In this document: positions 1 to 64,000 of the stretch, piece after piece
How the letters are laid out: each line of letters starts with the position of its first letter
Position numbering within the stretch: the stretch's first letter is position 1
NCBI GenBank assembly: GCA_964477095.1
Contig: CAYZDA010000002.1
Coordinates: 42,259-106,258, forward strand
Reading direction: 5' to 3'
Source of the DNA: an uncultured Bacteroidales bacterium
Lineage (GTDB): Bacteria; Bacteroidota; Bacteroidia; Bacteroidales; PWNQ01
DNA length: 64,000 nt
Notes under the pieces: model-generated
What the model was told of the DNA's origin: nothing
What the model saw: the letters and a program-made list of their open reading frames with translations, nothing else
Databases searched by the model: none
Translations under genes and position numbers: made by a program

Positions 1-273
1 CAAAAAAACTTCCAGTATCACGGGCCGGCACCTTTTTCCAGGGAAACAGCAGTGGTAATGATGGCTGACTCAGTGGAAGCTGCTTCAAGAAGCCTTAAAA
101 AACCCAGCGAGAAAAACATCAATAAACTGGTAGACAATATTATTGATAAACAAATGGCGGAAGAACAGTTTTATAATTCTGATATCACCTTTGCGGATAT
201 CTCAGCAGCAAAAAAAATCCTTAAACGCAAATTGCATAATATTTATCATGTAAGAATTGAATATCCGGAGTAA
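1..273 (+). CDS. C-terminal end of a 7TM-HD (PgpH/YqfF-like) HD-domain phosphohydrolase; the 5' end lies outside the window
   Basis: The frame of ORF 52..273 stays open back to nt 1 (QKNFQYHGPAPFSRETAVVMMADSVEAASRSL...). The ADSVEAASRSL segment matches the conserved tail of HDIG/7TM-HD proteins. Confidence 0.55.
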   Translation, partial: QKNFQYHGPAPFSRETAVVMMADSVEAASRSLKKPSEKNINKLVDNIIDKQMAEEQFYNSDITFADISAAKKILKRKLHNIYHVRIEYPE

Positions 274-481
274 GAAAAAGCAATGATCCGCTATGGAGTT
301 ATAACCTGGTGAATGAGCATATATACTCCCTTCAACTGCACCACGCCTAAAAATTAAGCCTGTGGCTACTGCCAAAGGCTCTATAAAACGGGCTTTACAA
401 TGCAGAGCCGGCACGCCAGCGCCTATTCTAAAAACGCGAGCATTTCTACATTGAAAATACCGGGTTGAGATTATGCGCGAC

Positions 482-670
482 CTAATCCTTCCTGTTAAAC
501 AGCCAATAGGTTACACCGGCCACAGTGATGAGGCTGCCCACGAATAATCCCAGATTAACTGCCTTCTGCACTTTCTTTGCCTTTTTCAGCGGGGATGAGC
601 CGACTCCTTTTTGCTCAATAAGTTCCTCGATTTTCTTGAATCGTTCTTCAAATTCTTTTTTCAGGTCCAT
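482..670 (-). CDS. small hypothetical protein with a C-terminal transmembrane anchor
   Basis: 62-aa ORF with a charged helical N-terminus (KKEFEERFKKIEELIEQK) and one hydrophobic helix (LGLFVGSLITVAGVTYWLF). No family recognised. Confidence 0.4.
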   Translation of the reverse strand: MDLKKEFEERFKKIEELIEQKGVGSSPLKKAKKVQKAVNLGLFVGSLITVAGVTYWLFNRKD

Positions 671-935
671 AATCTAGTTTATTTTAGTGATTTAAAAAAT
701 ACATTTCTTTAATTGTAACACGGTTATGCCTGAGATTGTTTTAAAATATATAGCGATCTGATCATATTCATACTTTTCATATCACTACTAATTGTCCGGT
801 TAATTGGGGGCTAAACTTCCTGGCTTATGCCGGTTTCAGATAACTATCAGCACTTTGTGATAAAAAAGAACAGAGGAGGCAGCACAACCAGCAAGGCCCG
901 GGGTCCGGTAAGGAATGATCAGGAAAAAATTCATC

Positions 936-1577
936 TTACAACTGACGGGCATTTTTCAAATAAATCAGGCTCTCCGGGCCTTTGTTAAACAGCAGGTCAA
1001 GGATGCTCACCCTGGGATTAAATCCATATTTCTCAGCGAAGACCTGTGTCCAGGGCAGAAGATCCAGTAAAAGCGGCTTTTTTGGATGCAATTTGTAGCG
1101 CAGGTCCAACGCCTGCCCATATGTTTTGCGGAAATCACGGCTGATTTTTATCTGTTTGTCAAGCTGCAACAGATCACAGACCAACCGGATACTTTCAAGA
1201 TTCATTTCAAACAAGGAATCAAATTTGCGGTTCAGAAATCCATCTATTTCATCCTGATAAAAAAGAAAGAAGGGAGAATTATTATAGGCAGCAAACACCG
1301 AGCGCCAGTATTCCCTGGGCCAGGGTATATCATAATCCACCCCTGCCTTAGTAATCTTAGTTTTACGGCCGTGCTCCCTTTTCACCGGAATCACCAGGCT
1401 CAGCGGCCCATTGGCAGCATTAATCACGAAGCGGTTACGGTATGTTTGCTTATTGAAATTCTCATCCGCCTCTATCCATACCTCCTCAAAGGCAGCAAGA
1501 TATACAAAATACTCCACCGGAGGGAAAACGGCAGTGGATAAAATCAGCGTATTCCTTTGATCATCAGCAGTATCCAT
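936..1577 (-). CDS. WbqC-family protein
   Basis: 213 aa. PPVEYFVYLA...NFNKQTYRNRFVI...GPLSLVIPV...YNNSPFFLFY matches my recollection of the WbqC-like family. Confidence 0.7.
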   Translation of the reverse strand: MDTADDQRNTLILSTAVFPPVEYFVYLAAFEEVWIEADENFNKQTYRNRFVINAANGPLSLVIPVKREHGRKTKITKAGVDYDIPWPREYWRSVFAAYNNSPFFLFYQDEIDGFLNRKFDSLFEMNLESIRLVCDLLQLDKQIKISRDFRKTYGQALDLRYKLHPKKPLLLDLLPWTQVFAEKYGFNPRVSILDLLFNKGPESLIYLKNARQL

Positions 1578-1694
1578 CAGTATAAATTTGATTAACCAGG
1601 CTCCCTGTCATATATGCAGGACACTTGCATGCAATTGAATAACCTCGACCATTCTTATGCCTGTGTGCCTGGGGCGAATCGTTGCCGGTTCACC

Positions 1695-2279
1695 TCAATA
1701 ATTTTCTTTTATGCGCCTGATAAGGTCCAGCACCTGCGGAAGCAACATGATATGTTCATTATTGTTGAGCACATAATCTGCCAGTTGTTGTTTTCGATTT
1801 TCGTCCCATTGATAGCTCATTCGCTGCAGAATTTTCTCCCTGTTGCATTTGTCGCGTTTCATCACACGGCTGATGCGCTCCTCCCTGGGCGCGCTCACCA
1901 TCATCACCAGGTGAAACATATCCTGGAATCCCGCTTCAAATATCAGTGCCGATTCATGTATAACCATTTCGGCATCCTGATTCGCGGCCCACTGTTTAAA
2001 ATCATCCGCCACACGGGGATGTATAATATCATTTATCTTTTGAAGCCTGGCACTGTCGCTGAAAATCACATCGGCCATTTTTCTGGTATCAATGTTCTCA
2101 CAATCATCAAATACTTCTTCTCCCAGTGCCTGCCTCACTTCATCCTTAACCTCCCGGCGCAAATACATCATGCGGGCGCGGACATCAGAATAATATACCG
2201 GATAACCCAATGCATCAAAAATGCGGGCAACGGTGCTTTTGCCACTGCCGATACTGCCAGTTAGCCCCGCCCTGATCAT
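1695..2279 (-). CDS. coaE: dephospho-CoA kinase
   Basis: 194 aa with an N-terminal P-loop GLTGSIGSGKST. Length and layout are typical of CoaE. There is a 4-nt overlap with the downstream gene. Confidence 0.9.
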   Translation of the reverse strand: MIRAGLTGSIGSGKSTVARIFDALGYPVYYSDVRARMMYLRREVKDEVRQALGEEVFDDCENIDTRKMADVIFSDSARLQKINDIIHPRVADDFKQWAANQDAEMVIHESALIFEAGFQDMFHLVMMVSAPREERISRVMKRDKCNREKILQRMSYQWDENRKQQLADYVLNNNEHIMLLPQVLDLIRRIKENY

Positions 2280-3295
2280 TGTTGCCCCGAATTTTGAATG
2301 ACATACTCCACATACCGCGGACTAACACGGATATTTTTCAGATAAGAAGGGAAGCGGGTTATCTTAACCCGTATCTTTTCTTCGTTTTCCATCATATCTT
2401 CACAGTTCACACTGGCTGTAAACTGTGCTTCCGATACCTTCTGATAGTCTTTCAGAGCAATCCAGTAGGTTACTTTCACCTGCTCGGGGAAGGTTTTAAT
2501 GTTACAGTCAGAATTAGTGGCTGCTTTTTCTGTTTCCACCGGAATTTTAACCGAAGCTTCCGTAAATTCTTCCACATCGATCTTCAGGTTCACTGTTTTA
2601 CTCCGGGCCTTTACTTTTTCAGGCAGTTGCAATTGCAGTTCTTCGGAAACATCATTCTTAACCCCTGAAGCCTCAAACATTTCTGTGCGGACAGCTGTAA
2701 GGGTGTCCACAATTCTGGAGGGGCCTGATACCATAAGGCTGTCGGGTTCCACATCTGGCTGGCGGTAGGGTTGAAACTGTTTCGAGTAAGAAATATTCGA
2801 GCGCAGCACCACCGGTAACTTTCTGCTTACCTTTTCATCCATCCAGAAATAAAAGGTATCGGGTGATATTCCAGTTACATGATCGATCTCTTCTATGCTG
2901 GAGGCCACCTGGGGTATTAGTTTTTCAGCATATACAAAGAAGTTGTAACGTTTACCGGTGGGAAAATCATGAAAGTTCCTATAGTCGATATCCAGCCTCA
3001 AAGTATCGGAAGAACCGAACCACTTCAGGTTTAGCACCCTGAAGCCTTTGGCTTCCATTCTGATGCGGATAGTTGATTCGGAAGCACCTGCAAGAATTTT
3101 ATCGCCGGTACGGTTACTGAACTTCACGGGGTATTCTACTTCAGCCACATAGGATTCGCTCAGCTTAATAACAAGCCAGAGAAAACAGGCTATCAGGATA
3201 CATATAGAAAACACCGTCAGCCGCTCGCGAAAACGCCGCTCGCTGAACCTTCGCATTCTCTGCGGTATCCTGGGAACCAGTTTCCCTGTATCCAT
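2276..3295 (-). CDS. YbbR/CdaR-like domain protein (N-terminal membrane anchor)
   Basis: 339 aa with one N-terminal TM helix (LTVFSICILIACFLWLVI) followed by repetitive beta-rich segments, as in YbbR-repeat proteins. Tentative family call. Confidence 0.55.
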   Translation of the reverse strand: MDTGKLVPRIPQRMRRFSERRFRERLTVFSICILIACFLWLVIKLSESYVAEVEYPVKFSNRTGDKILAGASESTIRIRMEAKGFRVLNLKWFGSSDTLRLDIDYRNFHDFPTGKRYNFFVYAEKLIPQVASSIEEIDHVTGISPDTFYFWMDEKVSRKLPVVLRSNISYSKQFQPYRQPDVEPDSLMVSGPSRIVDTLTAVRTEMFEASGVKNDVSEELQLQLPEKVKARSKTVNLKIDVEEFTEASVKIPVETEKAATNSDCNIKTFPEQVKVTYWIALKDYQKVSEAQFTASVNCEDMMENEEKIRVKITRFPSYLKNIRVSPRYVEYVIQNSGQQ

Positions 3296-3315
3296 AATCC
3301 GGAATTATTTTTATA

Positions 3316-3639
3316 CTATTTCCTTTGTGCTACACCGGCCTCATCCCTGTATTCATTGGAGATAGCAGCTTTTTCAAGTTTCAGGCGGTTCTGCCCTTCC
3401 ACTTCAATAGTAACAGTAGTTTCATCCACTGAAACTACTTTACCGTGGATACCACCGATGGTTACTACCTTTTGTCCTTTTTCCAGGTTTTCTCTGAATT
3501 TTCTCAGTTCTTTATTCTTTTTAGTTTGCGGACGAATAAAAAACAGCCAGAAGATCACAATGATCGCTGCCAGAAAAATAAGGCTTTCTGTTCCGCCCCC
3601 GCCAAATCCTCCCTGGAGGATAACATTTGATAATTGCAT
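3316..3639 (-). CDS. yajC: preprotein translocase subunit YajC
   Basis: 107 aa with a TM helix, then RPQTKKNKELRKFRENLEKGQKVVTIGGIHGKVVSVDETTVTIEV, the typical YajC core. Confidence 0.85.
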   Translation of the reverse strand: MQLSNVILQGGFGGGGTESLIFLAAIIVIFWLFFIRPQTKKNKELRKFRENLEKGQKVVTIGGIHGKVVSVDETTVTIEVEGQNRLKLEKAAISNEYRDEAGVAQRK

Positions 3640-3652
3640 ATTGATAATAATT

Positions 3653-4117
3653 TTAGTTTACTATGGATTCGGGTCTGTAGACCTTTGCTTTCATGTGTAA
3701 TACGGTTTTATTGGGCCTCGTATTCGACATCACTTTAACCTCCTTGTGATTAAAGCCCAGCCGGCGTTGTGAGTCAAATTTCAAATCAATATATCCTTCT
3801 TCACCGGGAGCCAAAGGCTCTTTGGGATAATCGGCCACTGTGCAGCCACAGGATGCATGTACCGAGGTGATCACCAGGTCGGCTTCTCCTGTATTGGTAA
3901 ATTTAAAGCTGTAGCTTACAATCTCACCATCGATCACTTTACCGAAATCGTGTTCCCTGGTATCAAAAGATATCTGCGGTTGCTTTGAACCGGATTCACC
4001 ACCTGCGCTGGCCGGATTGCTAATCACATCCGTGGAGATATTACCATTGTCATTCTTACACCCTGCTATAATCAGCATGGCAATGAAAACGAAAGCTGTT
4101 ATTTTGATGCTATTCAT
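3653..4117 (-). CDS. DUF1573-domain lipoprotein
   Basis: Lipobox (LIIAGC). HDFGKV...FKFTNTGEADLVITSVHASCGCTV is the DUF1573 signature. Confidence 0.75.
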   Translation of the reverse strand: MNSIKITAFVFIAMLIIAGCKNDNGNISTDVISNPASAGGESGSKQPQISFDTREHDFGKVIDGEIVSYSFKFTNTGEADLVITSVHASCGCTVADYPKEPLAPGEEGYIDLKFDSQRRLGFNHKEVKVMSNTRPNKTVLHMKAKVYRPESIVN

Positions 4118-4209
4118 TTGTAAATTAGTTTTATTGTGCGGATGATAGTTTACCCATCCGCCACAAAGTTAATACTTCAACACCATAAAACCAACGTAAA
4201 TAAAGCCGG

Positions 4210-5175
4210 TTAATTATCTATGAGTCCGCGGCCTGTTTTTTTGATCTTTCCTTCGGCATTCATTTCCGCTATCAGTGTATCCAGTATTCCATTGATAAAA
4301 ATCCTGCTTTTGGGAGTGCTGTAATATTTTGATATTTCAATATATTCATTCAGTGTAACCTTTACGGGTATGGAGGGAAATTCCAGCAGCTCGGTAATAG
4401 CCATCTTCAGCAGGATCACATCCACCCGGGCAATGCGTTCAAACTCCCAGTTACGTGCACGGGCAGCAATCACTTCGTCATATTTATTTCCACTGATCAC
4501 GGTTTTACGGAAAAGATCAACGGCAAACTGCCGGTCTTCACTGCGTCCCCGCTCATCAATATCCTTAAAAACTGCCGGTAATTTTACAAATTCATCATCA
4601 GAAGGCATTACTGCCTCCACGGCATTCAACAACATCATACTCGCAGCGTAATAATCCTCATCCCAAAAGATGCTTTTCTCCTCATAAATCTGCTTCAGAG
4701 GCTGAAAGTCGGAGATAAATTCTTTGATCAGGTTGATAAGCAGTTTGCGGTCTTCCTGAAATGAATCCCTGTCGCCTTCCATGTACTTTTTATACAGCTC
4801 GGATTCCCTGATGGTATTATAGGCTTTTCTAACCACATCAGTATGTTCTTTCCAGTTTATTCTAAGACGGTTGTAGTTATTGATATAATCCCTGTTTTCC
4901 CTGATTTTTTTTATCAGCCTGTTATCAATAAATCTGGTATTGGGCTCCAGGTCCTCCCTGCTGGGTAAGAGTTTATTTTTTCCCTCTTCTATTTTCTGCT
5001 CTGCAAAATCAAAAATTTCCACCAGAAATGATAACTGGTAAACAAACAGATCATGCAGCTGCCCGAAGCTTTTCAGCATCTTTTTTTCACCTTCGCCTAT
5101 GGTTTCCTCTCCCACACTTTGATGCGCGTAAACAGCCTGCATCACCTTGATCCTCAAATGTCTTCTTGTTAGCAT
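4210..5175 (-). CDS. nusB: transcription antitermination factor NusB (long Bacteroidota form)
   Basis: The ORF runs 4210..5292. The conserved NusB N-terminus MLTRRHLRIKVMQAVYA starts at codon 40 (nt 5175). The C-terminal ...EYIEISKYYSTPKSRIFINGILD is the NusB core. Confidence 0.8.
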   Translation of the reverse strand: MLTRRHLRIKVMQAVYAHQSVGEETIGEGEKKMLKSFGQLHDLFVYQLSFLVEIFDFAEQKIEEGKNKLLPSREDLEPNTRFIDNRLIKKIRENRDYINNYNRLRINWKEHTDVVRKAYNTIRESELYKKYMEGDRDSFQEDRKLLINLIKEFISDFQPLKQIYEEKSIFWDEDYYAASMMLLNAVEAVMPSDDEFVKLPAVFKDIDERGRSEDRQFAVDLFRKTVISGNKYDEVIAARARNWEFERIARVDVILLKMAITELLEFPSIPVKVTLNEYIEISKYYSTPKSRIFINGILDTLIAEMNAEGKIKKTGRGLIDN

Positions 5176-5456
5176 TATTGTATTTTCCTGTTTCAGCACT
5201 GCAAAAGTAATGGTTTTTACGCAGCGGAGAGCAAAATTGCATACTAATTCCCGTCCTTGTCTATATAAGCTAAATAAGCGGTTTACCAGCATAATTTTTT
5301 TTGAAGCAAAACAACACTGTTATAACATGAAAAAGCTATGCAGTTTATTTATTCATGTATCATTAATGCAGAAATTTATTGCATAAGAAATATTTCTTCA
5401 TATATTTGCTGTGATAAAGGATTCTTATTTGCTGAACATCAAATAATGTTAGACAT

Positions 5457-5852
5457 ATGGCAGAGAACACAGGGAGAAATGAGATTTACGCAAACGCAGT
5501 GAGAGCAGGCAAAAGGACTTATTTTTTTGATGTCAAAGAAACACGTAAAGGCGAGTATTATCTTACCCTCACCGAGAGCAAGCGTAGATTTAGCAAGGAA
5601 CAGGGAAATTTTTTCTACGAAAAACACAAATTATTTCTTTACAAAGAGGACTTCGAAAAATTCACCGAAGCACTTGAAGATGTAATTGAGTTCATCAAGT
5701 CAAAGCAAGAGGTTGTGGAAAAGACCCATGAAAATGATTACGGGGAAGAAGAAAAACAGGATGAGAAACAGGGAGACAAAAATCTCGACAGCTCCAGTTT
5801 CTCTGATGTAGACTTTGATGATCTGGATTCAGAAGATACCTCAAAGGAGTAA
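5457..5852 (+). CDS. PUR-alpha-like nucleic-acid-binding protein (DUF3276)
   Basis: 131 aa. VRAGKRTYFFDVKETRKGEYYLTLTESKRR...FFYEKHKLFLYKEDFEKF matches the DUF3276/Pur repeat, with an acidic tail. Confidence 0.7.
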   Translation: MAENTGRNEIYANAVRAGKRTYFFDVKETRKGEYYLTLTESKRRFSKEQGNFFYEKHKLFLYKEDFEKFTEALEDVIEFIKSKQEVVEKTHENDYGEEEKQDEKQGDKNLDSSSFSDVDFDDLDSEDTSKE

Positions 5853-5874
5853 AATCACCTAAAATATTTTTCAG

Positions 5875-5901
5875 GCTGGCAGTATTGTCTGTCAGCTTTT
5901 T
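5875..5901 (+). terminator. putative intrinsic terminator after the DUF3276 gene
   Basis: GCTGGCAG-tattgt-CTGTCAGC stem (one G.T pair) followed by TTTTT. Confidence 0.5.
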
Positions 5902-5978
5902 GCGTTTAAACTTACAGCTAAATATTCCACTACCGGAATATTTCCGTAAATTTGTGCAGACAACAAAACTGTTATAAA

Positions 5979-6659
5979 ATGAAAGTTACAAGCTACGGAC
6001 ACTCCTGTTTTTCAGTGGAAGTAAAGGGAAAAAAGCTACTTTTTGACCCCTACATCAGCGAAAACCCACTGGCGGAAGAAATCGACATAAACAAACTGGA
6101 AGCCGATTATATCCTGGTTTCCCATGGTCATGAAGACCACCTGCTGGATGCAGAGGCAATTGCCAAAAGAACCAATGCCACACTGGTGGCCAACTACGAA
6201 ATTGTAAACTGGTATAAAACCAAAGGGCTTGAGAAGCTCTACCCCATGAATATAGGAGGCTCCACTATCTTAGAATTCGGGCGCGTGAATTATGTACAGG
6301 CAGCCCATTCCAGCAGCCTGCCCGATGGAAGTTATGGCGGTGTGGCCGGTGGTTTTATCATCGAAAGTGAGGAAGGTAGTTTTTACTTTGCCGGTGACAC
6401 AGGCCTGACAACAGATATGAAGCTAATCACCGAGTTTAAGGATCTGGCTTTTGCCTTTCTTCCCATAGGCGGTAAGTTCACCATGAACAGGGAGGCAGCA
6501 ATCATGGCCTCTGACTTCATTAAATGTAAAACCATTATTGGTATGCATTACGATACGTTTGAGGGCACAAAAATCGACAAGGAAGAGGCTATTGAGCAGT
6601 TTTCTTCCGTACAGAAAGAGCTGATATTATTAGACATAGGTAAAACCATAAATCTGTAG
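5979..6659 (+). CDS. MBL-fold metal-dependent hydrolase (UPF0173-like)
   Basis: [11 protein letters not shown]...[12 protein letters not shown] motif (HxHxDH). The likely start is the internal ATG at 5979 of ORF 5952..6659. Confidence 0.8.
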
Positions 6660-6669
6660 GTTACTATTA

Positions 6670-7479
6670 ATGGGAAAGGTCATAACCATAGCTAATCAGA
6701 AAGGCGGGGTGGGAAAAACCACCACGGCCATCAACCTGGGCGCGGGACTTGCCGTGCTGGATAAAAATGTTCTGCTCATTGATGCTGATCCGCAGGCCAA
6801 CGCCACCTCCGGTGTGGGCTTCGATCCAAAGAATGTAAAAACATCCATCTACGAATGCATGATTGATGACCAGGAACCCGCGGCCATCATACTGGAAACA
6901 CAAACACCCAACCTCAGCCTGCTGCCGGCTCACATCGACCTGGTGGGAGCGGAAATTGAGATGATCAACATGCCCAACAGGGAAAAGATCATGCGTAAGG
7001 TCATTGGTAAGATCATCGATGACTATGATTTTATTGTTATCGACTGCTCTCCTTCCCTGGGCCTGATAACGGTCAACGCACTCACAGCGGCACATTCTGT
7101 AATCATTCCCGTACAATGCGAATACTTTGCCCTGGAAGGCCTGGGCAAGCTACTGAATACCATTAAGATTGTGCAGTCGCGCCTGAATTCCGATCTGGAA
7201 ATAGAAGGTTTGCTCCTGACCATGTTCGACCGCCGTCTGCGACTTGCCAAGCAGGTGGTGAGTGAAGTGAAAACACATTTTCAGCAAATGGTTTTCGATA
7301 CCATTATCCACCGTAATACCAAACTGGGAGAGGCTCCCAGCTATGGCGAAAGCATCATTATGCATGACGCTGATTCCACAGGAGCCATCAATTATCTGAA
7401 TCTGGCCAGGGAAATACTCCAGCGGAATGATATGACGAAGATGAAAAACGAGGATAAACAAATCAGGACAAAGAAATAA
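6670..7479 (+). CDS. parA: chromosome partitioning ATPase ParA/Soj
   Basis: Deviant Walker A ([16 protein letters not shown]), then PQANATSG and DCSPSLG. Immediately upstream of parB. Confidence 0.92.
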
Positions 7480-7482
7480 CAG

Positions 7483-8388
7483 ATGAGCGCAAAGAAGAAA
7501 GCACTGGGCAAAGGACTGGGAGCATTACTTGAAAACCCGGATACCGATATTACCACCAGGGGAGTGGATTCGGGGAAATATGTAGCCGGATCGGTTGCGG
7601 AAATACCCATTGACAGTATTGAGGCAAATCCTTTCCAGCCCCGTTCGGAATTTGCTGCCGATGGTCTGGAGGAACTTGCTCAATCCATCCGGGAACAGGG
7701 AATCATACAGCCGCTCACAGTACGTAAAATGGGGTATGATAAATACCAGCTGATTTCGGGTGAGCGCCGCCTGAGAGCATCACGAATGGCAGGTTTAAAA
7801 CATGTCCCCTCTTTTATACGCATAGCAGATGACCAGCAGATGCTTGAGATGTCGCTGGTGGAGAACATTCAGCGTCGTGATCTCAATGCCATTGAGGTCG
7901 CCATCAGTTATCAGCGGTTGCTGGAGGAATGCAGCCTGACCCAGGAGAAACTGTCGGAACGGGTGGGAAAAAAACGCTCCACCATAACCAACTATGTGCG
8001 GTTGCTCAAACTGCCGCCCGATATACAAATCGCTCTGCGCGACGGGCAACTCAGCATGGGCCATGCCCGCGCACTGGTGAATGTGGACGATGAGGAAATG
8101 CAACTGGATATACTCAGGGAAATCACAGAAAACGGATTGTCCGTCAGGGATGTGGAGAATATAGTACAGAACCTGGCTGCCGGGCACCGGCAGGCGGCAC
8201 GCAAACCACGGGCAGTAAATAAACTGCCTGAAAAATATAAACAGGCAGGACAGCGTTTATCGGGTAAACTGGGCACTAAAGTGCAGATGAAAAGAAACGG
8301 CAAAGGCAGGGGAAACATCAGCATCTCATTTGATTCTGATGAACAACTCGAAAAGCTGATCAGATCCCTGGAGCAACTGCCTACATAA
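7483..8388 (+). CDS. parB: chromosome partitioning protein ParB/Spo0J
   Basis: IEANPFQPR, GIIQPLTVR, LISGERRLRAS and LVENIQRRDLN boxes, plus an HTH segment. Confidence 0.92.
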   Translation: MSAKKKALGKGLGALLENPDTDITTRGVDSGKYVAGSVAEIPIDSIEANPFQPRSEFAADGLEELAQSIREQGIIQPLTVRKMGYDKYQLISGERRLRASRMAGLKHVPSFIRIADDQQMLEMSLVENIQRRDLNAIEVAISYQRLLEECSLTQEKLSERVGKKRSTITNYVRLLKLPPDIQIALRDGQLSMGHARALVNVDDEEMQLDILREITENGLSVRDVENIVQNLAAGHRQAARKPRAVNKLPEKYKQAGQRLSGKLGTKVQMKRNGKGRGNISISFDSDEQLEKLIRSLEQLPT

Positions 8389-8402
8389 TTAGTAACATAG
8401 AA

Positions 8403-9047
8403 GTGAATCTGTTCCGGAAAATGAATACCGCTGCGAATACTATCAGAATAACTGATATTTTTCCTGTTACAGCAGTCCTGTTGCTTCTGCTGTTATCCGG
8501 CAATAGTGCCACCGCCCAAGCAGACACCATCAGAAGCGAACGCAATATACCACCGGACACGGGCTATACTACCGTATCACCCGGAGTGGATACCATAGCA
8601 AGGATTCATTCACCGGCCCGTGCAGCACGGCTGTCGGCCATACTGCCGGGTCTTGGACAGGCATACAACCGCAAATACTGGAAGATTCCTGTAGTGTATG
8701 CTGCTCTGAGTACCTCAGGATATTATATCCATCACAATAACAAAAAATACCAGGAATATAGAGAAGCCTATATTGCCCGAACCGATGATGATACATCCAC
8801 TGTAACTAAAATCCGTTACAGCACTGAAAATATCAGGCAACGCCGGGAATATTACCGGCGCAACCTTGAGCTGAGCATCCTGATTACCGCGGGTATTTAT
8901 CTGCTTAACATCGTGGATGCCACCGTGGACGCTCACCTGTTTTACTTTGATGTGAGTGATGACCTGACGGTGAAGCTGGAACCCGAGGTGAATGCTTTTA
9001 CACCCGGACGGATAAACGGAGGATTCAGGCTTAGTATATTCTTTTAA
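8403..9047 (+). CDS. DUF5683-domain protein
   Basis: SAILPGLGQAYNRKYWKIPVVYAAL motif after a signal-like N-terminus. GTG start at 8403; alternative ATG at 8421. Confidence 0.6.
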   Translation: MNLFRKMNTAANTIRITDIFPVTAVLLLLLLSGNSATAQADTIRSERNIPPDTGYTTVSPGVDTIARIHSPARAARLSAILPGLGQAYNRKYWKIPVVYAALSTSGYYIHHNNKKYQEYREAYIARTDDDTSTVTKIRYSTENIRQRREYYRRNLELSILITAGIYLLNIVDATVDAHLFYFDVSDDLTVKLEPEVNAFTPGRINGGFRLSIFF

Positions 9048-9059
9048 AGCATTTCATAT

Positions 9060-9779
9060 ATGGATATTGTAATCAGCGGATATGGCAGAATGGGAAAAGC
9101 AGTTGAAGAAACAGCGATAAAACGCGGCCATACTATTCATTGTATCATGAACAGCCGTGAAGACTGGAAGAAAAACCAGGAGAAACTTAACACGGCCGAT
9201 ATGGTGATTGACTTTTCCGGGCCAGGCTGTGTGGCGGATAACATCAGCCGCAGCCACAGTATGAACCTGCCAGTGGTTACCGGCACCACTGCCTGGGATG
9301 AAACCCGCATGCAAATCATCGATCTGGTAAAAAAAAGCGGAAATACCCTGTTTTTTGCACCCAACTTCAGCATAGGCGTAAACCTGTTGTTTGAGCTTAA
9401 CCGTCGCCTTTCAGAATTAATGTCGTCGCATCCTCAATACAAAGTAAAGATTGATGAAACTCACCATATACACAAGCTGGATGCTCCCAGCGGAACAGCC
9501 ATTGCACTGGCCAACGACATCATCAACAAACACGCTGACTACAGCAAATGGGCTGAAGATGCTGCCGGTGAAAATGAAATACCCGTCATCTCAAAACGCG
9601 AAGGGGAAATCATTGGTGACCATAAGGTTAGCTGGCAATCAGAGGTGGATAACATCAGCATTGAACACCATGCCAAATCACGCCATGGCTTTGCTCTGGG
9701 AGCTGTGATTGCAGCAGAATGGGTTAAGGGCAAAAAAGGATATTTTGAAATGACAGATATGCTGTTTTCCCCGGGTTAA
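9060..9779 (+). CDS. dapB: 4-hydroxy-tetrahydrodipicolinate reductase
   Basis: N-terminal GYGRMGK Rossmann motif, ...FAPNFSIGVNL..., and ETHHIHKLDAPSGTA (the E-x-HH-x-K-x-DAPSGTA DapB signature). Confidence 0.9.
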   Translation: MDIVISGYGRMGKAVEETAIKRGHTIHCIMNSREDWKKNQEKLNTADMVIDFSGPGCVADNISRSHSMNLPVVTGTTAWDETRMQIIDLVKKSGNTLFFAPNFSIGVNLLFELNRRLSELMSSHPQYKVKIDETHHIHKLDAPSGTAIALANDIINKHADYSKWAEDAAGENEIPVISKREGEIIGDHKVSWQSEVDNISIEHHAKSRHGFALGAVIAAEWVKGKKGYFEMTDMLFSPG

Positions 9780-9841
9780 CTTTATTTAACCCACATGTAA
9801 ATCTATTTTTAGCATTTTAGCAGAAGAAAAAAATCATCATC

Positions 9842-11356
9842 ATGAGTATATATCTTATTTTTACAATTGCAGCCTTTGTTTTATCATTAGCGGGTTTGTG
9901 GGGCATGTTTGAAAAAGCAGGTGAACCTGGCTGGAAGGTTCTGGTCCCATTTTACAATTTCTATATCTGGCTAAAGATCATTGAAAAACCCATGTGGTGG
10001 TATATCTTTTTGCTGATACCCTTCATTAATGTTTTTACCATTATGCTTATGGTGGTGGAATTTCTGAAAAATTTCCGGAAGTTCGGTCTGGGACAGCAGG
10101 CACTGGCTGTGCTTTTTCCTTTTGTGTATCTCCCCTACCTGGGCTTCTCCAGAAAAGAAACCTTTACTCCCACCCACGACCTTCCAAAAGTTAAGAAATC
10201 CTGGGCCAGAGAATGGGTGGATGCCATCATTTTTGCAGTTATAGCGGCCACTATCATCCGCACCTTTCTTATCGAAGCCTATACCATTCCCACTTCTTCC
10301 ATGGAAAAATCCATGCTGGTGGGTGATTTCCTGTTCGTAAGTAAAGTGGCCTACGGCCCTAAGGTGCCCAATACTCCCATTGCATTTCCCTTTGTTCATC
10401 ATACGCTGCCACTTACAAAAACCACTAAATCATATCTTGAATGGATAAAACTCCCTTATTATCGCTTTCCGGGCCTGGATGAAATAGAAGAGCGTGACGT
10501 AGTTGTGTTTAATTTCCCTGCCGGGGATACGGTAGCCACAAAACTGCCGGCTCAAACCTATTATTCACTGGTAAGGCATTATGGCAGAGACATTATACAT
10601 AATAACCCGCAACAGTTTGGTGATATTGTTTACAGACCGGTGGACAAACGTGAAAACTACGTAAAACGCTGTACCGGCCTGCCAGGGCAAACCCTGGAAA
10701 TAAAAGACCGGATGGTCTATATCAACGGGGAAAAGCAGCAGCTGCCGGATAACGCACAGTTTAGTTATGTGGCGCTTACTAAAGGCACTCCCATTAATCA
10801 GAATACTCTGGAAAAATATGACATCACTGAAGGAAAAATGCTGGATGGAACATATAGCAGGTATGAACTGATTATGACTGAGGAAAGCAGACAAAAAATG
10901 GAAAATCTGCCTTTTATTAAAAGCATTAAGCCGGTAACACAAAAAGCCGGCAAGTGGAACCGCAGGGTTTTTCCTCATGACTCAGCCTATGCATGGAACA
11001 TCGATAACTTCGGCCCGCTGTATATTCCCAAAGCCGGGGAAACTGTGGATATTAATGCTGAAAATATAGTGCTGTATGAGCGAATCATTGAAGCCTACGA
11101 GCATAATGAGCTGGAAGTACGCAACGGCCAGGTTTTCATCAACGGCAAACAAAGCGATACTTACACCTTTGAAATGGACTATTACTGGATGATGGGCGAC
11201 AACCGCCATAATTCACTTGATTCAAGATTCTGGGGGTTTGTACCTATGGATCATATCGTGGGTAAAGCTTCTTTTGTATGGCTCTCGCTTGACTATAACA
11301 AACGCGGCCTGTTCAGCAAGATCAGGTTTAATAAGATGTTCCGTGTTGTAAAATAA
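9842..11356 (+). CDS. lepB: signal peptidase I with an N-terminal multi-TM (DUF5684-like) extension
   Basis: PTSSMEKSMLVGDF (catalytic Ser box), YVKRCTGLPG (Lys box) and GDNRHNSLDSRFWGFV. 504 aa, the long Bacteroidota type. Confidence 0.85.
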   Translation: MSIYLIFTIAAFVLSLAGLWGMFEKAGEPGWKVLVPFYNFYIWLKIIEKPMWWYIFLLIPFINVFTIMLMVVEFLKNFRKFGLGQQALAVLFPFVYLPYLGFSRKETFTPTHDLPKVKKSWAREWVDAIIFAVIAATIIRTFLIEAYTIPTSSMEKSMLVGDFLFVSKVAYGPKVPNTPIAFPFVHHTLPLTKTTKSYLEWIKLPYYRFPGLDEIEERDVVVFNFPAGDTVATKLPAQTYYSLVRHYGRDIIHNNPQQFGDIVYRPVDKRENYVKRCTGLPGQTLEIKDRMVYINGEKQQLPDNAQFSYVALTKGTPINQNTLEKYDITEGKMLDGTYSRYELIMTEESRQKMENLPFIKSIKPVTQKAGKWNRRVFPHDSAYAWNIDNFGPLYIPKAGETVDINAENIVLYERIIEAYEHNELEVRNGQVFINGKQSDTYTFEMDYYWMMGDNRHNSLDSRFWGFVPMDHIVGKASFVWLSLDYNKRGLFSKIRFNKMFRVVK

Positions 11357-11382
11357 CAACCTTCGGAATTGATTAAAAAACT

Positions 11383-11775
11383 TTAGGTTTCCGGCAGCTT
11401 CACTGCCTGCTCCTTGACCTCATCCTCGGTGATATCCAAACGATCACGCACTTCCTTGTAAAGCTCGTGCTCTTTTGAATGGATATCCCCGTCAGCGAGC
11501 ATTACCCTGTTCATCCAGGCCAGTGCCCTTACCTGCTCCTCATGTGTGCATTTACGGATAATGTCCAGTGTCTTGTTCAGTTGCTCTTCCTTAGTACCCA
11601 GATCAGACATGATAAAACGGTCAAAGTCTTTAGCTGTGATCTTCTCATGTTTACGCATGGCTTGCATGGTTTGCCATTCCGGATCATCCTTGTCGAATTC
11701 CTTTTCACCGTCAGCACCAGCCATTAACCAGTAAAGGTATAAAAGGGATGTTTTGTAGTTCAAATGTTCTTGCAT
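11383..11775 (-). CDS. TerB-like (tellurite-resistance-fold) hypothetical protein
   Basis: 130 aa, all-helical. LLYLYWLMAGADGEKE ... MLADGDIHSKEHELY resembles the paired ADG/E repeats of TerB-family proteins. Tentative. Confidence 0.4.
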   Translation of the reverse strand: MQEHLNYKTSLLYLYWLMAGADGEKEFDKDDPEWQTMQAMRKHEKITAKDFDRFIMSDLGTKEEQLNKTLDIIRKCTHEEQVRALAWMNRVMLADGDIHSKEHELYKEVRDRLDITEDEVKEQAVKLPET

Positions 11776-12526
11776 ATCTAAATGGATTGGAATTAAAATA
11801 TGAGTTTTACATCTAAATATTATAAACGCAAGTGTTTGAATAAAAGTTCACAAAAAAACCATTATGTCTGCTGTCAGTAGTGAGTACGTATGAGGCTCTT
11901 CAGAGGTTTATATCAAACACTGAATGCTTTTTATCGAATTATTTGGATTTACTTCTGTGCTTTATTACACTCACTATGGAACTAATACCAAAATAATCAG
12001 TTATTCGCATAAAAAATGAAGCATTCAGGCAACAGCACCCGTGTATAAAAGGAGATGGGTTCTTTCATTTCAGGCAGGAATAATATCAGTTAATAACAGG
12101 CACACCAGGCTAAAATAAGGATTAAGGCAACAACTGAGGTTTCCGGCAACGAAATCGCATCCGAAGTTGCCGCCGGCAATATTTGTGAACCGGATGTGGC
12201 GGAACTTAACCTCATCATCCGCTATGCCGCCAAAAGCACAGGCGAGCACGGCAATCAGGAAATTTTTAGCACCTCCGGACAATACATATCTGAACAAAGC
12301 TTACATACAGGCGTTTCTTAATCTGAAAGACAAATATAATACCGTTTTACCGGGGATTTCAAAAACACCGGTCAGAAGCTGCTGACAAACCCTGCCCGGT
12401 AAGTGTTGATCGAAGTGGATGATTATCTCATTCTGATCATTAACGGTAAGAATAAAGCATTTTTTTGAGAAGCACCTGGCATTAACCAGTGAGGTATTTA
12501 CTGAAACAGAATCAAACTATAATCAT

Positions 12527-13558
12527 ATGAAATCTAAACTAATAATCCTAAGTGTTTTGCTGGCGCTTGCCGGACAATCAATACAGGCTCAAAAGCTCTC
12601 CACGCTTCGCATGGTAACCGGTGCCGATGGTGGGTACTATGAGGCTATGGGGCGTGATCTTAAGGAAATATTCGAGCCTGTGAAACGAGTGAACGTGAGT
12701 GAGGACTGGGAGTATAATTATGATGATTCGGGAGAAGTTGTTGATAGCACACTGGAGAAAGACAGCACGGCAGCCTCCGCTCAGATATTTGAAATGTTCG
12801 TTTCGCGCGGCTCCTATGATAATTACCAGCGGCTAATAGCCAATGATTTCGACATGGGATTTGTACAGTACGACATCCTGCGTAATGAATTTATTAAAGA
12901 AATAGATGCCCGCTACAAGCGAACCGAGCAGATAAAGTTGCTTCTACCCATGGGCTATGAACAGATACACTTAATTGTGAGAAAGGATTCCGATATTGAC
13001 ACCATCGGAGACCTGAAGAATAAAAAAGTGGCCGTAGGTAATTCCCTGCAGGGCACTCATTACACTGCAGGGATTTTACAGGATGCCCTTGGCATTGAAT
13101 GGATTCCCCGGCCCATTGACCTGGAGCACTCCATCAAATCATTTGTAAATAACCGCCTGGATGCTATAATTTTTGTGGGTGCTGCTCCTGTTGATATTTT
13201 CGCTATGTTTCAAAGGTATCATATCGCAGATCAGGTTAAAATGCTTTCCATACCGGAAAATGAAAAGCTCAGCAAATTTTATGGTGAACGTACGGTTATT
13301 CCGGCGTCGGCCTATGAATGGCTCGACAGGGATATCCACACCTATAGTGTAAGCACAGTGCTGGTAACCTCAGGAGATTTCAGTATCAGCGAAACTGAAA
13401 TGCTCAACCTCTTCATGAAAACATTGAGTACCAATCTGAAAACACTAAAAAACGAGGACAAATATCACCCGGGCTGGAAGGAAGTAAGCTTTAAGGAAGA
13501 CCCTCAAATCCTGTGGGACTACCACGAGGTGGCAAAAAAATACATCAAAAAAGAATAG
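12527..13558 (+). CDS. TAXI-family (TRAP-type) periplasmic solute-binding protein-like
   Basis: Signal peptide. TGADGGYYEAMGRDL and later ...VAVGNSLQGTHYTA... resemble TAXI/NMT1-like binding proteins. No adjacent permease. Confidence 0.5.
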   Translation: MKSKLIILSVLLALAGQSIQAQKLSTLRMVTGADGGYYEAMGRDLKEIFEPVKRVNVSEDWEYNYDDSGEVVDSTLEKDSTAASAQIFEMFVSRGSYDNYQRLIANDFDMGFVQYDILRNEFIKEIDARYKRTEQIKLLLPMGYEQIHLIVRKDSDIDTIGDLKNKKVAVGNSLQGTHYTAGILQDALGIEWIPRPIDLEHSIKSFVNNRLDAIIFVGAAPVDIFAMFQRYHIADQVKMLSIPENEKLSKFYGERTVIPASAYEWLDRDIHTYSVSTVLVTSGDFSISETEMLNLFMKTLSTNLKTLKNEDKYHPGWKEVSFKEDPQILWDYHEVAKKYIKKE

Positions 13559-13691
13559 GAGATTTGCTTCCGCAGGTGAAGTATAAAAAAAAAGCTGCCC
13601 ATACAGCTAAAGACCGGCCGTTCAATGTCAGTCTTTTGTATTTTTTAGTAAACTGTAATCGAGATTTTTTTTAGAAAAAAGTGCAAAAAAG

Positions 13692-13722
13692 TTTGCAGGA
13701 ATGAAAAACTGTATTATTTTTG
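13692..13722 (+). promoter_or_regulatory. Bacteroidota-type promoter for tRNA-Asp
   Basis: TTTG (13692-13695), a 19-nt spacer, then TATTTTTG (13715-13722), which matches the TAnnTTTG -7 consensus. It lies about 37 nt upstream of the tRNA 5' end. Confidence 0.45.
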
Positions 13723-13758
13723 CAATCGCTTTGATAAAGCAACGTTCGTTAAAAATCT

Positions 13759-13832
13759 GGTCTGGTAGTTCAGTTGGTTAGAATGCCGGCCTGTCACGCC
13801 GGAGGTCGCGAGTTCGAGTCTCGTCCAGACCG
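13759..13832 (+). tRNA. tRNA-Asp (anticodon GUC)
   Basis: Hand-folded cloverleaf: acceptor GGTCTGG/CCAGACC, D arm GTTC..GAAT, anticodon stem CCGGC/GCCGG with loop CTGTCAC, T arm GCGAG-TTCGAGT-CTCGT, discriminator G. CCA is not encoded. Confidence 0.92.
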
Positions 13833-13842
13833 CAGATATAAA

Positions 13843-13870
13843 AGCCCGCAGGAATCCTGCGGGCTTTTTT
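13843..13870 (+). terminator. intrinsic terminator after tRNA-Asp
   Basis: AGCCCGCAGG / CCTGCGGGCT perfect stem followed by TTTTTT. Confidence 0.7.
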
Positions 13871-14730
13871 CATTTATTGGTTCTTGAATGCATGTCTGCT
13901 TGATTATCCTAAAAACAGTTATTGGATATTAACAGGAAATGGGAAAGTAGCCTGTCGCGCATAAAAATGATCCCGTAATTACACACTGATCTTCCAGTAT
14001 TGATCTCGATCAGCTTTGCTAAGCTCACAAAAAACCAGATCTTATAATAAAATTTCACTCCAATTAAAATTAGCAGTAAATCCTGACACAATATTATTAC
14101 TTTTATCAGTTATCTAATTCAATATCTACCATTTTACTATTTTGAAAAATTGCAATTATTCAGGATGACGGCATATGTCTCAATATGATATTCATTCCAG
14201 GGTAAAGCATTATTTCCCAAAATAATACAAGGATCCCATTTTTAGCAATCTCATGTTTTGCTCATACCTTACTCATACCTCACTCGTACCATTCTCAAGT
14301 AAAATTCTTGTCTGCCGGCAGCGGATTTGGAGAAAGCACGAACAAGGTATGAGGAAAACATGAAGATATCTTTTCCCAAAAACACAAAGAACAAAGATCA
14401 AAGAAGAAACCGAAAGCATCATATCTATTGGTTCTGTATTTTTCACGCCTATCGTTCAGGTGCCTGTATCCTCTCATGACCAGCCAAGCTGACTGTGACC
14501 CAGAGATACAAAAAATGAAATTATTATTCCAGCAAAAAAGAATAAAAAAAATTGCCCGATAAAAACCAATCGTTATTTTTGTTAAGGATATTTCAAGTCG
14601 CCATTGTCACTCAGCAGATCGCTCCACTGTAATTGAGGGAGCGGAGCTTTGTCAGTAACTAAAAGACTGTAATTTGATTACAACACGTACAATCATAGTA
14701 TGCAAACAAAATATGCTTAAATAAACAGAT

Positions 14731-15816
14731 ATGAAAAAGTCAGAAAGCGTCCAGAAAAAAATTGAAACTGTATTTAGGCAACAGGTAAAGAATGATGAAA
14801 AAGTAAAAAATGCTTACCTGCTTGTTCAATCTGCCAAACTGGGAATTGACATAAACATAGCCGAAGGCCAGACAGGTGAAATGCAGGCAAACCCTAAGCA
14901 GGCCAACCATTTGGCCTCAGTTGGCAAATTGTTTACAGCCACTGCTGTAAGTATGCTGCATGATCAAGGTTTGCTGGCGTTTAATGACAAAATAAAAGAC
15001 TATCTGGATGCTGACCTGATGCGCAATTTACATGTTTATAAGGGTAAAGATTATTCCGGTGATATCAGCATCAAGCATTTATTAAAACAAACATCCGGCT
15101 TGAATGATGTATTTTTTCCCTTATTGAAAAAAATGACGAATGACCCTGCACTTGAAATGACGGTGAGAGAGGCTCTGGAATGGGGAAAAGCGAATCAAAA
15201 ACCTGTTGCCAGGCCTGGCCAAAAGCATGTTTATAATGACACAAATTATTACCTGCTGGGGTTGATCATAGAAACCATCACTAAAAAACCTTTTCACGAA
15301 GCAGTTCATGAAATGATCCTTGAGCCGTTAGGTATGGATAATTCCTATATAAACGGTTATTCGGAACCAAAGAACAAACCCCGGTTTCCACCGGCGCACA
15401 TCTATCTATCCAACATCAATTTTATAGAGGATAAAAGAATAGCAAAGATTGACTACGCAGGAGGTGGTGTGGTGGCTCCTCTGAGCGAATTCCTCATATT
15501 TATGAAAGCATTGGCAAATGGTAAACTGGTAAAGGAATCCACCTTAAATCAAATGATTAATGACGATGTAAAAATGGGATTCCCGGTTTTAGGTTTTGAC
15601 TATGGTTATTCAATATGGAAGCCCAGAGCCATACCGGTATTGATGCCCGAAAAGTTTTTTTGCTGGGGCTGCGTGGGTGTTACCGGAGCTTTTTTGTTTT
15701 ACCACCCGCGAACTGAAGCTTATGTTGCAGGTACATTTAATGACCAATCCTACACCTCTAAAGCATTGAGATTTATGCTCATGAAAGTGATTAAACCATT
15801 ACTGGATGTTAACTAA
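14731..15816 (+). CDS. serine hydrolase of the beta-lactamase/PBP fold (class C-like)
   Basis: 361 aa. SxxK motif in LASVGKLFTATAV, followed by ...HLLKQTSGL... and YNDTNYYLLG, typical of the AmpC-related esterase/transpeptidase family. Confidence 0.75.
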   Translation: MKKSESVQKKIETVFRQQVKNDEKVKNAYLLVQSAKLGIDINIAEGQTGEMQANPKQANHLASVGKLFTATAVSMLHDQGLLAFNDKIKDYLDADLMRNLHVYKGKDYSGDISIKHLLKQTSGLNDVFFPLLKKMTNDPALEMTVREALEWGKANQKPVARPGQKHVYNDTNYYLLGLIIETITKKPFHEAVHEMILEPLGMDNSYINGYSEPKNKPRFPPAHIYLSNINFIEDKRIAKIDYAGGGVVAPLSEFLIFMKALANGKLVKESTLNQMINDDVKMGFPVLGFDYGYSIWKPRAIPVLMPEKFFCWGCVGVTGAFLFYHPRTEAYVAGTFNDQSYTSKALRFMLMKVIKPLLDVN

Positions 15817-15918
15817 ATCCATGAGTAACAAAACAGCATTAAAAGGACATTTATAGAAAAAACTGTAAATAAACTCAGATTTATTTTACATTAATATTTA
15901 TCTAAAACATTATATTTT

Positions 15919-16527
15919 ATGAAAAAACAAGCACTTACAGCAGTATTTCTTTTATCATTGATCATTTCAATGAGTTCCTGCAGCAAGGATGACGACTGCG
16001 TGGAATCGACATGGTATGAAGACAGCGACAACGATGGATTTGGTAATCCTGAAGTGACAAAATTATCCTGTGATCAGCCTGCAAATTTTGTGGCAAACTC
16101 CAGTGATGTTGATGATACTGATCCCAATCTAAATCCGAATACGGTATGGCAGGGACCAAAAATCACATTCACAAAAGAGAATTATGCCGACTGGACCCAG
16201 GAAGCGAATCAGGACAGAATAACTGATAATGTCTGGATTACACGGAAGGACAAAAAAGGTATATTCAATATCGTTACTGAAACTTCATATTCTGATTTTG
16301 TGTCCCCTGCTGATACGGAGTGGGCAATTGGCACCACAGCTGAAATATCAGATTTAACTTTTCTGAGCTGGGAAGATGCCAGCGGAAGTGAACCTCCGGC
16401 TTTAGTTAATCAGGATATGGTTGTTCATTTGATCAAAGACAATCTTTACCTGGATATCAAATTCACTTCCTGGCAATCCGGTGGGCAGGGAGGCGGGTTT
16501 TCCTATGAGCGCTCAACAAAAAATTGA
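15919..16527 (+). CDS. lipoprotein with an acidic DxDxDGxG-type putative metal-binding motif
   Basis: Lipobox (ISMSSC). EDSDNDGFGNP motif and C-terminal GGQGGGFSYER. Confidence 0.55.
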   Translation: MKKQALTAVFLLSLIISMSSCSKDDDCVESTWYEDSDNDGFGNPEVTKLSCDQPANFVANSSDVDDTDPNLNPNTVWQGPKITFTKENYADWTQEANQDRITDNVWITRKDKKGIFNIVTETSYSDFVSPADTEWAIGTTAEISDLTFLSWEDASGSEPPALVNQDMVVHLIKDNLYLDIKFTSWQSGGQGGGFSYERSTKN

Positions 16528-16611
16528 TGCTAATATTTGAGGTAATTACCTCCTGAAAAAGCAGCAGTATAATTTGGATTTGCTCTATTTTTGTACCAAA
16601 ACATACAAAAA

Positions 16612-17076
16612 ATGAAAGAGTACATTATTTTCAGCGGGTTATTTTTTATCATACACCTGGCCTGTTATATTGTGGCGGGGGTGATTGACCTTCAATTAGC
16701 AAAAAAGATATATGCCGGCAAAAACCGCCTGTTTAAATCCTTTTTCCGGGATATGGATATTGAAACAGAGAGGCTCCGCATTGGCAGATTACTTCTTCCT
16801 TCACAGTTCGCCAGAGCTATATTAATGTCATTGGTGCTTTATCCCATACTGCCATTTATTAAAGAACTAACATTTGGAGTACAGTTTATTTTTATGGGAT
16901 CACTGATGTTTGTATATGCCGATTTTGCCAGTGCCATTCCATTTTCCAATACGATTGAAGGTATTGTTTATCTGAAAAAGCAATACGTTGAAAGAAAAGT
17001 TTTCTGGACTATCCAGTTTGAAGCAATAATGTACAGCCTGTTATTTGGATTATTATCCGCCTGGCTTCTTATTTAG
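16612..17076 (+). CDS. hypothetical multi-pass membrane protein
   Basis: About 4 predicted hydrophobic helices. The likely ATG is at 16612 within ORF 16591..17076. TATTTTTG (-7-like box) lies just upstream. Confidence 0.45.
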   Translation: MKEYIIFSGLFFIIHLACYIVAGVIDLQLAKKIYAGKNRLFKSFFRDMDIETERLRIGRLLLPSQFARAILMSLVLYPILPFIKELTFGVQFIFMGSLMFVYADFASAIPFSNTIEGIVYLKKQYVERKVFWTIQFEAIMYSLLFGLLSAWLLI

Positions 17077-17110
17077 CTGTGGAGTTCTAAAGCATTGAAA
17101 ATATAGCACC

Positions 17111-17887
17111 ATGGTAAATTTTTCAGAAAGATATAAAACTCTCACGGATATTGAATTAGTAAGGGTGGTTAAAAATCAGGCTGACTACCAGGCTGAGGCC
17201 GTTGAAGCAGCGAAACGTGAAATCATTCGCCGCAATCTCACTGAACAGGAGTTGGAAAAAGCGTCAGATGAACTGGAAGCCCGGCAACAGGAAAAACAAA
17301 TGCAGTATGAGCAAAGGTCTGAATATGGTGAAAAGCTAAAAAGCTTTGGTAATTCGGTCCTGGAAGTCATCATTCCATTCCGGAAATCAGCACCTACAGC
17401 AGAAAGATTGAAGCATCTGATTACAATAGTATTTGGATTAATAGCTGCCATACAAATCTTCAGCCAGTCAGGAATGATCTCATACATCTTAACTGACGAT
17501 ATACGCTACTGGGATATCAGTACTGCCGGCTACCTTTTGTCGTTGCTATTGCTTCCCACCGCTGTAATACTGTTCGCCTTAAGAAAAAAATCCGGCTGGA
17601 TATTACTTACAGCATATCTTACCTGGTCATGTATAAGCTCATTTGGTTTGATGGTCATGTTATGGTATATACAGCCATCCGGTGTAACTGCACCTGACGG
17701 GCTGCTGCCTGCCACCTCTCTCCTAACCCAAATTATCATCATACTGATTTACGGCGGTACAGTTTGGCTATTGAACAAAAAAATACTCACAGAATATTTT
17801 AATATAAGCCGGAAAACTGCTGTAATCACCATCGTGGTCACAGGAATTCCAGCCATTCTTTTTATAGCATCTTTCCTGATCACCTGA
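17111..17887 (+). CDS. hypothetical membrane protein (soluble helical N-domain plus about 5 TM helices)
   Basis: 258-aa ORF. Charged N-terminal third, hydrophobic remainder. No family recognised. Confidence 0.45.
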   Translation: MVNFSERYKTLTDIELVRVVKNQADYQAEAVEAAKREIIRRNLTEQELEKASDELEARQQEKQMQYEQRSEYGEKLKSFGNSVLEVIIPFRKSAPTAERLKHLITIVFGLIAAIQIFSQSGMISYILTDDIRYWDISTAGYLLSLLLLPTAVILFALRKKSGWILLTAYLTWSCISSFGLMVMLWYIQPSGVTAPDGLLPATSLLTQIIIILIYGGTVWLLNKKILTEYFNISRKTAVITIVVTGIPAILFIASFLIT

Positions 17888-18393
17888 AAACTATAACATA
17901 CAACCTCAGAACATGATAAAAAGGAAAAAAAGATCAAAATGGCAGCAGTTTCTAAATGGTTTATATAAAATCATTCAGTTATACTTCTTCCCTGTTTTAG
18001 GTACTCCCAATAACAGCAGGAACCGAAACACCATTTTCGACAAACACAAAAAATTCAGGCAACGGTATTAGGCAATACCGTTTAAAACATGATATCCGGA
18101 AATAACAATTTGCCCCTTAATTGAATTGATTACCTTAACAACAAAAACTGTTGGATGGTAATAAAGAGAACTAACCGGGGATGGTTTTAAAAAACTCCGC
18201 CAGCTTCCCTCCTTCGAGAAGAGGCGTCTTGAAAATAGCACGATTAAAGAAAAAGTGCAAGACAAAATAATAATTATGAATCTGAGGGTAATGAATAATA
18301 TTGTACGTTTGTATTTGCAAGGATAAGATGGACACAAACCCTGCAAATACGCATGAATATATCAGTATAAGAACGGTTTTACCTTTCTTATAA

Positions 18394-19155
18394 ATGAGTT
18401 GTGGCCAATTAAAAAAAATGAGACCTTCTTCAAATCAACTATTGATCGTTAGCTTTCTTATAAGCATAATTACCCTCACGGTTCTTGTTTATCATCGTGA
18501 ACTTAAATTGAACGACATTCATCATGACATCCTATTTTCATTCTTTCTTATTTCTTTGATTATTAGTAGTTATGGACTGTTCGCCGGAATTAAAAAAAGA
18601 AGGACAAACAGAAGGCAATGGGTAGGCATAGTGGGTAATTTGCTTTTAATAATTCCTCTTGCGATTCTTTCGTTTAAATACTTGAGATACCTCACCCAAA
18701 AACCGGATTTCGAGATTTTTAAACTTGAGAAGTTTAATTATAACAAGGCAAGTATTAATGATGGCGATAAGATAAAAATCCTATCAATCTCTGATGGTAA
18801 AGATTGTACAAAAGATGAAACCTACTACTATTCTGTTATTGGAGTAGTACAGAGAAATAAAGACACCGTGAGAATCCTGACTCCTTGCCAGGTTCTTTCA
18901 CAAAACTTTACAGATGCGACATTTAATTCTCCTGACCAATCTAAGGACAGTATTATGAATGTCGTTGGATACGAGATAAAGGGTGAAAAATATGTCATTA
19001 TTAATCAGGACTTACCTTACCAAAAAATTGACTTTAATGTAGCTATTGGAAGTCTCTCATTTAAAGACGACAAAAATGAAATTTTAAAAGAGGAATTAAA
19101 ATATAAAAACATTGACACAAATTTACTGGAAGCACCTAAGCATGAGATCAAGTAG
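18394..19155 (+). CDS. hypothetical membrane-anchored protein
   Basis: 253 aa. Three N-terminal TM helices, then a soluble Lys/Asp-rich domain. Very AT-rich codon usage. Confidence 0.45.
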   Translation: MSCGQLKKMRPSSNQLLIVSFLISIITLTVLVYHRELKLNDIHHDILFSFFLISLIISSYGLFAGIKKRRTNRRQWVGIVGNLLLIIPLAILSFKYLRYLTQKPDFEIFKLEKFNYNKASINDGDKIKILSISDGKDCTKDETYYYSVIGVVQRNKDTVRILTPCQVLSQNFTDATFNSPDQSKDSIMNVVGYEIKGEKYVIINQDLPYQKIDFNVAIGSLSFKDDKNEILKEELKYKNIDTNLLEAPKHEIK

Positions 19156-19315
19156 AAAACTGGCCACAATTTTATTCGGGTTTAGATCGATTTTTGGGCT
19201 TATTTCGGCTCTTTACATCATTTCTGCAGCTGTTTTTGCAAAATCGTTGGATGAGCCAATTTTTTCTGTTACCTTTACACAACAAACCGAAAAAGTACAA
19301 AACAGTAACGTATAG
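19112..19315 (+). CDS. small hypothetical membrane protein whose last 18 codons (including the stop) lie in repeat copy 1
   Basis: 67-aa ORF with one TM helix (FGLISALYIISAAVFA). The C-terminus FSVTFTQQTEKVQNSNV* is encoded by the 82-bp repeat. Confidence 0.3.
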   Translation: MTQIYWKHLSMRSSRKLATILFGFRSIFGLISALYIISAAVFAKSLDEPIFSVTFTQQTEKVQNSNV

Positions 19316-19343
19316 CAGTGGTTTTTAGACGGACTGACGTTAC
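19262..19343. repeat. 82-bp repeat, copy 1
   Basis: TTTTCTGTTACCTTTACAC...AGTAACGTATAGCAGTGGTTTTTAGACGGACTGACGTTAC. It is 70/82 identical (ungapped, counted by hand) to copy 2. It contains an imperfect hairpin, GTAACGT...ACGTTAC with an inner CAGT/ACTG. Confidence 0.8.
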
Positions 19344-19384
19344 CCCTATGCGGAAAAATTCCACCGTCAAAGCAACTAATTTTT

Positions 19385-19416
19385 TTTGCATAAAAGTAAA
19401 TTTATATTTACCTTTG
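19385..19416 (+). promoter_or_regulatory. Bacteroidota-type promoter of hicAB
   Basis: TTTG (19385-19388), a 20-nt spacer, then TACCTTTG (19409-19416, TAnnTTTG). It lies 32 nt upstream of the hicA ATG. Confidence 0.45.
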
Positions 19417-19447
19417 TGTTAGTTCAAATAGATAAACTGACATTTTA

Positions 19448-19642
19448 ATGAAATGTTCAGAATTGTATAGACTTTTGACTAAAGATGGATGGTATGCAGT
19501 ATCTCAAAAAGGGTCACATGTGAAAATGAGACATGATTTAAAACCTGGATTGATAATTTTTCCAGATCATGGATCACAGGAAGTTGGTAAGGGATTGGAG
19601 AAAAAGATACTTAAAGACGCAGGAATTAACAAAAAAAGTTAG
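19448..19642 (+). CDS. hicA: HicA-family mRNA-interferase toxin
   Basis: 64 aa. ...LLTKDGWYAVSQKGSHVKMRH...IIFPDHGSQEVGKGLEKKILKDAGI fits the YcfA/HicA pattern (GSH..., P.H, K.aG). Confidence 0.85.
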   Translation: MKCSELYRLLTKDGWYAVSQKGSHVKMRHDLKPGLIIFPDHGSQEVGKGLEKKILKDAGINKKS

Positions 19643-20046
19643 TGACTATGAAAAAACTAAAAGAGAAAATAAAATTAATCGTCGAAAAGACAGATACTGG
19701 ATTCTCCTGTTATTCTGAAGATTATCCAATATTTACGACAGGAAAAACAATTCCGGATTTGATGGCGAATTCATTTGAATCTGCGACTCTGTATTTCGAA
19801 GACGAGGGGATTGAAGTTAAACATTCTGACCTTCAATTTGAGGTAGATTTTCAGCAATTCTTTCAATATTACAAGGTGATAAACTCAAAATACCTGGCAA
19901 AAAAGATTGGCATGAATCCAACCTTGTTGAGTCAGTACGTGCAAGGACATAAAAAACCTTCGGAAAACCAGACTGAAAAGATTTTATATGGAATTCATCA
20001 AATTGGTCAGGAATTATCAGAAATGAATTTGATTTTCAGAAAATAA
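19642..20046 (+). CDS. hicB: HicB-like antitoxin with a C-terminal HTH
   Basis: Abuts the hicA stop (GTG at 19642, or ATG at 19648). The N-terminus (EKTDTGFSCYSEDYPIFTTGKTIPD) is HicB-fold-like. The C-terminus (LAKKIGMNPTLLSQYVQGHKKPSENQ) is an XRE-type HTH. Confidence 0.75.
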   Translation: MTMKKLKEKIKLIVEKTDTGFSCYSEDYPIFTTGKTIPDLMANSFESATLYFEDEGIEVKHSDLQFEVDFQQFFQYYKVINSKYLAKKIGMNPTLLSQYVQGHKKPSENQTEKILYGIHQIGQELSEMNLIFRK

Positions 20047-20181
20047 AGCACAGGCGGCAACAGCGATTCATAAAGCAAAGGCAATGAGAACGTTTTTATA
20101 CGTTCTGGATTATATATTAACACCGCCAAGTAAGGCCTTCGCTTCATAACAGCGTACGTAGCCACACATTAAAAGGAAAAC

Positions 20182-20688
20182 ATGAGACTGATAATTACCT
20201 TTTCATTCGTTCTTTTCACATTGACCACTTTTGGTCAGACGAGGGTTCTTGACAAAGGAAGTGGAGATTACCGAAAATTGGGAAAGGCGGTAACTGTTCT
20301 TGAATTAATAGAGCAAGGAAAAGCTCAAGCCGTGTACTCTCACCTGCCAAACAGCATAACTGTTGACACTATGGAATTTGAAAAAATCATTCACCAGGTT
20401 ACAGAAATTTATCATCATGAAGAAGGCTCAACACCGTCAGCTTTTATCAATGACAAATCTTCTTCTCTTTGGTACGAAAGAACTTATTTCACGCGAACAG
20501 AGACTGGAATTGAATATCAAATCCAAATATATCTAGAACTGATAGAAAATAATGGATCAGTAATGATCTCTAAAATTGAGTTTAGAGAGAAAGATGAGAT
20601 TAAACCAGGGACAAAAGAAATTGAACAACTGGGCAGAGTGGATGAAAATAATCCTCCACCCCCTCCAGCTCCACCAGGAATGAGATAG
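20182..20688 (+). CDS. secreted hypothetical protein with a Pro-rich C-terminus
   Basis: Signal peptide (FSFVLFTLTTFGQ). C-terminal NNPPPPPAPPG. No family recognised. Confidence 0.45.
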   Translation: MRLIITFSFVLFTLTTFGQTRVLDKGSGDYRKLGKAVTVLELIEQGKAQAVYSHLPNSITVDTMEFEKIIHQVTEIYHHEEGSTPSAFINDKSSSLWYERTYFTRTETGIEYQIQIYLELIENNGSVMISKIEFREKDEIKPGTKEIEQLGRVDENNPPPPPAPPGMR

Positions 20689-20945
20689 AAAAAACGTGTG
20701 CCCAATATCCAGGAATATGAGCGGCAGGCTCCCTTTTAGTTATCGGGAGCTCAGCGAGTATTAGATAGCCATCGGAATCCGGCAAGCCGATATTACGACC
20801 CTTCCCTATGTTATATTTTCCAACGTTTTTGGATATATTATGAGGATTTATTTTGAGCGAAAGAGCAGAAATTCAAATAGAAATCCGGGTATTTCGTTTC
20901 CGGCCTCTTTTCTTTTCTTCTGCCAAAACCATAGGATCAAACATG

Positions 20946-21027
20946 ATTTTCTATTACCTTTACAAAGCAAACTGAAAAAATACAAAATAGTAACTTTTAG
21001 CGGGGTTTTTTAGACGGACTGACGTTA
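20946..21027. repeat. 82-bp repeat, copy 2
   Basis: TTTTCTATTACCTTTACAAAG...AGTAACTTTTAGCGGGGTTTTTTAGACGGACTGACGTTAT. The peptide frame of copy 1 is retained (FSITFTKQTEKIQNSNF*), but a TGA sits immediately upstream at 20943. Confidence 0.8.
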
Positions 21028-21106
21028 TAGCCAATTGAAAAATTTCGATCAGAAAAAAGCAATAAAAAACTACTTTAAATGTTCCATTATTAGTTAACTT
21101 TGTTAA

Positions 21107-21463
21107 ATGGACAGAAATCGACAACTTATTTATTTCAAGAACTATTTTTGGAGATTCTTCAACAAGCAACCTGAAAATGTAAAAGATAAAATTGATTACG
21201 TTCTTTACCTTGTGACTTATGCGGAACGGATACCAAAAAAGTTCTTTGATAATTTAAAAGGATATGACGGCTGATTTGAAATCAGGATTGAATTTGAGAG
21301 CAATATTTATAGAATCTTTTGCTGTTTCGACCAGGGAAATATAGTTGTCCTTTTCAACGGGTTTCAAAAAAAGACCCAAAAGACTCCAAAAAAGGAAATT
21401 GAAAAAGCAATGCGGATCAAGAACGAATACTTTGAATTAAAAATCAAAGGAGAAAATAAATGA
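21107..21463 (+). pseudogene. HigB/Gp49-like (DUF891-type) toxin interrupted by an in-frame TGA
   Basis: Hand translation from the ATG at 21107 gives 55 codons (MDRNRQLIYFKNYFWRFFNKQPENVKDKIDYVL...KGYDG). A TGA follows at 21272, then the same frame continues FEIRIEFESNIYRIFCCFDQGNIVVLFNGFQKKTQKTPKKEIEKA... to a TGA at 21461. That stop overlaps the antitoxin ATG (ATGA). Confidence 0.7.
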
Positions 21464-21750
21464 AAAACATAACAACATTTGATGAGCATCTTGACCAAAG
21501 ATACGGCAAGAAAGGAACTGAAAAAAGGACTGAATTTGAAATTAAGGCTAAAGCTTTTGCAATTGGGGAAATCCTTAGAGATGCAAGGAAGCAAGCAAAC
21601 ATGACACAGGAAGAACTTGCAAAAAAAACAGGAACAAGAAAAAGTTTTATATCCCGAATTGAAAATGGTCATAGCGACATTCAATTATCAACCCTTTACA
21701 GACTTGTTGAAATTGGATTTGGAAAAAGTTTAAACCTGACTATCAGATAA
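21460..21750 (+). CDS. XRE-family HTH antitoxin (HigA-like)
   Basis: 96 aa. IGEILRDARKQANMTQEELAKKTGTRKSFISRIENGHSDIQLSTLYRL is a canonical Cro/C1 HTH. The start is coupled to the upstream toxin frame. Confidence 0.8.
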   Translation: MKNITTFDEHLDQRYGKKGTEKRTEFEIKAKAFAIGEILRDARKQANMTQEELAKKTGTRKSFISRIENGHSDIQLSTLYRLVEIGFGKSLNLTIR

Positions 21751-22498
21751 GAATCAACTGGATATAACAGCAGCTCAATTATAACTTTCAAGCACAAGAA
21801 AGATTTGAAGGACAATCTCTACTAATGGAATGCCTGGAAGAAATTCCTTTTAGCTATTCGACCAAAGACAAAGGACCTTTCATGGAAGCTGTGAATCACC
21901 TGGATAGCATTGAACTCGTATTAGTAACTACAAAAAGATGAAAAGACCCGACCTACGCATTTTACTACTTCCAGAAATTCGTGGCGGTTCATGGAGAAAG
22001 CGCTTATTTGGTTTCACCAGAAGTATTTCACAATGAAACCAGTAAGCATTCCTCGCTATTTCTCAATTACAAAAAGAAGACACACTTCTTCTATCGAGCT
22101 GATTGTTTCAGACAAAATTTGAAAGAACATGAAGAACTAAGTTAGATTCTAAAAAAGGAATAAAAACGGCTACCAATAAATTAAGATTTAAGCAGCGCGC
22201 ATTACCTGCAAGTAGTTCCCGATCTGCCCTCGTTTTACGGGCTTGACTTAAATCCAATCCCCTGGCTATATTTTGCGATTTATTGTAGTTTTTGGGAAGC
22301 ATCCGTACCTTTTTGCTTTCAAAACATTATCCTGTTATTTTAAAAAAACATTCCTTTGTAAATAACTCTCCATAAGTAGAAACGAATGCGATAATTTTGA
22401 GAGACTCCTTAGTATAATGAAGGTAATGTATTATATCAGAACATTTACTTGTTTTAATATGAAACATTTTGTATTTTTGTATGGAAAACGATATAAAA

Positions 22499-23296
22499 AT
22501 GGATACGATAAATCAAAAAGAGTTGGGAAATAGAATATCTGAACTTCGGAAGATAAAGGGATATTCTCAATATGAGCTTGCTAAATTGGTGGAAATTTCA
22601 AGACCATCTTTAACTCAGATTGAATTAGGTAATAGAAATGTATCCGTAATCGAACTTAAAAAGATTGCAGATCATCTCTCCATTTCAATTGATAAATTAT
22701 TATCACATGATTTTGAAACTGAGGATATAATTTTTGCTTCCTCTGATTCTCCAGATAGCCAGGAATTAAGAATATCAACACCCAAATTAAATGTCGATAA
22801 GTTTAAAGAAATATTGCTATACATTCTTGAGAAATGTGCAGGCAAACCAAACATAGGAGAAACACTATTATACAAACTATTATATTTTTCTGATTTTAAT
22901 TATTATGAGATATTCGAAGAGCATTTAACAGGTGCAGAGTACAGGAAACTTCCTTTTGGTCCTGTACCCCAGGGGATTGATTCTATTATAAAACAGATGA
23001 TTACAAATAAAATGATAAAAAGGCTTAAAACAGAATATCACGGTTATCCACAAACAAGATATATTCCTTTAATAAAACCAAATTTGAAGCGCCTGAAGGC
23101 AAGTGAAAAAGATATTATTGACAAAGTGATTGAGCAGTTTTCAGACTGGTCTGCATCAGCAATTAGTGATTATTCTCATAAAGATATGCCCTGGTTAGCA
23201 TCAAAAGATGGAGATGTTATTGACTATGAGCTGGCATTTTACAGAGAGCATCCATATTCAGCCAGAACTTACAATGACGATATTTCTGAGCGATGA
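22499..23296 (+). CDS. fused XRE-HTH / DUF4065 (Panacea, SocA-like) antitoxin
   Basis: N-terminal HTH (LGNRISELRKIKGYSQYELAKLVEISRPSLTQIELGNRN). C-terminal ...ETLLYKLLYFSDFNYYEIFEEHLTGAEYRKLPFGPVP... matches the DUF4065 core. The ORF opens at 22469, but a TATTTTTG box at 22472-22479 favours the ATG at 22499. Confidence 0.8.
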   Translation: MDTINQKELGNRISELRKIKGYSQYELAKLVEISRPSLTQIELGNRNVSVIELKKIADHLSISIDKLLSHDFETEDIIFASSDSPDSQELRISTPKLNVDKFKEILLYILEKCAGKPNIGETLLYKLLYFSDFNYYEIFEEHLTGAEYRKLPFGPVPQGIDSIIKQMITNKMIKRLKTEYHGYPQTRYIPLIKPNLKRLKASEKDIIDKVIEQFSDWSASAISDYSHKDMPWLASKDGDVIDYELAFYREHPYSARTYNDDISER

Positions 23297-23637
23297 ACAT
23301 TGAGGAATTAGATGAATATAAGAAGGATTTAAAGAAACTTTCCAGGAAATACAGGACAATAGCTGAAGATATAGAAGTTGTTAAGAAGGTTCTGTTTGTA
23401 AATCCCAATGAAAGACCTCCTTTTAGTTTTAGGATTGATAACCTGGGAATAGAAACGTGTGTAATTAAAGTAAAAAAAATTGCAAGTAAGTCTTTTAAAG
23501 GAAAAGGTGTGAATTCTGGATTTCGATTGGTCTATGCTCACTTTGAAAATGTGAATAAAATTGTTTTAGTTGAGTTATATCACAAATCTAAAAAGGAGAT
23601 TGAAGATAAGGATAGAATTATTAATAATTTTAAGTAA
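23293..23637 (+). CDS. RelE/ParE-superfamily toxin-like protein
   Basis: 114 aa with a 4-nt overlap (ATGA) on the upstream antitoxin. ...KGKGVNSGFRLVYAHFENVNKIVLVELYHKSKKEIEDKD resembles the GyR(l/v)iY...iyhKs tail of RelE/HigB-type toxins. Confidence 0.65.
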   Translation: MNIEELDEYKKDLKKLSRKYRTIAEDIEVVKKVLFVNPNERPPFSFRIDNLGIETCVIKVKKIASKSFKGKGVNSGFRLVYAHFENVNKIVLVELYHKSKKEIEDKDRIINNFK

Positions 23638-23649
23638 AGGAGTATTTAT

Positions 23650-23693
23650 CAAGTGCATATAGTAACGTTTAGCGGTGATTTTTAGATGGACTG
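23650..23693. repeat. 82-bp repeat family, truncated copy 3 (core only)
   Basis: ATAGTAACGTTTAGCGGTGATTTTTAGATGGACTG (23659-23693) matches the copy-2 core at 31/35 and copy 1 at 30/35. The left 40 nt and the terminal ACGTTA are missing or diverged. Confidence 0.65.
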
Positions 23694-24005
23694 TCCCGAA
23701 AATTTGGAGAGACTGCATTGTGCGTTAATTGAGCGAAAAAGAAAAAAACACTTGACATATACGGACTAAAAATGAATATTTGTACGTATTAATAACCCAA
23801 AAGCTTATTTTTGAAAAGAAAACATCATATAGGCCAATTATTTGAGGTTAAATAAATTCAATGGTAACTGGAAAAATGATCTGCATATTCATTCTGTTTA
23901 TCAAATAAGACTAACAAAGTGAGAACAAATTGCAGCTGTAATATTTTCGGTGACTAAAACTTATACGTAAATAATACAGTTTTGAAGATATTAACCAGTC
24001 TGCTT

Positions 24006-24476
24006 ATGAAAACAACAATTTTTGCATTCATTCTTCTACTTCATTCTCTCGTGTTTTATGGCCAAAACAGGGTTTATAACATTAAAGACACTACCAATGA
24101 AGGCCTTACCATGAGCGACCTTGACAGCATATATAAAAATGGTCTATCGGCGAATGATTCTACAAATCCTGTGTTCTCTCATGAGGCTTTTGATTCGATA
24201 GTAAAGCCGGAAAGACAGAAACTTCTGCGAAACCTCCGCGCTCATTTTGACGATAATGGGTTTAACTGGCAACCTGCATTAATGATCTGGACGCGTATGT
24301 ACGTGGATGAAAATGGCAGGATCGACTATCTTCTTTACCATTTTATAACTCCCATTAACAGCATAAAAGAAGCAGAATTTCGAAAAACAGTCAACAAATT
24401 TCTAATGGAAAACAAGTTAAACATTTCAGCTCCGGTAAAATTTTCCATCTGTGGCAGAGTGGTATTTAAAGAATGA
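24006..24476 (+). CDS. secreted hypothetical protein
   Basis: Signal peptide (MKTTIFAFILLLHSLVFYGQ) from the ATG at 24006 within ORF 23982..24476. No family recognised. Confidence 0.45.
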   Translation: MKTTIFAFILLLHSLVFYGQNRVYNIKDTTNEGLTMSDLDSIYKNGLSANDSTNPVFSHEAFDSIVKPERQKLLRNLRAHFDDNGFNWQPALMIWTRMYVDENGRIDYLLYHFITPINSIKEAEFRKTVNKFLMENKLNISAPVKFSICGRVVFKE

Positions 24477-24631
24477 TGAACTGGCCCATAGAACGGAAAA
24501 ATGACAAAATTCCAATAATTCTTAAATTTGTAAGATTCGTTTATATACTCGACAATGAAGGGAAAAAAATTGCGCTGTGGGAGCCAAATGATCCTGAATA
24601 TGAAAAATTGGTTGAAGGCAGAACGAAATAA
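24473..24631 (+). CDS. possible 52-aa ORF translationally coupled to the upstream gene (below the ORF-track cutoff)
   Basis: Hand translation: MMNWPIERKNDKIPIILKFVRFVYILDNEGKKIALWEPNDPEYEKLVEGRTK*. Its ATG overlaps the upstream TGA (ATGA). Confidence 0.3.
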   Translation: MMNWPIERKNDKIPIILKFVRFVYILDNEGKKIALWEPNDPEYEKLVEGRTK

Positions 24632-24699
24632 ATTAACAGCACCCAATAAATAGGGTCTGCTGAAAAACACATGTGAAATAAAATAATAATTTACCCCAG

Positions 24700-25143
24700 T
24701 TGAGAAAGTTTATCATTCCTCCGGTTTTTGTGGCACTATCAGTCCTGCTGATGGTGGGCTTTTACTTTGCACTTCCAGCCTTTCAGATATTGCCTTTCCC
24801 TTTAAATCTGTCAGGCATTCCCATAAGTATTGCAGGTTTTATAATTATGGGGAAATCCAGGGATTTATTCAAAAAACATCAAACCACTCTTGATATAAAA
24901 CCTTCAACTTACCTGATTCGGGAAGGCATTTTCGCCAAATCAAGAAACCCCATGTATCTGGGCATGTTCCTGTTGCTGCTGGGACTGGGCTTTTGTTTTG
25001 GTAATCTGTTTTCTCTGATCACACCTCTGTTGTTTATTTTACTCATGCATTTTATATTTGTGCTGAAGGAAGAAAAAATGATGGAGCAGGAATTCCGGCA
25101 GGAATACCAGGAATATAAGGTAAAAGTAAAAAGATGGATTTGA
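24700..25143 (+). CDS. isoprenylcysteine carboxyl methyltransferase (ICMT)-family membrane methyltransferase
   Basis: 147 aa, 4 TM helices. SRNPMYLGMFLLLLG and C-terminal EEKMMEQEFRQEYQEYKVKVKRWI are the family hallmark. TTG start. Confidence 0.7.
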   Translation: MRKFIIPPVFVALSVLLMVGFYFALPAFQILPFPLNLSGIPISIAGFIIMGKSRDLFKKHQTTLDIKPSTYLIREGIFAKSRNPMYLGMFLLLLGLGFCFGNLFSLITPLLFILLMHFIFVLKEEKMMEQEFRQEYQEYKVKVKRWI

Positions 25144-25390
25144 ATGATTATTAAGGACAGTGTGGACGGCCTGAGCAGGGAGATAGAAAATGGCAGGCTC
25201 CTGAAAAGACCAGGTTTTGTTGTCCGGCGGATGATTCACCTTTGTTTTCAATAGTTCACATGAATATTGAAGCGGTAGATCACAGTGTAAGCTGCAAAAA
25301 AATGCCGCAACAGATATTCCGGTGTCTTTGACGGTAAGCATTGATTCTGACAGACTACAATCAAAAGCAATAAATAAAAAGCTTAATATT

Positions 25391-25876
25391 ATGGAGACCG
25401 TGGAAAAACTTGAAAGGCGCAGCACGCACGTTCATCAGGTAGGTATTGAGGCACCTGCTGCAAAAGTATGGGATTTCCTGCTTAATATTGAACATAATTA
25501 TACGCGGTGGCATCCCTCGGATCATGTACTTTTTAAATGGACCGGAGGTGAACCAATGGCGAAAGGTTCAACCTTTTATGCCGAACAAATGATGATGAAC
25601 AATAAGGTGAAATACAAAGGAATGATAACCGAAAGCCTACCGGGCAGAAAAATTAGCATGAAATTTTCATTTCCACTTTCACTGATCACAGAAAAAATAG
25701 AAATGATCATTGAGGATCATGGCAAATACTCTACCTTCAAGCATATCACCCATCTAAAATTTCTTTTCTTATCACGCACGATTTTCAGAAAAAGAAACTT
25801 GCGAATGCTTAGCGATATGGACCTTCATGTAAAAACCGAAGCAGAAAACATGAAACAGTTGCTGGATGAGCATTAA
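25391..25876 (+). CDS. SRPBCC (START/polyketide-cyclase-like) family protein
   Basis: IEAPAAKVWDFLLNIEHNYTRWHP... is the typical SRPBCC N-terminus. ATG at 25391 within ORF 25322..25876. Confidence 0.55.
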   Translation: METVEKLERRSTHVHQVGIEAPAAKVWDFLLNIEHNYTRWHPSDHVLFKWTGGEPMAKGSTFYAEQMMMNNKVKYKGMITESLPGRKISMKFSFPLSLITEKIEMIIEDHGKYSTFKHITHLKFLFLSRTIFRKRNLRMLSDMDLHVKTEAENMKQLLDEH

Positions 25877-26302
25877 GCATTAGTAGTATCATGATGATTA
25901 TTTTTTTCAGACCGGCTTAAGATTAGTGGTGTTAATTATACCATAACAGTCTGTTTTACCGCTTAATAAACATCCCGTTCATTATTTGTCTTATTTAGTA
26001 AATCTGTCAGCTAAAGGAAATATGACTGATCCAGGAGACAAACAAATAATGGAATACTTCCAAAAGCTGGAGAATGCTAAATCAAATGATTTTTTTGATG
26101 AAATAAATTGAGGCAAATAAACCAGAGATTATTACAAATAATTATAATATATGGAAGTAGCAATTCAAAACCTACCTCACTAACTCAATCAGATGGATAT
26201 AAATCTTTTATTAAGAAGATTGAAAGCTACAATTATAATAATAACTGTAGCAAATTGGCCACTTATCCTATAGCAACAAAAAGGTTCCCGAAAGAATTAA
26301 AC

Positions 26303-27634
26303 CTACAACAATCCCCTGTTTTTAATTTCCAGGTATTTATTGATGCTGTTCACTGTCAGGTCTTCCGGGCGTGTTACCAGGTGGTGGATTCCATAACGCC
26401 CCAGTTCCTTTAGTGCCTGATTCTTTTCAAACATAAAACTTTCCGCTATGGTACGTGTGTAAATCTGTTCGAGATTTTTAGCTTCCTGCTTCGTGATATC
26501 CGTTAGGGTGGTGTTTTCAAATGCCACTACCAGCACCAAATGCCTTGAGGCAAGATGCTTCAGGTAACCGGCCTGCCGCTCGATACCATAGCGGCTCATG
26601 TAGTTGGTGAAAATTATCAGCAGGCTGCGGGTGCTTATCCGGTTACGGATCATATTCAGCACACCTTCCAGGCTGGACTCCCTGAAATCCGTTTTTTGAT
26701 TATACAGGCTTTCCATTAAAAGCTTAAACTGGTTATGTCTTGATTCGGCAGGCAAAAACTGGTGCAGCTTATTGGTATAGCTGAGCATACCAAAGCGGTC
26801 TTTGTTTTTCAGTGCCACCCTTCCCAGTGCCAGGCTGGCATTAATAGCGTAATCCAGATAGGTCATACCTTTAAAGGCCATTTCCATGCTGCGGCCCATA
26901 TCAATCAGGCTATAGATATTCTGTGCTCTCTCTTGCTGATAATAATTGGCCATCAGGGCATTCTTCCTGGCCGTAGCTTTCCAGTTAATATGACGCGGCT
27001 CATCGCCAGGCACATAGTTTTTGATATGCTCAAATTCTACATTATGTCCCGCCTGCCTGATCCTTTTATTACCATATGGGCTCTTAAGCGAAGCAAAAGA
27101 ATAAAAATCAATGTTTTTAATCTGCTGAAAAGATGGATAGACCTTGACGGTGCTGTGCTGCTTAAATTCAAATCTGCGTTCCACCAAACCCCACAGGGCG
27201 CGGGCAAAAACATTTATATTGCCGAAAGTGAATTCACCCCGCTTCACCGGAATCAGGTGGTATTTCTCCTCCATTAAAGATCCGGCCCCTATTTTTTTCA
27301 CCAGTGAAAAATCCCTGATCTGAAAAACAACAGGAATCTCATCGATCACCGTAACATCAACAGCAAAGGAATAATTATTTATAATACTGATAGATACCGG
27401 GTTTTCATCACCGTTGGAGAACATTTCAGCCAGTTCCCGCTTTGCTGAAACTCCGTGTTTATTGCCATATAACATAATAATTTCCAGCATAATTATTATA
27501 GCAAAAGTCATCAGTATTATATTGGCCGGGACTATCAGCCACACTATCCAGGTTCCCGCCACGTATAAGGCACTAATGGCCAAAAGAGCAATAAAAAAGC
27601 GTTTATTTAAAAACAACGACCTGATAAACTTCAT
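26303..27634 (-). CDS. DUF58 (vWA-like) protein, MoxR partner
   Basis: 443 aa. Two N-terminal TM helices. ...FEHIKNYVPGDEPRHINWKATAR... is the DUF58 signature. 1-nt overlap with moxR. Confidence 0.8.
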   Translation of the reverse strand: MKFIRSLFLNKRFFIALLAISALYVAGTWIVWLIVPANIILMTFAIIIMLEIIMLYGNKHGVSAKRELAEMFSNGDENPVSISIINNYSFAVDVTVIDEIPVVFQIRDFSLVKKIGAGSLMEEKYHLIPVKRGEFTFGNINVFARALWGLVERRFEFKQHSTVKVYPSFQQIKNIDFYSFASLKSPYGNKRIRQAGHNVEFEHIKNYVPGDEPRHINWKATARKNALMANYYQQERAQNIYSLIDMGRSMEMAFKGMTYLDYAINASLALGRVALKNKDRFGMLSYTNKLHQFLPAESRHNQFKLLMESLYNQKTDFRESSLEGVLNMIRNRISTRSLLIIFTNYMSRYGIERQAGYLKHLASRHLVLVVAFENTTLTDITKQEAKNLEQIYTRTIAESFMFEKNQALKELGRYGIHHLVTRPEDLTVNSINKYLEIKNRGLL

Positions 27635-28623
27635 TACCGCGGGATTTTGATGTCGGCTATAATTTGTTCGATTATTTCCCTGGGGGTAATGCCTTCCATT
27701 TCCCTGTCGGGACTGAGAATAATACGGTGCAGCATCACGTAGGGAGCTACAAGCTGCACATCATCCGGGATGACAAAATCTCTGCCGTTGAGGGCGGCAT
27801 TTGCCCGGGCTGCAGAGAGTATTCCCAGCGAAGCCCTGGGTGAAGCACCCAGGAACAGGTCAGGATTATTGCGTGTAGCATGCACTATTTCCACGATATA
27901 ATTCCTGATCTCTTTTTCCACGCGGATGTCCTGCAGAATCCTCCGGCTTTCCGCCAGCTCCTCACGAGTTACTACCGCCTCAATATGCTCTTCCGTGAGC
28001 CTGGATTCATCCTCCTGGAAGTGCTCAAGAATCAGGTTTTCTTCTTGCTTATCAGGATAATCCACGATGATCTTAAACAAAAAACGGTCGAGCTGGGCTT
28101 CCGGAAGGCGGTAAGTTCCTTCCAGGTCCACCGGATTTTGGGTAGCGATGACCAGGAAAGGCGGATCGAGCTTATAGGTTTTGCCGTCAGCAGTTATCTG
28201 GCGCTCCTCCATTACTTCAAACAGCGCAGCCTGTGTTTTGGCAGGCGCACGGTTCACTTCGTCCACCAGCACGATGTTGGAAAACAAAGGTCCTTTATAA
28301 AACTCAAAGGTTGCTTTCTGTGCATTATAAACTGATGTGCCGGTGAGATCCGATGGCAAGAGATCAGGAGTGAACTGCACCCGCTTAAAATCAGCTTTGA
28401 TAGTACGGGCCATCAGCCGCGCTGTTAGAGTCTTGGCGATACCGGGCACCCCTTCCAGCAGCACATGCCCATCTGACATTAAGGCAATCAGCAGCAATTC
28501 AATCATCTGATCCTGTCCAACGATTACTTTCTTTATTTCCTGACGAAGCGCGCCGGCCTTTTGGCTGAATGGCTCCAGGTCTATCCTGTTTTCAAAGATT
28601 CCCTCTGTATTTTCTTCACTCAT
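27634..28623 (-). CDS. MoxR-family AAA+ ATPase
   Basis: Walker A LLEGVPGIAKT and Walker B LVDEVNRAPAKTQ. ...VIATQNPVDLEGTYRLPEAQLDRF is diagnostic of MoxR/RavA-type ATPases. Confidence 0.9.
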   Translation of the reverse strand: MSEENTEGIFENRIDLEPFSQKAGALRQEIKKVIVGQDQMIELLLIALMSDGHVLLEGVPGIAKTLTARLMARTIKADFKRVQFTPDLLPSDLTGTSVYNAQKATFEFYKGPLFSNIVLVDEVNRAPAKTQAALFEVMEERQITADGKTYKLDPPFLVIATQNPVDLEGTYRLPEAQLDRFLFKIIVDYPDKQEENLILEHFQEDESRLTEEHIEAVVTREELAESRRILQDIRVEKEIRNYIVEIVHATRNNPDLFLGASPRASLGILSAARANAALNGRDFVIPDDVQLVAPYVMLHRIILSPDREMEGITPREIIEQIIADIKIPR

Positions 28624-29810
28624 ATTAATGGCTTTTCTGTTTCTGTTTTAAACGATTCGATATCTTTATCCATAGCGATTAACCGGCCTGCTGTGATTTT
28701 ACCGCTCTGCTGAACCGAGTTTATCCCGGCAAATAATGCTTTTAGCTTTTTAAGATCGTATTTGCTTTTCTTACTTATCAATATGGCATCATTTTCTGAA
28801 AAATCCATGGTTCTCAGATAAAATCTGTCTTTCAAAAATGCTTTAAAATGCCGGATTTTTTTCATGGCTACAGCCTTATGATGACCGTCGTGCAAATATA
28901 AGCGTGTGACACTTTTCACATAAAGCAGTGCATTTTCAGGTGGCTTGCCAGCCACAGGAATGGCCCGTTGCCGGCGCTTGATATTGAACAACAGGTAGAG
29001 CAGCGCTGTAAAGATGAGCAAATACCAGGCAATACGCAGTGTTTTTACGGAAAGCACATAACGCAACGGATTAGCTGTAGCATTGGAGATTAGCATACTT
29101 TCATCCATCCACACCACCTCTTCGGCAGGCAAAGCAGTTAGTACTTGCTCTGCATATGCGCGGGTATCATCCCTCAGAATATGATAATTGCTGAATGCCA
29201 GCGGTGAGGAATGCAGGAAAATGCTTCCTTTTCCGTGTGTTACCCGTAGATAGTTCGGCAGGTTGTTGCCTGTGGTGCCCAGGATATCAATCTGACCTGT
29301 ATCTACACTTAGGAGAAAATAAGTTTCTGAAGTAAATTGTACCCGGATTTCTGATTCAGCTTCCGGATACTCCTTCAGCCTAAGCTTCAGTTTCTGGTCT
29401 TTCTTCTTTCCTGAGTAGTTATATATTGCTTCTATGCCAAGTGTATCCATGAGAAGGTGTCCAAAGCTAAAAGCCGACAGGAAAATGGTATTCCCCTCCT
29501 CCACATGCGCGAGCATATACTCGAGAGATTCACGCGAAGGATTAATACCCGGCCTTATCTTCACCACATTAAAGGTATCCAGCGGGGTGTTTAAATAAAA
29601 ATCGTAGAACGACTGATCAGTGGCCTTCACATTATCCTGTCCAAAAAGATCAGACATTGATCGATGCATCACCCAGGTTCCGTAAGGTGTTTTTTCCTCA
29701 GCCGACAGATTAGCTTCCCAGCTAATTTCTTCCGGTAGATACAACTTTAGTAATATCAGTAGAAAAACCGCTATTCCAAAGATAATGATATATTTACGGG
29801 ATATTTGCAT
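28620..29810 (-). CDS. membrane-anchored protein, DUF4350-like (tentative)
   Basis: 396 aa with an N-terminal TM and an internal TM (IAWYLLIFTALLYLLF). Its position directly upstream of moxR matches the conserved neighbourhood I recall. The family call is tentative. Confidence 0.45.
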   Translation of the reverse strand: MQISRKYIIIFGIAVFLLILLKLYLPEEISWEANLSAEEKTPYGTWVMHRSMSDLFGQDNVKATDQSFYDFYLNTPLDTFNVVKIRPGINPSRESLEYMLAHVEEGNTIFLSAFSFGHLLMDTLGIEAIYNYSGKKKDQKLKLRLKEYPEAESEIRVQFTSETYFLLSVDTGQIDILGTTGNNLPNYLRVTHGKGSIFLHSSPLAFSNYHILRDDTRAYAEQVLTALPAEEVVWMDESMLISNATANPLRYVLSVKTLRIAWYLLIFTALLYLLFNIKRRQRAIPVAGKPPENALLYVKSVTRLYLHDGHHKAVAMKKIRHFKAFLKDRFYLRTMDFSENDAILISKKSKYDLKKLKALFAGINSVQQSGKITAGRLIAMDKDIESFKTETEKPLI

Positions 29811-29818
29811 CTGTCTGT

Positions 29819-29870
29819 TTTTGATTTCAGCGGTCAGTTAGCCTGCCCCACAAACGGCGGGGGAGCTCGC
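29819..29870 (-). repeat. GC-rich structured intergenic element, copy A (internal gap of the MoxR cluster)
   Basis: It shares the 16-mer TTTTGATTTCAGCGGT (29819-29834 vs 54208-54223). It also shares AACGGCGGG and GCGGGGGA(G/A)CTCGC (29857-29870 vs 54259-54272) with copy B. It ends 8 nt before the ATG of the downstream gene. Confidence 0.7.
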
Positions 29871-29930
29871 ACGGCTAACTCTCTCTCACTGTTATAGCTT
29901 CATAATCTATTAATAATTATTCTTGTCAAT

Positions 29931-30632
29931 TTAATTTTTCCTGTCAAACGTGATCCTTTCCTCAAGTTTGCTGAAGTGATCTGATATACGGTTGTAAATC
30001 GTTTTATCAATCTGGAATTCACCGTACCAGACGTATTCAAAATCGCGGTAAACTCTTTTGAAATCACTTTTCACGGCAGCATGTTTTATTTCAAAATAGT
30101 AATCTATGTTACGCTTGTGAGGCTTCCAGGCAATATAGCCTCCTTTGGACAATTTCTGAAGTATCTTCCTGAAATGATACCTCACAGCAAGATTGTAATG
30201 CCCATTCGCAACAGCTTCTTTCCAAAGATCATCATAGTTGATTTGGTGAAGCTGCTGTTTATTGTACAGTGGTTCCCACACCGAATCCTTCCTCCGGCTT
30301 CTGAAAAACAGCTTTCTGAAGGAAAGATTCGTGATATTAAAAATTATTAACAGCAGGACGAAGAATATCAACAGGTAAAGAATAACCTCCAAAATTACGG
30401 CCAGTGCATCCCCTCCACCATATCCGTCAACCAGGTTTATTAAAAAGCTCATAAGCGCTTCCAGCCATGTTTGATCAGGATTACTGTCGGCATGCACATA
30501 GGCAAAGTCTCTATGCTGAAGATATTCTTCGATTTTCTCATCTGAAAAGCCCCTCGTGCTATCCTGCACCTGCCGGGCACCTGATAATACCGGAATTAAA
30601 AATAATATTGATATTAGAATCTTTATTTTCAT
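29931..30632 (-). CDS. DUF4129-domain protein
   Basis: Signal/TM region. C-terminal ...ANGHYNLAVRYHFRKILQKLSKGGYIAWKPHKRNIDYYFE...FEYVWYGEF fits DUF4129. Confidence 0.6.
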   Translation of the reverse strand: MKIKILISILFLIPVLSGARQVQDSTRGFSDEKIEEYLQHRDFAYVHADSNPDQTWLEALMSFLINLVDGYGGGDALAVILEVILYLLIFFVLLLIIFNITNLSFRKLFFRSRRKDSVWEPLYNKQQLHQINYDDLWKEAVANGHYNLAVRYHFRKILQKLSKGGYIAWKPHKRNIDYYFEIKHAAVKSDFKRVYRDFEYVWYGEFQIDKTIYNRISDHFSKLEERITFDRKN

Positions 30633-31477
30633 TGGGTTTCTGTACTTCCCATCAGTTCTATTTCCTCTTCTATTCCTTTACCTTCTTTATCTTCCACTAT
30701 GGAGAAGTATCGCAATGCTATGCCCACGATGGGAAGCATTTGGGCAATTAAGGTAACAAAATATTCAATCGTATTCGATATTACGAGCTTAGTTGTTGAT
30801 ATATTGTATATCACTGTTGGATCCAGTGTAAAGAGTTTGTCCAATCCTAAAGCTAAGCCAACCGGCAACATTACTCCAAGAACAATGATCCCCTGAAGAA
30901 TCGTCAATAGGAGCACAAGACCAAATGTACCCCACCAGTAGCCTTTCATTAATTTGTGTGAACGTGAAATCGCTTCAAAAACTTCTTTGCGCTCCATAAC
31001 AACTACAATAAAAGTAAGGCTAAGCGCTATTATGGCATAGATACCGGGAAACACAAGCAAAACGATTCCCACACCTACAATTAAACCTACAATAATACCA
31101 GCCAAAATGTAAGGCCCGATATATTTCAAAATAAGTTTTTTTATTTCTGATATGGAAATACGGCTACTATCCTGATCATACTCCAGATAAAGCCGAAGAT
31201 AGCAGTAAATAGCCAGCGTAGCTACAAGTGTGGCAATTACATTAAACAAGCTGCTAAGGCTATTATAAATGTTGAAGTTTTCAGTAAAAAAACCTGTGCC
31301 TGTGGATGCACCGGCAGCCAAAAAAGCGATAGAAATCAGGTACCAGGGACCTGCAAAATAAAGAATTGCTTTAAACAGATTTTTAAAATTTAACCTGATA
31401 AATTCAAAGGTGGCACTGATCGTTTCACCTACATCACGTACTTTGCGCAAAGGGATTGCCTTCTTTTGATCTTCCAT
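30629..31477 (-). CDS. hypothetical polytopic membrane protein
   Basis: 282 aa, about 6 TM helices. Its stop overlaps the start of the DUF4129 gene. Confidence 0.5.
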   Translation of the reverse strand: MEDQKKAIPLRKVRDVGETISATFEFIRLNFKNLFKAILYFAGPWYLISIAFLAAGASTGTGFFTENFNIYNSLSSLFNVIATLVATLAIYCYLRLYLEYDQDSSRISISEIKKLILKYIGPYILAGIIVGLIVGVGIVLLVFPGIYAIIALSLTFIVVVMERKEVFEAISRSHKLMKGYWWGTFGLVLLLTILQGIIVLGVMLPVGLALGLDKLFTLDPTVIYNISTTKLVISNTIEYFVTLIAQMLPIVGIALRYFSIVEDKEGKGIEEEIELMGSTETQ

Positions 31478-32432
31478 GGGTTTGTTTGTTTTTAATTTTT
31501 ATAGGATAAATAATGTAATAATACAGAATAAAAGCAACTGAAGCCAGGATGATGATCAGGTTAAGCAACTGGGACTGTTGATAATGCCTGGTAATAAAAC
31601 TTTCAATGAAAGAGGCCAGAATAAAGAAAGGCATTAGCCCGGCAACGAGGATTGCTCCTTCCCTGGCTCCTTTGCGAAATGACAGCAGCCTGCTGAAAGT
31701 GCCGGGAAATAACAGGCTGTTGCCGAGTAACAGACCGGCTGCACCGGCTATTACAATGGAAAATATTTCAATGGTGCCGTGCAGCCAAATGGTCTGGCTT
31801 GCCACACCGAGCAGCCCCTGCTGAAAGAAAAAATACTGAAACGTGCCAAGCATTACTCCGTTTTGAAACATCAGTATAATGCTTCCGAAAGTAAAAACAA
31901 TTCCTGCTATAAACACATAAAAGGACACCTTGATATTGTTCCAGGCAATAACGAAAAACATTGTCCATGGATCCATGGAACCATAAACTCCCATTGGGTT
32001 GCCCTCCTTAATATTTTCCAACGTCATATCCACGTAGCGGTCGCCCAGTATAAGTCTCGCAAATGTTGCGTCATCATGGGTAGATAGCGCACCTATTATG
32101 GCCGAGAAAAGAAGTATAAGAAAGCTGTATATGATTTTTTTCCTGTGCTTATAAATCATCAGCGGATAGGTGTAACGGAAAAAGTTAATTATCCCTTTGC
32201 TGTCGCTTTTGTTACGTTTATAAAGCGCCTGCTGGGCTTTCATGGCAAGCTGGTTAAGATAACGAGTGGTATTGCTCTCGGGGAAATTGGTGCGGGCATA
32301 GGCAAGGTCATCCATCAGCTCCACATATAACTTCTCCAGCTCCTGCGGATCCTTTTTCTTATGATTGTTAAGATAGGACTCAAATTCTCTCCAGCGTTTG
32401 CTATATTTGTGAGAATAATTAACTTCGTTCAT
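31434..32432 (-). CDS. SpoIIM-like (DUF95) integral membrane protein
   Basis: 332 aa. ...FQNGVMLGTF...HGTIEIFSIVIAGAAGLLLG resembles the stage II sporulation protein M family. Confidence 0.6.
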   Translation of the reverse strand: MNEVNYSHKYSKRWREFESYLNNHKKKDPQELEKLYVELMDDLAYARTNFPESNTTRYLNQLAMKAQQALYKRNKSDSKGIINFFRYTYPLMIYKHRKKIIYSFLILLFSAIIGALSTHDDATFARLILGDRYVDMTLENIKEGNPMGVYGSMDPWTMFFVIAWNNIKVSFYVFIAGIVFTFGSIILMFQNGVMLGTFQYFFFQQGLLGVASQTIWLHGTIEIFSIVIAGAAGLLLGNSLLFPGTFSRLLSFRKGAREGAILVAGLMPFFILASFIESFITRHYQQSQLLNLIIILASVAFILYYYIIYPIKIKNKQTHGRSKEGNPFAQST

Positions 32433-32452
32433 TCAATTTAAGCATTATCATT

Positions 32453-33148
32453 ATGGAAAATATTTCTTTCTCAACTACGCAAAATGTTGAAATTCTATCT
32501 AATAAGGCAGGTGTTGGTGATCGCACTCTTGCCGCGTTAGCTGACTATTTTACATTATTTGTATTTTATATCATAACTTCCATATTAATTAACAGTTCAA
32601 ATATAGGAAACTTTGCTCTTATCAGTGTTATTTACGGGCTTATTTTTTTCTTTTATTTTTTTGTATCCGAATTATTCATGGATGGCCAAAGCATTGGAAA
32701 GCACACACGCGATATAAAAGTGATCAGTCAGTCGGGTCAAAATGCAAATATTGGGCAGTTGTTCATACGAAATCTTATCAGGCCTTTGGACATACTGTTC
32801 GGGATATTTTTCATAGCTTTCACGCCTAAAGCCCAGCGCTTAGGTGATCTTGCGGCCGGAACAGTGGTGGTTAAAATAAAAAAGTATGTTAGTATGGAAC
32901 AAACGGCTCATACTGATGTAGAACAGCATTACAGCCCGGTGCATCCCAGGCTCAAGGTCATCAAATTAAAACCTTCGGACATTGAATTGATAAAAAAGGT
33001 GTTGTATCATTCAAAACAAAACAGTGATTACAGGCTCACCAGGAAAATCTATGATAAAATAAAGGAAATTACAGGAATCGAACCCAGGAGCAAACCAGCC
33101 ATATTCCTGAAAGAAATACTAAAAGATTATAACTATTACAATAGTTGA
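32453..33148 (+). CDS. RDD-family membrane protein
   Basis: AGVGDRTLAALADYF..., DGQSIGKH..D.KV and IRNLIRPLD fit the RDD domain. Divergent from the SpoIIM-like gene. Confidence 0.7.
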   Translation: MENISFSTTQNVEILSNKAGVGDRTLAALADYFTLFVFYIITSILINSSNIGNFALISVIYGLIFFFYFFVSELFMDGQSIGKHTRDIKVISQSGQNANIGQLFIRNLIRPLDILFGIFFIAFTPKAQRLGDLAAGTVVVKIKKYVSMEQTAHTDVEQHYSPVHPRLKVIKLKPSDIELIKKVLYHSKQNSDYRLTRKIYDKIKEITGIEPRSKPAIFLKEILKDYNYYNS

Positions 33149-33202
33149 TACAAAAAGTCATCCCGTCTCACTTTAATAAATGACTATATTCACTAATGAA
33201 AA

Positions 33203-33241
33203 GAAAAAAAAGAGGCTACCCGTCTTATGACGGATAACCTC
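33203..33241 (-). terminator. intrinsic terminator after the porP/sprF-like gene
   Basis: On the minus strand: GAGGTTATCCGTC-ataa-GACGGGTAGCCTC (two G.T pairs) followed by TTTTTTTT. Confidence 0.6.
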
Positions 33242-33292
33242 AGCTTTACCTATTTTACTTTAACTACCCCCTGAAAAGTAATAGGCAAATTT

Positions 33293-34369
33293 TTAAAAGA
33301 AGTCATTATAACATTTCCTTGCGCTGGCTGCCCGGCTTCTGAGCGAGGGCCTGCGATCAGGAAACAGTGTTAAGTCTTCAAAAGAAAGACTGATGGTGAC
33401 TTCATGAGAGCCTGCAGTAGCAGTAGCCAGTTTTGAAACTATAATATCATAACTGTACCCGATATTCAGATACATATTTTTATCCAGTTCGATTTTGATG
33501 CCGAAAAGCAGCATAAGTGCATCGTAATTTTCTCTCATCAGTTTTACATTGCGATTTCGCATCCACACCCCGGTATATACCGGATCGGCCATAAAATTCA
33601 GGCCTGCGGAGAAGGTTTCAAACATCTCCTGGTTTTCATAGATAAATGCCGGCGAGAGGGCAATCTTCCTGTCTTTCCGCAAGTCATCCACCAGCGGGAT
33701 CACTGAGTGGGCATGAGCCACTACTTTCAGTGGCTTTCGTGATACCAGTCCTGTGAAACTCTCATCAGGTCTTGTTATGTGTGAGAACGAAACTCCGACT
33801 ACGTTGGTAGTGCGTGCCTGACCATTGGCAAATTCACCTGCATTAAAACGCCCAACTATACCTGCAGCAAAATCAGGGTATATAATACGGTCATTGTTGG
33901 CATTATGATAAGCAGAGGAATATATATCGCCATAGAGCGGGTCCAGCTGATCAGAAAATACAAGTCCATCGTCATTCAGCTTTTTCTCCACTGCTGCCGC
34001 CTGCAACCCCATCTGCAAATAGAACTTACGTTTGATCACCGGCATCCGGTAGCTGTACATAGCGCCAACCATATTTTCGCGCATCTGCCCGGCTCCCGAT
34101 TCGCCGCTATGAACCAGCAATCCCAAACCCCCGTTGATTGAAGGCTCTGCAACATCCAGGGTAATTATGCTATTTCTAAAGTTCCCGCCTATTTTTGGCC
34201 ACAGCTTCCTGTAAGCCGTATGGATTTGCAAGCCGTCTTTAAGACCGGCATTAGCCGGGTTGTAATAAACCGGGTTATTAAAGAACTGCGTATAATTGGC
34301 ATCCTGAGCAACTAATCCGGATGTCAGAAGTGTAATGCAGATAACAATTAGTGTATAAAGTTTGCTCAT
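33293..34369 (-). CDS. type IX secretion system membrane protein, PorP/SprF family
   Basis: Signal peptide, then QDANYTQFFNNPVYYNPANAGL, the family-defining N-terminal motif. Beta-barrel-like remainder. Confidence 0.8.
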   Translation of the reverse strand: MSKLYTLIVICITLLTSGLVAQDANYTQFFNNPVYYNPANAGLKDGLQIHTAYRKLWPKIGGNFRNSIITLDVAEPSINGGLGLLVHSGESGAGQMRENMVGAMYSYRMPVIKRKFYLQMGLQAAAVEKKLNDDGLVFSDQLDPLYGDIYSSAYHNANNDRIIYPDFAAGIVGRFNAGEFANGQARTTNVVGVSFSHITRPDESFTGLVSRKPLKVVAHAHSVIPLVDDLRKDRKIALSPAFIYENQEMFETFSAGLNFMADPVYTGVWMRNRNVKLMRENYDALMLLFGIKIELDKNMYLNIGYSYDIIVSKLATATAGSHEVTISLSFEDLTLFPDRRPSLRSRAASARKCYNDFF

Positions 34370-34462
34370 TCCTGTGTTAGTATCTGATGCAAAAATAGAA
34401 CAACAGGAAATTGATGGCGAACTTTTTTCTAATTATTGGACACTATATTCCAAAATTGGGAA

Positions 34463-35410
34463 TTATTTGTTCAGGTAGTTTAAGATGTTATTCTCTACCC
34501 TTTTTTCCACATCCTCCGAAATATCAGCCTTTACAAATTTTTTTCCGGTAATTTTTTCGTATAGCTCGATGTATCTTCCGGATACCCCGTTCACGAATTC
34601 ATCAGTCATATGAGGTATTTCCTGACCTTCATCCCCCCGGAAACCGTTTTCGATCAACCAGCTTCTCACGAATTCCTTGGAAAGCTGCTTTTGTTTTTCG
34701 CCTTTATCAAAGCGCTCCTGATAACCTTCCAGGTAGAAATAGCGTGAGCTGTCAGGTGTATGCACCTCGTCAATCAGGTGAATCCGGTCATCGATTTTAC
34801 CAAACTCATACTTGGTATCCACCAGGATAAGACCTTTATCTGCCGCCATCTTCGTGCCGCGTTCAAAGAGCTTACAGGTATATTCTTCCAGTTTGTTATA
34901 ATCTTCTTCTGATACCAGTTCTTTATTCAGGATTTCCTCACGGGAAATATCTTTATCATGCCCGGCATCTTCCTTGGTTGTGGGTGTGATGATGGGCTTT
35001 TGAAATTTCTGGTTTTCGCGCATACCATCGGGTAAGGGCACTCCGCAAAGCTCACGTTTTCCTGCTTTATATTCGCGCCAGGCATGGCCGGTAAGGTAAC
35101 CGCGGATAACCATTTCCACTTTGAAAGGCTCAGCCTTTTTGCCCACGGTAACCATGGGATCAGGGCTGTCAATCTTCCAGTTAGGAATAATATCCCTGGT
35201 GGCATCAAGAAAACCGGTTGCGATCATGTTCAACACCTGCCCCTTGTATGGAATTCCGCGTGGCAACACAACGTCAAAAGCAGATATCCGGTCGCTTACA
35301 ACCATTACCAGCTTATCATCCTTAATAAAATACACATCCCTAACCTTTCCCCTGTAAAAGCCGGTTTGATATGGCAGCTTAAAATTTGTTCTTATTAATG
35401 CTTTTGACAT
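34463..35410 (-). CDS. purC: phosphoribosylaminoimidazole-succinocarboxamide (SAICAR) synthase
   Basis: 315 aa. GKVRDVY...VSDRISAFD...IRGYLTG...LVDTKYEFG motifs. Confidence 0.9.
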
Positions 35411-35412
35411 AT

Positions 35413-36375
35413 TTATTGATTCTTGTTATGATTTTCGCTTTTCTGGTATGCATCAATGATTCGCGTAACCAGTTTATGGCGGATAATATCTTCACTTCCC
35501 AGCATCACAAAGTCAATTCCTTTAATCCTGTTCAGGTTATCCATCGCATGTTTTAATCCAGAGCGCTGATTTCGCGGCAGGTCAATCTGCGTGATGTCAC
35601 CTGTAACAACGAACCGGGAATATTCACCCATACGCGTGAGAAACATTTTCAGCTGACTGACGCTGGCATTTTGGGCCTCATCCAGTATCACTACGGCATG
35701 ATTAAGAGTGCGTCCGCGCATAAAGGCCAAAGGAGCGATCTCAATGGTACCGTCCTCCAGATATGTCAACAATTTTTGAGGTGGAAGCATGTCACGCAGC
35801 GCATCGTAGAGTGGCTGCAGATACGGGTCCAGCTTATCGCGCAGATCACCGGGCAAAAAGCCCAGGTTTTCGCCGGCTTCCACCGCCGGGCGTGTAAGGA
35901 TGATACGCTTCACCTGCCGGTCTTTCAGAGCCCTCACGGCCAGTGCTACAGCCGTGTAGGTCTTGCCAGTTCCGGCAGGGCCGATAGCAAATATCAGGTC
36001 GTATTTCCCGAAGCTTTCCACCATTTTTTGCTGGTTCACTGTACGTGCCTTGATCAGCTTACCGTGTCTGCCATGAACGATCACATCCTTGGGCTGGTTC
36101 AGCTCCACATCCATGGTTTCCGTATCTGTTTCCAGCATACGGGCTATATCGGGCTTCAGCAGGCGCCCGAACTTTTCATAATACAGCATCAGCAGGCGCA
36201 TCTTTTCGGCAAACCTCGCGGTTTCTTCTTCATCGCCCATGGCTTTTACCTGACTGCCTCGCACAATCAGCTTCAGTTTTGGAAAATATTTCTTGATTAG
36301 CTCCAGGTTGGCATCATTCACTCCAAAAAACTCCACCGGGTTAATGTCTTCCAGTATAATCTCGTGTTCGCCCAT
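35413..36375 (-). CDS. phoH: PhoH-family ATPase
   Basis: Walker [17 protein letters not shown]. ...[20 protein letters not shown]... and ILDEAQN are typical of PhoH/YbeZ. Confidence 0.9.
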
Positions 36376-36807
36376 TTATTTGATCCGTTTCGTGCAAAAA
36401 TAGCAAAAAAAATATTTTCCTGTGCTTGCGTAACTATGATGAAACAACGGCCCGGCAAAAATATCCGGGCATTTTCCTATATTGAAACAAACAGGTTTTC
36501 AGGACACACCGAATACCTCATTTCACTGTGAGCTTATAATCCCTTAGCTTTTTGCGTTGTTTGATACGCAGGGCATATTCCTGGGAATTCAACCAGCTCA
36601 ACATCTTTGGTGTAAGACTGCTGATGAAGCGTCATATTTTCAGTTTACAGATTCCGAATTACAGGTTGCGGATATATTCCCGGTCTCATTCAAAAATCTT
36701 CAATCCTATTCTACCTGCAGGCGGGCGGTCATTAATAAAATTTGTGCCGTGGTATTTGTGGAGGGTTTATGGTTTATTGCTAATTTTGAAGCTTCATTGG
36801 AAGACAT

Positions 36808-37611
36808 ATGGCCATAGTAACACTGACAACGGATTGGGGGCAACGGGATTATTTTGCCGGTGCGGTAAAGGGCAGGCTTTTATCAGCTTTGCCTGAGCTT
36901 GCCGTGGTTGATATTACCCACCTGGTGGAACCGCATAATATTGCACAGGCTGCTTTCGTTTTGCGCAACGCATTCAGGGAGTTCCCTGCAGGCACGGTAC
37001 ATATAGTGTCGGTGAATTCCACGGCATCAACCAAAAACCCTCATGTGGCAGTATTGCTGGAAGGCCATTACTTTATAGGTGCGGATAACGGACTGCTGAG
37101 CCTGATCTCGGATAAAAAGCCGGAAAAGATCATCGAAATTGATATACCCCAGGATTCGGGATACTTTGTGTTTCCGGGCAGGGATTTATTCGTAAAGGCT
37201 GCTGTTCATCTGGCTAAAGGACATGCCGTGGAAGAACTGGGATTTACCACGGCTCAACTGAAAGAAACAGCATTGTGGCAGGCCTCCATTGATCATGATC
37301 AGCTAACAGGAAACGACTGCATCAGCGGTAAAGTAATATACGTGGATAATTACGGCAATTGTGTTACTAACATCCCGCAAAAGGAATTTAATGCCCTGCG
37401 TAAAAACCGCAGCTTTTATATACATATGCCTTCCGATTCTTTCAGACAGTACAGCCTCTATGAAGCCTATGACGATGTGGACGAAGGAAAGCTGCTGGCA
37501 CTGATGTCAACCACCGGGTACCTGCAGATTGCCATAAACCAGGGCAGGGCAAACCGGCTACTGGGGCTTGAACCATGGGAATCAACCATTACGGTGGAAT
37601 TTATTGAATAA
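36808..37611 (+). CDS. SAM hydrolase / SAM-dependent halogenase family protein (DUF62)
   Basis: VTLTTDWGQRDYFAGAVKG...VDITH...VHIVSV... is the conserved N-terminus of S-adenosyl-L-methionine hydroxide adenosyltransferases. Confidence 0.8.
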   Translation: MAIVTLTTDWGQRDYFAGAVKGRLLSALPELAVVDITHLVEPHNIAQAAFVLRNAFREFPAGTVHIVSVNSTASTKNPHVAVLLEGHYFIGADNGLLSLISDKKPEKIIEIDIPQDSGYFVFPGRDLFVKAAVHLAKGHAVEELGFTTAQLKETALWQASIDHDQLTGNDCISGKVIYVDNYGNCVTNIPQKEFNALRKNRSFYIHMPSDSFRQYSLYEAYDDVDEGKLLALMSTTGYLQIAINQGRANRLLGLEPWESTITVEFIE

Positions 37612-37679
37612 GCGGTACAGGCTATTTACTCGCTGAATTTTGTTAATTTTGCAACTTGAAAAAACAAAAAAGAACCAAT

Positions 37680-38411
37680 ATGTTTACGGTTTTCAGAAAA
37701 GAAATTAATGCCTTTTTAAGTTCATTGATCGGACAAATAACCATTATTGTTTTCCTTTTGATCAATGGACTTTTCCTTTGGGTTTTCCCGCTGGGATTCA
37801 ACATACTTGATTATGGCTATGCCACGCTGGACAACCTGTTTATGCTATCGCCCTTTGTCTTTTTATTCCTGATACCTGCAATTACCATGCGCAGTTTTGC
37901 AGATGAGCGCAAGGCCGGTACTTTTGAAATACTGATGACAAAACCAGTTACAGATATACAGGTGATTTTGGGAAAGTACCTGGCCGGGGTCGTTTTGGTA
38001 ATCCTGAGTATCCTACCCACACTCATCTACTTCTATTCGGTTTACAGCCTGGGCTATCCTCCGGGAAATCTAGATGCCGGCGGAACCTGGGGTTCCTATA
38101 TCGGACTGCTCTTCCTGGCATCAGGATTTGTGGCCATTGGCACTTTTTGTTCGTCACTCACTGAAAACACCATTGTCTCATTTCTGCTTGCATTATTGAT
38201 AAGCGGTTTTTTTTACGTTGGATTCGACTTCATCCATTCACTGGCTATTTTCGGTTCTTTTGACCTGTTTATCAAAAATCTGGGTATAAATGCACATTAC
38301 ACCTCCCTGAGCCGCGGGGTGTTGGACACCAGGGATATTTTATATTTCCTGAGCCTTATAGCATTTTTCGTGTTGTTAACCAAAGTTTCACTTGAAAGCA
38401 GAAAGTGGTAG
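37680..38411 (+). CDS. gldF: gliding-motility ABC transporter permease GldF
   Basis: MFTVFRKEINAFLSSLIG...SFADERKAGTFEILMTKP (ABC-2 permease, GldF-type). A TAATTTTG box at 37644-37651 supports the ATG at 37680. Confidence 0.8.
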   Translation: MFTVFRKEINAFLSSLIGQITIIVFLLINGLFLWVFPLGFNILDYGYATLDNLFMLSPFVFLFLIPAITMRSFADERKAGTFEILMTKPVTDIQVILGKYLAGVVLVILSILPTLIYFYSVYSLGYPPGNLDAGGTWGSYIGLLFLASGFVAIGTFCSSLTENTIVSFLLALLISGFFYVGFDFIHSLAIFGSFDLFIKNLGINAHYTSLSRGVLDTRDILYFLSLIAFFVLLTKVSLESRKW

Positions 38412-38415
38412 TGTC

Positions 38416-40161
38416 ATGAGCAAGAAAAAAGATATAAGAAGACAAAACATACTTCAACTAATACTGGGGCTGGTTATAATCGTGTTGGTGAATGTAATCG
38501 GATATTATTATTTTACACGTTTCGACCTCACTTCCGAGAAGAAATACACCCTTTCACCAGCTACCAAAGAGCTGGTAAAGTCGTTTGATGATTATGTAAC
38601 ATTTAAGGTGTACCTGGATGGGGATTTTCCGGCAGGTTTTAAAAAGCTACAACGCGAAACGCGGGAAATGCTGGATGAATTCAATGCCTATAATTCTAAT
38701 ATTCAGTATGAGTTCATTGATCCTAATGAAATTACAGATGAACGGGACCGGCAGAGTTTTTATGCAGAGCTGAACCAGAAAGGGCTCGAGCCAACTTCCA
38801 TCCGGCAGCAGGACGAAGGCAGGCAATCGCAACAGATAATCTTTCCGGGAGCCGTAGTAACATACAAGGCTAACCGCGAAACAGCAGTAAATCTGCTTGA
38901 ATCACAAATGGGTGCTTCCAGCGAACGCCAGATCAATAACTCCACCCAGGCTTTGGAATATAACCTTGCCAGTGCACTGAAAAAGCTTTCCAGTGCTAAA
39001 AAAGATAAAATTGCTTTTCTACACGGCCATGGCGAATTGTCAAAGTTAAGCCTGGAAGGTGCCACCAGGGCGCTTTCCGAGTTTTATGATGTTACTCACC
39101 TGATATTGGAAAACAAAGTTTACGGTCTGTTGGAACGCTTTGAAAAGGATACGGGTAACGTAGTGATAAAGCCCCGTTTTGACGCGCTGATCGTAGCGCG
39201 CCCCACCAAAGCAATTAGCGATCAGGAGAAATTTCTCATTGATCAGTACATCATGTACGGCGGGAAGGTTTTATGGTTTGTTGATCCTGTCGCCACAAAC
39301 ATGGATTCCTTGCAGGAAAGTCCTCGCACTCTGGCAATGCCTGCGCAGCTTAACCTTGATGGAATGCTGTTCCGATATGGAGTGAGGCTTAACCGCAACC
39401 TGATACAGGATCAAAGGTCGGCACAGATTCCGGTAAATACACAGCCCGTGGGTGCGCAGCCTAAATTTGAGATGTTTCCCTGGCCCTATTTCCCTGTACT
39501 GATGCCTGCTACAAACCACCAGGTTGTGAAAAACCTGAATGGCGTGAAGGGAGAATTTGTGAGTACACTGGATACCATATCAAGTAATAAGCTGAAAAAG
39601 ACAATTCTTTTGCAAAGCTCAGAAAACAGCAGGGTACTGAGCATGCCCCACGAGGTAAGTCTCAGCCTGATTAATCGCAGGGCTAATCCAAAGCAATATG
39701 ATAACGGACCCCAGAATGTGGCAGTGCTACTTGAAGGCAAATTCCGCTCCAATTACGAAAACCGTTTGCCTCCGGAAATTGCTTCTGACAGGGGACTGGG
39801 ATTCCGTACGGAAAGCGACTCCTCAGCTATGATAGTGGTGGCTGACGGCGATATTATCAGAAGTTCCATTACTTCCAGCGGTGGCAACACAAGGGCCCTG
39901 CCACTGGGAGTAGATAAATTCACCGGTCAGCAATACGGAAACGAAGATTTCGTTTTAAACTGCGTAAATTATCTGTGTGACGAAAGCGGACTATTGAATG
40001 TAAAAGGCCGTGACCTGAAGATAAGAATGCTGAACCGCCCCAGAGTGATGGAGGAAAAAACCAAATGGCAAATCATTAATGTAGTGCTTCCAATCCTTCT
40101 TATAATGTTGTTCAGCGTCAGCTGGAATGTGATCCGCAGAAAAAAATACCGAAAAAAATAA
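38416..40161 (+). CDS. gldG: gliding-motility-associated ABC transporter accessory protein GldG
   Basis: N- and C-terminal TM anchors. FTRFDLTSEKKYTLSPATKE... is the typical GldG opening. Follows gldF. Confidence 0.8.
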   Translation: MSKKKDIRRQNILQLILGLVIIVLVNVIGYYYFTRFDLTSEKKYTLSPATKELVKSFDDYVTFKVYLDGDFPAGFKKLQRETREMLDEFNAYNSNIQYEFIDPNEITDERDRQSFYAELNQKGLEPTSIRQQDEGRQSQQIIFPGAVVTYKANRETAVNLLESQMGASSERQINNSTQALEYNLASALKKLSSAKKDKIAFLHGHGELSKLSLEGATRALSEFYDVTHLILENKVYGLLERFEKDTGNVVIKPRFDALIVARPTKAISDQEKFLIDQYIMYGGKVLWFVDPVATNMDSLQESPRTLAMPAQLNLDGMLFRYGVRLNRNLIQDQRSAQIPVNTQPVGAQPKFEMFPWPYFPVLMPATNHQVVKNLNGVKGEFVSTLDTISSNKLKKTILLQSSENSRVLSMPHEVSLSLINRRANPKQYDNGPQNVAVLLEGKFRSNYENRLPPEIASDRGLGFRTESDSSAMIVVADGDIIRSSITSSGGNTRALPLGVDKFTGQQYGNEDFVLNCVNYLCDESGLLNVKGRDLKIRMLNRPRVMEEKTKWQIINVVLPILLIMLFSVSWNVIRRKKYRKK

Positions 40162-40165
40162 GAAA

Positions 40166-41263
40166 TTGACCATGAATAAATTTTTGAGAAAAAACAGAAT
40201 ACTGCTCCTGATTATTACAATATTGGCGATCATAGCAGTGATAGTTCTGTTAGGCCGCAGCAACAGCACTTTGTCGGACTCCGACCGTGATTTTGCCGTG
40301 GAGGATACAGCCAGTGTCACCAGGATTTTCCTTGCCAAAAAAGATACTACACAGGTGGTTCTTAGAAGGGAAATGGGCAGAGGCTGGGTACTGAGCCAGG
40401 AAATGAAAGCCTCGGATAAGGCGGTGGAGATTCTGCTGGAAACGCTAAAGAAAATGGATGTAAAACGGCCTGTAGCCAAAACCGAGCATAATACTGTTGT
40501 GAAGCGCCTTGCTTCAGACGGTGTAAAAGTGGAAGTGTATCAGAAAAAACCCTTATTCAGAGTGTTTGGGGCTAATTTCTTCACCAAAGAAAGGAAAACA
40601 CGGACGTTTTACGTGGGCGGCCCTACTCAAAGCAACCTTGGTACATACATGGTGAAAGAAGGAGCAGATATTCCCTTTGTGGTTTACATCCCTGGTTTTC
40701 GCGGCTTTCTAAGCCCCCGGTTCAAGGCTAAACCCGATGCATGGCGTGATCATACTATGATATCAGAAAATATCAATGAAATAAAATGGGTAGAAGTGCG
40801 GCACCCTGAAAATGAAGAACAATCATTCCGTATGGAAAAACTGCCGGGTGATTCCCTTAAAATCATCAGGCTGCATGACAGTTCACTGGTGTATCCTTTT
40901 GACACCCTTAAAGTGCTTGATTTCCTTTCGTCCTTTTATTCAGTAAAGTTTGAAGACCTGATCAATGAGCACTCAGCCCGGGATTCGGTAACAGCCACGG
41001 AGCCTTTGCATATCATAAGGGTTAAGGATAAAAACGGTAACCTGTCAGAGATAAAAACCTACCTCAGGGATGCTTCTGAAGGCCTGCTGGATGTGTATGG
41101 TGATGAGCTGAAACATGACCCGGACAGGTTGTATGCCTTGTTTAACGATAATGAAGACTTTGCACTAATACAATATTATGTATTTGATAATCTGACCAAA
41201 ACAGCAGATTATTTTAAAAAGCCTCTCTTCATAAAAGGGAATCCCGGTGCTGAAAATCGCTAA
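40166..41263 (+). CDS. DUF4340-like protein downstream of gldG
   Basis: 365 aa with an N-terminal TM. Its position after gldG matches the usual Bacteroidota arrangement. The family call is tentative. Confidence 0.5.
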   Translation: MTMNKFLRKNRILLLIITILAIIAVIVLLGRSNSTLSDSDRDFAVEDTASVTRIFLAKKDTTQVVLRREMGRGWVLSQEMKASDKAVEILLETLKKMDVKRPVAKTEHNTVVKRLASDGVKVEVYQKKPLFRVFGANFFTKERKTRTFYVGGPTQSNLGTYMVKEGADIPFVVYIPGFRGFLSPRFKAKPDAWRDHTMISENINEIKWVEVRHPENEEQSFRMEKLPGDSLKIIRLHDSSLVYPFDTLKVLDFLSSFYSVKFEDLINEHSARDSVTATEPLHIIRVKDKNGNLSEIKTYLRDASEGLLDVYGDELKHDPDRLYALFNDNEDFALIQYYVFDNLTKTADYFKKPLFIKGNPGAENR

Positions 41264-41386
41264 AGATAGTTTTATCTCTGTTGAAAAGTTTTTCAAAAGA
41301 TTTGCTTGCACCAGCAGGAGCCAGAGGGAAATATCACTAATTTTATCTTTTTGAAAAAAATGAACGAAACTAAAACCTGAGGAAAT

Positions 41387-42511
41387 ATGAAATTCATAGT
41401 CTCCAGCACCTTATTGTTGAAGAACCTGCAGAGCATCAGCGGGGTATTAAGCACAAACAACACCATGCCGATTCTTGATGATTTTCTTTTTGATGTGAAA
41501 GAAAACGAATTAGTGATTACTGCATCCGACCTTGAAACTACCATGCAGGTAAGTGTTGGCATGACACAGAGTGATGGTACCGGCCTTATCGCCATCCCGG
41601 CAAAGATACTGCTGGATACATTAAAAACCTTTGCAGATATTCCCATTACCTTTGTCATTGATGTGGAAAGCTCGGCTATTGAGTTGAGCACTGATGAAGG
41701 AAAATTCAGGTTGAGTGGCCACAAGGCTGATGAATATCCTGAACTGCCTGCCATTAGTGTAGCTCAGGAGCTTGAAATGAGCTCCGACGATCTGGCGACC
41801 GCCATCAATAAAACCATTTTTGCCACGGGTACAGACGAATTGAGACCTGTTATGTCAGGCGTGCTGTGTGAGATCAATGAAGAGGATATCACCTTTGTAG
41901 CAACCGATGCACACAAGCTGGTACGCTACCGCAGGACGGATTATTCTCCCGGCACCGTAGCCAGTTTCGTGATACCAAAAAAGCCGCTTAATCAGATGAA
42001 GAACATCCTGGCTACAGGTGATGATGAAAAAGTTCAGGTGAAATACAATGAAAAAAATGCATTCTTCCATTTCAATAATGTGAATGTAATTTGCCGCCTG
42101 ATTGAAGGAAAATATCCGAATTATGAGGCTGTAATTCCCTCAGAGAATCCAAATACGTTGACAGTGGAGCGGCAGGGTCTTTTAAATTCCATCAGGCGTG
42201 TTTCCATCTTCGCTAACCAGTCAACCCACCAGGTACGTTTTGACATTTCCGGTCAGGAACTGGTTCTTTCAGCGGAAGATGTGGATTTCAGCAACGAAGC
42301 CAAAGAGCGACTGACCTGCAATTATGAGGGTGAGGACATGGAAATCGGATTCAATTCCAGGTTCATTATCGAAATGCTCAACAATCTTCAAGCTGATGAG
42401 GTGATATTTCAGCTATCCACACCAGAGCGTGCAGGTCTTATCATTCCTGCAGAAAAAGAGGATGATGAAGAGATTCTGATGCTGGTGATGCCGGTTATGC
42501 TAAATGCTTAA
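41387..42511 (+). CDS. dnaN: DNA polymerase III beta sliding clamp
   Basis: 374 aa. MKFIVSSTLLLKNLQSISGV...PILDDFLF...LVITASDLE...EGKYPNYEAVIP... is canonical DnaN. Confidence 0.95.
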   Translation: MKFIVSSTLLLKNLQSISGVLSTNNTMPILDDFLFDVKENELVITASDLETTMQVSVGMTQSDGTGLIAIPAKILLDTLKTFADIPITFVIDVESSAIELSTDEGKFRLSGHKADEYPELPAISVAQELEMSSDDLATAINKTIFATGTDELRPVMSGVLCEINEEDITFVATDAHKLVRYRRTDYSPGTVASFVIPKKPLNQMKNILATGDDEKVQVKYNEKNAFFHFNNVNVICRLIEGKYPNYEAVIPSENPNTLTVERQGLLNSIRRVSIFANQSTHQVRFDISGQELVLSAEDVDFSNEAKERLTCNYEGEDMEIGFNSRFIIEMLNNLQADEVIFQLSTPERAGLIIPAEKEDDEEILMLVMPVMLNA

Positions 42512-42534
42512 CAACATTGCCATGAAAATAACAG

Positions 42535-42562
42535 AACGCGATCCGTAAGGCTCGCGTTTTTT
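42535..42562 (+). terminator. intrinsic terminator after dnaN
   Basis: AACGCGA-(10-nt loop)-TCGCGTT followed by a T-run. Confidence 0.65.
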
Positions 42563-42739
42563 AATAACACTAAGTGATGATGCAGTGTTTTTATTAATCC
42601 CGGATAATTAGCAACCATGATCACATAACTCCTCAGTTGGTACAGACACTTCGGCCGGGACTGATCTGCAAAGTCCATTCAGGGGGAATTGTTGCAATCA
42701 AAGAGAGCAAAATACCTTTTGTTCTCTCTGATTCTGAAA

Positions 42740-43417
42740 TTACAGCCCCAGGAACCTTATTCCCATGCCGCAGAAAAGAATCAGAAAGCCTGCCAGGGCA
42801 TGGCCGTACCGGGCGAGGTAAGGCAAACGCACCCAATGGATACCATAAAGCGGAAGGAGCACCATTACCAGCATTGTGCCCACCGTAGCCAGGCCAAAAA
42901 CTCCTGCCACCAGCGCCATTCCCAGGATGCTGATTTCAGCGGCAGGAAACATAAGCAGCGGAATGAGCGGCTCGCAGGGGCCAAACAGAAAAACGATAAA
43001 CAGGGCCCACGGGAGCATATCCCTGATCCCACGCATTTTAGCTTTTGATTTCCCTTCAGACATTTTTTCAATTATGGCAGCCTTTTTAGGGAAAAAAGCT
43101 TTGCGCAGGCCCCAAATCATGTAAACCAGGCCAAAAGCTATGATCAGCCAGGCTGTTATCGCACCACGGGCAGATTCAAAGGCTGTTAAACTGCCAAGTT
43201 CATAACTTAGCTTTAAGCCAGCCAGCCCGATTATCACCGAGCTGCCAACATGGGCCAGACCGCAAATGCCAGTTATCCAGGCTGTTTTCCTGATATTCCA
43301 GTTACGCGCTTTTGATACTGCCACAAACGGAATGTAATGATCGGGGCCCAGCAGGGTGTGAATAAATCCAAGGCTGGCTGCTGTTACGAGTAGGATGAAT
43401 AATGGTTCTTCAAACAT
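42740..43417 (-). CDS. putative nickel/cobalt transporter (NicO/UreH-like 6-TM protein)
   Basis: 225 aa, about 6 TM helices. The first helix carries GFIHTLLGPDHY (an H-x5-DH metal motif, close to the HX4DH NiCoT signature). It is the last gene of the hydrogenase cluster. Confidence 0.5.
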   Translation of the reverse strand: MFEEPLFILLVTAASLGFIHTLLGPDHYIPFVAVSKARNWNIRKTAWITGICGLAHVGSSVIIGLAGLKLSYELGSLTAFESARGAITAWLIIAFGLVYMIWGLRKAFFPKKAAIIEKMSEGKSKAKMRGIRDMLPWALFIVFLFGPCEPLIPLLMFPAAEISILGMALVAGVFGLATVGTMLVMVLLPLYGIHWVRLPYLARYGHALAGFLILFCGMGIRFLGL

Positions 43418-43419
43418 AT

Positions 43420-43824
43420 TTACAGATATTTTTTGTATTTCTCCGGAAGATCAAAGTATTTCTCATAACGCTCCTTGTGGAATCCATACTCTTCAACTTC
43501 CTGTTCACTTACCTTATAGGAAACCTCTTCTCCTGCAATTTCTGAAAAGTAGAAGTCATAAATGGAACCATCTTCCTCCATATGGACTTTAACCATATTC
43601 GGCTTTGACTTATCATTAAGCATGGCATGACAAACCGGACAATAGAACTTATACTTCTCCCCCTTCCTGATTTCAAAATCAGAATGGGTGGTTTTATTAT
43701 AATCACCCACACCAGCGCTTAGCAATAGCAGGCCCTGTTCGTTTTTAGGGCTCTTGGTAGAAAAAATGATCTGATCACCTATTCTCAGGTGAGACCTGCA
43801 AATCGGACATAAATAGTTTTTCAT
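43420..43824 (-). CDS. zinc-ribbon hypothetical protein
   Basis: 134 aa. CPICRSH (res 6-9) and CPVCHAM (res about 73-76) form a four-Cys knuckle pair. Its 5' end overlaps the hycI-like gene by 50 nt in another frame. Confidence 0.5.
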   Translation of the reverse strand: MKNYLCPICRSHLRIGDQIIFSTKSPKNEQGLLLLSAGVGDYNKTTHSDFEIRKGEKYKFYCPVCHAMLNDKSKPNMVKVHMEEDGSIYDFYFSEIAGEEVSYKVSEQEVEEYGFHKERYEKYFDLPEKYKKYL

Positions 43825-44290
43825 AATTATAGTATTTGGGGTTTATAGTTGAGTTGTTGAGCAAACTTTCAATGATTGAGTCCGCCACTTTTTTGATTTT
43901 TTCAGATAAGCCGAAACCAAATCCCATTTGCTGGGGTTGTACCCCTAAAATCCAAATTTCCCGGGCTTCGAGGAAACCTGATATGGTCTTGAGTGAAAGG
44001 TTATGAGTATTGGTAGTGCTGTCGTGGATATTCTGCACAGGAAGCAGCTGTGTATAGCCGGGCTCTTTACCAAAATTCACAGCATCAATAAAAACCACAT
44101 AATCCTTCTGTTGAGCATTGATCTTTCCCAGGTAGTTTTCAATGCTGTTTTCTGCCACAATCACTTTGCAACTATGTCTGTTTTTTAGTTCTGCGGCAAT
44201 GTATATTCCTACTCCATCATCATGTTTGATGCGGTTTCCCATTCCAACAAACAAGACTTCATCTCTGCGAAGATTCCTTTGCTTATTCAT
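43775..44290 (-). CDS. hycI: hydrogenase maturation endopeptidase (HycI/HyaD family)
   Basis: VLFVGMGNRIKHDDGVG (the GxGNxxxxDDGxG motif), plus later ...FIDAV... and ...HNLSL... Confidence 0.8.
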   Translation of the reverse strand: MNKQRNLRRDEVLFVGMGNRIKHDDGVGIYIAAELKNRHSCKVIVAENSIENYLGKINAQQKDYVVFIDAVNFGKEPGYTQLLPVQNIHDSTTNTHNLSLKTISGFLEAREIWILGVQPQQMGFGFGLSEKIKKVADSIIESLLNNSTINPKYYNYEKLFMSDLQVSPENR

Positions 44291-44909
44291 CCGGCAATAT
44301 ATTTTTCACCAGTATAGTGTGCAGGCAATTGGGACAAAGAACATTAAAAGTATCCTTTCGTTGCATGCCGTCTACTATAGGTGTTTTGGTTTTTTCCTTA
44401 TCGGCCAGTTTCAGGCTTTGATTCAGAATATTAAGAGTAACAGTAGAAGAATAACCTCCCGGGCCGAGTTTTCTGTGCAGAAACTCCAGATGCTCGCGGG
44501 TGGTAATGATCGCACTGCAGTTTTCACAAAGCAGCAGCTCCTTCTCCTGTATCTCAACAGTATTAGCGTCTTTTCTGTCGAAGGTTACCAGGTCGTATTT
44601 TTTATCCGACAATACAACTCCCTCACCTGTGATGCAATAGGCATGGCATTGCCCGCAAAAAATGCACTTGCCATAGTCGCGGGTGATCACCCTCACAGCC
44701 CGTTCCTTATCATCCTTATATGTGATGGCGTATGACGGACACACATTTGTGCAGGTAGGACATCCAACGCACTTCTCATTGTTCACTTCGGGCTTTCCAC
44801 GGAAACCGTCAAAAGGAATGTGGGGTTCCTTTGGAAATCGAGTAGTGTAGGGAGCAGAAAAAAGTGAAATAACTGCTTCCTTTAATTCACGCATTTTAGG
44901 ATACTTCAT
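44283..44909 (-). CDS. 2x[4Fe-4S] NuoI/MbhN/HycF-like subunit with a Cys-rich C-terminal extension
   Basis: CVGCPTCTNVCP and CIFCGQCHAYC ferredoxin motifs. The tail carries extra CENC...CPNC pairs. Confidence 0.8.
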   Translation of the reverse strand: MKYPKMRELKEAVISLFSAPYTTRFPKEPHIPFDGFRGKPEVNNEKCVGCPTCTNVCPSYAITYKDDKERAVRVITRDYGKCIFCGQCHAYCITGEGVVLSDKKYDLVTFDRKDANTVEIQEKELLLCENCSAIITTREHLEFLHRKLGPGGYSSTVTLNILNQSLKLADKEKTKTPIVDGMQRKDTFNVLCPNCLHTILVKNILPDE

Positions 44910-45223
44910 TTCACTACCTCCTTATAATCATCTTTTACACTTTTTTTACCCAGCGGAATACCGGATATATATGCACCACGCACCAAAGCATGGGCACCGA
45001 CAGTAGCAGTCAGAAACAGCAGCGGGATAGCTATAAGAGCCTTCACTCCCACTTCTACAAACCCATAATGCACCAGCACTCCAAGCAGAATGCTGCAGGT
45101 TCCCAGTGTTACGCATTTTGTAGCCGACTGCAGGCGGTTATAAACATCCGGGAAACGGATGAGGCCTAAACATCCTAAAGAGTTAAAGACTATTCCTGTT
45201 AATATGATAATTGTGCTTAGCAT
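44906..45223 (-). CDS. Mrp/Mnh subunit G-like (MbhC-like)
   Basis: 105 aa. LGLIRFPDVYNRLQSATKCVTLG is the MnhG/PhaG signature. Confidence 0.8.
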   Translation of the reverse strand: MLSTIIILTGIVFNSLGCLGLIRFPDVYNRLQSATKCVTLGTCSILLGVLVHYGFVEVGVKALIAIPLLFLTATVGAHALVRGAYISGIPLGKKSVKDDYKEVVK

Positions 45224-45480
45224 TATTCATTAAGTTTTTTGTTGCTCAGATATTTTGCCAGGGTTAATGTTCCTATAAAACTTAGTATTATCCAGGCAAT
45301 GCCGATATCCAGCAGGAACATCCTGTTGGTGAGTATTCCCAGGATAGCGCATATTCCTACCACCAGAATACCGAAGATATCGATCCCCACCATACGGTCT
45401 GCCACCGTAGGACCACGGATGATGCGATAGAGGCAGGCGACGCACAGGGCAATTTGTATGTACAATAAAGTTTCCAGCAT
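45223..45480 (-). CDS. Mrp/Mnh subunit F-like (MbhB-like)
   Basis: 85 aa, 3 TM. ...YRIIRGPTVADRMVGID... is typical of MnhF. Confidence 0.75.
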   Translation of the reverse strand: MLETLLYIQIALCVACLYRIIRGPTVADRMVGIDIFGILVVGICAILGILTNRMFLLDIGIAWIILSFIGTLTLAKYLSNKKLNE

Positions 45481-45965
45481 CAGTCAAATATTTTTTTGAT
45501 GTATTTTTCAAATCTTCCGGATACCTCACGGCTGTATTTTTCCGGGTCATCGGTTTTTACATATATCCAGTGAACAAATAGCTCATCACCAATAATATCC
45601 ACCGCGATTGTTCCAGGTGTCATGGTGATGGAATTGGCCAGCATGGTTTTTGCAATATCAGATTTCACCTCCAGAGGCACACGCACTATACCGGGTTTAA
45701 TGGGCATTCGGGGATGAATTACACGGTAGGCGACATCAAAATTGGCTTTAAGCACTTCCCATACAAATATAAACAGGTAAATAATGAACCAGAAGTACCG
45801 ATGTGGTTGGATAAGTTTACCAGTACTGCTCACAAAATTGTGTCCGAACAGAAAAACCGCAATTAATGCTGCCAAAGCACCAGTAATGATATTGGGCCAG
45901 CTTAGGTTGAAAGTGATCAGCAACCAGAATATCAGTAAAACTATAAAAGCTACAATGCGCTTCAT
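45480..45965 (-). CDS. Mrp/Mnh subunit E-like (MbhA-like)
   Basis: 161 aa. Two TM helices, then ...ANFDVAYRVIHPRMPIKPGIV...LANSITMTPGT, typical of MnhE. Confidence 0.75.
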   Translation of the reverse strand: MKRIVAFIVLLIFWLLITFNLSWPNIITGALAALIAVFLFGHNFVSSTGKLIQPHRYFWFIIYLFIFVWEVLKANFDVAYRVIHPRMPIKPGIVRVPLEVKSDIAKTMLANSITMTPGTIAVDIIGDELFVHWIYVKTDDPEKYSREVSGRFEKYIKKIFD

Positions 45966-45989
45966 ATTTCATATTTTTTCAGGATCATC

Positions 45990-47528
45990 CTATAATCCTG
46001 TTATTTGCGTTGAATAATCACTCATGCCTATCAGCACATCCACTGCCGGTGTCAATAACACATCCCTGAAAGCCGGAAAAACCAGTAAGCTCATCAAAAG
46101 GCAGAGGATTACCATGGTTATCATGGAGAATTTCATACTAAAAGGCAATTTGTCAGCAAGAAATTGCAATGCTGGATTTTCTTTATTATGAAAGGCGTAT
46201 CTCATAAATTTCATAAAAGATCCCAGCGTCACAAAGTTTACAAAAACAGCCAGAGCCGCGAGCAGGTAAAACTCACCTCTCACTGCGGCAATTATAATGA
46301 GTAGTTTGCTAAAAAAGCCATTAAAGGGCGGGACCCCGGAAATAGCCATGGAAGCTCCAAGGGAGGTAGCAGATGTCACCGGCATTTTCCCTGAGAGCCC
46401 GCCCAACTCACGGAGGTTTCTTGTGCCTGTAAGATATTCCAGTGCTCCAGCATCAAGAAACAACAGGCCTTTAAACAAAGCATGATTAATCAGGTGAAAC
46501 AGACCTCCTGCTATAGCCAACGCAGCGATGGCCCTGTCTCCGTTATTGTGTAGTAATAGCATTCCTATCCCGATACCTATAACCACATAACCCATCTGGC
46601 TGATGCTGTGATAAGCCAATAGCCGTTTCAGGTCCCACTGCCCTATGGCAAGGAATACTCCAATAACCATGGACAATGCACCCAGCACTGTAATAACCAG
46701 GCTGATTTCATACGTAATGGTGAAAATATTAAAGAACAGGCGAATGAGCGCATAGACTCCTACGGCTTTTATTAGCACGCCGGACAGCATAGCAGAAATT
46801 GGCGAGGGAGCAGAAGAATGAGCATCAGGCAGCCAGGCATGAAATGGTATCATGGCAGCTTTTAGCCCGAAACCGGTTATTAACAGCAGCTCAGTAAAGA
46901 TTAAGGCTGTGGAACCGGCCTGGCCTCTTATTAACAGTGATATGTCAGCCAGATTAAGCGTACCCGTTTGCCAGTATAACAAGCCCACTGCCAGTAGAAT
47001 GAGCAAGGAGGCTATTCCACCCAGCACCTGGTATTTGAATGAAGCTTCCAGTTCACGTTTTTCTGTACCAAATGCCACCAGCGCATAAGAAGCAATAACA
47101 GCAATTTCGAGAAAGACGTAAATATTGAAGATGTCTCCTGATAAAACCACACCATTCATCCCGGCTATCATCAGGCATAGCAAGGCATAAAAGTTATTAC
47201 TGCCTGTATATTCCCTAATATATCCCATCGCATAAAAAGCAGAAAGAAAAGCAATGAGGCTAACAACCAACAAAATAAAGGCACTCAAACCATCATAAAC
47301 CAAATAAATGGCAATAGGCACCTGGTTTACCGCCTCCCAACCTCCAATTTTCGTTACCACTGGCAGTGCTGCTCCTTCAATGAAAAACCACAGGTTATAA
47401 AAAACAAGGAAAAGTGTAATTAACACGGTTATTGTTTTCTGAAACCCTTTAATAAAGAATCCCAGTACGGGAATCAGAAAAGCTCCCAGCAGCGGTAAAG
47501 CGACATATAAAACGGGTATCAGTTCCAT
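45990..47528 (-). CDS. antiporter-like subunit, MrpD/NuoM/N/MbhH type
   Basis: 512 aa polytopic protein. ...FHAWLPDAHSSAPSPISAMLSGVLIK... is the proton-conducting-transporter signature. Confidence 0.85.
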   Translation of the reverse strand: MELIPVLYVALPLLGAFLIPVLGFFIKGFQKTITVLITLFLVFYNLWFFIEGAALPVVTKIGGWEAVNQVPIAIYLVYDGLSAFILLVVSLIAFLSAFYAMGYIREYTGSNNFYALLCLMIAGMNGVVLSGDIFNIYVFLEIAVIASYALVAFGTEKRELEASFKYQVLGGIASLLILLAVGLLYWQTGTLNLADISLLIRGQAGSTALIFTELLLITGFGLKAAMIPFHAWLPDAHSSAPSPISAMLSGVLIKAVGVYALIRLFFNIFTITYEISLVITVLGALSMVIGVFLAIGQWDLKRLLAYHSISQMGYVVIGIGIGMLLLHNNGDRAIAALAIAGGLFHLINHALFKGLLFLDAGALEYLTGTRNLRELGGLSGKMPVTSATSLGASMAISGVPPFNGFFSKLLIIIAAVRGEFYLLAALAVFVNFVTLGSFMKFMRYAFHNKENPALQFLADKLPFSMKFSMITMVILCLLMSLLVFPAFRDVLLTPAVDVLIGMSDYSTQITGL

Positions 47529-47530
47529 AG

Positions 47531-47869
47531 TTAACCTCTTAATTCGTTGACCTTTTGTATATCAAAAGTTCCGTATCTTTTATAAATTCTAATGGCTATT
47601 GCCAGCAAAAGAGCTGTGGTAGCTATACCGATAACAATGGCTGTAAGCACCATAGCTTGTGGCAGCGGGTCAACATAAACAGGAGCATTTTCTCCGCTCC
47701 GGATGATGGGTGCAATACCATTATCAACATATCCGATCATGGCCAGAAAAAGGAAGCAACTGAATTCCATCACCGAAAAGCCAATAACAATCTTAATGAG
47801 GTTGCGGCGTGTGAGTACACCATACAAGCCGACTAAGAACAGGATAAAACACATTACATATACATTCAT
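47531..47869 (-). CDS. MrpC/NuoK-like subunit (MbhG-like)
   Basis: 112 aa, 3 TM. LTRRNLIKIVIGFSVME and ...DPLPQAMVLTAIVIG fit MnhC/NuoK. Confidence 0.8.
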   Translation of the reverse strand: MNVYVMCFILFLVGLYGVLTRRNLIKIVIGFSVMEFSCFLFLAMIGYVDNGIAPIIRSGENAPVYVDPLPQAMVLTAIVIGIATTALLLAIAIRIYKRYGTFDIQKVNELRG

Positions 47870-48303
47870 GATGCTACCTCCTCTTTATATATTACCAGCC
47901 CAAGGAAAATGGTGAGCAGTGCTGCAGCCACTTCCACACCAATAAAAATATTGTAGAGTGGAATCAAACCTGCGCTGATTAGTTCTCCCACCGCCCCTTT
48001 GGGCAAATAGTTATTAAAAAACACATAGGAACCATAGAACAGACCTCCCAAAGCCAAAAGAACTACTACGAAAAGGGCCATGCTTTCGGTAATTGATGAC
48101 TGCATCTCCTCCTGATGCAAATTAACCACCTCACTGCCAAAAGCGAGAATCAACAAAATAAAGGATCCGGCAATAATTGCACCCCCGGCAAAACCCCCAC
48201 CGGGAGTAAGATGACCATGGGTGATGATATATACGCCATATATAAATATCACGCTGCCTAGCAGTTGTGCTACTTTCTTTACTATTTCAGTCATTCCGGT
48301 CAT
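47866..48303 (-). CDS. MrpB-like subunit (MbhF-like)
   Basis: 145 aa. ...HGHLTPGGGFAGGAI... is the MnhB-domain signature. Confidence 0.8.
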   Translation of the reverse strand: MTGMTEIVKKVAQLLGSVIFIYGVYIITHGHLTPGGGFAGGAIIAGSFILLILAFGSEVVNLHQEEMQSSITESMALFVVVLLALGGLFYGSYVFFNNYLPKGAVGELISAGLIPLYNIFIGVEVAAALLTIFLGLVIYKEEVAS

Positions 48304-48839
48304 GATGCTTTTTCTTTTTTGCTTTTTGAACGTAAAACAGTCATTACTCCCAGTGCTGCAGTAAACAATATGGTAGCTTCGCCAAGGGTATCATACCCTC
48401 TGAAGTCAAAAAGAACTCCTGTAACCAGATTGGCACTGCCTGTTTGTGAAGCACCATCACTAATATAAAACTCTGACATGCGGATGGTGGAAGACCCGAA
48501 AGGATCAAGAGAACCGGCGAAGGAGGCAAATATCCACCCCAGTAATCCTACAATGACCAGTGAGCTTATGATATTAAGGACTTTGTTTGCATTCCATGCG
48601 TCTTTTATTTCCTGCCGGCTGGAATTAAGAACAACTGCTACCATTATAACCAGTGTAATGGTTTCTATGACGATCTGAACAATAGCCAGATCCGGTGCAC
48701 TCAGGAAGAGAAAACAGATAACCAGGCTGTAACCCACTATACCCTGCGCAATGAGCGCCGACAGCAGATCATGAGCATGCAGCGCATATAAGGCTCCGAT
48801 GATCATAAATCCGATTAATATTGAAAGCAATGTTTCCAT
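48300..48839 (-). CDS. MbhD/MbhE-like (DUF4040, MrpA C-terminal-like) subunit
   Basis: The ORF opens at 48968, but that would overlap the upstream gene. The ATG at 48839 gives METLLSILIGFMIIGAL..APDLAIVQIVIETI.., matching DUF4040. ...VTGVLFDFRGYDTLGEATILF is also typical. Confidence 0.65.
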   Translation of the reverse strand: METLLSILIGFMIIGALYALHAHDLLSALIAQGIVGYSLVICFLFLSAPDLAIVQIVIETITLVIMVAVVLNSSRQEIKDAWNANKVLNIISSLVIVGLLGWIFASFAGSLDPFGSSTIRMSEFYISDGASQTGSANLVTGVLFDFRGYDTLGEATILFTAALGVMTVLRSKSKKEKAS

Positions 48840-48850
48840 ATCTTGTTTTT

Positions 48851-50704
48851 TTACAGTAACATGAGAATTAACAGAATTACGAAGCCTCCGTAAATCCAGA
48901 ATGCATATCGATTGAGCACCCCTGTATGGAAAAAACTGAAGACTTTGCTCAATCCCAGTACAACCCATTTGAAGAGATCATACAAATCGAAATATTTCCT
49001 TTCAGCCCAGCTATATACCGTTGACAATACCGGCGCAGTGGTCAGGGTAGTATAAAATCCGGTTACCGGGTAATCATGGTGATCACCTACCTTTTCACCA
49101 CCTACAAATGAATCAGCTCTACGCATTTTTTTGAAGCTTCCCAGCCAGTAGATAAGCAGTCCGATGGCCACAGAAGCAAGTACCAGCCAGGCAAGCAGCG
49201 ACGAATCCCAGATTCCTGTAAAGCTGAATTCACCGCTAACCGGCATAAATAGTTCTTTTACAATATATTTTGTTGAAAAAGCTCCGAACCATATACAGAT
49301 TACAGCAAGCATAGCCACAGGTATCCACTGAACCACGGCTATTTCCTTCACTTTATCATAGATTTCTTTCCTGCTACCCAGGAAAATTCCGGCTATGAAC
49401 TTTATGAAACTGGCCAGAGTTAGGGCTGAGCCGAAAACCGCCAGGGCCAGCCAGACTATCCACAGTTCACTGGCAATACCTGCCTGATTGCCGAAATCTA
49501 TTATACCCTGATAGATCATCCATTTTGAGGCAAAGCCATTTAAAGGCGGGATACCTGAAATTGAAAGCGCAAATATCAGTGCGGTAGTAAAGGTAACGGG
49601 CATGGCCCGGGCCAGGCCTCCTGTTTTATCCAGCTCTGCTGTTCCTGTTTTCCTTTCCACGCTTGTAGCTGTTAAAAACAAGCCACCTTTATATACGGCA
49701 TTGTTAAACATATGGAATAAGCCTGCTGCAATTCCCAGTGGCGAGCCTAAGGATATTCCTACTACCATGTATCCCACCTGTGAAACAGCATGATATCCAA
49801 GCAACTTTTTGTAATTATGCTGCACCAGCGCCATCATCACAGCAAAAATAATGGTCATTACACCTATCAGGAGTAAAATGAAGGTGAGCCATTCTCCCAG
49901 AATGAATATCCTGCTGCAGAGCAAGGTCAGAAAGTATATTCCTATTAATTTGTCAAATGATGCAGGCATAAAAGCTGAGCTAATGCCATGAGCTTTTTTT
50001 GTAAAATTGATGATCCAGGTATGGAAAGGAAAAGCACCAGCTTTGGTGAAGGCGCCCACAGCCAGCAATATAAAAGATGTAATTGCAGCACCGCTGTTAG
50101 TAGCCAGCGATAATTCACTTATGTTTAATGTACCGGCAATATTCCATATCAGCCCAATGCCAATAATCATGATAGCATCTGATGAGCCTACCATGATCAG
50201 GGTTTTCTTTGCAGCATCTGAACTATCTTCATCATGCTGAGAAATAAGCATAAACAGGGTATAGCCCAATACTCCCCAGAAGAACAGGAAAAGCAGCAGG
50301 TTATCAGCCAGAATTGTACCTGCTGAACATCCCAGGGTGATTAAAAACCAGGCATAAAAATTAGATGGGAAAGCTTCATTTTTCTCTTTATAAAGCGAAT
50401 AAAGGTTGATCAGTGGTGCAAGAACTGCCAGAAAAAGCATAATCAGGCGGCTGAGCGGATTAATATTTAACTGGCTGAATTTCCCGGTCAAGTGTGCAAA
50501 TGAAGCCGTGATTCCTGAGTCGCCGAATCCGCTTAACAGATGGAACAGCTTGTCAGGAGCAGCAAACAGTTTTACTGCAAACCAGGTAAAAACCACGGTT
50601 ATGATCAGTGAAATAATGCCACTGGCAATACGTCCCGGGATCAGGAATAAAAGCATCCCGGCCACAACGGGAAGCAAAATCAATATGCTAATGTCGTTTA
50701 TCAT
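48851..50704 (-). CDS. antiporter-like subunit, MrpA/NuoL type
   Basis: 617 aa polytopic protein. ...FPFHTWI..., ...LLGYHAVSQVGYMVVG... and ...HMFNNAVYKGGLFL are NuoL/MnhA hallmarks. Confidence 0.85.
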   Translation of the reverse strand: MINDISILILLPVVAGMLLFLIPGRIASGIISLIITVVFTWFAVKLFAAPDKLFHLLSGFGDSGITASFAHLTGKFSQLNINPLSRLIMLFLAVLAPLINLYSLYKEKNEAFPSNFYAWFLITLGCSAGTILADNLLLFLFFWGVLGYTLFMLISQHDEDSSDAAKKTLIMVGSSDAIMIIGIGLIWNIAGTLNISELSLATNSGAAITSFILLAVGAFTKAGAFPFHTWIINFTKKAHGISSAFMPASFDKLIGIYFLTLLCSRIFILGEWLTFILLLIGVMTIIFAVMMALVQHNYKKLLGYHAVSQVGYMVVGISLGSPLGIAAGLFHMFNNAVYKGGLFLTATSVERKTGTAELDKTGGLARAMPVTFTTALIFALSISGIPPLNGFASKWMIYQGIIDFGNQAGIASELWIVWLALAVFGSALTLASFIKFIAGIFLGSRKEIYDKVKEIAVVQWIPVAMLAVICIWFGAFSTKYIVKELFMPVSGEFSFTGIWDSSLLAWLVLASVAIGLLIYWLGSFKKMRRADSFVGGEKVGDHHDYPVTGFYTTLTTAPVLSTVYSWAERKYFDLYDLFKWVVLGLSKVFSFFHTGVLNRYAFWIYGGFVILLILMLL

Positions 50705-51897
50705 ATGAGCTGTTTCTTTAGTTCTTTGGTTTTTGCGCGGGAAAGCTTAATAAGCTGTTCGCCATCCAGTATTTTCTTGCGTGAGCCGGCATCATAAGCT
50801 ACAGCCAGTCGCTCGGTGCAGCAATAGCATGGATCCACGGCAGCCAGTGAAATAGCTGCATCAGATATTGTTTGCCCCACACAGGACTTTTTGAAAGTTG
50901 CTATATTCACATAACTGGGTGCTCTTATCTTGTGGCGGACAGGCGTATTTGTGCCGTCCGTCCGCACATAATGAAATACCTCACCGCGAGGTGCCTCCGC
51001 ATGGCCGAATCCCTCACCTTCCGGTATCTCCCACACCTTATTAAAAATATTTCCTTCGGGAAGCTTCTCCATTTTATCCAGGCATTGCTCTATAATCTTG
51101 ATTGACTCATACATCTCCAGCAGCCGTACTTCTGCCTTGGCAAACACATCGCCTTGTTCAGCAGTTATCACCTTCCAGTCCACCATATCATAAGCTGCAT
51201 AGGGATCATCCATGCGAACATCAATTGCTACTCCTGAAGCCCTTGCCGTCGGACCAACTGCGGCATAGTCAACAACATCCTCACGGCTCATCACACCTAC
51301 ATTTTTGGTGCGAGCATGAATAACCGGATCATCCATCACAGCACCTGTAAGCAGATCCACTTTTTTCTTTAGTTTTGATAGCTCCTTACGAATAGTGCTG
51401 AATTTCGACTGTTCGATATCCCGTCTTACTCCCCCGATCCTGAACATGGCATAGCTGTTACGGTTTCCTGTTATCATTTCGAAAAGATCAAGTACCGGTT
51501 CCCGGTATTTCCACCCCCACATAAAAACAGTATCATAACCCAGGAAGTGACCGGCCAGCCCAACCCACAGCAAATGGCTGTGCAGGCGTTCGAGTTCTCC
51601 TATAATGGATCTGATATATTTGGCGCGGTCAGATACATCCACTTTCCCGATTTCTTCCATGCAATTGGCAAAAGCAAATGGATGAGAAGTGGAGCAGATA
51701 CCGCAAATCCTTTCCACCAGGAAAAACACCTGCTCAAAAGACTTCTGTTCAGCCAGTTTTTCAATCCCACGATGGTTGTAGCCCGTTTCCCATTCCACAT
51801 CCACCACCTTTTCACCTTCACAGTAGAGCTTGAAATACTCAGGCTCTTCCTGAAGCGGATGATAGGGTCCTATGGGTATGATCTTTCGTTTTTTCAT
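50701..51897 (-). CDS. group 4 [NiFe]-hydrogenase large subunit (MbhL/EchE/HycE-like, NuoD fold)
   Basis: Both Ni-binding Cys pairs are present: RICGICSTSH (N-terminal) and DPCYCCTER (C-terminal). A 35-residue tail follows, a potential HycI cleavage substrate. Confidence 0.9.
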   Translation of the reverse strand: MKKRKIIPIGPYHPLQEEPEYFKLYCEGEKVVDVEWETGYNHRGIEKLAEQKSFEQVFFLVERICGICSTSHPFAFANCMEEIGKVDVSDRAKYIRSIIGELERLHSHLLWVGLAGHFLGYDTVFMWGWKYREPVLDLFEMITGNRNSYAMFRIGGVRRDIEQSKFSTIRKELSKLKKKVDLLTGAVMDDPVIHARTKNVGVMSREDVVDYAAVGPTARASGVAIDVRMDDPYAAYDMVDWKVITAEQGDVFAKAEVRLLEMYESIKIIEQCLDKMEKLPEGNIFNKVWEIPEGEGFGHAEAPRGEVFHYVRTDGTNTPVRHKIRAPSYVNIATFKKSCVGQTISDAAISLAAVDPCYCCTERLAVAYDAGSRKKILDGEQLIKLSRAKTKELKKQLI

Positions 51898-51899
51898 CT

Positions 51900-52355
51900 T
51901 TAAAACTTTTTTCTGTAAGGATAAACACCCTGTTCCCAGTTTCCATCAGAAAACAGAGGGATCAGGTTGGGATGGCCTTCGAATTTCACTCCAAGTATTT
52001 CGTGGATTTCCCTTTCAATCCATTCTGCTGCGCTAAACAAATCAGTAAGGGATTTCACTTTAGGATCCTCCTGATGCAGTGTGACATGTAAGTTCACTAT
52101 GTCTCCGCTACTATCGTCGCTAAAATGATAGAATATCTCGATGCCATTTTCAGAGTGCAGCCCAGTGCCTATAATAAAACGGAATCTGAGGTCGCGATAG
52201 AAATATGAAGCTATTTGGTATAAAGCTTCCGGATTCACATAAAAAGTCACACGTCGCTGATCTGTCTGTTTTGTTTCCAGCAGCTCATCAGCGAATCTGT
52301 CCTTTACTAACTTTATGATTGCTTTGTCACTCATATTTTCAGATGGTTTCAGCAA
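51900..52355 (-). CDS. NuoC/MbhK-like subunit
   Basis: 151 aa. ...SLTDLFSAAEWIEREIHEILGVKFEGHP is the 30-kDa (NuoC) family motif. Confidence 0.85.
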   Translation of the reverse strand: MLKPSENMSDKAIIKLVKDRFADELLETKQTDQRRVTFYVNPEALYQIASYFYRDLRFRFIIGTGLHSENGIEIFYHFSDDSSGDIVNLHVTLHQEDPKVKSLTDLFSAAEWIEREIHEILGVKFEGHPNLIPLFSDGNWEQGVYPYRKKF

Positions 52356-52752
52356 GCTTCATTAAAGCCGATAACATAGCCTCGGGTTTTGGCGGGCAGC
52401 CCGGGATATAAGCATCCACGGGAATAATTTTGTCCACGGGCCCGGCAAAGGTATTTCCCTCGGCAAAGATGCCACCCGTGCATCCACAGGCTCCAAAGGC
52501 AACCACGAACACAGGTTTGGCTGTCTGCGCGTAAACCTCCAGCAGACGTGGCTTATCCCGCTTGTTGATGGACCCGTTGACCAGCAGCACATCTGCATGT
52601 CGTGGACTGCCGACCAGCTTCATTCCAAAGCGTTCCACATCATAGCGGGGCGTCAGGCAATCCAGTATTTCGATGTCACAGTTATTGCAGGAGGCTCCGC
52701 CAAAATGGAATACCCAAAGTGATTTTTTCAGACAAAATGATTTTAGTCCCAC
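52339..52752 (-). CDS. [NiFe]-hydrogenase small subunit, NuoB/MbhJ-like
   Basis: Cys ligands of the proximal [4Fe-4S]: GGASCNNCDIE, GACGCTGG and PGCPP. GTG start. Confidence 0.85.
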   Translation of the reverse strand: MGLKSFCLKKSLWVFHFGGASCNNCDIEILDCLTPRYDVERFGMKLVGSPRHADVLLVNGSINKRDKPRLLEVYAQTAKPVFVVAFGACGCTGGIFAEGNTFAGPVDKIIPVDAYIPGCPPKPEAMLSALMKLAETI

Positions 52753-52762
52753 GGCATTAGTT

Positions 52763-53695
52763 TTAAATTCCTAAATAATCCAGCATCAGTCCTGCTATTA
52801 CAAACAGGTTCATCCAGATGAGGAAGAACCGCATGGCCTGTCCGATTTTCAAACGCGGATTGGTATTGCGAATCAGAACCATCAGAATCAGCACCGCCAA
52901 TATTTTCAGTATGGACCACAGTATGTCAAATCCGGCAAAGCGGAGCCCCCCGAAAAATACCTCGGCAGCAAAAACCGGCAGGATAAACAGCAGGATATAT
53001 TTGGTGTATTTGATAATTGCATATGCTGACCCGGAATATTCCATAAACACCCCCTCAGCTATTTCAGTCTCCGCTTCTGCCAGGTCAAAAGGCACAAAGC
53101 CTGCTTTAGCCTGAAGGGTAAACAACAGTGCGATAAACATTAAAACTCCGGACACACTACCGATAAAAGCACCCTGGCTTTGCTGTAGTTGCATAATAGT
53201 ATCAAGACTGATGCTGTTACCTGCTTTCAGGATAACTCCCGCGATTACCAGCAGGAATGTGAGTTCGTAGCTTAATACTAACTTGATTTCACGCGAAGCA
53301 CCCACAGCCGACAGTGGATTTCCTGAGGCAAGAGCACCAGCAATAAACATAAGAGACGGGATCACTAATAGATAGAACAGCACTAGGATGTCACCATGAA
53401 AGCCGGAAGAGATACCCAGGGCCGGCAACAGTATGACAACCGCAGCAGCCGAGGCACCAAATAAGCTTAAAACGGGTGCAAGCAGGAAAAAAACTGCAGA
53501 CCCTTTTTTGGGCAGGATGGTTTCCTTTACCAAAAGTAATTTCAAAAAGTCATAGAATGGCTGCAACAATGGCGGTCCTTTTCTGAACTGCACACGCGCT
53601 GTGACCTTACGATCGGCCCAGGCAAATAAGCCACCTACAATACCGGCAAACAGCATTCCGGGATAAATAAAAAAGTAGAATAAGTTTTCAAGCAT
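52763..53695 (-). CDS. NuoH/MbhM/HycD-like membrane subunit
   Basis: 310 aa, 8 TM. ...RKVTARVQFRKGPP..., FDLAEAETEI and EYSG are NuoH-family motifs. Confidence 0.85.
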   Translation of the reverse strand: MLENLFYFFIYPGMLFAGIVGGLFAWADRKVTARVQFRKGPPLLQPFYDFLKLLLVKETILPKKGSAVFFLLAPVLSLFGASAAAVVILLPALGISSGFHGDILVLFYLLVIPSLMFIAGALASGNPLSAVGASREIKLVLSYELTFLLVIAGVILKAGNSISLDTIMQLQQSQGAFIGSVSGVLMFIALLFTLQAKAGFVPFDLAEAETEIAEGVFMEYSGSAYAIIKYTKYILLFILPVFAAEVFFGGLRFAGFDILWSILKILAVLILMVLIRNTNPRLKIGQAMRFFLIWMNLFVIAGLMLDYLGI

Positions 53696-53696
53696 A

Positions 53697-54197
53697 TTAT
53701 CCTAAATTTTTCAGTTTCTCCCAGGAATGATCTCTTATCAGAATCCCGGGCATCAGTTCATACAGGTTTTTCTGGTCATCCGGTTCTTCGTCGGTAAACC
53801 GGACAGCACCGGACGGGCTGTTATTTATAAATTTCTCCAGCTCCTCACTGTCTTGCAGATCATAATACCATGTCCTGTCCCGCACGTATTCATAAAAATC
53901 GCTCATCATAGTACCAAATGGACAGGCAGCAACACATGATTTACAGGCAACGCAAAGATGGCTTGACCGGATTACCATTCCCTGTTCATCCTTTTTCAAT
54001 GCATCCTCCGGGCAAACATTCACACACGGGGCAACCTTACAGCGCCGGCAGGAATAAGCAAATACTGCCAATTCTCTAAGTGGTTTCAGCCCTCCATTCC
54101 CCTTGTAGTCACGAATAATTCCATCAGGAACTCTGTGGTCGCAGCCGCCCTCGGTACATGCGCGGTATTTCTCCAGATCGATGAGTATTTTTTTCAT
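53697..54197 (-). CDS. 4Fe-4S dicluster ferredoxin-like subunit (HycB/CooF-like)
   Basis: CRRCKVAPCVNVCP and CVACKSCVAACP motifs. It abuts the nuoH-like gene. Confidence 0.8.
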   Translation of the reverse strand: MKKILIDLEKYRACTEGGCDHRVPDGIIRDYKGNGGLKPLRELAVFAYSCRRCKVAPCVNVCPEDALKKDEQGMVIRSSHLCVACKSCVAACPFGTMMSDFYEYVRDRTWYYDLQDSEELEKFINNSPSGAVRFTDEEPDDQKNLYELMPGILIRDHSWEKLKNLG

Positions 54198-54207
54198 CTG
54201 TTAATAA

Positions 54208-54272
54208 TTTTGATTTCAGCGGTTCCCGCTAACGGCGGGATCTATTCCCGTCATTTATGCGGGGGAACTCGC
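54208..54272 (-). repeat. GC-rich structured intergenic element, copy B (internal gap of the hydrogenase cluster)
   Basis: Same 16-mer and GC blocks as copy A, with about 20 extra nt. Local hairpins are TCCCGC-cgtta-GCGGGA and TTCCC...GGGAA (minus-strand sense). It ends 10 nt before the ATG at 54197. Confidence 0.7.
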
Positions 54273-54360
54273 ATGTAGTATACCGCCTGAGGCGGATTAT
54301 GCCAGTTTCATTTCAGTATGAGTATCCTGTGGTTATATTTTAAATATCCACCAGTTTAAT

Positions 54361-55191
54361 CTACAACCAGATGTCAGGCTGATCTTTAATTTCTTCGTAG
54401 GTAAAAACAGGGCCGTCCTTGCACACAAAATACTTACCCATCATGCAGTGTCCGCATTTTCCCAGTCCGCACGACATGTTCTTTTCCATGGACAGGAATA
54501 TCCTGTTCTCAGAATAACCCATGTCCAGCAGCTTCTGCACCCCAAATTTCATCATGACAGGTGGCCCCACCACCACGGCTACAGAATCTTCAATTTTTAC
54601 GTTTATTTCATCCAGCAGACAGGTTACCACCCCCTCGGATTCAGTCCAGGTTTCATCGGCTTTATCTACGCTTCTGAGCACCTCAAACTTATCCACCAAC
54701 CGCAGGTGGTCGATATAACTTTTGTAGATACAGTCTTTTGGTGTTTTGGAGCCATAGCAGAAAACCATTCGTTTTATTTTGTCTTTTTCGGCTTCCAAAT
54801 TATAGATCAGCGAGCGAATTGGAGCAAAGCCGCAGCCACCGCCCAGTATCAGCACTTCCTTATCATACATTTCATCCAAAGGGTATCCCCTGCCGTATGG
54901 TCCGCGGATACCCAGTACTGTGCCCTCTTCCAGCTGGTGGATTTTATCAGTAACAAAACCGGCTTTCATAATGGTAACTTCCAGTTCATCATCGACCAAA
55001 GGCGAAGATGAAGGTGTAAACGGAGCTTCACCCACTCCCTCAAGGATCAGCTCAATAAATTGCCCGGTTTTAAAACTGAAATTGCGTTCGGGTTTTAAAA
55101 CAAAGGTTTTAATTGAGGGTGATTCCTCAATAACTTTTGTCAGGGTGGCCTTTACAGGTTTATACAAGTCAACTTCAGCAGTGGTAATCAT
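54361..55191 (-). CDS. FAD/NAD(P)-binding [2Fe-2S] oxidoreductase subunit (HydG / AsrB / PyrK-like)
   Basis: FNR-fold motifs: EAPFTPSS (RxYS-like), ILGGGCGFAPIRS (NAD(P)-binding) and a C-terminal CGLGKCGHCMMGKYFVCKDGPVF cluster. Confidence 0.8.
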   Translation of the reverse strand: MITTAEVDLYKPVKATLTKVIEESPSIKTFVLKPERNFSFKTGQFIELILEGVGEAPFTPSSSPLVDDELEVTIMKAGFVTDKIHQLEEGTVLGIRGPYGRGYPLDEMYDKEVLILGGGCGFAPIRSLIYNLEAEKDKIKRMVFCYGSKTPKDCIYKSYIDHLRLVDKFEVLRSVDKADETWTESEGVVTCLLDEINVKIEDSVAVVVGPPVMMKFGVQKLLDMGYSENRIFLSMEKNMSCGLGKCGHCMMGKYFVCKDGPVFTYEEIKDQPDIWL

Positions 55192-56198
55192 ACTTCCACA
55201 ATTTGGTTGTGAGTTAATTCCCTGAATAGTTCATTTTTATTTATCTCGCCGATGCATGCTTCAATGCAGCGCCCACATCCGGTGCATGCTTTGGATTCAA
55301 ATTTCAGTGGCTTCCACACATATTTGCACATATAACGGTTGCGAAAGCGCTTTTGCAATGGTCGCAGAGGGTCTTCCCCGGCAGCTACACGCTCAAAGCC
55401 AGGATACTGACAGGTGTCAATGCTTCTTACTTTCTCGAATTCCGGACGCTCGATAAACAGAAAACAGGAGCAGGTAGGACAAATGGCCGAACATGCGCCA
55501 CAGGAAACACAGTTTTCTGAATACTTTTTCCAGATATCCTTACCAGATGCCTCTATCAATGATCCTGTCTTCCTGTAATCGGGCAATTCACTGTTTTTAT
55601 CCTTAAGCTCTTTTACCACTTCTTCCCTAAGATTTTGGATTGCTTTTCTATCCTCACTGTTTATCGGATCATAAGTTCTGATGTGTTCTTTTATAAAATT
55701 GCCGCCCTTTTCTGTTTTTATTGTCAGAACTACCCTGTTGCCGATCTGATTAAGTACCAGATCAGCATTTTCTTCCACATAAGGTTTGAAGCCATAAGTT
55801 GTACAATGACAGTGTTCATTGGTGGAATGACAATCAGTACCTATTAAAATCGTATGATTTCTGTTCCGGCTATATGTGGGATCAATGTATTCCTTATCCA
55901 GATATATTTCATCCAGTATTGACAGAGCACTCAGATCGCAGGAGGGAACGCCCATAATAATCCTTTTTGATTTCCCATTATTCATAAAAAGGTTTTCCCT
56001 TATGGGCAAAAAAAGTGTTTTTAAAGGAGAAACTGGTTTGGGGCAGTTGTAAACGATACCATTTACATTTTCTTTCGTAATAACTGCATACTCAACTTGT
56101 TCATCATATAAACATGGTGCATATACCTGATAATACTGCAGAAGTCTAACCAGTAACGCGTTCCATTTTTCTTTTTCGAGAGTAAAGCCTGAGTCCAT
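55188..56198 (-). CDS. 4Fe-4S subunit (HydB / AsrA-like)
   Basis: CVSCGACSAICPTCSCF and CTGCGRCIEACIGEI motifs in a 336-aa protein. 4-nt overlap with the HydG-like gene. Confidence 0.8.
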   Translation of the reverse strand: MDSGFTLEKEKWNALLVRLLQYYQVYAPCLYDEQVEYAVITKENVNGIVYNCPKPVSPLKTLFLPIRENLFMNNGKSKRIIMGVPSCDLSALSILDEIYLDKEYIDPTYSRNRNHTILIGTDCHSTNEHCHCTTYGFKPYVEENADLVLNQIGNRVVLTIKTEKGGNFIKEHIRTYDPINSEDRKAIQNLREEVVKELKDKNSELPDYRKTGSLIEASGKDIWKKYSENCVSCGACSAICPTCSCFLFIERPEFEKVRSIDTCQYPGFERVAAGEDPLRPLQKRFRNRYMCKYVWKPLKFESKACTGCGRCIEACIGEINKNELFRELTHNQIVEV

Positions 56199-56210
56199 TA
56201 AAGTATATTA

Positions 56211-56228
56211 TTGTGATAGTTTTCACAA
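56211..56228. promoter_or_regulatory. Rex operator (ROP-like box)
   Basis: TTGTGATAGTTTTCACAA matches the TTGTGAAnnnnTTCACAA consensus at 13/14 specified positions. The extended palindrome is ATTGTGA-N6-TCACAAT. It lies 12 nt upstream of the ATG at 56198, in the rex-divergent intergenic region. Confidence 0.65.
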
Positions 56229-56472
56229 TTTAAAATTACTATAAATTACAGGTTAAGTCAAATTTATTCAGAACTTTTTATTAATTTTATAGGTTTTTTA
56301 ATTTAATCCAAATCTTCATAAGGCTTGAATGTGTTGCCAGCCGCCTAACCACGGGAAATTACTTGATTTCCACTTTTCTTTGCATTATCTTTAGCCTGAC
56401 TATACAATAAAAATACATTTTTTGAGAAAGAAATACTTTTAAACTTTGCCTTATTGCTACAACTCTATCAAC

Positions 56473-57087
56473 ATGGAATCGACTGCTTATACCAAACGGC
56501 TATTAACGTACCGCCTGAGCCTTTCACATTTAAAAGAGGTAGGGTTAACCGATGTTTTTTCATATCTGATAGCAAGTGAAACAGGATATAGCGCCGCGCT
56601 TATCCGCAAAGACCTTTCCCGCCTGAAAGCAAAAGGCAAGCGCCGCGGCGGCTACGAGATCGACACCATACTGGAAGCCATAAATGAACATTTCGGCCAG
56701 CAAAAAACCAACAAGGTTGTAATAGCAGGCATGGGCAATATCGGCAGCGCAATTGCCCGGTATAAAGATTTTAAGAAACGCAATATAAAGATAGTAGCTG
56801 CCTTTGATCTTGACCCTGCTAAACAGCGAAAAGGCTATAATATACCGGTCTTACCACTGACTAAATGCCATGATATAGCCAGGGAACACACCATAGATGC
56901 AGCGATCCTGGCGGTACCTGCTTTTTCGGCCCAGGCTGTGTGCGACCAGTTAATCCAGTGTGGAATCAGGGGGATTATGAATTTTGCACCTATAAATCTA
57001 AGAGTGCCCCAAAACGTGTATGTTTCGAATGTGAGGCTGAGTGATGAACTGCAACAGGTAATTTATCATGCTACCAAAGAAAACTGA
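56473..57087 (+). CDS. rex: redox-sensing transcriptional repressor Rex
   Basis: The winged-helix N-terminus (...RLLTYRLSLSHLKEVGLTDVFSYLIASETGYSAALIRKDLS) is followed by RRGGYEID and the Rossmann motif VVIAGMGNIGSAIARY. ATG at 56473 within ORF 56446..57087. Confidence 0.85.
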   Translation: MESTAYTKRLLTYRLSLSHLKEVGLTDVFSYLIASETGYSAALIRKDLSRLKAKGKRRGGYEIDTILEAINEHFGQQKTNKVVIAGMGNIGSAIARYKDFKKRNIKIVAAFDLDPAKQRKGYNIPVLPLTKCHDIAREHTIDAAILAVPAFSAQAVCDQLIQCGIRGIMNFAPINLRVPQNVYVSNVRLSDELQQVIYHATKEN

Positions 57088-57089
57088 TT

Positions 57090-59372
57090 ATGAAAAAGAC
57101 CGCGCGACATATCCACATAACCGGTCTGGTGCAGGGGGTTGGTTTTCGTCCGTTTGTTTACAGGCATGCTAAAAGGTATGGTCTGTCCGGTTGGGTGCGT
57201 AATCATGCAGCTGGTGTGGATGTCGTGATAGAAGGCAGTACACGAAGGTGCAACCAATTCATCCGTTCACTGAAAAAAGATGCTCCCATAGCTTCCCTGA
57301 TCAGCATGCTGGTAGAAACAAAAGCAGAACCCGAAAACCTATCTGACTTCCAAATCAGACCCAGTATAAACGGCTATGAACAAATAACGGATATTTCTCC
57401 TGACATCGCAGTGTGCAATGAATGCCTCATGGATATAAAACAGCAGCATCGCCGCCTCTCCTACCCTTTTACTAACTGTACCCACTGCGGGCCGAGATTT
57501 TCTATTATCACTAACATTCCTTATGATCGCAGTGCAACCAGCATGAAAAAATTTATCATGTGCGAAGAATGTATGAAGGAATATACCAACGTGCATGATC
57601 GCAGATTCCATGCCCAGCCGGTTTCCTGCATCCATTGCGGACCTGCTTACAAATGGATCAGCAAATCCGGTACGATTGAAAGCCGGCAAGAATGTTTTAC
57701 CCGTTTGTATTCGGAACTGAAGACTGGGAAAATTATCGCGCTGAAAAGTACCGGAGGCTTTCAGCTGATTTGTGATGCCTCAAACCCTGAGGCGGTTAAC
57801 CGCCTTAGGAGGATCAAGCAGCGCCACAGCCGTCCATTTGCCATAATGTTCAAAAATATAGAAGAACTCAAAAAGCACACCTACATAAACAGAGAGCAAA
57901 AAAAATACCTGCAATCATGGCAGCGACCTGTCGTGATCCTGAAGGATAAAAGCAGTTATTTTACTGAAGTGAACCCGGGCTATACAACTATCGGGGCTAT
58001 ACTGCCTTATACCCCTTTACATCATATAATAATGGAAAACAGTGATATTCCAGCCATGGTCTTTACAAGCGCCAATGTTAAAGGCAGTCCTCTGATCTTT
58101 GAAAATGACAGGGCTCTGGAACTCCTAAAGCAGAAAGGTTGTGATGCTGTATTACTTCACAACCGGGCTGTTATTAATAGTCAGGATGACTCCATAGTCA
58201 AAATTCATGATCATGGACCGTGTATTATTCGCAGGGCCAGAGGATTTACACCTTCACCTGTTGTATTGAAATTTGAAGTGGAAAACATTTTAGCAGTTGG
58301 GGCTGACTTCAAAAACAGCTTTTGCATCGGAAAGGACCGGCGGGCCATCATGAGCCAGTATATGGGCAACCTGGAAGATTACGAGGTACTACAGAGATTC
58401 ACAAACAGCATTAATAAAATCAGCAAGCTATTCAAATTCAAGCCCACGATTATAGCTCATGACCTGCACCCGGATTACCACAGCAGCGGCCATGCTTTAA
58501 AAATCGCTGAGCAGCATGCCATCCCGGAGGAAAGGATCATCGGAGTGCAACATCATCATGCACATATAGCCTCAGTTTTAGCTGAACATGGAATTAACGA
58601 AGCTGTAATAGGTGTTGCTTTTGACGGAACAGGCTATGGTGAAGACGGCAGAATCTGGGGTAGTGAATTTATGATCTGTGACCGGATACAGTACCAGAGA
58701 AAATATCACCTTGACTATTTTCCACTACCCGGAGGGGATAAGGCTGTGAAGGAACCCTGGCGATTAGCTGTTGCTCTCGGTTACAGAGCCTTCGGCAAGA
58801 ATTTCCCCGACTTTCCCCTGGAGTTTCAAAAACATATCCCGAAAGAAAAACAAAAAAACATCATAAAAGCTATAGATAATAATGTAAACATCTCGTGGTC
58901 GTGTGGTGCAGGCAGATTATTTGACGCAATAGCCGCCATCACCAACATCACGCATTATGCTGAGTTTGAAGGCGAAGGTCCCTTAAAACTGGAAAATATC
59001 CATAAAACATCTGAAGATTACTATCATATCCCCCTTCAGAACAATGCTTTTTCACCGGATATACTGATCCGTGCCACCATTAATGATTTGCTGGCGGGTA
59101 TTCCTGTTTCTGAAATATCAGGCCGTTTTCATAACAGCATTATCAATATGGTCTTAGTAGGTGTCAACCGTATTGCTATGGAAACAGGCTTAAATAAAGT
59201 GGCCTTATCGGGAGGTGTATTCCAAAATAAAATTATTACAAACAGCATATATCAAAAACTTTATGCGCAAGGATTTCAGGTTTATGTAAACCAACAGGTA
59301 CCGTGCAATGACGGAGGGATTGCACTGGGTCAAATGGCAGTTGCACAGCAATTGGCACAGAATCAAATATAA
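57090..59372 (+). CDS. hypF: [NiFe]-hydrogenase maturation carbamoyltransferase HypF
   Basis: Acylphosphatase domain (HITGLVQGVGFRPFVY), two CxxC...CxxC zinc-finger pairs, and YrdC and Kae1-like domains. 760 aa. Confidence 0.95.
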   Translation: MKKTARHIHITGLVQGVGFRPFVYRHAKRYGLSGWVRNHAAGVDVVIEGSTRRCNQFIRSLKKDAPIASLISMLVETKAEPENLSDFQIRPSINGYEQITDISPDIAVCNECLMDIKQQHRRLSYPFTNCTHCGPRFSIITNIPYDRSATSMKKFIMCEECMKEYTNVHDRRFHAQPVSCIHCGPAYKWISKSGTIESRQECFTRLYSELKTGKIIALKSTGGFQLICDASNPEAVNRLRRIKQRHSRPFAIMFKNIEELKKHTYINREQKKYLQSWQRPVVILKDKSSYFTEVNPGYTTIGAILPYTPLHHIIMENSDIPAMVFTSANVKGSPLIFENDRALELLKQKGCDAVLLHNRAVINSQDDSIVKIHDHGPCIIRRARGFTPSPVVLKFEVENILAVGADFKNSFCIGKDRRAIMSQYMGNLEDYEVLQRFTNSINKISKLFKFKPTIIAHDLHPDYHSSGHALKIAEQHAIPEERIIGVQHHHAHIASVLAEHGINEAVIGVAFDGTGYGEDGRIWGSEFMICDRIQYQRKYHLDYFPLPGGDKAVKEPWRLAVALGYRAFGKNFPDFPLEFQKHIPKEKQKNIIKAIDNNVNISWSCGAGRLFDAIAAITNITHYAEFEGEGPLKLENIHKTSEDYYHIPLQNNAFSPDILIRATINDLLAGIPVSEISGRFHNSIINMVLVGVNRIAMETGLNKVALSGGVFQNKIITNSIYQKLYAQGFQVYVNQQVPCNDGGIALGQMAVAQQLAQNQI

Positions 59373-59497
59373 AAACTGATCATCTGTTCAACGCTTGATA
59401 ATTGTCACTGCCGCCAGAAACCAGTATATTTAGCTGTGAATCACTGCCTGAACGCTATTATTACAATGACTAACAACTAACATAGAGGACAAAAAAT

Positions 59498-59719
59498 ATG
59501 TGTTTAAGTATTCCGGCTAAGATTAAATCTGTTGAAGGGAAAAAAGCCATCGTGAGTGTTGGCGGAAATGAATACCGGGCGGACATCAGTCTGGTTCCTG
59601 ATGCTGTTGCAGGGGATTATATCTTGTTGCATGCCGGCTTTGGCATCCAAAAGATCAGGAAAGATGATGCGCAAATCACTCTCGGGCTTCTGAAAGAAAT
59701 AAATAAAAAAGATAGATAA
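59498..59719 (+). CDS. hypC: hydrogenase assembly chaperone HypC
   Basis: 73 aa starting MCLSIPAKI (essential Cys2). Confidence 0.9.
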   Translation: MCLSIPAKIKSVEGKKAIVSVGGNEYRADISLVPDAVAGDYILLHAGFGIQKIRKDDAQITLGLLKEINKKDR

Positions 59720-60802
59720 ATGAAGTTCATAACCGAATACCGTAACCGGCAACTGGTGAGCAAACTGGCTGAAGCCATAAAGCATGAAGCCCGTGATCAA
59801 TATCTGTTTATGGAGGTTTGTGGAAGCCACACTCATGCCATTCGCCGTTATGGGATTCCATGGCTACTGCCTGAAAACATACGTCTGCTTTCGGGTCCCG
59901 GTTGTCCGGTTTGTGTAACGGATCAATCATTTATTGATAAAGCGGTATGGCTCGCCCAGCAGGCTGGCATAGTGCTTGCCACATTTGGCGATCTGATAAG
60001 AGTGCCTGGAACACAAAAAAGTTTGTTAAACTGCAAACTGCAGGGTGCTGATGTGCGCGTAATCTACTCTTCGCTTGAAGCACTGGAGATGGCAAAAGCA
60101 GAACCGCATAAGGAAATCGTTTTCGCTGCCATAGGCTTTGAAACAACAGCACCATCCACGGCAGTGACACTGCAACGCAGCAGAGAAGAAGACGTGAAAA
60201 ATTTTTCTGTTTTATGTGCACACAAGCTTATGCCGCCTGCCATGCATGCAGTAATTGAGCACGGAATATCCGTCAGTGGATATATCTGTCCGGGGCACGT
60301 AAGCAGTATCACGGGCAGCCAGATTTACCAAATATTTTCCCGTCGCCATAAGGTGGCTACTGTAGTAGCCGGTTTTGAACCCACAGATATATTGCAGGCC
60401 ATTCTGATGCTTGTAAGACAGGTTAACCACCGCAACTTCAGAACGGAAATCCAGTACAAGCGTGCTGTCAGCCGCCATGGGAACCTGGTGGCAAAGGATG
60501 TGATGAATAATGTATTTGAAAAAAGCGATACGCCCTGGCGCGGATTCGGAATCTTGCCTCAAAGCGGGTTGCAAGTGAATAAAAAATATGAACCTATGGA
60601 TGCAGAAAAGCGCTTCAGTATAAATATTTCTGAAGTGAAATATAATGAATCCTGCATCTGTGGTGACATCCTGAAAGGACACAAAGAACCCCGGGATTGC
60701 CGGTTATTTGCTCATAGCTGTACACCGGACAAACCTGTAGGAGCCTGCATGGTATCCGCCGAAGGCAGTTGTAACGCTCATTATAAATACCGTGAAATAT
60801 GA
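59720..60802 (+). CDS. hypD: hydrogenase maturation protein HypD
   Basis: FMEVCGSHTH, GPGCPVCV and GFETT motifs, plus C-terminal Cys-rich [4Fe-4S] ligands. Confidence 0.95.
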   Translation: MKFITEYRNRQLVSKLAEAIKHEARDQYLFMEVCGSHTHAIRRYGIPWLLPENIRLLSGPGCPVCVTDQSFIDKAVWLAQQAGIVLATFGDLIRVPGTQKSLLNCKLQGADVRVIYSSLEALEMAKAEPHKEIVFAAIGFETTAPSTAVTLQRSREEDVKNFSVLCAHKLMPPAMHAVIEHGISVSGYICPGHVSSITGSQIYQIFSRRHKVATVVAGFEPTDILQAILMLVRQVNHRNFRTEIQYKRAVSRHGNLVAKDVMNNVFEKSDTPWRGFGILPQSGLQVNKKYEPMDAEKRFSINISEVKYNESCICGDILKGHKEPRDCRLFAHSCTPDKPVGACMVSAEGSCNAHYKYREI

Positions 60803-61812
60803 ACGACAGGATTGAAGCAGGACATGGTAGTGGCGGGCGCATGACGCGCAAACTGATCAGGGAACTTTTTCTGAAACACTTCAATAATCAGGAGCTGAAT
60901 AATGAAGGTGACAGTGCGTTGGTTGAAGTCAACAGTGGTATCCTGGCGATTACCACCGACTCCTATGTGGTGAGTCCGCTGTTCTTTCCAGGTGGAGACC
61001 TGGGTAAGCTGGCGGTATGTGGCACTGTGAATGATCTTTCAGTAAGTGGCGCTGTGCCGCGTTGGCTAACAGCCGGATTCATCCTGGAAGAAGGACTGCC
61101 GCTGGCCACACTGGAAGGTGTGGTGACAAGTATGGCGGCCACAGCCCGGGAAGCAGGCGTGAAAATAGTAGCTGGCGATACTAAGGTGGTAGGTAAAGGT
61201 CAGGCGGACAGCATTTACATTAACACCAGCGGCGTAGGGATTGTACCTGAAAACTACCGGCAATTATCTTGCGGGGAACTGATTCATCCGGGTGATCTTT
61301 TATTGCTGAGCGGTAGTACCGGTGATCATGAAGCGGCTATTATCAATGCACGCGAGGGATTCTTTGACAAAACGCGCCTGGTCTCCGACTGCGCACCTTT
61401 GAACGGGTTAATAAGCAATATGCTGGAAAAATGCGAGGGCATAAAGTTCATGAGAGATATCACCCGCGGTGGTTTGGCAGGCATTCTCAGTGAGATCGCT
61501 GAGATGGCCGGTGCCGGACTGGAGATCATTGAGGCAGATATCACCATTAATGAACCGGTGGCAGCCTTTTGCGAAGTACTGGGTTTTGACCCGCTGCAAT
61601 TTGCCAGTGAGGGCTGCATTGTTATAGTATTGGATAACCGGAAAGCTGAAAAAGTATTAAAAGTATTGCGGGAACATAAGTATGGAAAGCATGCTGCTGT
61701 TATTGGCCGGGTTACCAAAGAACACCCGGCCATGGTGATCATGGAAACGGTGATAGGCGGGCGCAGAATCATAGAACCACCCTGGTCTGCTAAAACACCT
61801 AGAATTTGCTGA
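60799..61812 (+). CDS. hypE: hydrogenase maturation protein HypE
   Basis: PurM-like fold. C-terminal ...PRIC ending typical of HypE. 4-nt overlap with hypD. Confidence 0.95.
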   Translation: MNDRIEAGHGSGGRMTRKLIRELFLKHFNNQELNNEGDSALVEVNSGILAITTDSYVVSPLFFPGGDLGKLAVCGTVNDLSVSGAVPRWLTAGFILEEGLPLATLEGVVTSMAATAREAGVKIVAGDTKVVGKGQADSIYINTSGVGIVPENYRQLSCGELIHPGDLLLLSGSTGDHEAAIINAREGFFDKTRLVSDCAPLNGLISNMLEKCEGIKFMRDITRGGLAGILSEIAEMAGAGLEIIEADITINEPVAAFCEVLGFDPLQFASEGCIVIVLDNRKAEKVLKVLREHKYGKHAAVIGRVTKEHPAMVIMETVIGGRRIIEPPWSAKTPRIC

Positions 61813-61813
61813 T

Positions 61814-62155
61814 ATGCACGAACTGGCGGTCATAGATAACATAATGCGCATCACGCTGCAAGTGGCTGAAGAAAACAAACTCAGCCGCGTTACTGCAGTA
61901 AAACTGGATGTGGGTGAAATGCAACATCTCAACGAAGCGATCATGCAACATGGTTTTGAAGCAGCAACAGCCAATACATTGTTGAATAAAGCTGCACTGG
62001 AAATTAAAAGGCTGCCGGTAAAGCTGAAATGCAACAAATGCGGGAAGTGTTTCGGAACGAAAGACGGATCATATAATTGCCCGCGGTGCAAATCAACAGA
62101 TACTGAAGTAAAGCAGGGAATGGAACTAAACATCAATAGCATAGAAGGAGAATAA
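61814..62155 (+). CDS. hypA: nickel-insertion metallochaperone HypA
   Basis: MHE N-terminus. CNKCGK...CPRCKS zinc site. Confidence 0.9.
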   Translation: MHELAVIDNIMRITLQVAEENKLSRVTAVKLDVGEMQHLNEAIMQHGFEAATANTLLNKAALEIKRLPVKLKCNKCGKCFGTKDGSYNCPRCKSTDTEVKQGMELNINSIEGE

Positions 62156-62157
62156 TT

Positions 62158-62802
62158 ATGGAAATAAAAGTTTTACGCAATGTCCTGGACCGGAATAATG
62201 ATCAGGCCGAAAAAAACCGTGAATTTCTGAAAAAGCACCACATTATGATGCTGAATTTCATCAGCTCACCAGGAGCGGGAAAAACCACATTACTGGAAAA
62301 AACTATCCCGGAACTTAACAGGAGCATGAAGGTAGCGGTAATTGAAGGAGATGCCTTTACCAGCAAAGATGCAGAAAGGCTTCAGCGGTTCGGGATTCCC
62401 ATAGTGCAAATCAACACTGAAGGTTCGTGCCACCTGGACTCCAGCAGTATCAGTAGCGCATTTGAAGAGCTGGACATGCCAGCACTTGATATTATCCTGG
62501 TGGAAAATGTAGGTAACCTGATCTGCCCCACGGGCTTTGACCTGGGTGAAGATCATCGCATCGCTGTGCTAAGCACTACCGAAGGGGATGATAAACCTTC
62601 GAAGTATCCCATGTTGTTCCGCCAGGCAGCTGCAGTTGTTCTAAATAAAGTTGACCTGCTCCCGTACGTGAATTTCAACACCCGGACTTTCCTTGATGAC
62701 CTGAATAACCTGAACCCCAACATTCCTGTGTTTGAGACCGCCGCTGTTCATGACTCCGGTATGAATGAATGGCTGAAATGGATAAAGGAGCTGGAAAAAT
62801 AA
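62158..62802 (+). CDS. hypB: nickel-dependent GTPase HypB
   Basis: P-loop SSPGAGKTTLL, ENVGNLICP (the CH-like metal motif region) and NKVDL. No His-rich N-terminus. Confidence 0.9.
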   Translation: MEIKVLRNVLDRNNDQAEKNREFLKKHHIMMLNFISSPGAGKTTLLEKTIPELNRSMKVAVIEGDAFTSKDAERLQRFGIPIVQINTEGSCHLDSSSISSAFEELDMPALDIILVENVGNLICPTGFDLGEDHRIAVLSTTEGDDKPSKYPMLFRQAAAVVLNKVDLLPYVNFNTRTFLDDLNNLNPNIPVFETAAVHDSGMNEWLKWIKELEK

Positions 62803-62876
62803 GTGTTAGCAGCCCCGGCACTTTGCGCCTTTGCGTGAAATAAAATATCTCTCGCCAGGACGCAAAGAAATTATTT

Positions 62877-64000
62877 TCAGAAGAAATAATAAGTAGCCAG
62901 CAACACCCTAAGGTTGCCCACTTCTTCCGAAGAAGTCACCTTCAGGCTTTCATCAAGCTGCAAATTACCGGCATCATTTGTTTTTGCATAAGCAGCCACT
63001 GTATATTCCACCTCTGCCGCAAAGCGGAACTTCCCGCTGTTAAAGATCAGGCGGGGAGAAATACGGTAAAGGTAATCAATATTTGAGCCGCGGGAATAAA
63101 TATCATACAATGGAGGAGCAGGAGTATCCGTGCTTTGAGGATCAAATACCCTGGCACTTACTTTCTCAGCAGTTCCAAGATTCTGGCTGTATCCGCCAAA
63201 TAATCCCACCTGGAATTTCTTCCCCTTCGTTTGCATATCAAGCCAGGTACTGAAGGTGCTTACAGGTGTATATTCCCGGAAATCTTTCAGTGAGTCGGTA
63301 ATATCTCTAATGGCATATCCACCGATCATCATCCCATCAAAAGAATTCTGAGCATAAATCCCCTGCATTTTCACCGTCACCTTTTTCATATCCAGCTTAA
63401 CAAATGCATTTGCAGTAGCACTTCCCAGGTCGTTTTCAGCCTTGTAACCTGCTTCGGATTTCAGGCGTGGCAGTACCTTTTTATATCCCCCGGTTACGCC
63501 AAAGAGGAAATTCCGGCTGATATTGATTTCCAGGCGCGCATGCAGGTCAGGCATTGCGGTATTGCTGAGCGTGCGATATCCACCCGGACTGCTAAAATCG
63601 CGTTGCGTGGCGGCAGCAGCTATTAGATTTACAGACTCTCCAAACTGATGGCTCAGCCTGATCTGGGGATTGCGTGAGAAGTACTGAAAGGGTGCTCCGG
63701 TATTAAAGGAAACTGTACCAGGGAAACAGCTTTCCATGAACATCATATGCCAGTACTGTCCGGTGAGTAATTGCGTTTTACCCCAGTCAAGCTTAACAAA
63801 GGCATGTCGTAGACGGAATCCATTAATATCAGGATTGGAATGACCGAAGAAAGCACCTTCTATTTTTCCCGAAGATTTGGCTCCAAAGGCATCAGGTCCT
63901 GTTATACTTGCGGCGAGTCTCGACTGTATGGAAAGAAAGTTCAAACTACTCTGCGCATTGATATCATTCCCGTCAGGATCGTCAATAACGGGAGCCGGAT
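62877..64000 (-). CDS. putative outer-membrane beta-barrel/porin-like protein; the 5' end lies outside the window
   Basis: The frame remains open from 63944 to the window end (checked by hand). Alternating beta-strand pattern, with a C-terminal ...LLATYYFF aromatic terminus typical of OMPs. Confidence 0.45.
   Translation of the reverse strand, partial: PAPVIDDPDGNDINAQSSLNFLSIQSRLAASITGPDAFGAKSSGKIEGAFFGHSNPDINGFRLRHAFVKLDWGKTQLLTGQYWHMMFMESCFPGTVSFNTGAPFQYFSRNPQIRLSHQFGESVNLIAAAATQRDFSSPGGYRTLSNTAMPDLHARLEINISRNFLFGVTGGYKKVLPRLKSEAGYKAENDLGSATANAFVKLDMKKVTVKMQGIYAQNSFDGMMIGGYAIRDITDSLKDFREYTPVSTFSTWLDMQTKGKKFQVGLFGGYSQNLGTAEKVSARVFDPQSTDTPAPPLYDIYSRGSNIDYLYRISPRLIFNSGKFRFAAEVEYTVAAYAKTNDAGNLQLDESLKVTSSEEVGNLRVLLATYYFF

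Follow-up and report, generated by a model that had tools for sequence, protein, structure and literature searches.

Rex is a well-understood sensor of the NADH/NAD+ ratio, and its regulons are known mainly from Gram-positive bacteria and a few other groups. Two further systems serve here for comparison. In Pyrococcus furiosus the MBH and SHI hydrogenases are regulated by SurR and are not known to be under Rex control. The classical site of Escherichia coli CRP has the core TGTGA-N6-TCACA, and CRP sites mostly activate from upstream positions. The closest described counterpart of the locus presented here is that of Caldicellulosiruptor bescii, where Rex binds in front of two hydrogenase operons, Ech [NiFe] and Hyd [FeFe], and is released by NADH (PMC6391272); the same paper gives the consensus of the Rex operator (ROP site) as TTGTGAAnnnnTTCACAA. 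In Clostridium kluyveri, by the account of Hu et al. 2016 given in PMC6405883, rex leads the operon rex-crt1-bcd1-etfB1A1-hbd1-nfn. Our literature search for Rex in Bacteroidota or Bacteroides found no study.

We analysed a 64,000-nt stretch of DNA from an uncultured Bacteroidales bacterium (contig CAYZDA010000002.1; the window), in which rex is divergent from a hydrogenase operon of ca. 12.4 kb and begins 245 nt from a Rex-type palindrome on the opposite strand to that operon (Table 1). An earlier, sequence-only reading had proposed that this palindrome is a Rex operator governing the operon, and our analysis supports the proposal. The neighbouring gene belongs to the Rex equivalog family, the box recurs in 25 of the 26 genome loci that share this synteny, and its presence goes with that of an adjacent rex. 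We consider it likely, with good though not full confidence, that positions 56211-56228 form a functional operator for the Rex encoded next door, placed on the core promoter of the hydrogenase operon.

Table 1. Features of the rex-hydrogenase region (positions in the window)
Feature	Position	Strand	Basis or remarks
Rest of hydrogenase operon	43775..54197	-	Ferredoxin, NuoH-like, small, NuoC-like subunits, [NiFe] large subunit; last part, after the large subunit: Mrp/Mbh membrane subunits, second ferredoxin, HycI protease
[NiFe] large subunit	50701-51897	-	Motifs RICGICSTSH, DPCYCCTER
FAD/NAD(P)-binding subunit resembling sulfhydrogenase gamma / AsrB ("hydG-like")	54361..55191	-	Profile and structure matches
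First operon gene, Fe-S protein resembling sulfhydrogenase beta / AsrA ("hydB-like")	55188..56198	-	PF17179
Rex operator (predicted)	56211..56228		Plus strand reads TTGTGATAGTTTTCACAA, hydrogenase-operon sense TTGTGAAAACTATCACAA; consensus match, matrix score, conservation
Predicted -7 box of hydrogenase promoter, TAATTTTA (TAnnTTTA)	56231..56238	-	2 nt upstream of operator; conserved
Predicted -33 element, TTG in conserved TTGAC	56257..56261	-	20 nt upstream of -7 box
TAAATTTG, earlier taken for the -7 box	56259..56266	-	Present; reread as containing the -33 TTTG
Predicted rex-hypF promoter, TTG-N20-TATCTTTA	56363..56393	+	Pattern match; conserved; no Rex box
rex, redox-sensing repressor gene (204 aa)	56473..57087	+	PF06971 and PF02629; NF003996
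hypF	57090..59372	+	ATG 2 nt past rex stop codon
Promoter-like site, TTG-N20-TATATTTA	59402..59432	+	In 125-nt hypF-hypC gap; pattern match only
hypC, hypD, hypE, hypA, hypB	59498..62802	+	

The hydrogenase operon

Judged by its subunits, the target of the proposed regulation is a membrane-bound, Mrp-linked group-4 [NiFe] hydrogenase. The two motifs of the large subunit conform to the nickel-binding patterns RxCGxCxxxH and DPCxxCxxR, and its closest solved chain is the MBH alpha subunit of P. furiosus (6CFW_L, E=2e-86). The small subunit is NuoB-like and carries the domain PF01058, and Mrp-type membrane subunits are found as well. The closest solved chain to the hydG-like product is the gamma subunit of P. 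furiosus sulfhydrogenase I (9NEZ_C, E=2e-47). Profile comparisons make the products of the first two genes homologous to sulfhydrogenase beta and gamma or to AsrAB, yet place them in none of those named families: they fall far below the equivalog thresholds of ShyB/HydB/AsrA and ShyC/HydG/AsrB (146 vs 690 for ShyB, 212 vs 289 for AsrB). A literature search for a hybrid of MBH and sulfhydrogenase in Bacteroidales found nothing relevant.

The rex gene and its product

By its domains and family scores, the product of 56473-57087 is a bona fide Rex. It passes the cut-off of the NCBIfam Rex equivalog NF003996 (188.3 bits vs 138) as well as those of NF003995 (178.6 vs 126) and NF003994 (166.1 vs 130). 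The N-terminal winged-helix DNA-binding domain (PF06971) is recognized at residues 13-58 of the 213-aa ORF with 30.6 bits (cut-off 27), the C-terminal Rossmann NAD(H)-binding domain (PF02629) with 62 bits. We place the start at ATG 56473, the Met from which 27 of 27 homologues align, and not at TTG 56446 of the mechanically called ORF. The glycines G86, G88 and G91 (GMGNIG) and D112 (AAFD), that is the GxGxxG motif and the acidic residue after beta-2, are invariant across 28 sequences. The segment IRKDLS...GKRRGGY is conserved, including its RKD, and aligns to solved Rex proteins, IRKDLS being the recognition segment; the protein is homologous to the Rex structures 5ZZ5, 2VT2 and 3WG9. Even in the nearest species representative, the Bacteroidales metagenome-assembled genome JAIPAE01, Rex is only 75% identical. 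A search for the exact sequence matched just two contigs of 4 kb, from the public sequencing runs SRR29060565 and SRR21542054.

The predicted operator site

The window was scanned with the consensus TTGTGAANNNNTTCACAA by counting mismatches. With two mismatches or fewer, 56211-56228 is the sole site in the 64 kb. With three or fewer, eight sites were observed against 5.5 expected; as the window is thus not enriched, only 56211-56228 stands out. The site is an 18-bp inverted repeat that agrees with the ROP consensus at 13 of 14 positions. This match had already been counted in the earlier reading, which also described an extended palindrome ATTGTGA-N6-TCACAAT and a distance of 12 nt to the first hydrogenase ATG. 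Our re-reading of the sequence agrees on all three points: 56210-56229 reads exactly as described, and 56199-56210 separate the box from the ATG at 56198 of the minus-strand ORF 55188-56198. In the direction of hydrogenase transcription (TTGTGAAAACTATCACAA), the half-site nearest the promoter is a perfect TTGTGAA, and the lone mismatch falls in the distal half.

A weight matrix built solely from orthologous sites in other genomes gives the same result. In a scan of the 64-kb window the operator scores 21.7 bits, above the maxima of all 20 shuffles (11.8-19.6 bits), and the next distinct site scores 12.9. The latter, GTGTGACACTTTTCACAT at 28904-28921, also has a TGTGA-N6-TCACA core; it is dismissed as chance because it lies inside ORF 28620-29810 and its score falls within the range of the shuffle maxima. 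Taken together with the comparative data below, matrix and consensus point to a Rex operator at 56211-56228 that is real and probably functional.

The predicted hydrogenase promoter

The sequence-only reading had taken TAAATTTG, at 56266..56259 on the minus strand, for the -7 box, and had accordingly put the operator just downstream of the start site. The element is indeed there, but its role is better read otherwise: while TAAATTTG is present in L003, its place is occupied by TCTAATTG and ACATGTTG in the close relatives L004 and L005, respectively. In addition, a conserved TAnnTTTA box follows at 56238..56231, separated by exactly 20 nt from the TTG within TAAATTTG. TAAATTTG most likely represents the -33 element of a Bacteroidetes-type promoter, TTG-N20-TAATTTTA. 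The pattern TTG-N19-21-TAnnTTT[A/G] is found in 24 of the 26 genome loci, with the -7 box 1-13 nt upstream of the Rex box, and all 24 loci having a -7 box keep the 19-21 nt spacer to the TTG. Within the close clade, the hydrogenase -7 box is an invariant block of the alignment. Its final base is A, where the consensus has G, and this counts against the assignment. With the -7 box moved to 56238..56231, the operator is predicted to overlap the start site (ca. -2 to +16) and not to lie at +27 to +44. Start-site maps of Flavobacterium show the -7 box covering positions -12 to -5 (PMC9723704).

The promoter pattern matches the window 18 times, against 7.2 +/- 2.5 in shuffles; three of these matches lie between 54 and 63 kb, each of them intergenic and correctly oriented. 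A scan of the same 54-63 kb for sigma-70 promoters and terminators gave counts equal to those of shuffles, its model being unsuited to Bacteroidetes.

The strongest competing reading accepts the Rex box as real and makes it a downstream roadblock at +27 to +44, with TAAATTTG as the -7 box and a start near 56254. TAAATTTG is a perfect TAnnTTTG and recurs in L003, and the competing box ends in A instead of G. However, TAAATTTG is missing from L004, L005 and every more distant clade, a search for a TTG 17-23 nt upstream of it found none, and it is the TTG-N20-TAnnTTTA arrangement that is conserved in 24 of 26 loci. We give the roadblock a small but real chance, and continue with the operator across the start site.

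Conservation of the Rex box in related loci

The divergent arrangement of hydB and rex recurs in 26 loci from genomes and 39 from metagenomes. Of the 26 syntenic loci from genomes, 25 have a TGTGA(A) box 1-13 nt before the hydB ATG, at Rex identities as low as 42%, and in their alignment the box is kept while spacer and flanks differ. A sample seeded on hydB, not on rex, and covering 2.5-kb flanks, shows the box in 34 of the 39 loci that have rex upstream vs 2 of the 12 that do not (Fisher p=1.2e-5, a value that overstates the evidence because the loci are phylogenetically non-independent and many of the metagenome promoters near-identical). No more than 31 sites with two mismatches or fewer occur in a total of 818 kb from related loci, and most of them lie in or beside rex intergenic regions. 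Some observations count against the operator: L059, a fairly close relative (69% Rex identity), has a different intergenic region of 454 nt and a hydB without the box, and about 40% of the loci from genomes have a degenerate distal half-site (GGAACAA), which may affect how strongly Rex binds there. HdrA/MvhD clusters are also found divergent from rex in other Bacteroidota.

A regulator of the CRP/FNR family, not Rex, might bind the palindrome, with the adjacency of rex being coincidental. The TGTGA-N6-TCACA core is common to CRP-type sites and identical to that of E. coli CRP, which counts against the Rex reading, and several clades read ATGTGA...TCACAT, with a CRP-like flanking base. On the other hand, 25 of the 26 sites in the alignment continue TGTGA with an A (TGTGAA), which agrees with the Rex consensus, and the box follows rex from locus to locus in the proportions given above. 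Boxes of the Rex type are also found in front of rex, or of the gene divergent from it, where neighbours and orientation are quite different (L033, L026, L041, L058, L061 and L075, the last a Planctomycete locus). A CRP/FNR-type site is in our opinion improbable.

Still less probable is that the inverted repeat is no DNA site at all and works at the RNA level, as a 5'-leader hairpin tuning translation or stability of the first gene. Such a hairpin, with a stem of 7 bp and a loop of 6 nt, is predicted in the leader, and in Bacteroidetes, which initiate without Shine-Dalgarno sequences, the folding of the mRNA around the start codon influences initiation (PMC6847099). The fold is weak, however (-6.8 kcal/mol, z=-1.26; 24 of 200 shuffles fold as well), and evolution has kept the TGTGAA arm but not its complementarity, seven loci reading TTGTGAAATTCGGAACAA with no compensatory changes. 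The region matches no Rfam family, and a start near 56226 would leave part of the 5' arm outside the transcript. We therefore rejected the hairpin, on its insignificant fold, the absence of covariation and the lack of an Rfam match. A functionless palindrome thrown up by an A+T-rich intergenic region, in a window not enriched at three mismatches, is hardly credible, given that only ca. 0.02 sites with one mismatch or fewer are expected per 64 kb from base composition and that the same position is kept in dozens of diverged loci while adjacent bases vary.

The rex-hyp unit

The earlier reading had also coupled rex to the hyp maturation genes, by a gap of 2 nt between rex and hypF and by co-transcription of rex with hypFCDEAB. 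The gap is as described (TGA at 57085-57087, ATG at 57090), and the physical coupling is borne out by 12 other loci in which rex is closely followed by hypF. Co-transcription is likely for this tight pair and less certain for hypCDEAB, which may use the promoter-like site in the hypF-hypC gap and so may not rely on the rex promoter alone.

In the predicted rex-hypF promoter, the block CTTGATTT...TATTATCTTTA is kept in L003-L005. An initial candidate for this promoter, TAAACTTTG near 56440, was dropped in favour of the conserved TTG-N20-TATCTTTA. Neither the window scan nor the alignment found a Rex box near the rex promoter or the rex start, and we accordingly set aside autoregulation of rex as not evident in this genome. 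In other clades a second box does lie just upstream of rex (L007, L008, L012, L018, L030, L054 and L056).

Proposed mechanism and significance

We propose that the hydrogenase operon is transcribed from the -33 TTG at 56261..56259 and, after 20 nt, the -7 box TAATTTTA at 56238..56231, with a predicted start near 56226 and a leader of ca. 28 nt. At low NADH/NAD+ a Rex dimer would sit on the operator and block RNA polymerase. When NADH rises, Rex would be released and the hydrogenase made, and excess reducing power could then be disposed of as H2. We infer Rex binding, repression and the response to NADH from the operator and the regulator beside it; the direction of the enzyme reaction is likewise presumed, and the "redox valve" physiology is a reasonable inference. 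rex and hypF would be transcribed from their own promoter (56363-56393), and as this carries no Rex box, Rex and at least HypF would be made independently of Rex.

The locus is thus a solid but unsurprising new example of redox control already known, since Rex control of hydrogenases has been described in Firmicutes, and it leaves the understanding of how Rex works unchanged. Its value lies in the clean case that it provides together with about 60 related loci: operator, promoter and regulator gene are found within 300 bp, and the target is a large energy-converting hydrogenase of an uncultured anaerobic Bacteroidales. If the regulation is confirmed, the H2 production of these organisms could be predicted from their redox state, and the conserved Rex motif could be used for regulon prediction in metagenome-assembled genomes of Bacteroidota. 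Rex control would also argue for the NAD(P)H-oxidising, H2-evolving direction of this unusual hybrid hydrogenase. A wider reading is that the Rex box marks a widespread, undescribed class, in Bacteroidota and in L075, of MBH/Mrp ion-translocating [NiFe] hydrogenases whose operons also encode an NAD(P)H module like that of sulfhydrogenase beta/gamma. Each would be a Rex-gated redox valve in which the ion gradient drives the uphill step from NAD(P)H to H2. If the HdrA/MvhD clusters are added, Rex would be the dedicated master switch of H2 metabolism in the phylum. This we offer tentatively, as less likely than not.

Comparison with known systems

Enterobacterial CRP sites share with our operator the pentamer core and the 6-bp spacing. 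A conserved A on the inner side (TGTGAA), a T on the outer side in this clade and the link to rex set it apart from them and indicate Rex.

With P. furiosus the locus shares its parts: the large subunit is nearest to MBH alpha (6CFW), the product of the second gene is nearest to SHI gamma (9NEZ), and the membrane subunits are of the Mrp type. P. furiosus divides these parts between two enzymes, the ferredoxin-linked MBH and the cytoplasmic SHI, whereas here a single bacterial operon encodes all of them.

As in C. kluyveri (PMC6405883), rex comes first in a transcription unit, followed by genes from the redox pathway under its control. There, by the same account, the co-transcribed genes are the regulated catalytic ones, while here rex is paired with a maturation gene, hypF, and the structural operon proposed to be regulated is the divergent one.

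The nearest parallel is with C. bescii and C. saccharolyticus (PMC6391272), which likewise have an 18-bp operator of the TTGTGAAnnnnTTCACAA type upstream of a multi-gene group-4 [NiFe] hydrogenase operon. In Caldicellulosiruptor, NADH releases the repressor and reducing equivalents leave as H2, and the same logic may apply here by analogy. Caldicellulosiruptor belongs to the Firmicutes, its case rests on gel-shift data, and its rex is autoregulated; ours comes from the Bacteroidota, has promoters of the -33/-7 type, and is read from sequence. Unlike in Caldicellulosiruptor, moreover, the hydrogenase is of the Mrp-linked MBH type with a sulfhydrogenase beta/gamma-like module, and rex is divergent to its target, heads hypF, and has no box at its own promoter.

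The Rex-type box and its conservation

Comparative sequence analysis indicates that the 18-bp palindrome between the divergent hydB-like gene and rex is very probably a real, functional Rex operator. It extends to ATTGTGA-N6-TCACAAT (56210-56229), lies 12 nt from the hydB-like start, and is the only site in the whole 64 kb with at most two mismatches to TTGTGAANNNNTTCACAA. With a weight matrix built exclusively from sites of other genomes it scores 21.7 bits; no other site in the window scores as high, nor does the maximum of any of 20 shuffles. At up to three mismatches the window holds no excess of sites (8 observed vs 5.5 expected), and therefore one standout Rex-type site rather than a family. 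A second candidate at 28904-28921, GTGTGACACTTTTCACAT, has the core TGTGA-N6-TCACA; lying within an ORF (28620-29810, minus strand) and scoring 12.9 bits, inside the shuffle range, it is probably due to chance.

Features of the hydrogenase and rex region
Feature	Position	Strand	Remarks
Rex operator	56211-56228		TTGTGATAGTTTTCACAA as read in the window
hydB-like ORF	start ATG 56198	minus	336 codons; first gene of operon
Hydrogenase operon	56198 to at least 43775	minus	
Hydrogenase promoter (predicted)	TTG 56261..56259; TAATTTTA 56238..56231	minus	20-nt spacer
Second composite-pattern match	56363-56393		before rex; conserved in close relatives L003-L005
rex, mechanical ORF	56446-57087	plus	stop TGA 57085-57087
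hypF	start ATG 57090	plus	2 nt after rex stop
Third composite-pattern match	59402-59432		hypF-hypC gap

Scanning the Rex alignment against one genome per species gave 80 loci, 26 of which have a divergent hydB homologue and the same hydrogenase genes beside rex. In 20 of these 26 loci a site with at most three mismatches is found no more than 14 nt from the hydB start, and in 25 a box anchored on TGTGA occurs there. In the anchored boxes TGTGA is invariant and the following base is A in all except one; variation falls in the central spacer, the distal half-site, and the flanks. In the three closest relatives (Rex identity 65-75%) the box has one mismatch and its distance to the ATG is 10-13 nt. 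Across 818 kb of related loci there are 31 sites with at most two mismatches, mostly in or adjoining rex intergenic regions. One related locus (L059:5547-6000; Rex 69% identical) has a dissimilar hydB-rex intergenic region of 454 nt without a box at hydB; its sole candidate, TTGTGATCAATTGAACAA, lies about 280 nt upstream. Apparently the operator was lost or relocated there. A clade-specific variant, TTGTGAAATT(C/T)GGAACAA, occurs at the hydB start in L010, L013, L014, L015, L020, L025, and L060, and also in L027 and L034. Its distal half-site, GGAACA in place of TTCACA, is kept across many genomes and may reflect altered Rex specificity or asymmetric binding.

Since the genome loci had been found via rex, a second sample, from metagenome contigs, was seeded on hydB. 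Where rex lies divergently upstream, the box is present at the hydB start in 34 of 39 loci, the other five mostly having a recognisable degenerate box; among loci lacking rex, for which we required 900 nt or more of sequence upstream, it occurs in only 2 of 12. The direction of the association is clear (Fisher's exact p=1.2e-5, which is no true probability as the loci are mutually related). A CRP/FNR-type site would share the core TGTGA-N6-TCACA. Two features speak against one, namely the conservation of the inner A and the association of the box with rex, and it is for the latter that we prefer Rex over a CRP-type protein. An RNA hairpin in the leader is an unlikely alternative: the predicted fold is weak (-6.8 kcal/mol, z=-1.26), the region has no Rfam match, and across loci the sequence of one arm is retained but not the pairing. 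A chance palindrome is excluded by the expectation from base composition (about 0.02 sites with at most one mismatch per 64-kb window) and by conservation in the genome and hydB-seeded metagenome loci. The Rex operator that the sequence-only reading placed on the hydrogenase leader is thus borne out by site statistics, conservation, and rex association, and its box, palindrome, 12-nt spacing, octamer, and stop and start positions all proved correct on re-reading.

In a large freshwater/sediment clade of metagenome loci (L090, L097, L104-L138) the box, ATGTGAATCTTCTCACAT, directly follows TATATTTTTAT and extends into the hydB start, so that the A and T of the ATG are also the final bases of the box; this clade therefore has either a very short leader or another true start codon.

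The hydrogenase operon

The operon opens with two genes that are similar to sulfhydrogenase beta and gamma (alternatively AsrA and AsrB) and reach none of the equivalog cut-offs for the sulfhydrogenase/Asr families; the closest match of the gamma-like subunit is P. furiosus sulfhydrogenase I gamma (9NEZ_C). Next come a ferredoxin and NuoH-like, NuoB-like small, and NuoC-like subunits. The [NiFe] large subunit carries the motifs RICGICSTSH and DPCYCCTER, with P. furiosus MBH alpha (6CFW_L) as its best solved relative, and the 3' end encodes Mrp/Mbh membrane subunits, a second ferredoxin, and a HycI protease. A 163-nt non-coding gap (54198-54360, minus strand) separates the gamma-like and ferredoxin genes, which are about 9 nt apart in L003. 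Two G+C-rich stem-loops lie in this gap (CCGCC-TCA-GGCGG; CCCGC-CGTTA-GCGGG), neither followed by a T-run. The gap could be the remnant of an insertion, or it could act in processing or stability of the mRNA.

Promoters

Promoters of the housekeeping sigma factor in Bacteroidetes have a -7 box, TAnnTTTG, and a further element, TTG or TTTG, upstream of it. Start-site maps of Flavobacterium place the -7 box at -12 to -5 and give median leaders of 24-32 nt (PMC9723704). In 24 of the 26 loci, TTG(AC)-N19-21-TAnnTTT[A/G] precedes the Rex box, ending 1-13 nt before it, and this promoter is the strongest conserved block in the close-clade alignment. The octamer TAAATTTG, previously taken for the -7 box, is indeed present at 56266..56259 (minus strand). 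As a -7 box it would put the start near 56254 and the operator at +27..+44; conservation does not support this, the octamer being kept in L003 but absent from L004, L005, and every other clade. Given the conserved layout, it most likely supplies the -33 TTTG instead. With the conserved -7 box at -12..-5, transcription is predicted to start near 56226, which gives a leader of about 28 nt and an operator at about -2 to +16. Repressors that act by excluding RNA polymerase usually have their operator in this position, over the start site.

The composite pattern has 18 matches in the window vs 7.2 +/- 2.5 in shuffles; between 54 and 63 kb there are only three, all intergenic and each pointing at the next gene. 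The stretch TTTTTTAATTTAATC (56294-56309), which precedes the hydrogenase -33 element by about 35-50 nt, is nearly invariant in the window and L003-L005, and could be an A/T-tract promoter enhancer or the site of a second regulator.

The rex and hyp genes

By its sequence, the plus-strand gene beside the box is Rex. The product has domains PF06971 and PF02629 and scores 188 bits against a cut-off of 138 for NCBIfam equivalog NF003996. Rex proteins of known structure to which it shows homology are those of Thermotoga maritima, Bacillus subtilis, and Thermoanaerobacter ethanolicus, and it contains the recognition segment IRKDLS together with GMGNIG and an FD motif. We place its start codon at 56473, as the Met there begins 27 of 27 homologues. 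The annotated source of the homologues is uncultured Bacteroidales, and identity to the Rex of the nearest species representative is just 75%.

Downstream follow hypF, a 125-nt gap, and hypC, D, E, A, and B. Co-transcription had been proposed for rex-hypFCDEAB. For rex and hypF it is well supported, the gap between them being too short for a terminator or promoter and close succession recurring in 12 other loci; hypCDEAB may have an additional promoter of its own, at the composite match in the hypF-hypC gap. In the window, neither the matrix scan nor the close-clade alignment detected a Rex box in the promoter or leader of rex. A second box directly 5' of rex does occur in several other clades. 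In this lineage Rex would thus appear to control the structural operon alone, with the repressor and maturation genes outside its control.

Rex and hydrogenases in other systems

Where rex lies away from an MBH-type hydrogenase in Bacteroidota, its divergent neighbour is an HdrA-like flavoprotein of about 600 aa with an HdrC-like Fe-S protein, or MvhD (PF02662) (loci L033:1657-3700, L009, L017, L021, L026, L028, L029, L032, L037, L039, L041, L058; L006, L022). In L033, two Rex-type boxes separate hdrA-like from a divergent rex-hypFCDEAB. Judging from such neighbourhoods, Rex in Bacteroidota seems to be coupled as a rule to H2/Hdr-type redox clusters. The rex, hyp, and hydrogenase gene set of the window is also found in another phylum, in Planctomycetes bacterium DG_23 (L075:145-11719), in a different order: hypFCDE, rex, hydB, hydG, and membrane subunits lie on a single strand, and a box, TTGTGATAGTTTTCACGA, precedes rex by about 100 nt. 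For the beta/gamma-like module of the window's hydrogenase, regulation by an NADH sensor would fit an H2-evolving, NAD(P)H-oxidising role.

Our literature search found no study of Rex in Bacteroidota. That Rex operators can precede hydrogenase operons is established: the Rex of Caldicellulosiruptor bescii binds upstream of two such systems, the 19-gene Ech [NiFe] and the Hyd [FeFe], and is released by NADH, and hydrogenases are counted among the taxon-specific Rex targets (PMC6391272). An operon of pathway genes headed by rex is likewise known, as in Clostridium kluyveri (PMC6405883). New here are a Rex case in Bacteroidota, set in a Bacteroidetes promoter; the divergent coupling of rex to the hydrogenase operon, which is both tight and widespread; and the kind of enzyme targeted, of MBH/Mrp type and equipped with a sulfhydrogenase beta/gamma-like module. 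This regulated hybrid hydrogenase is more unusual than its regulatory element.
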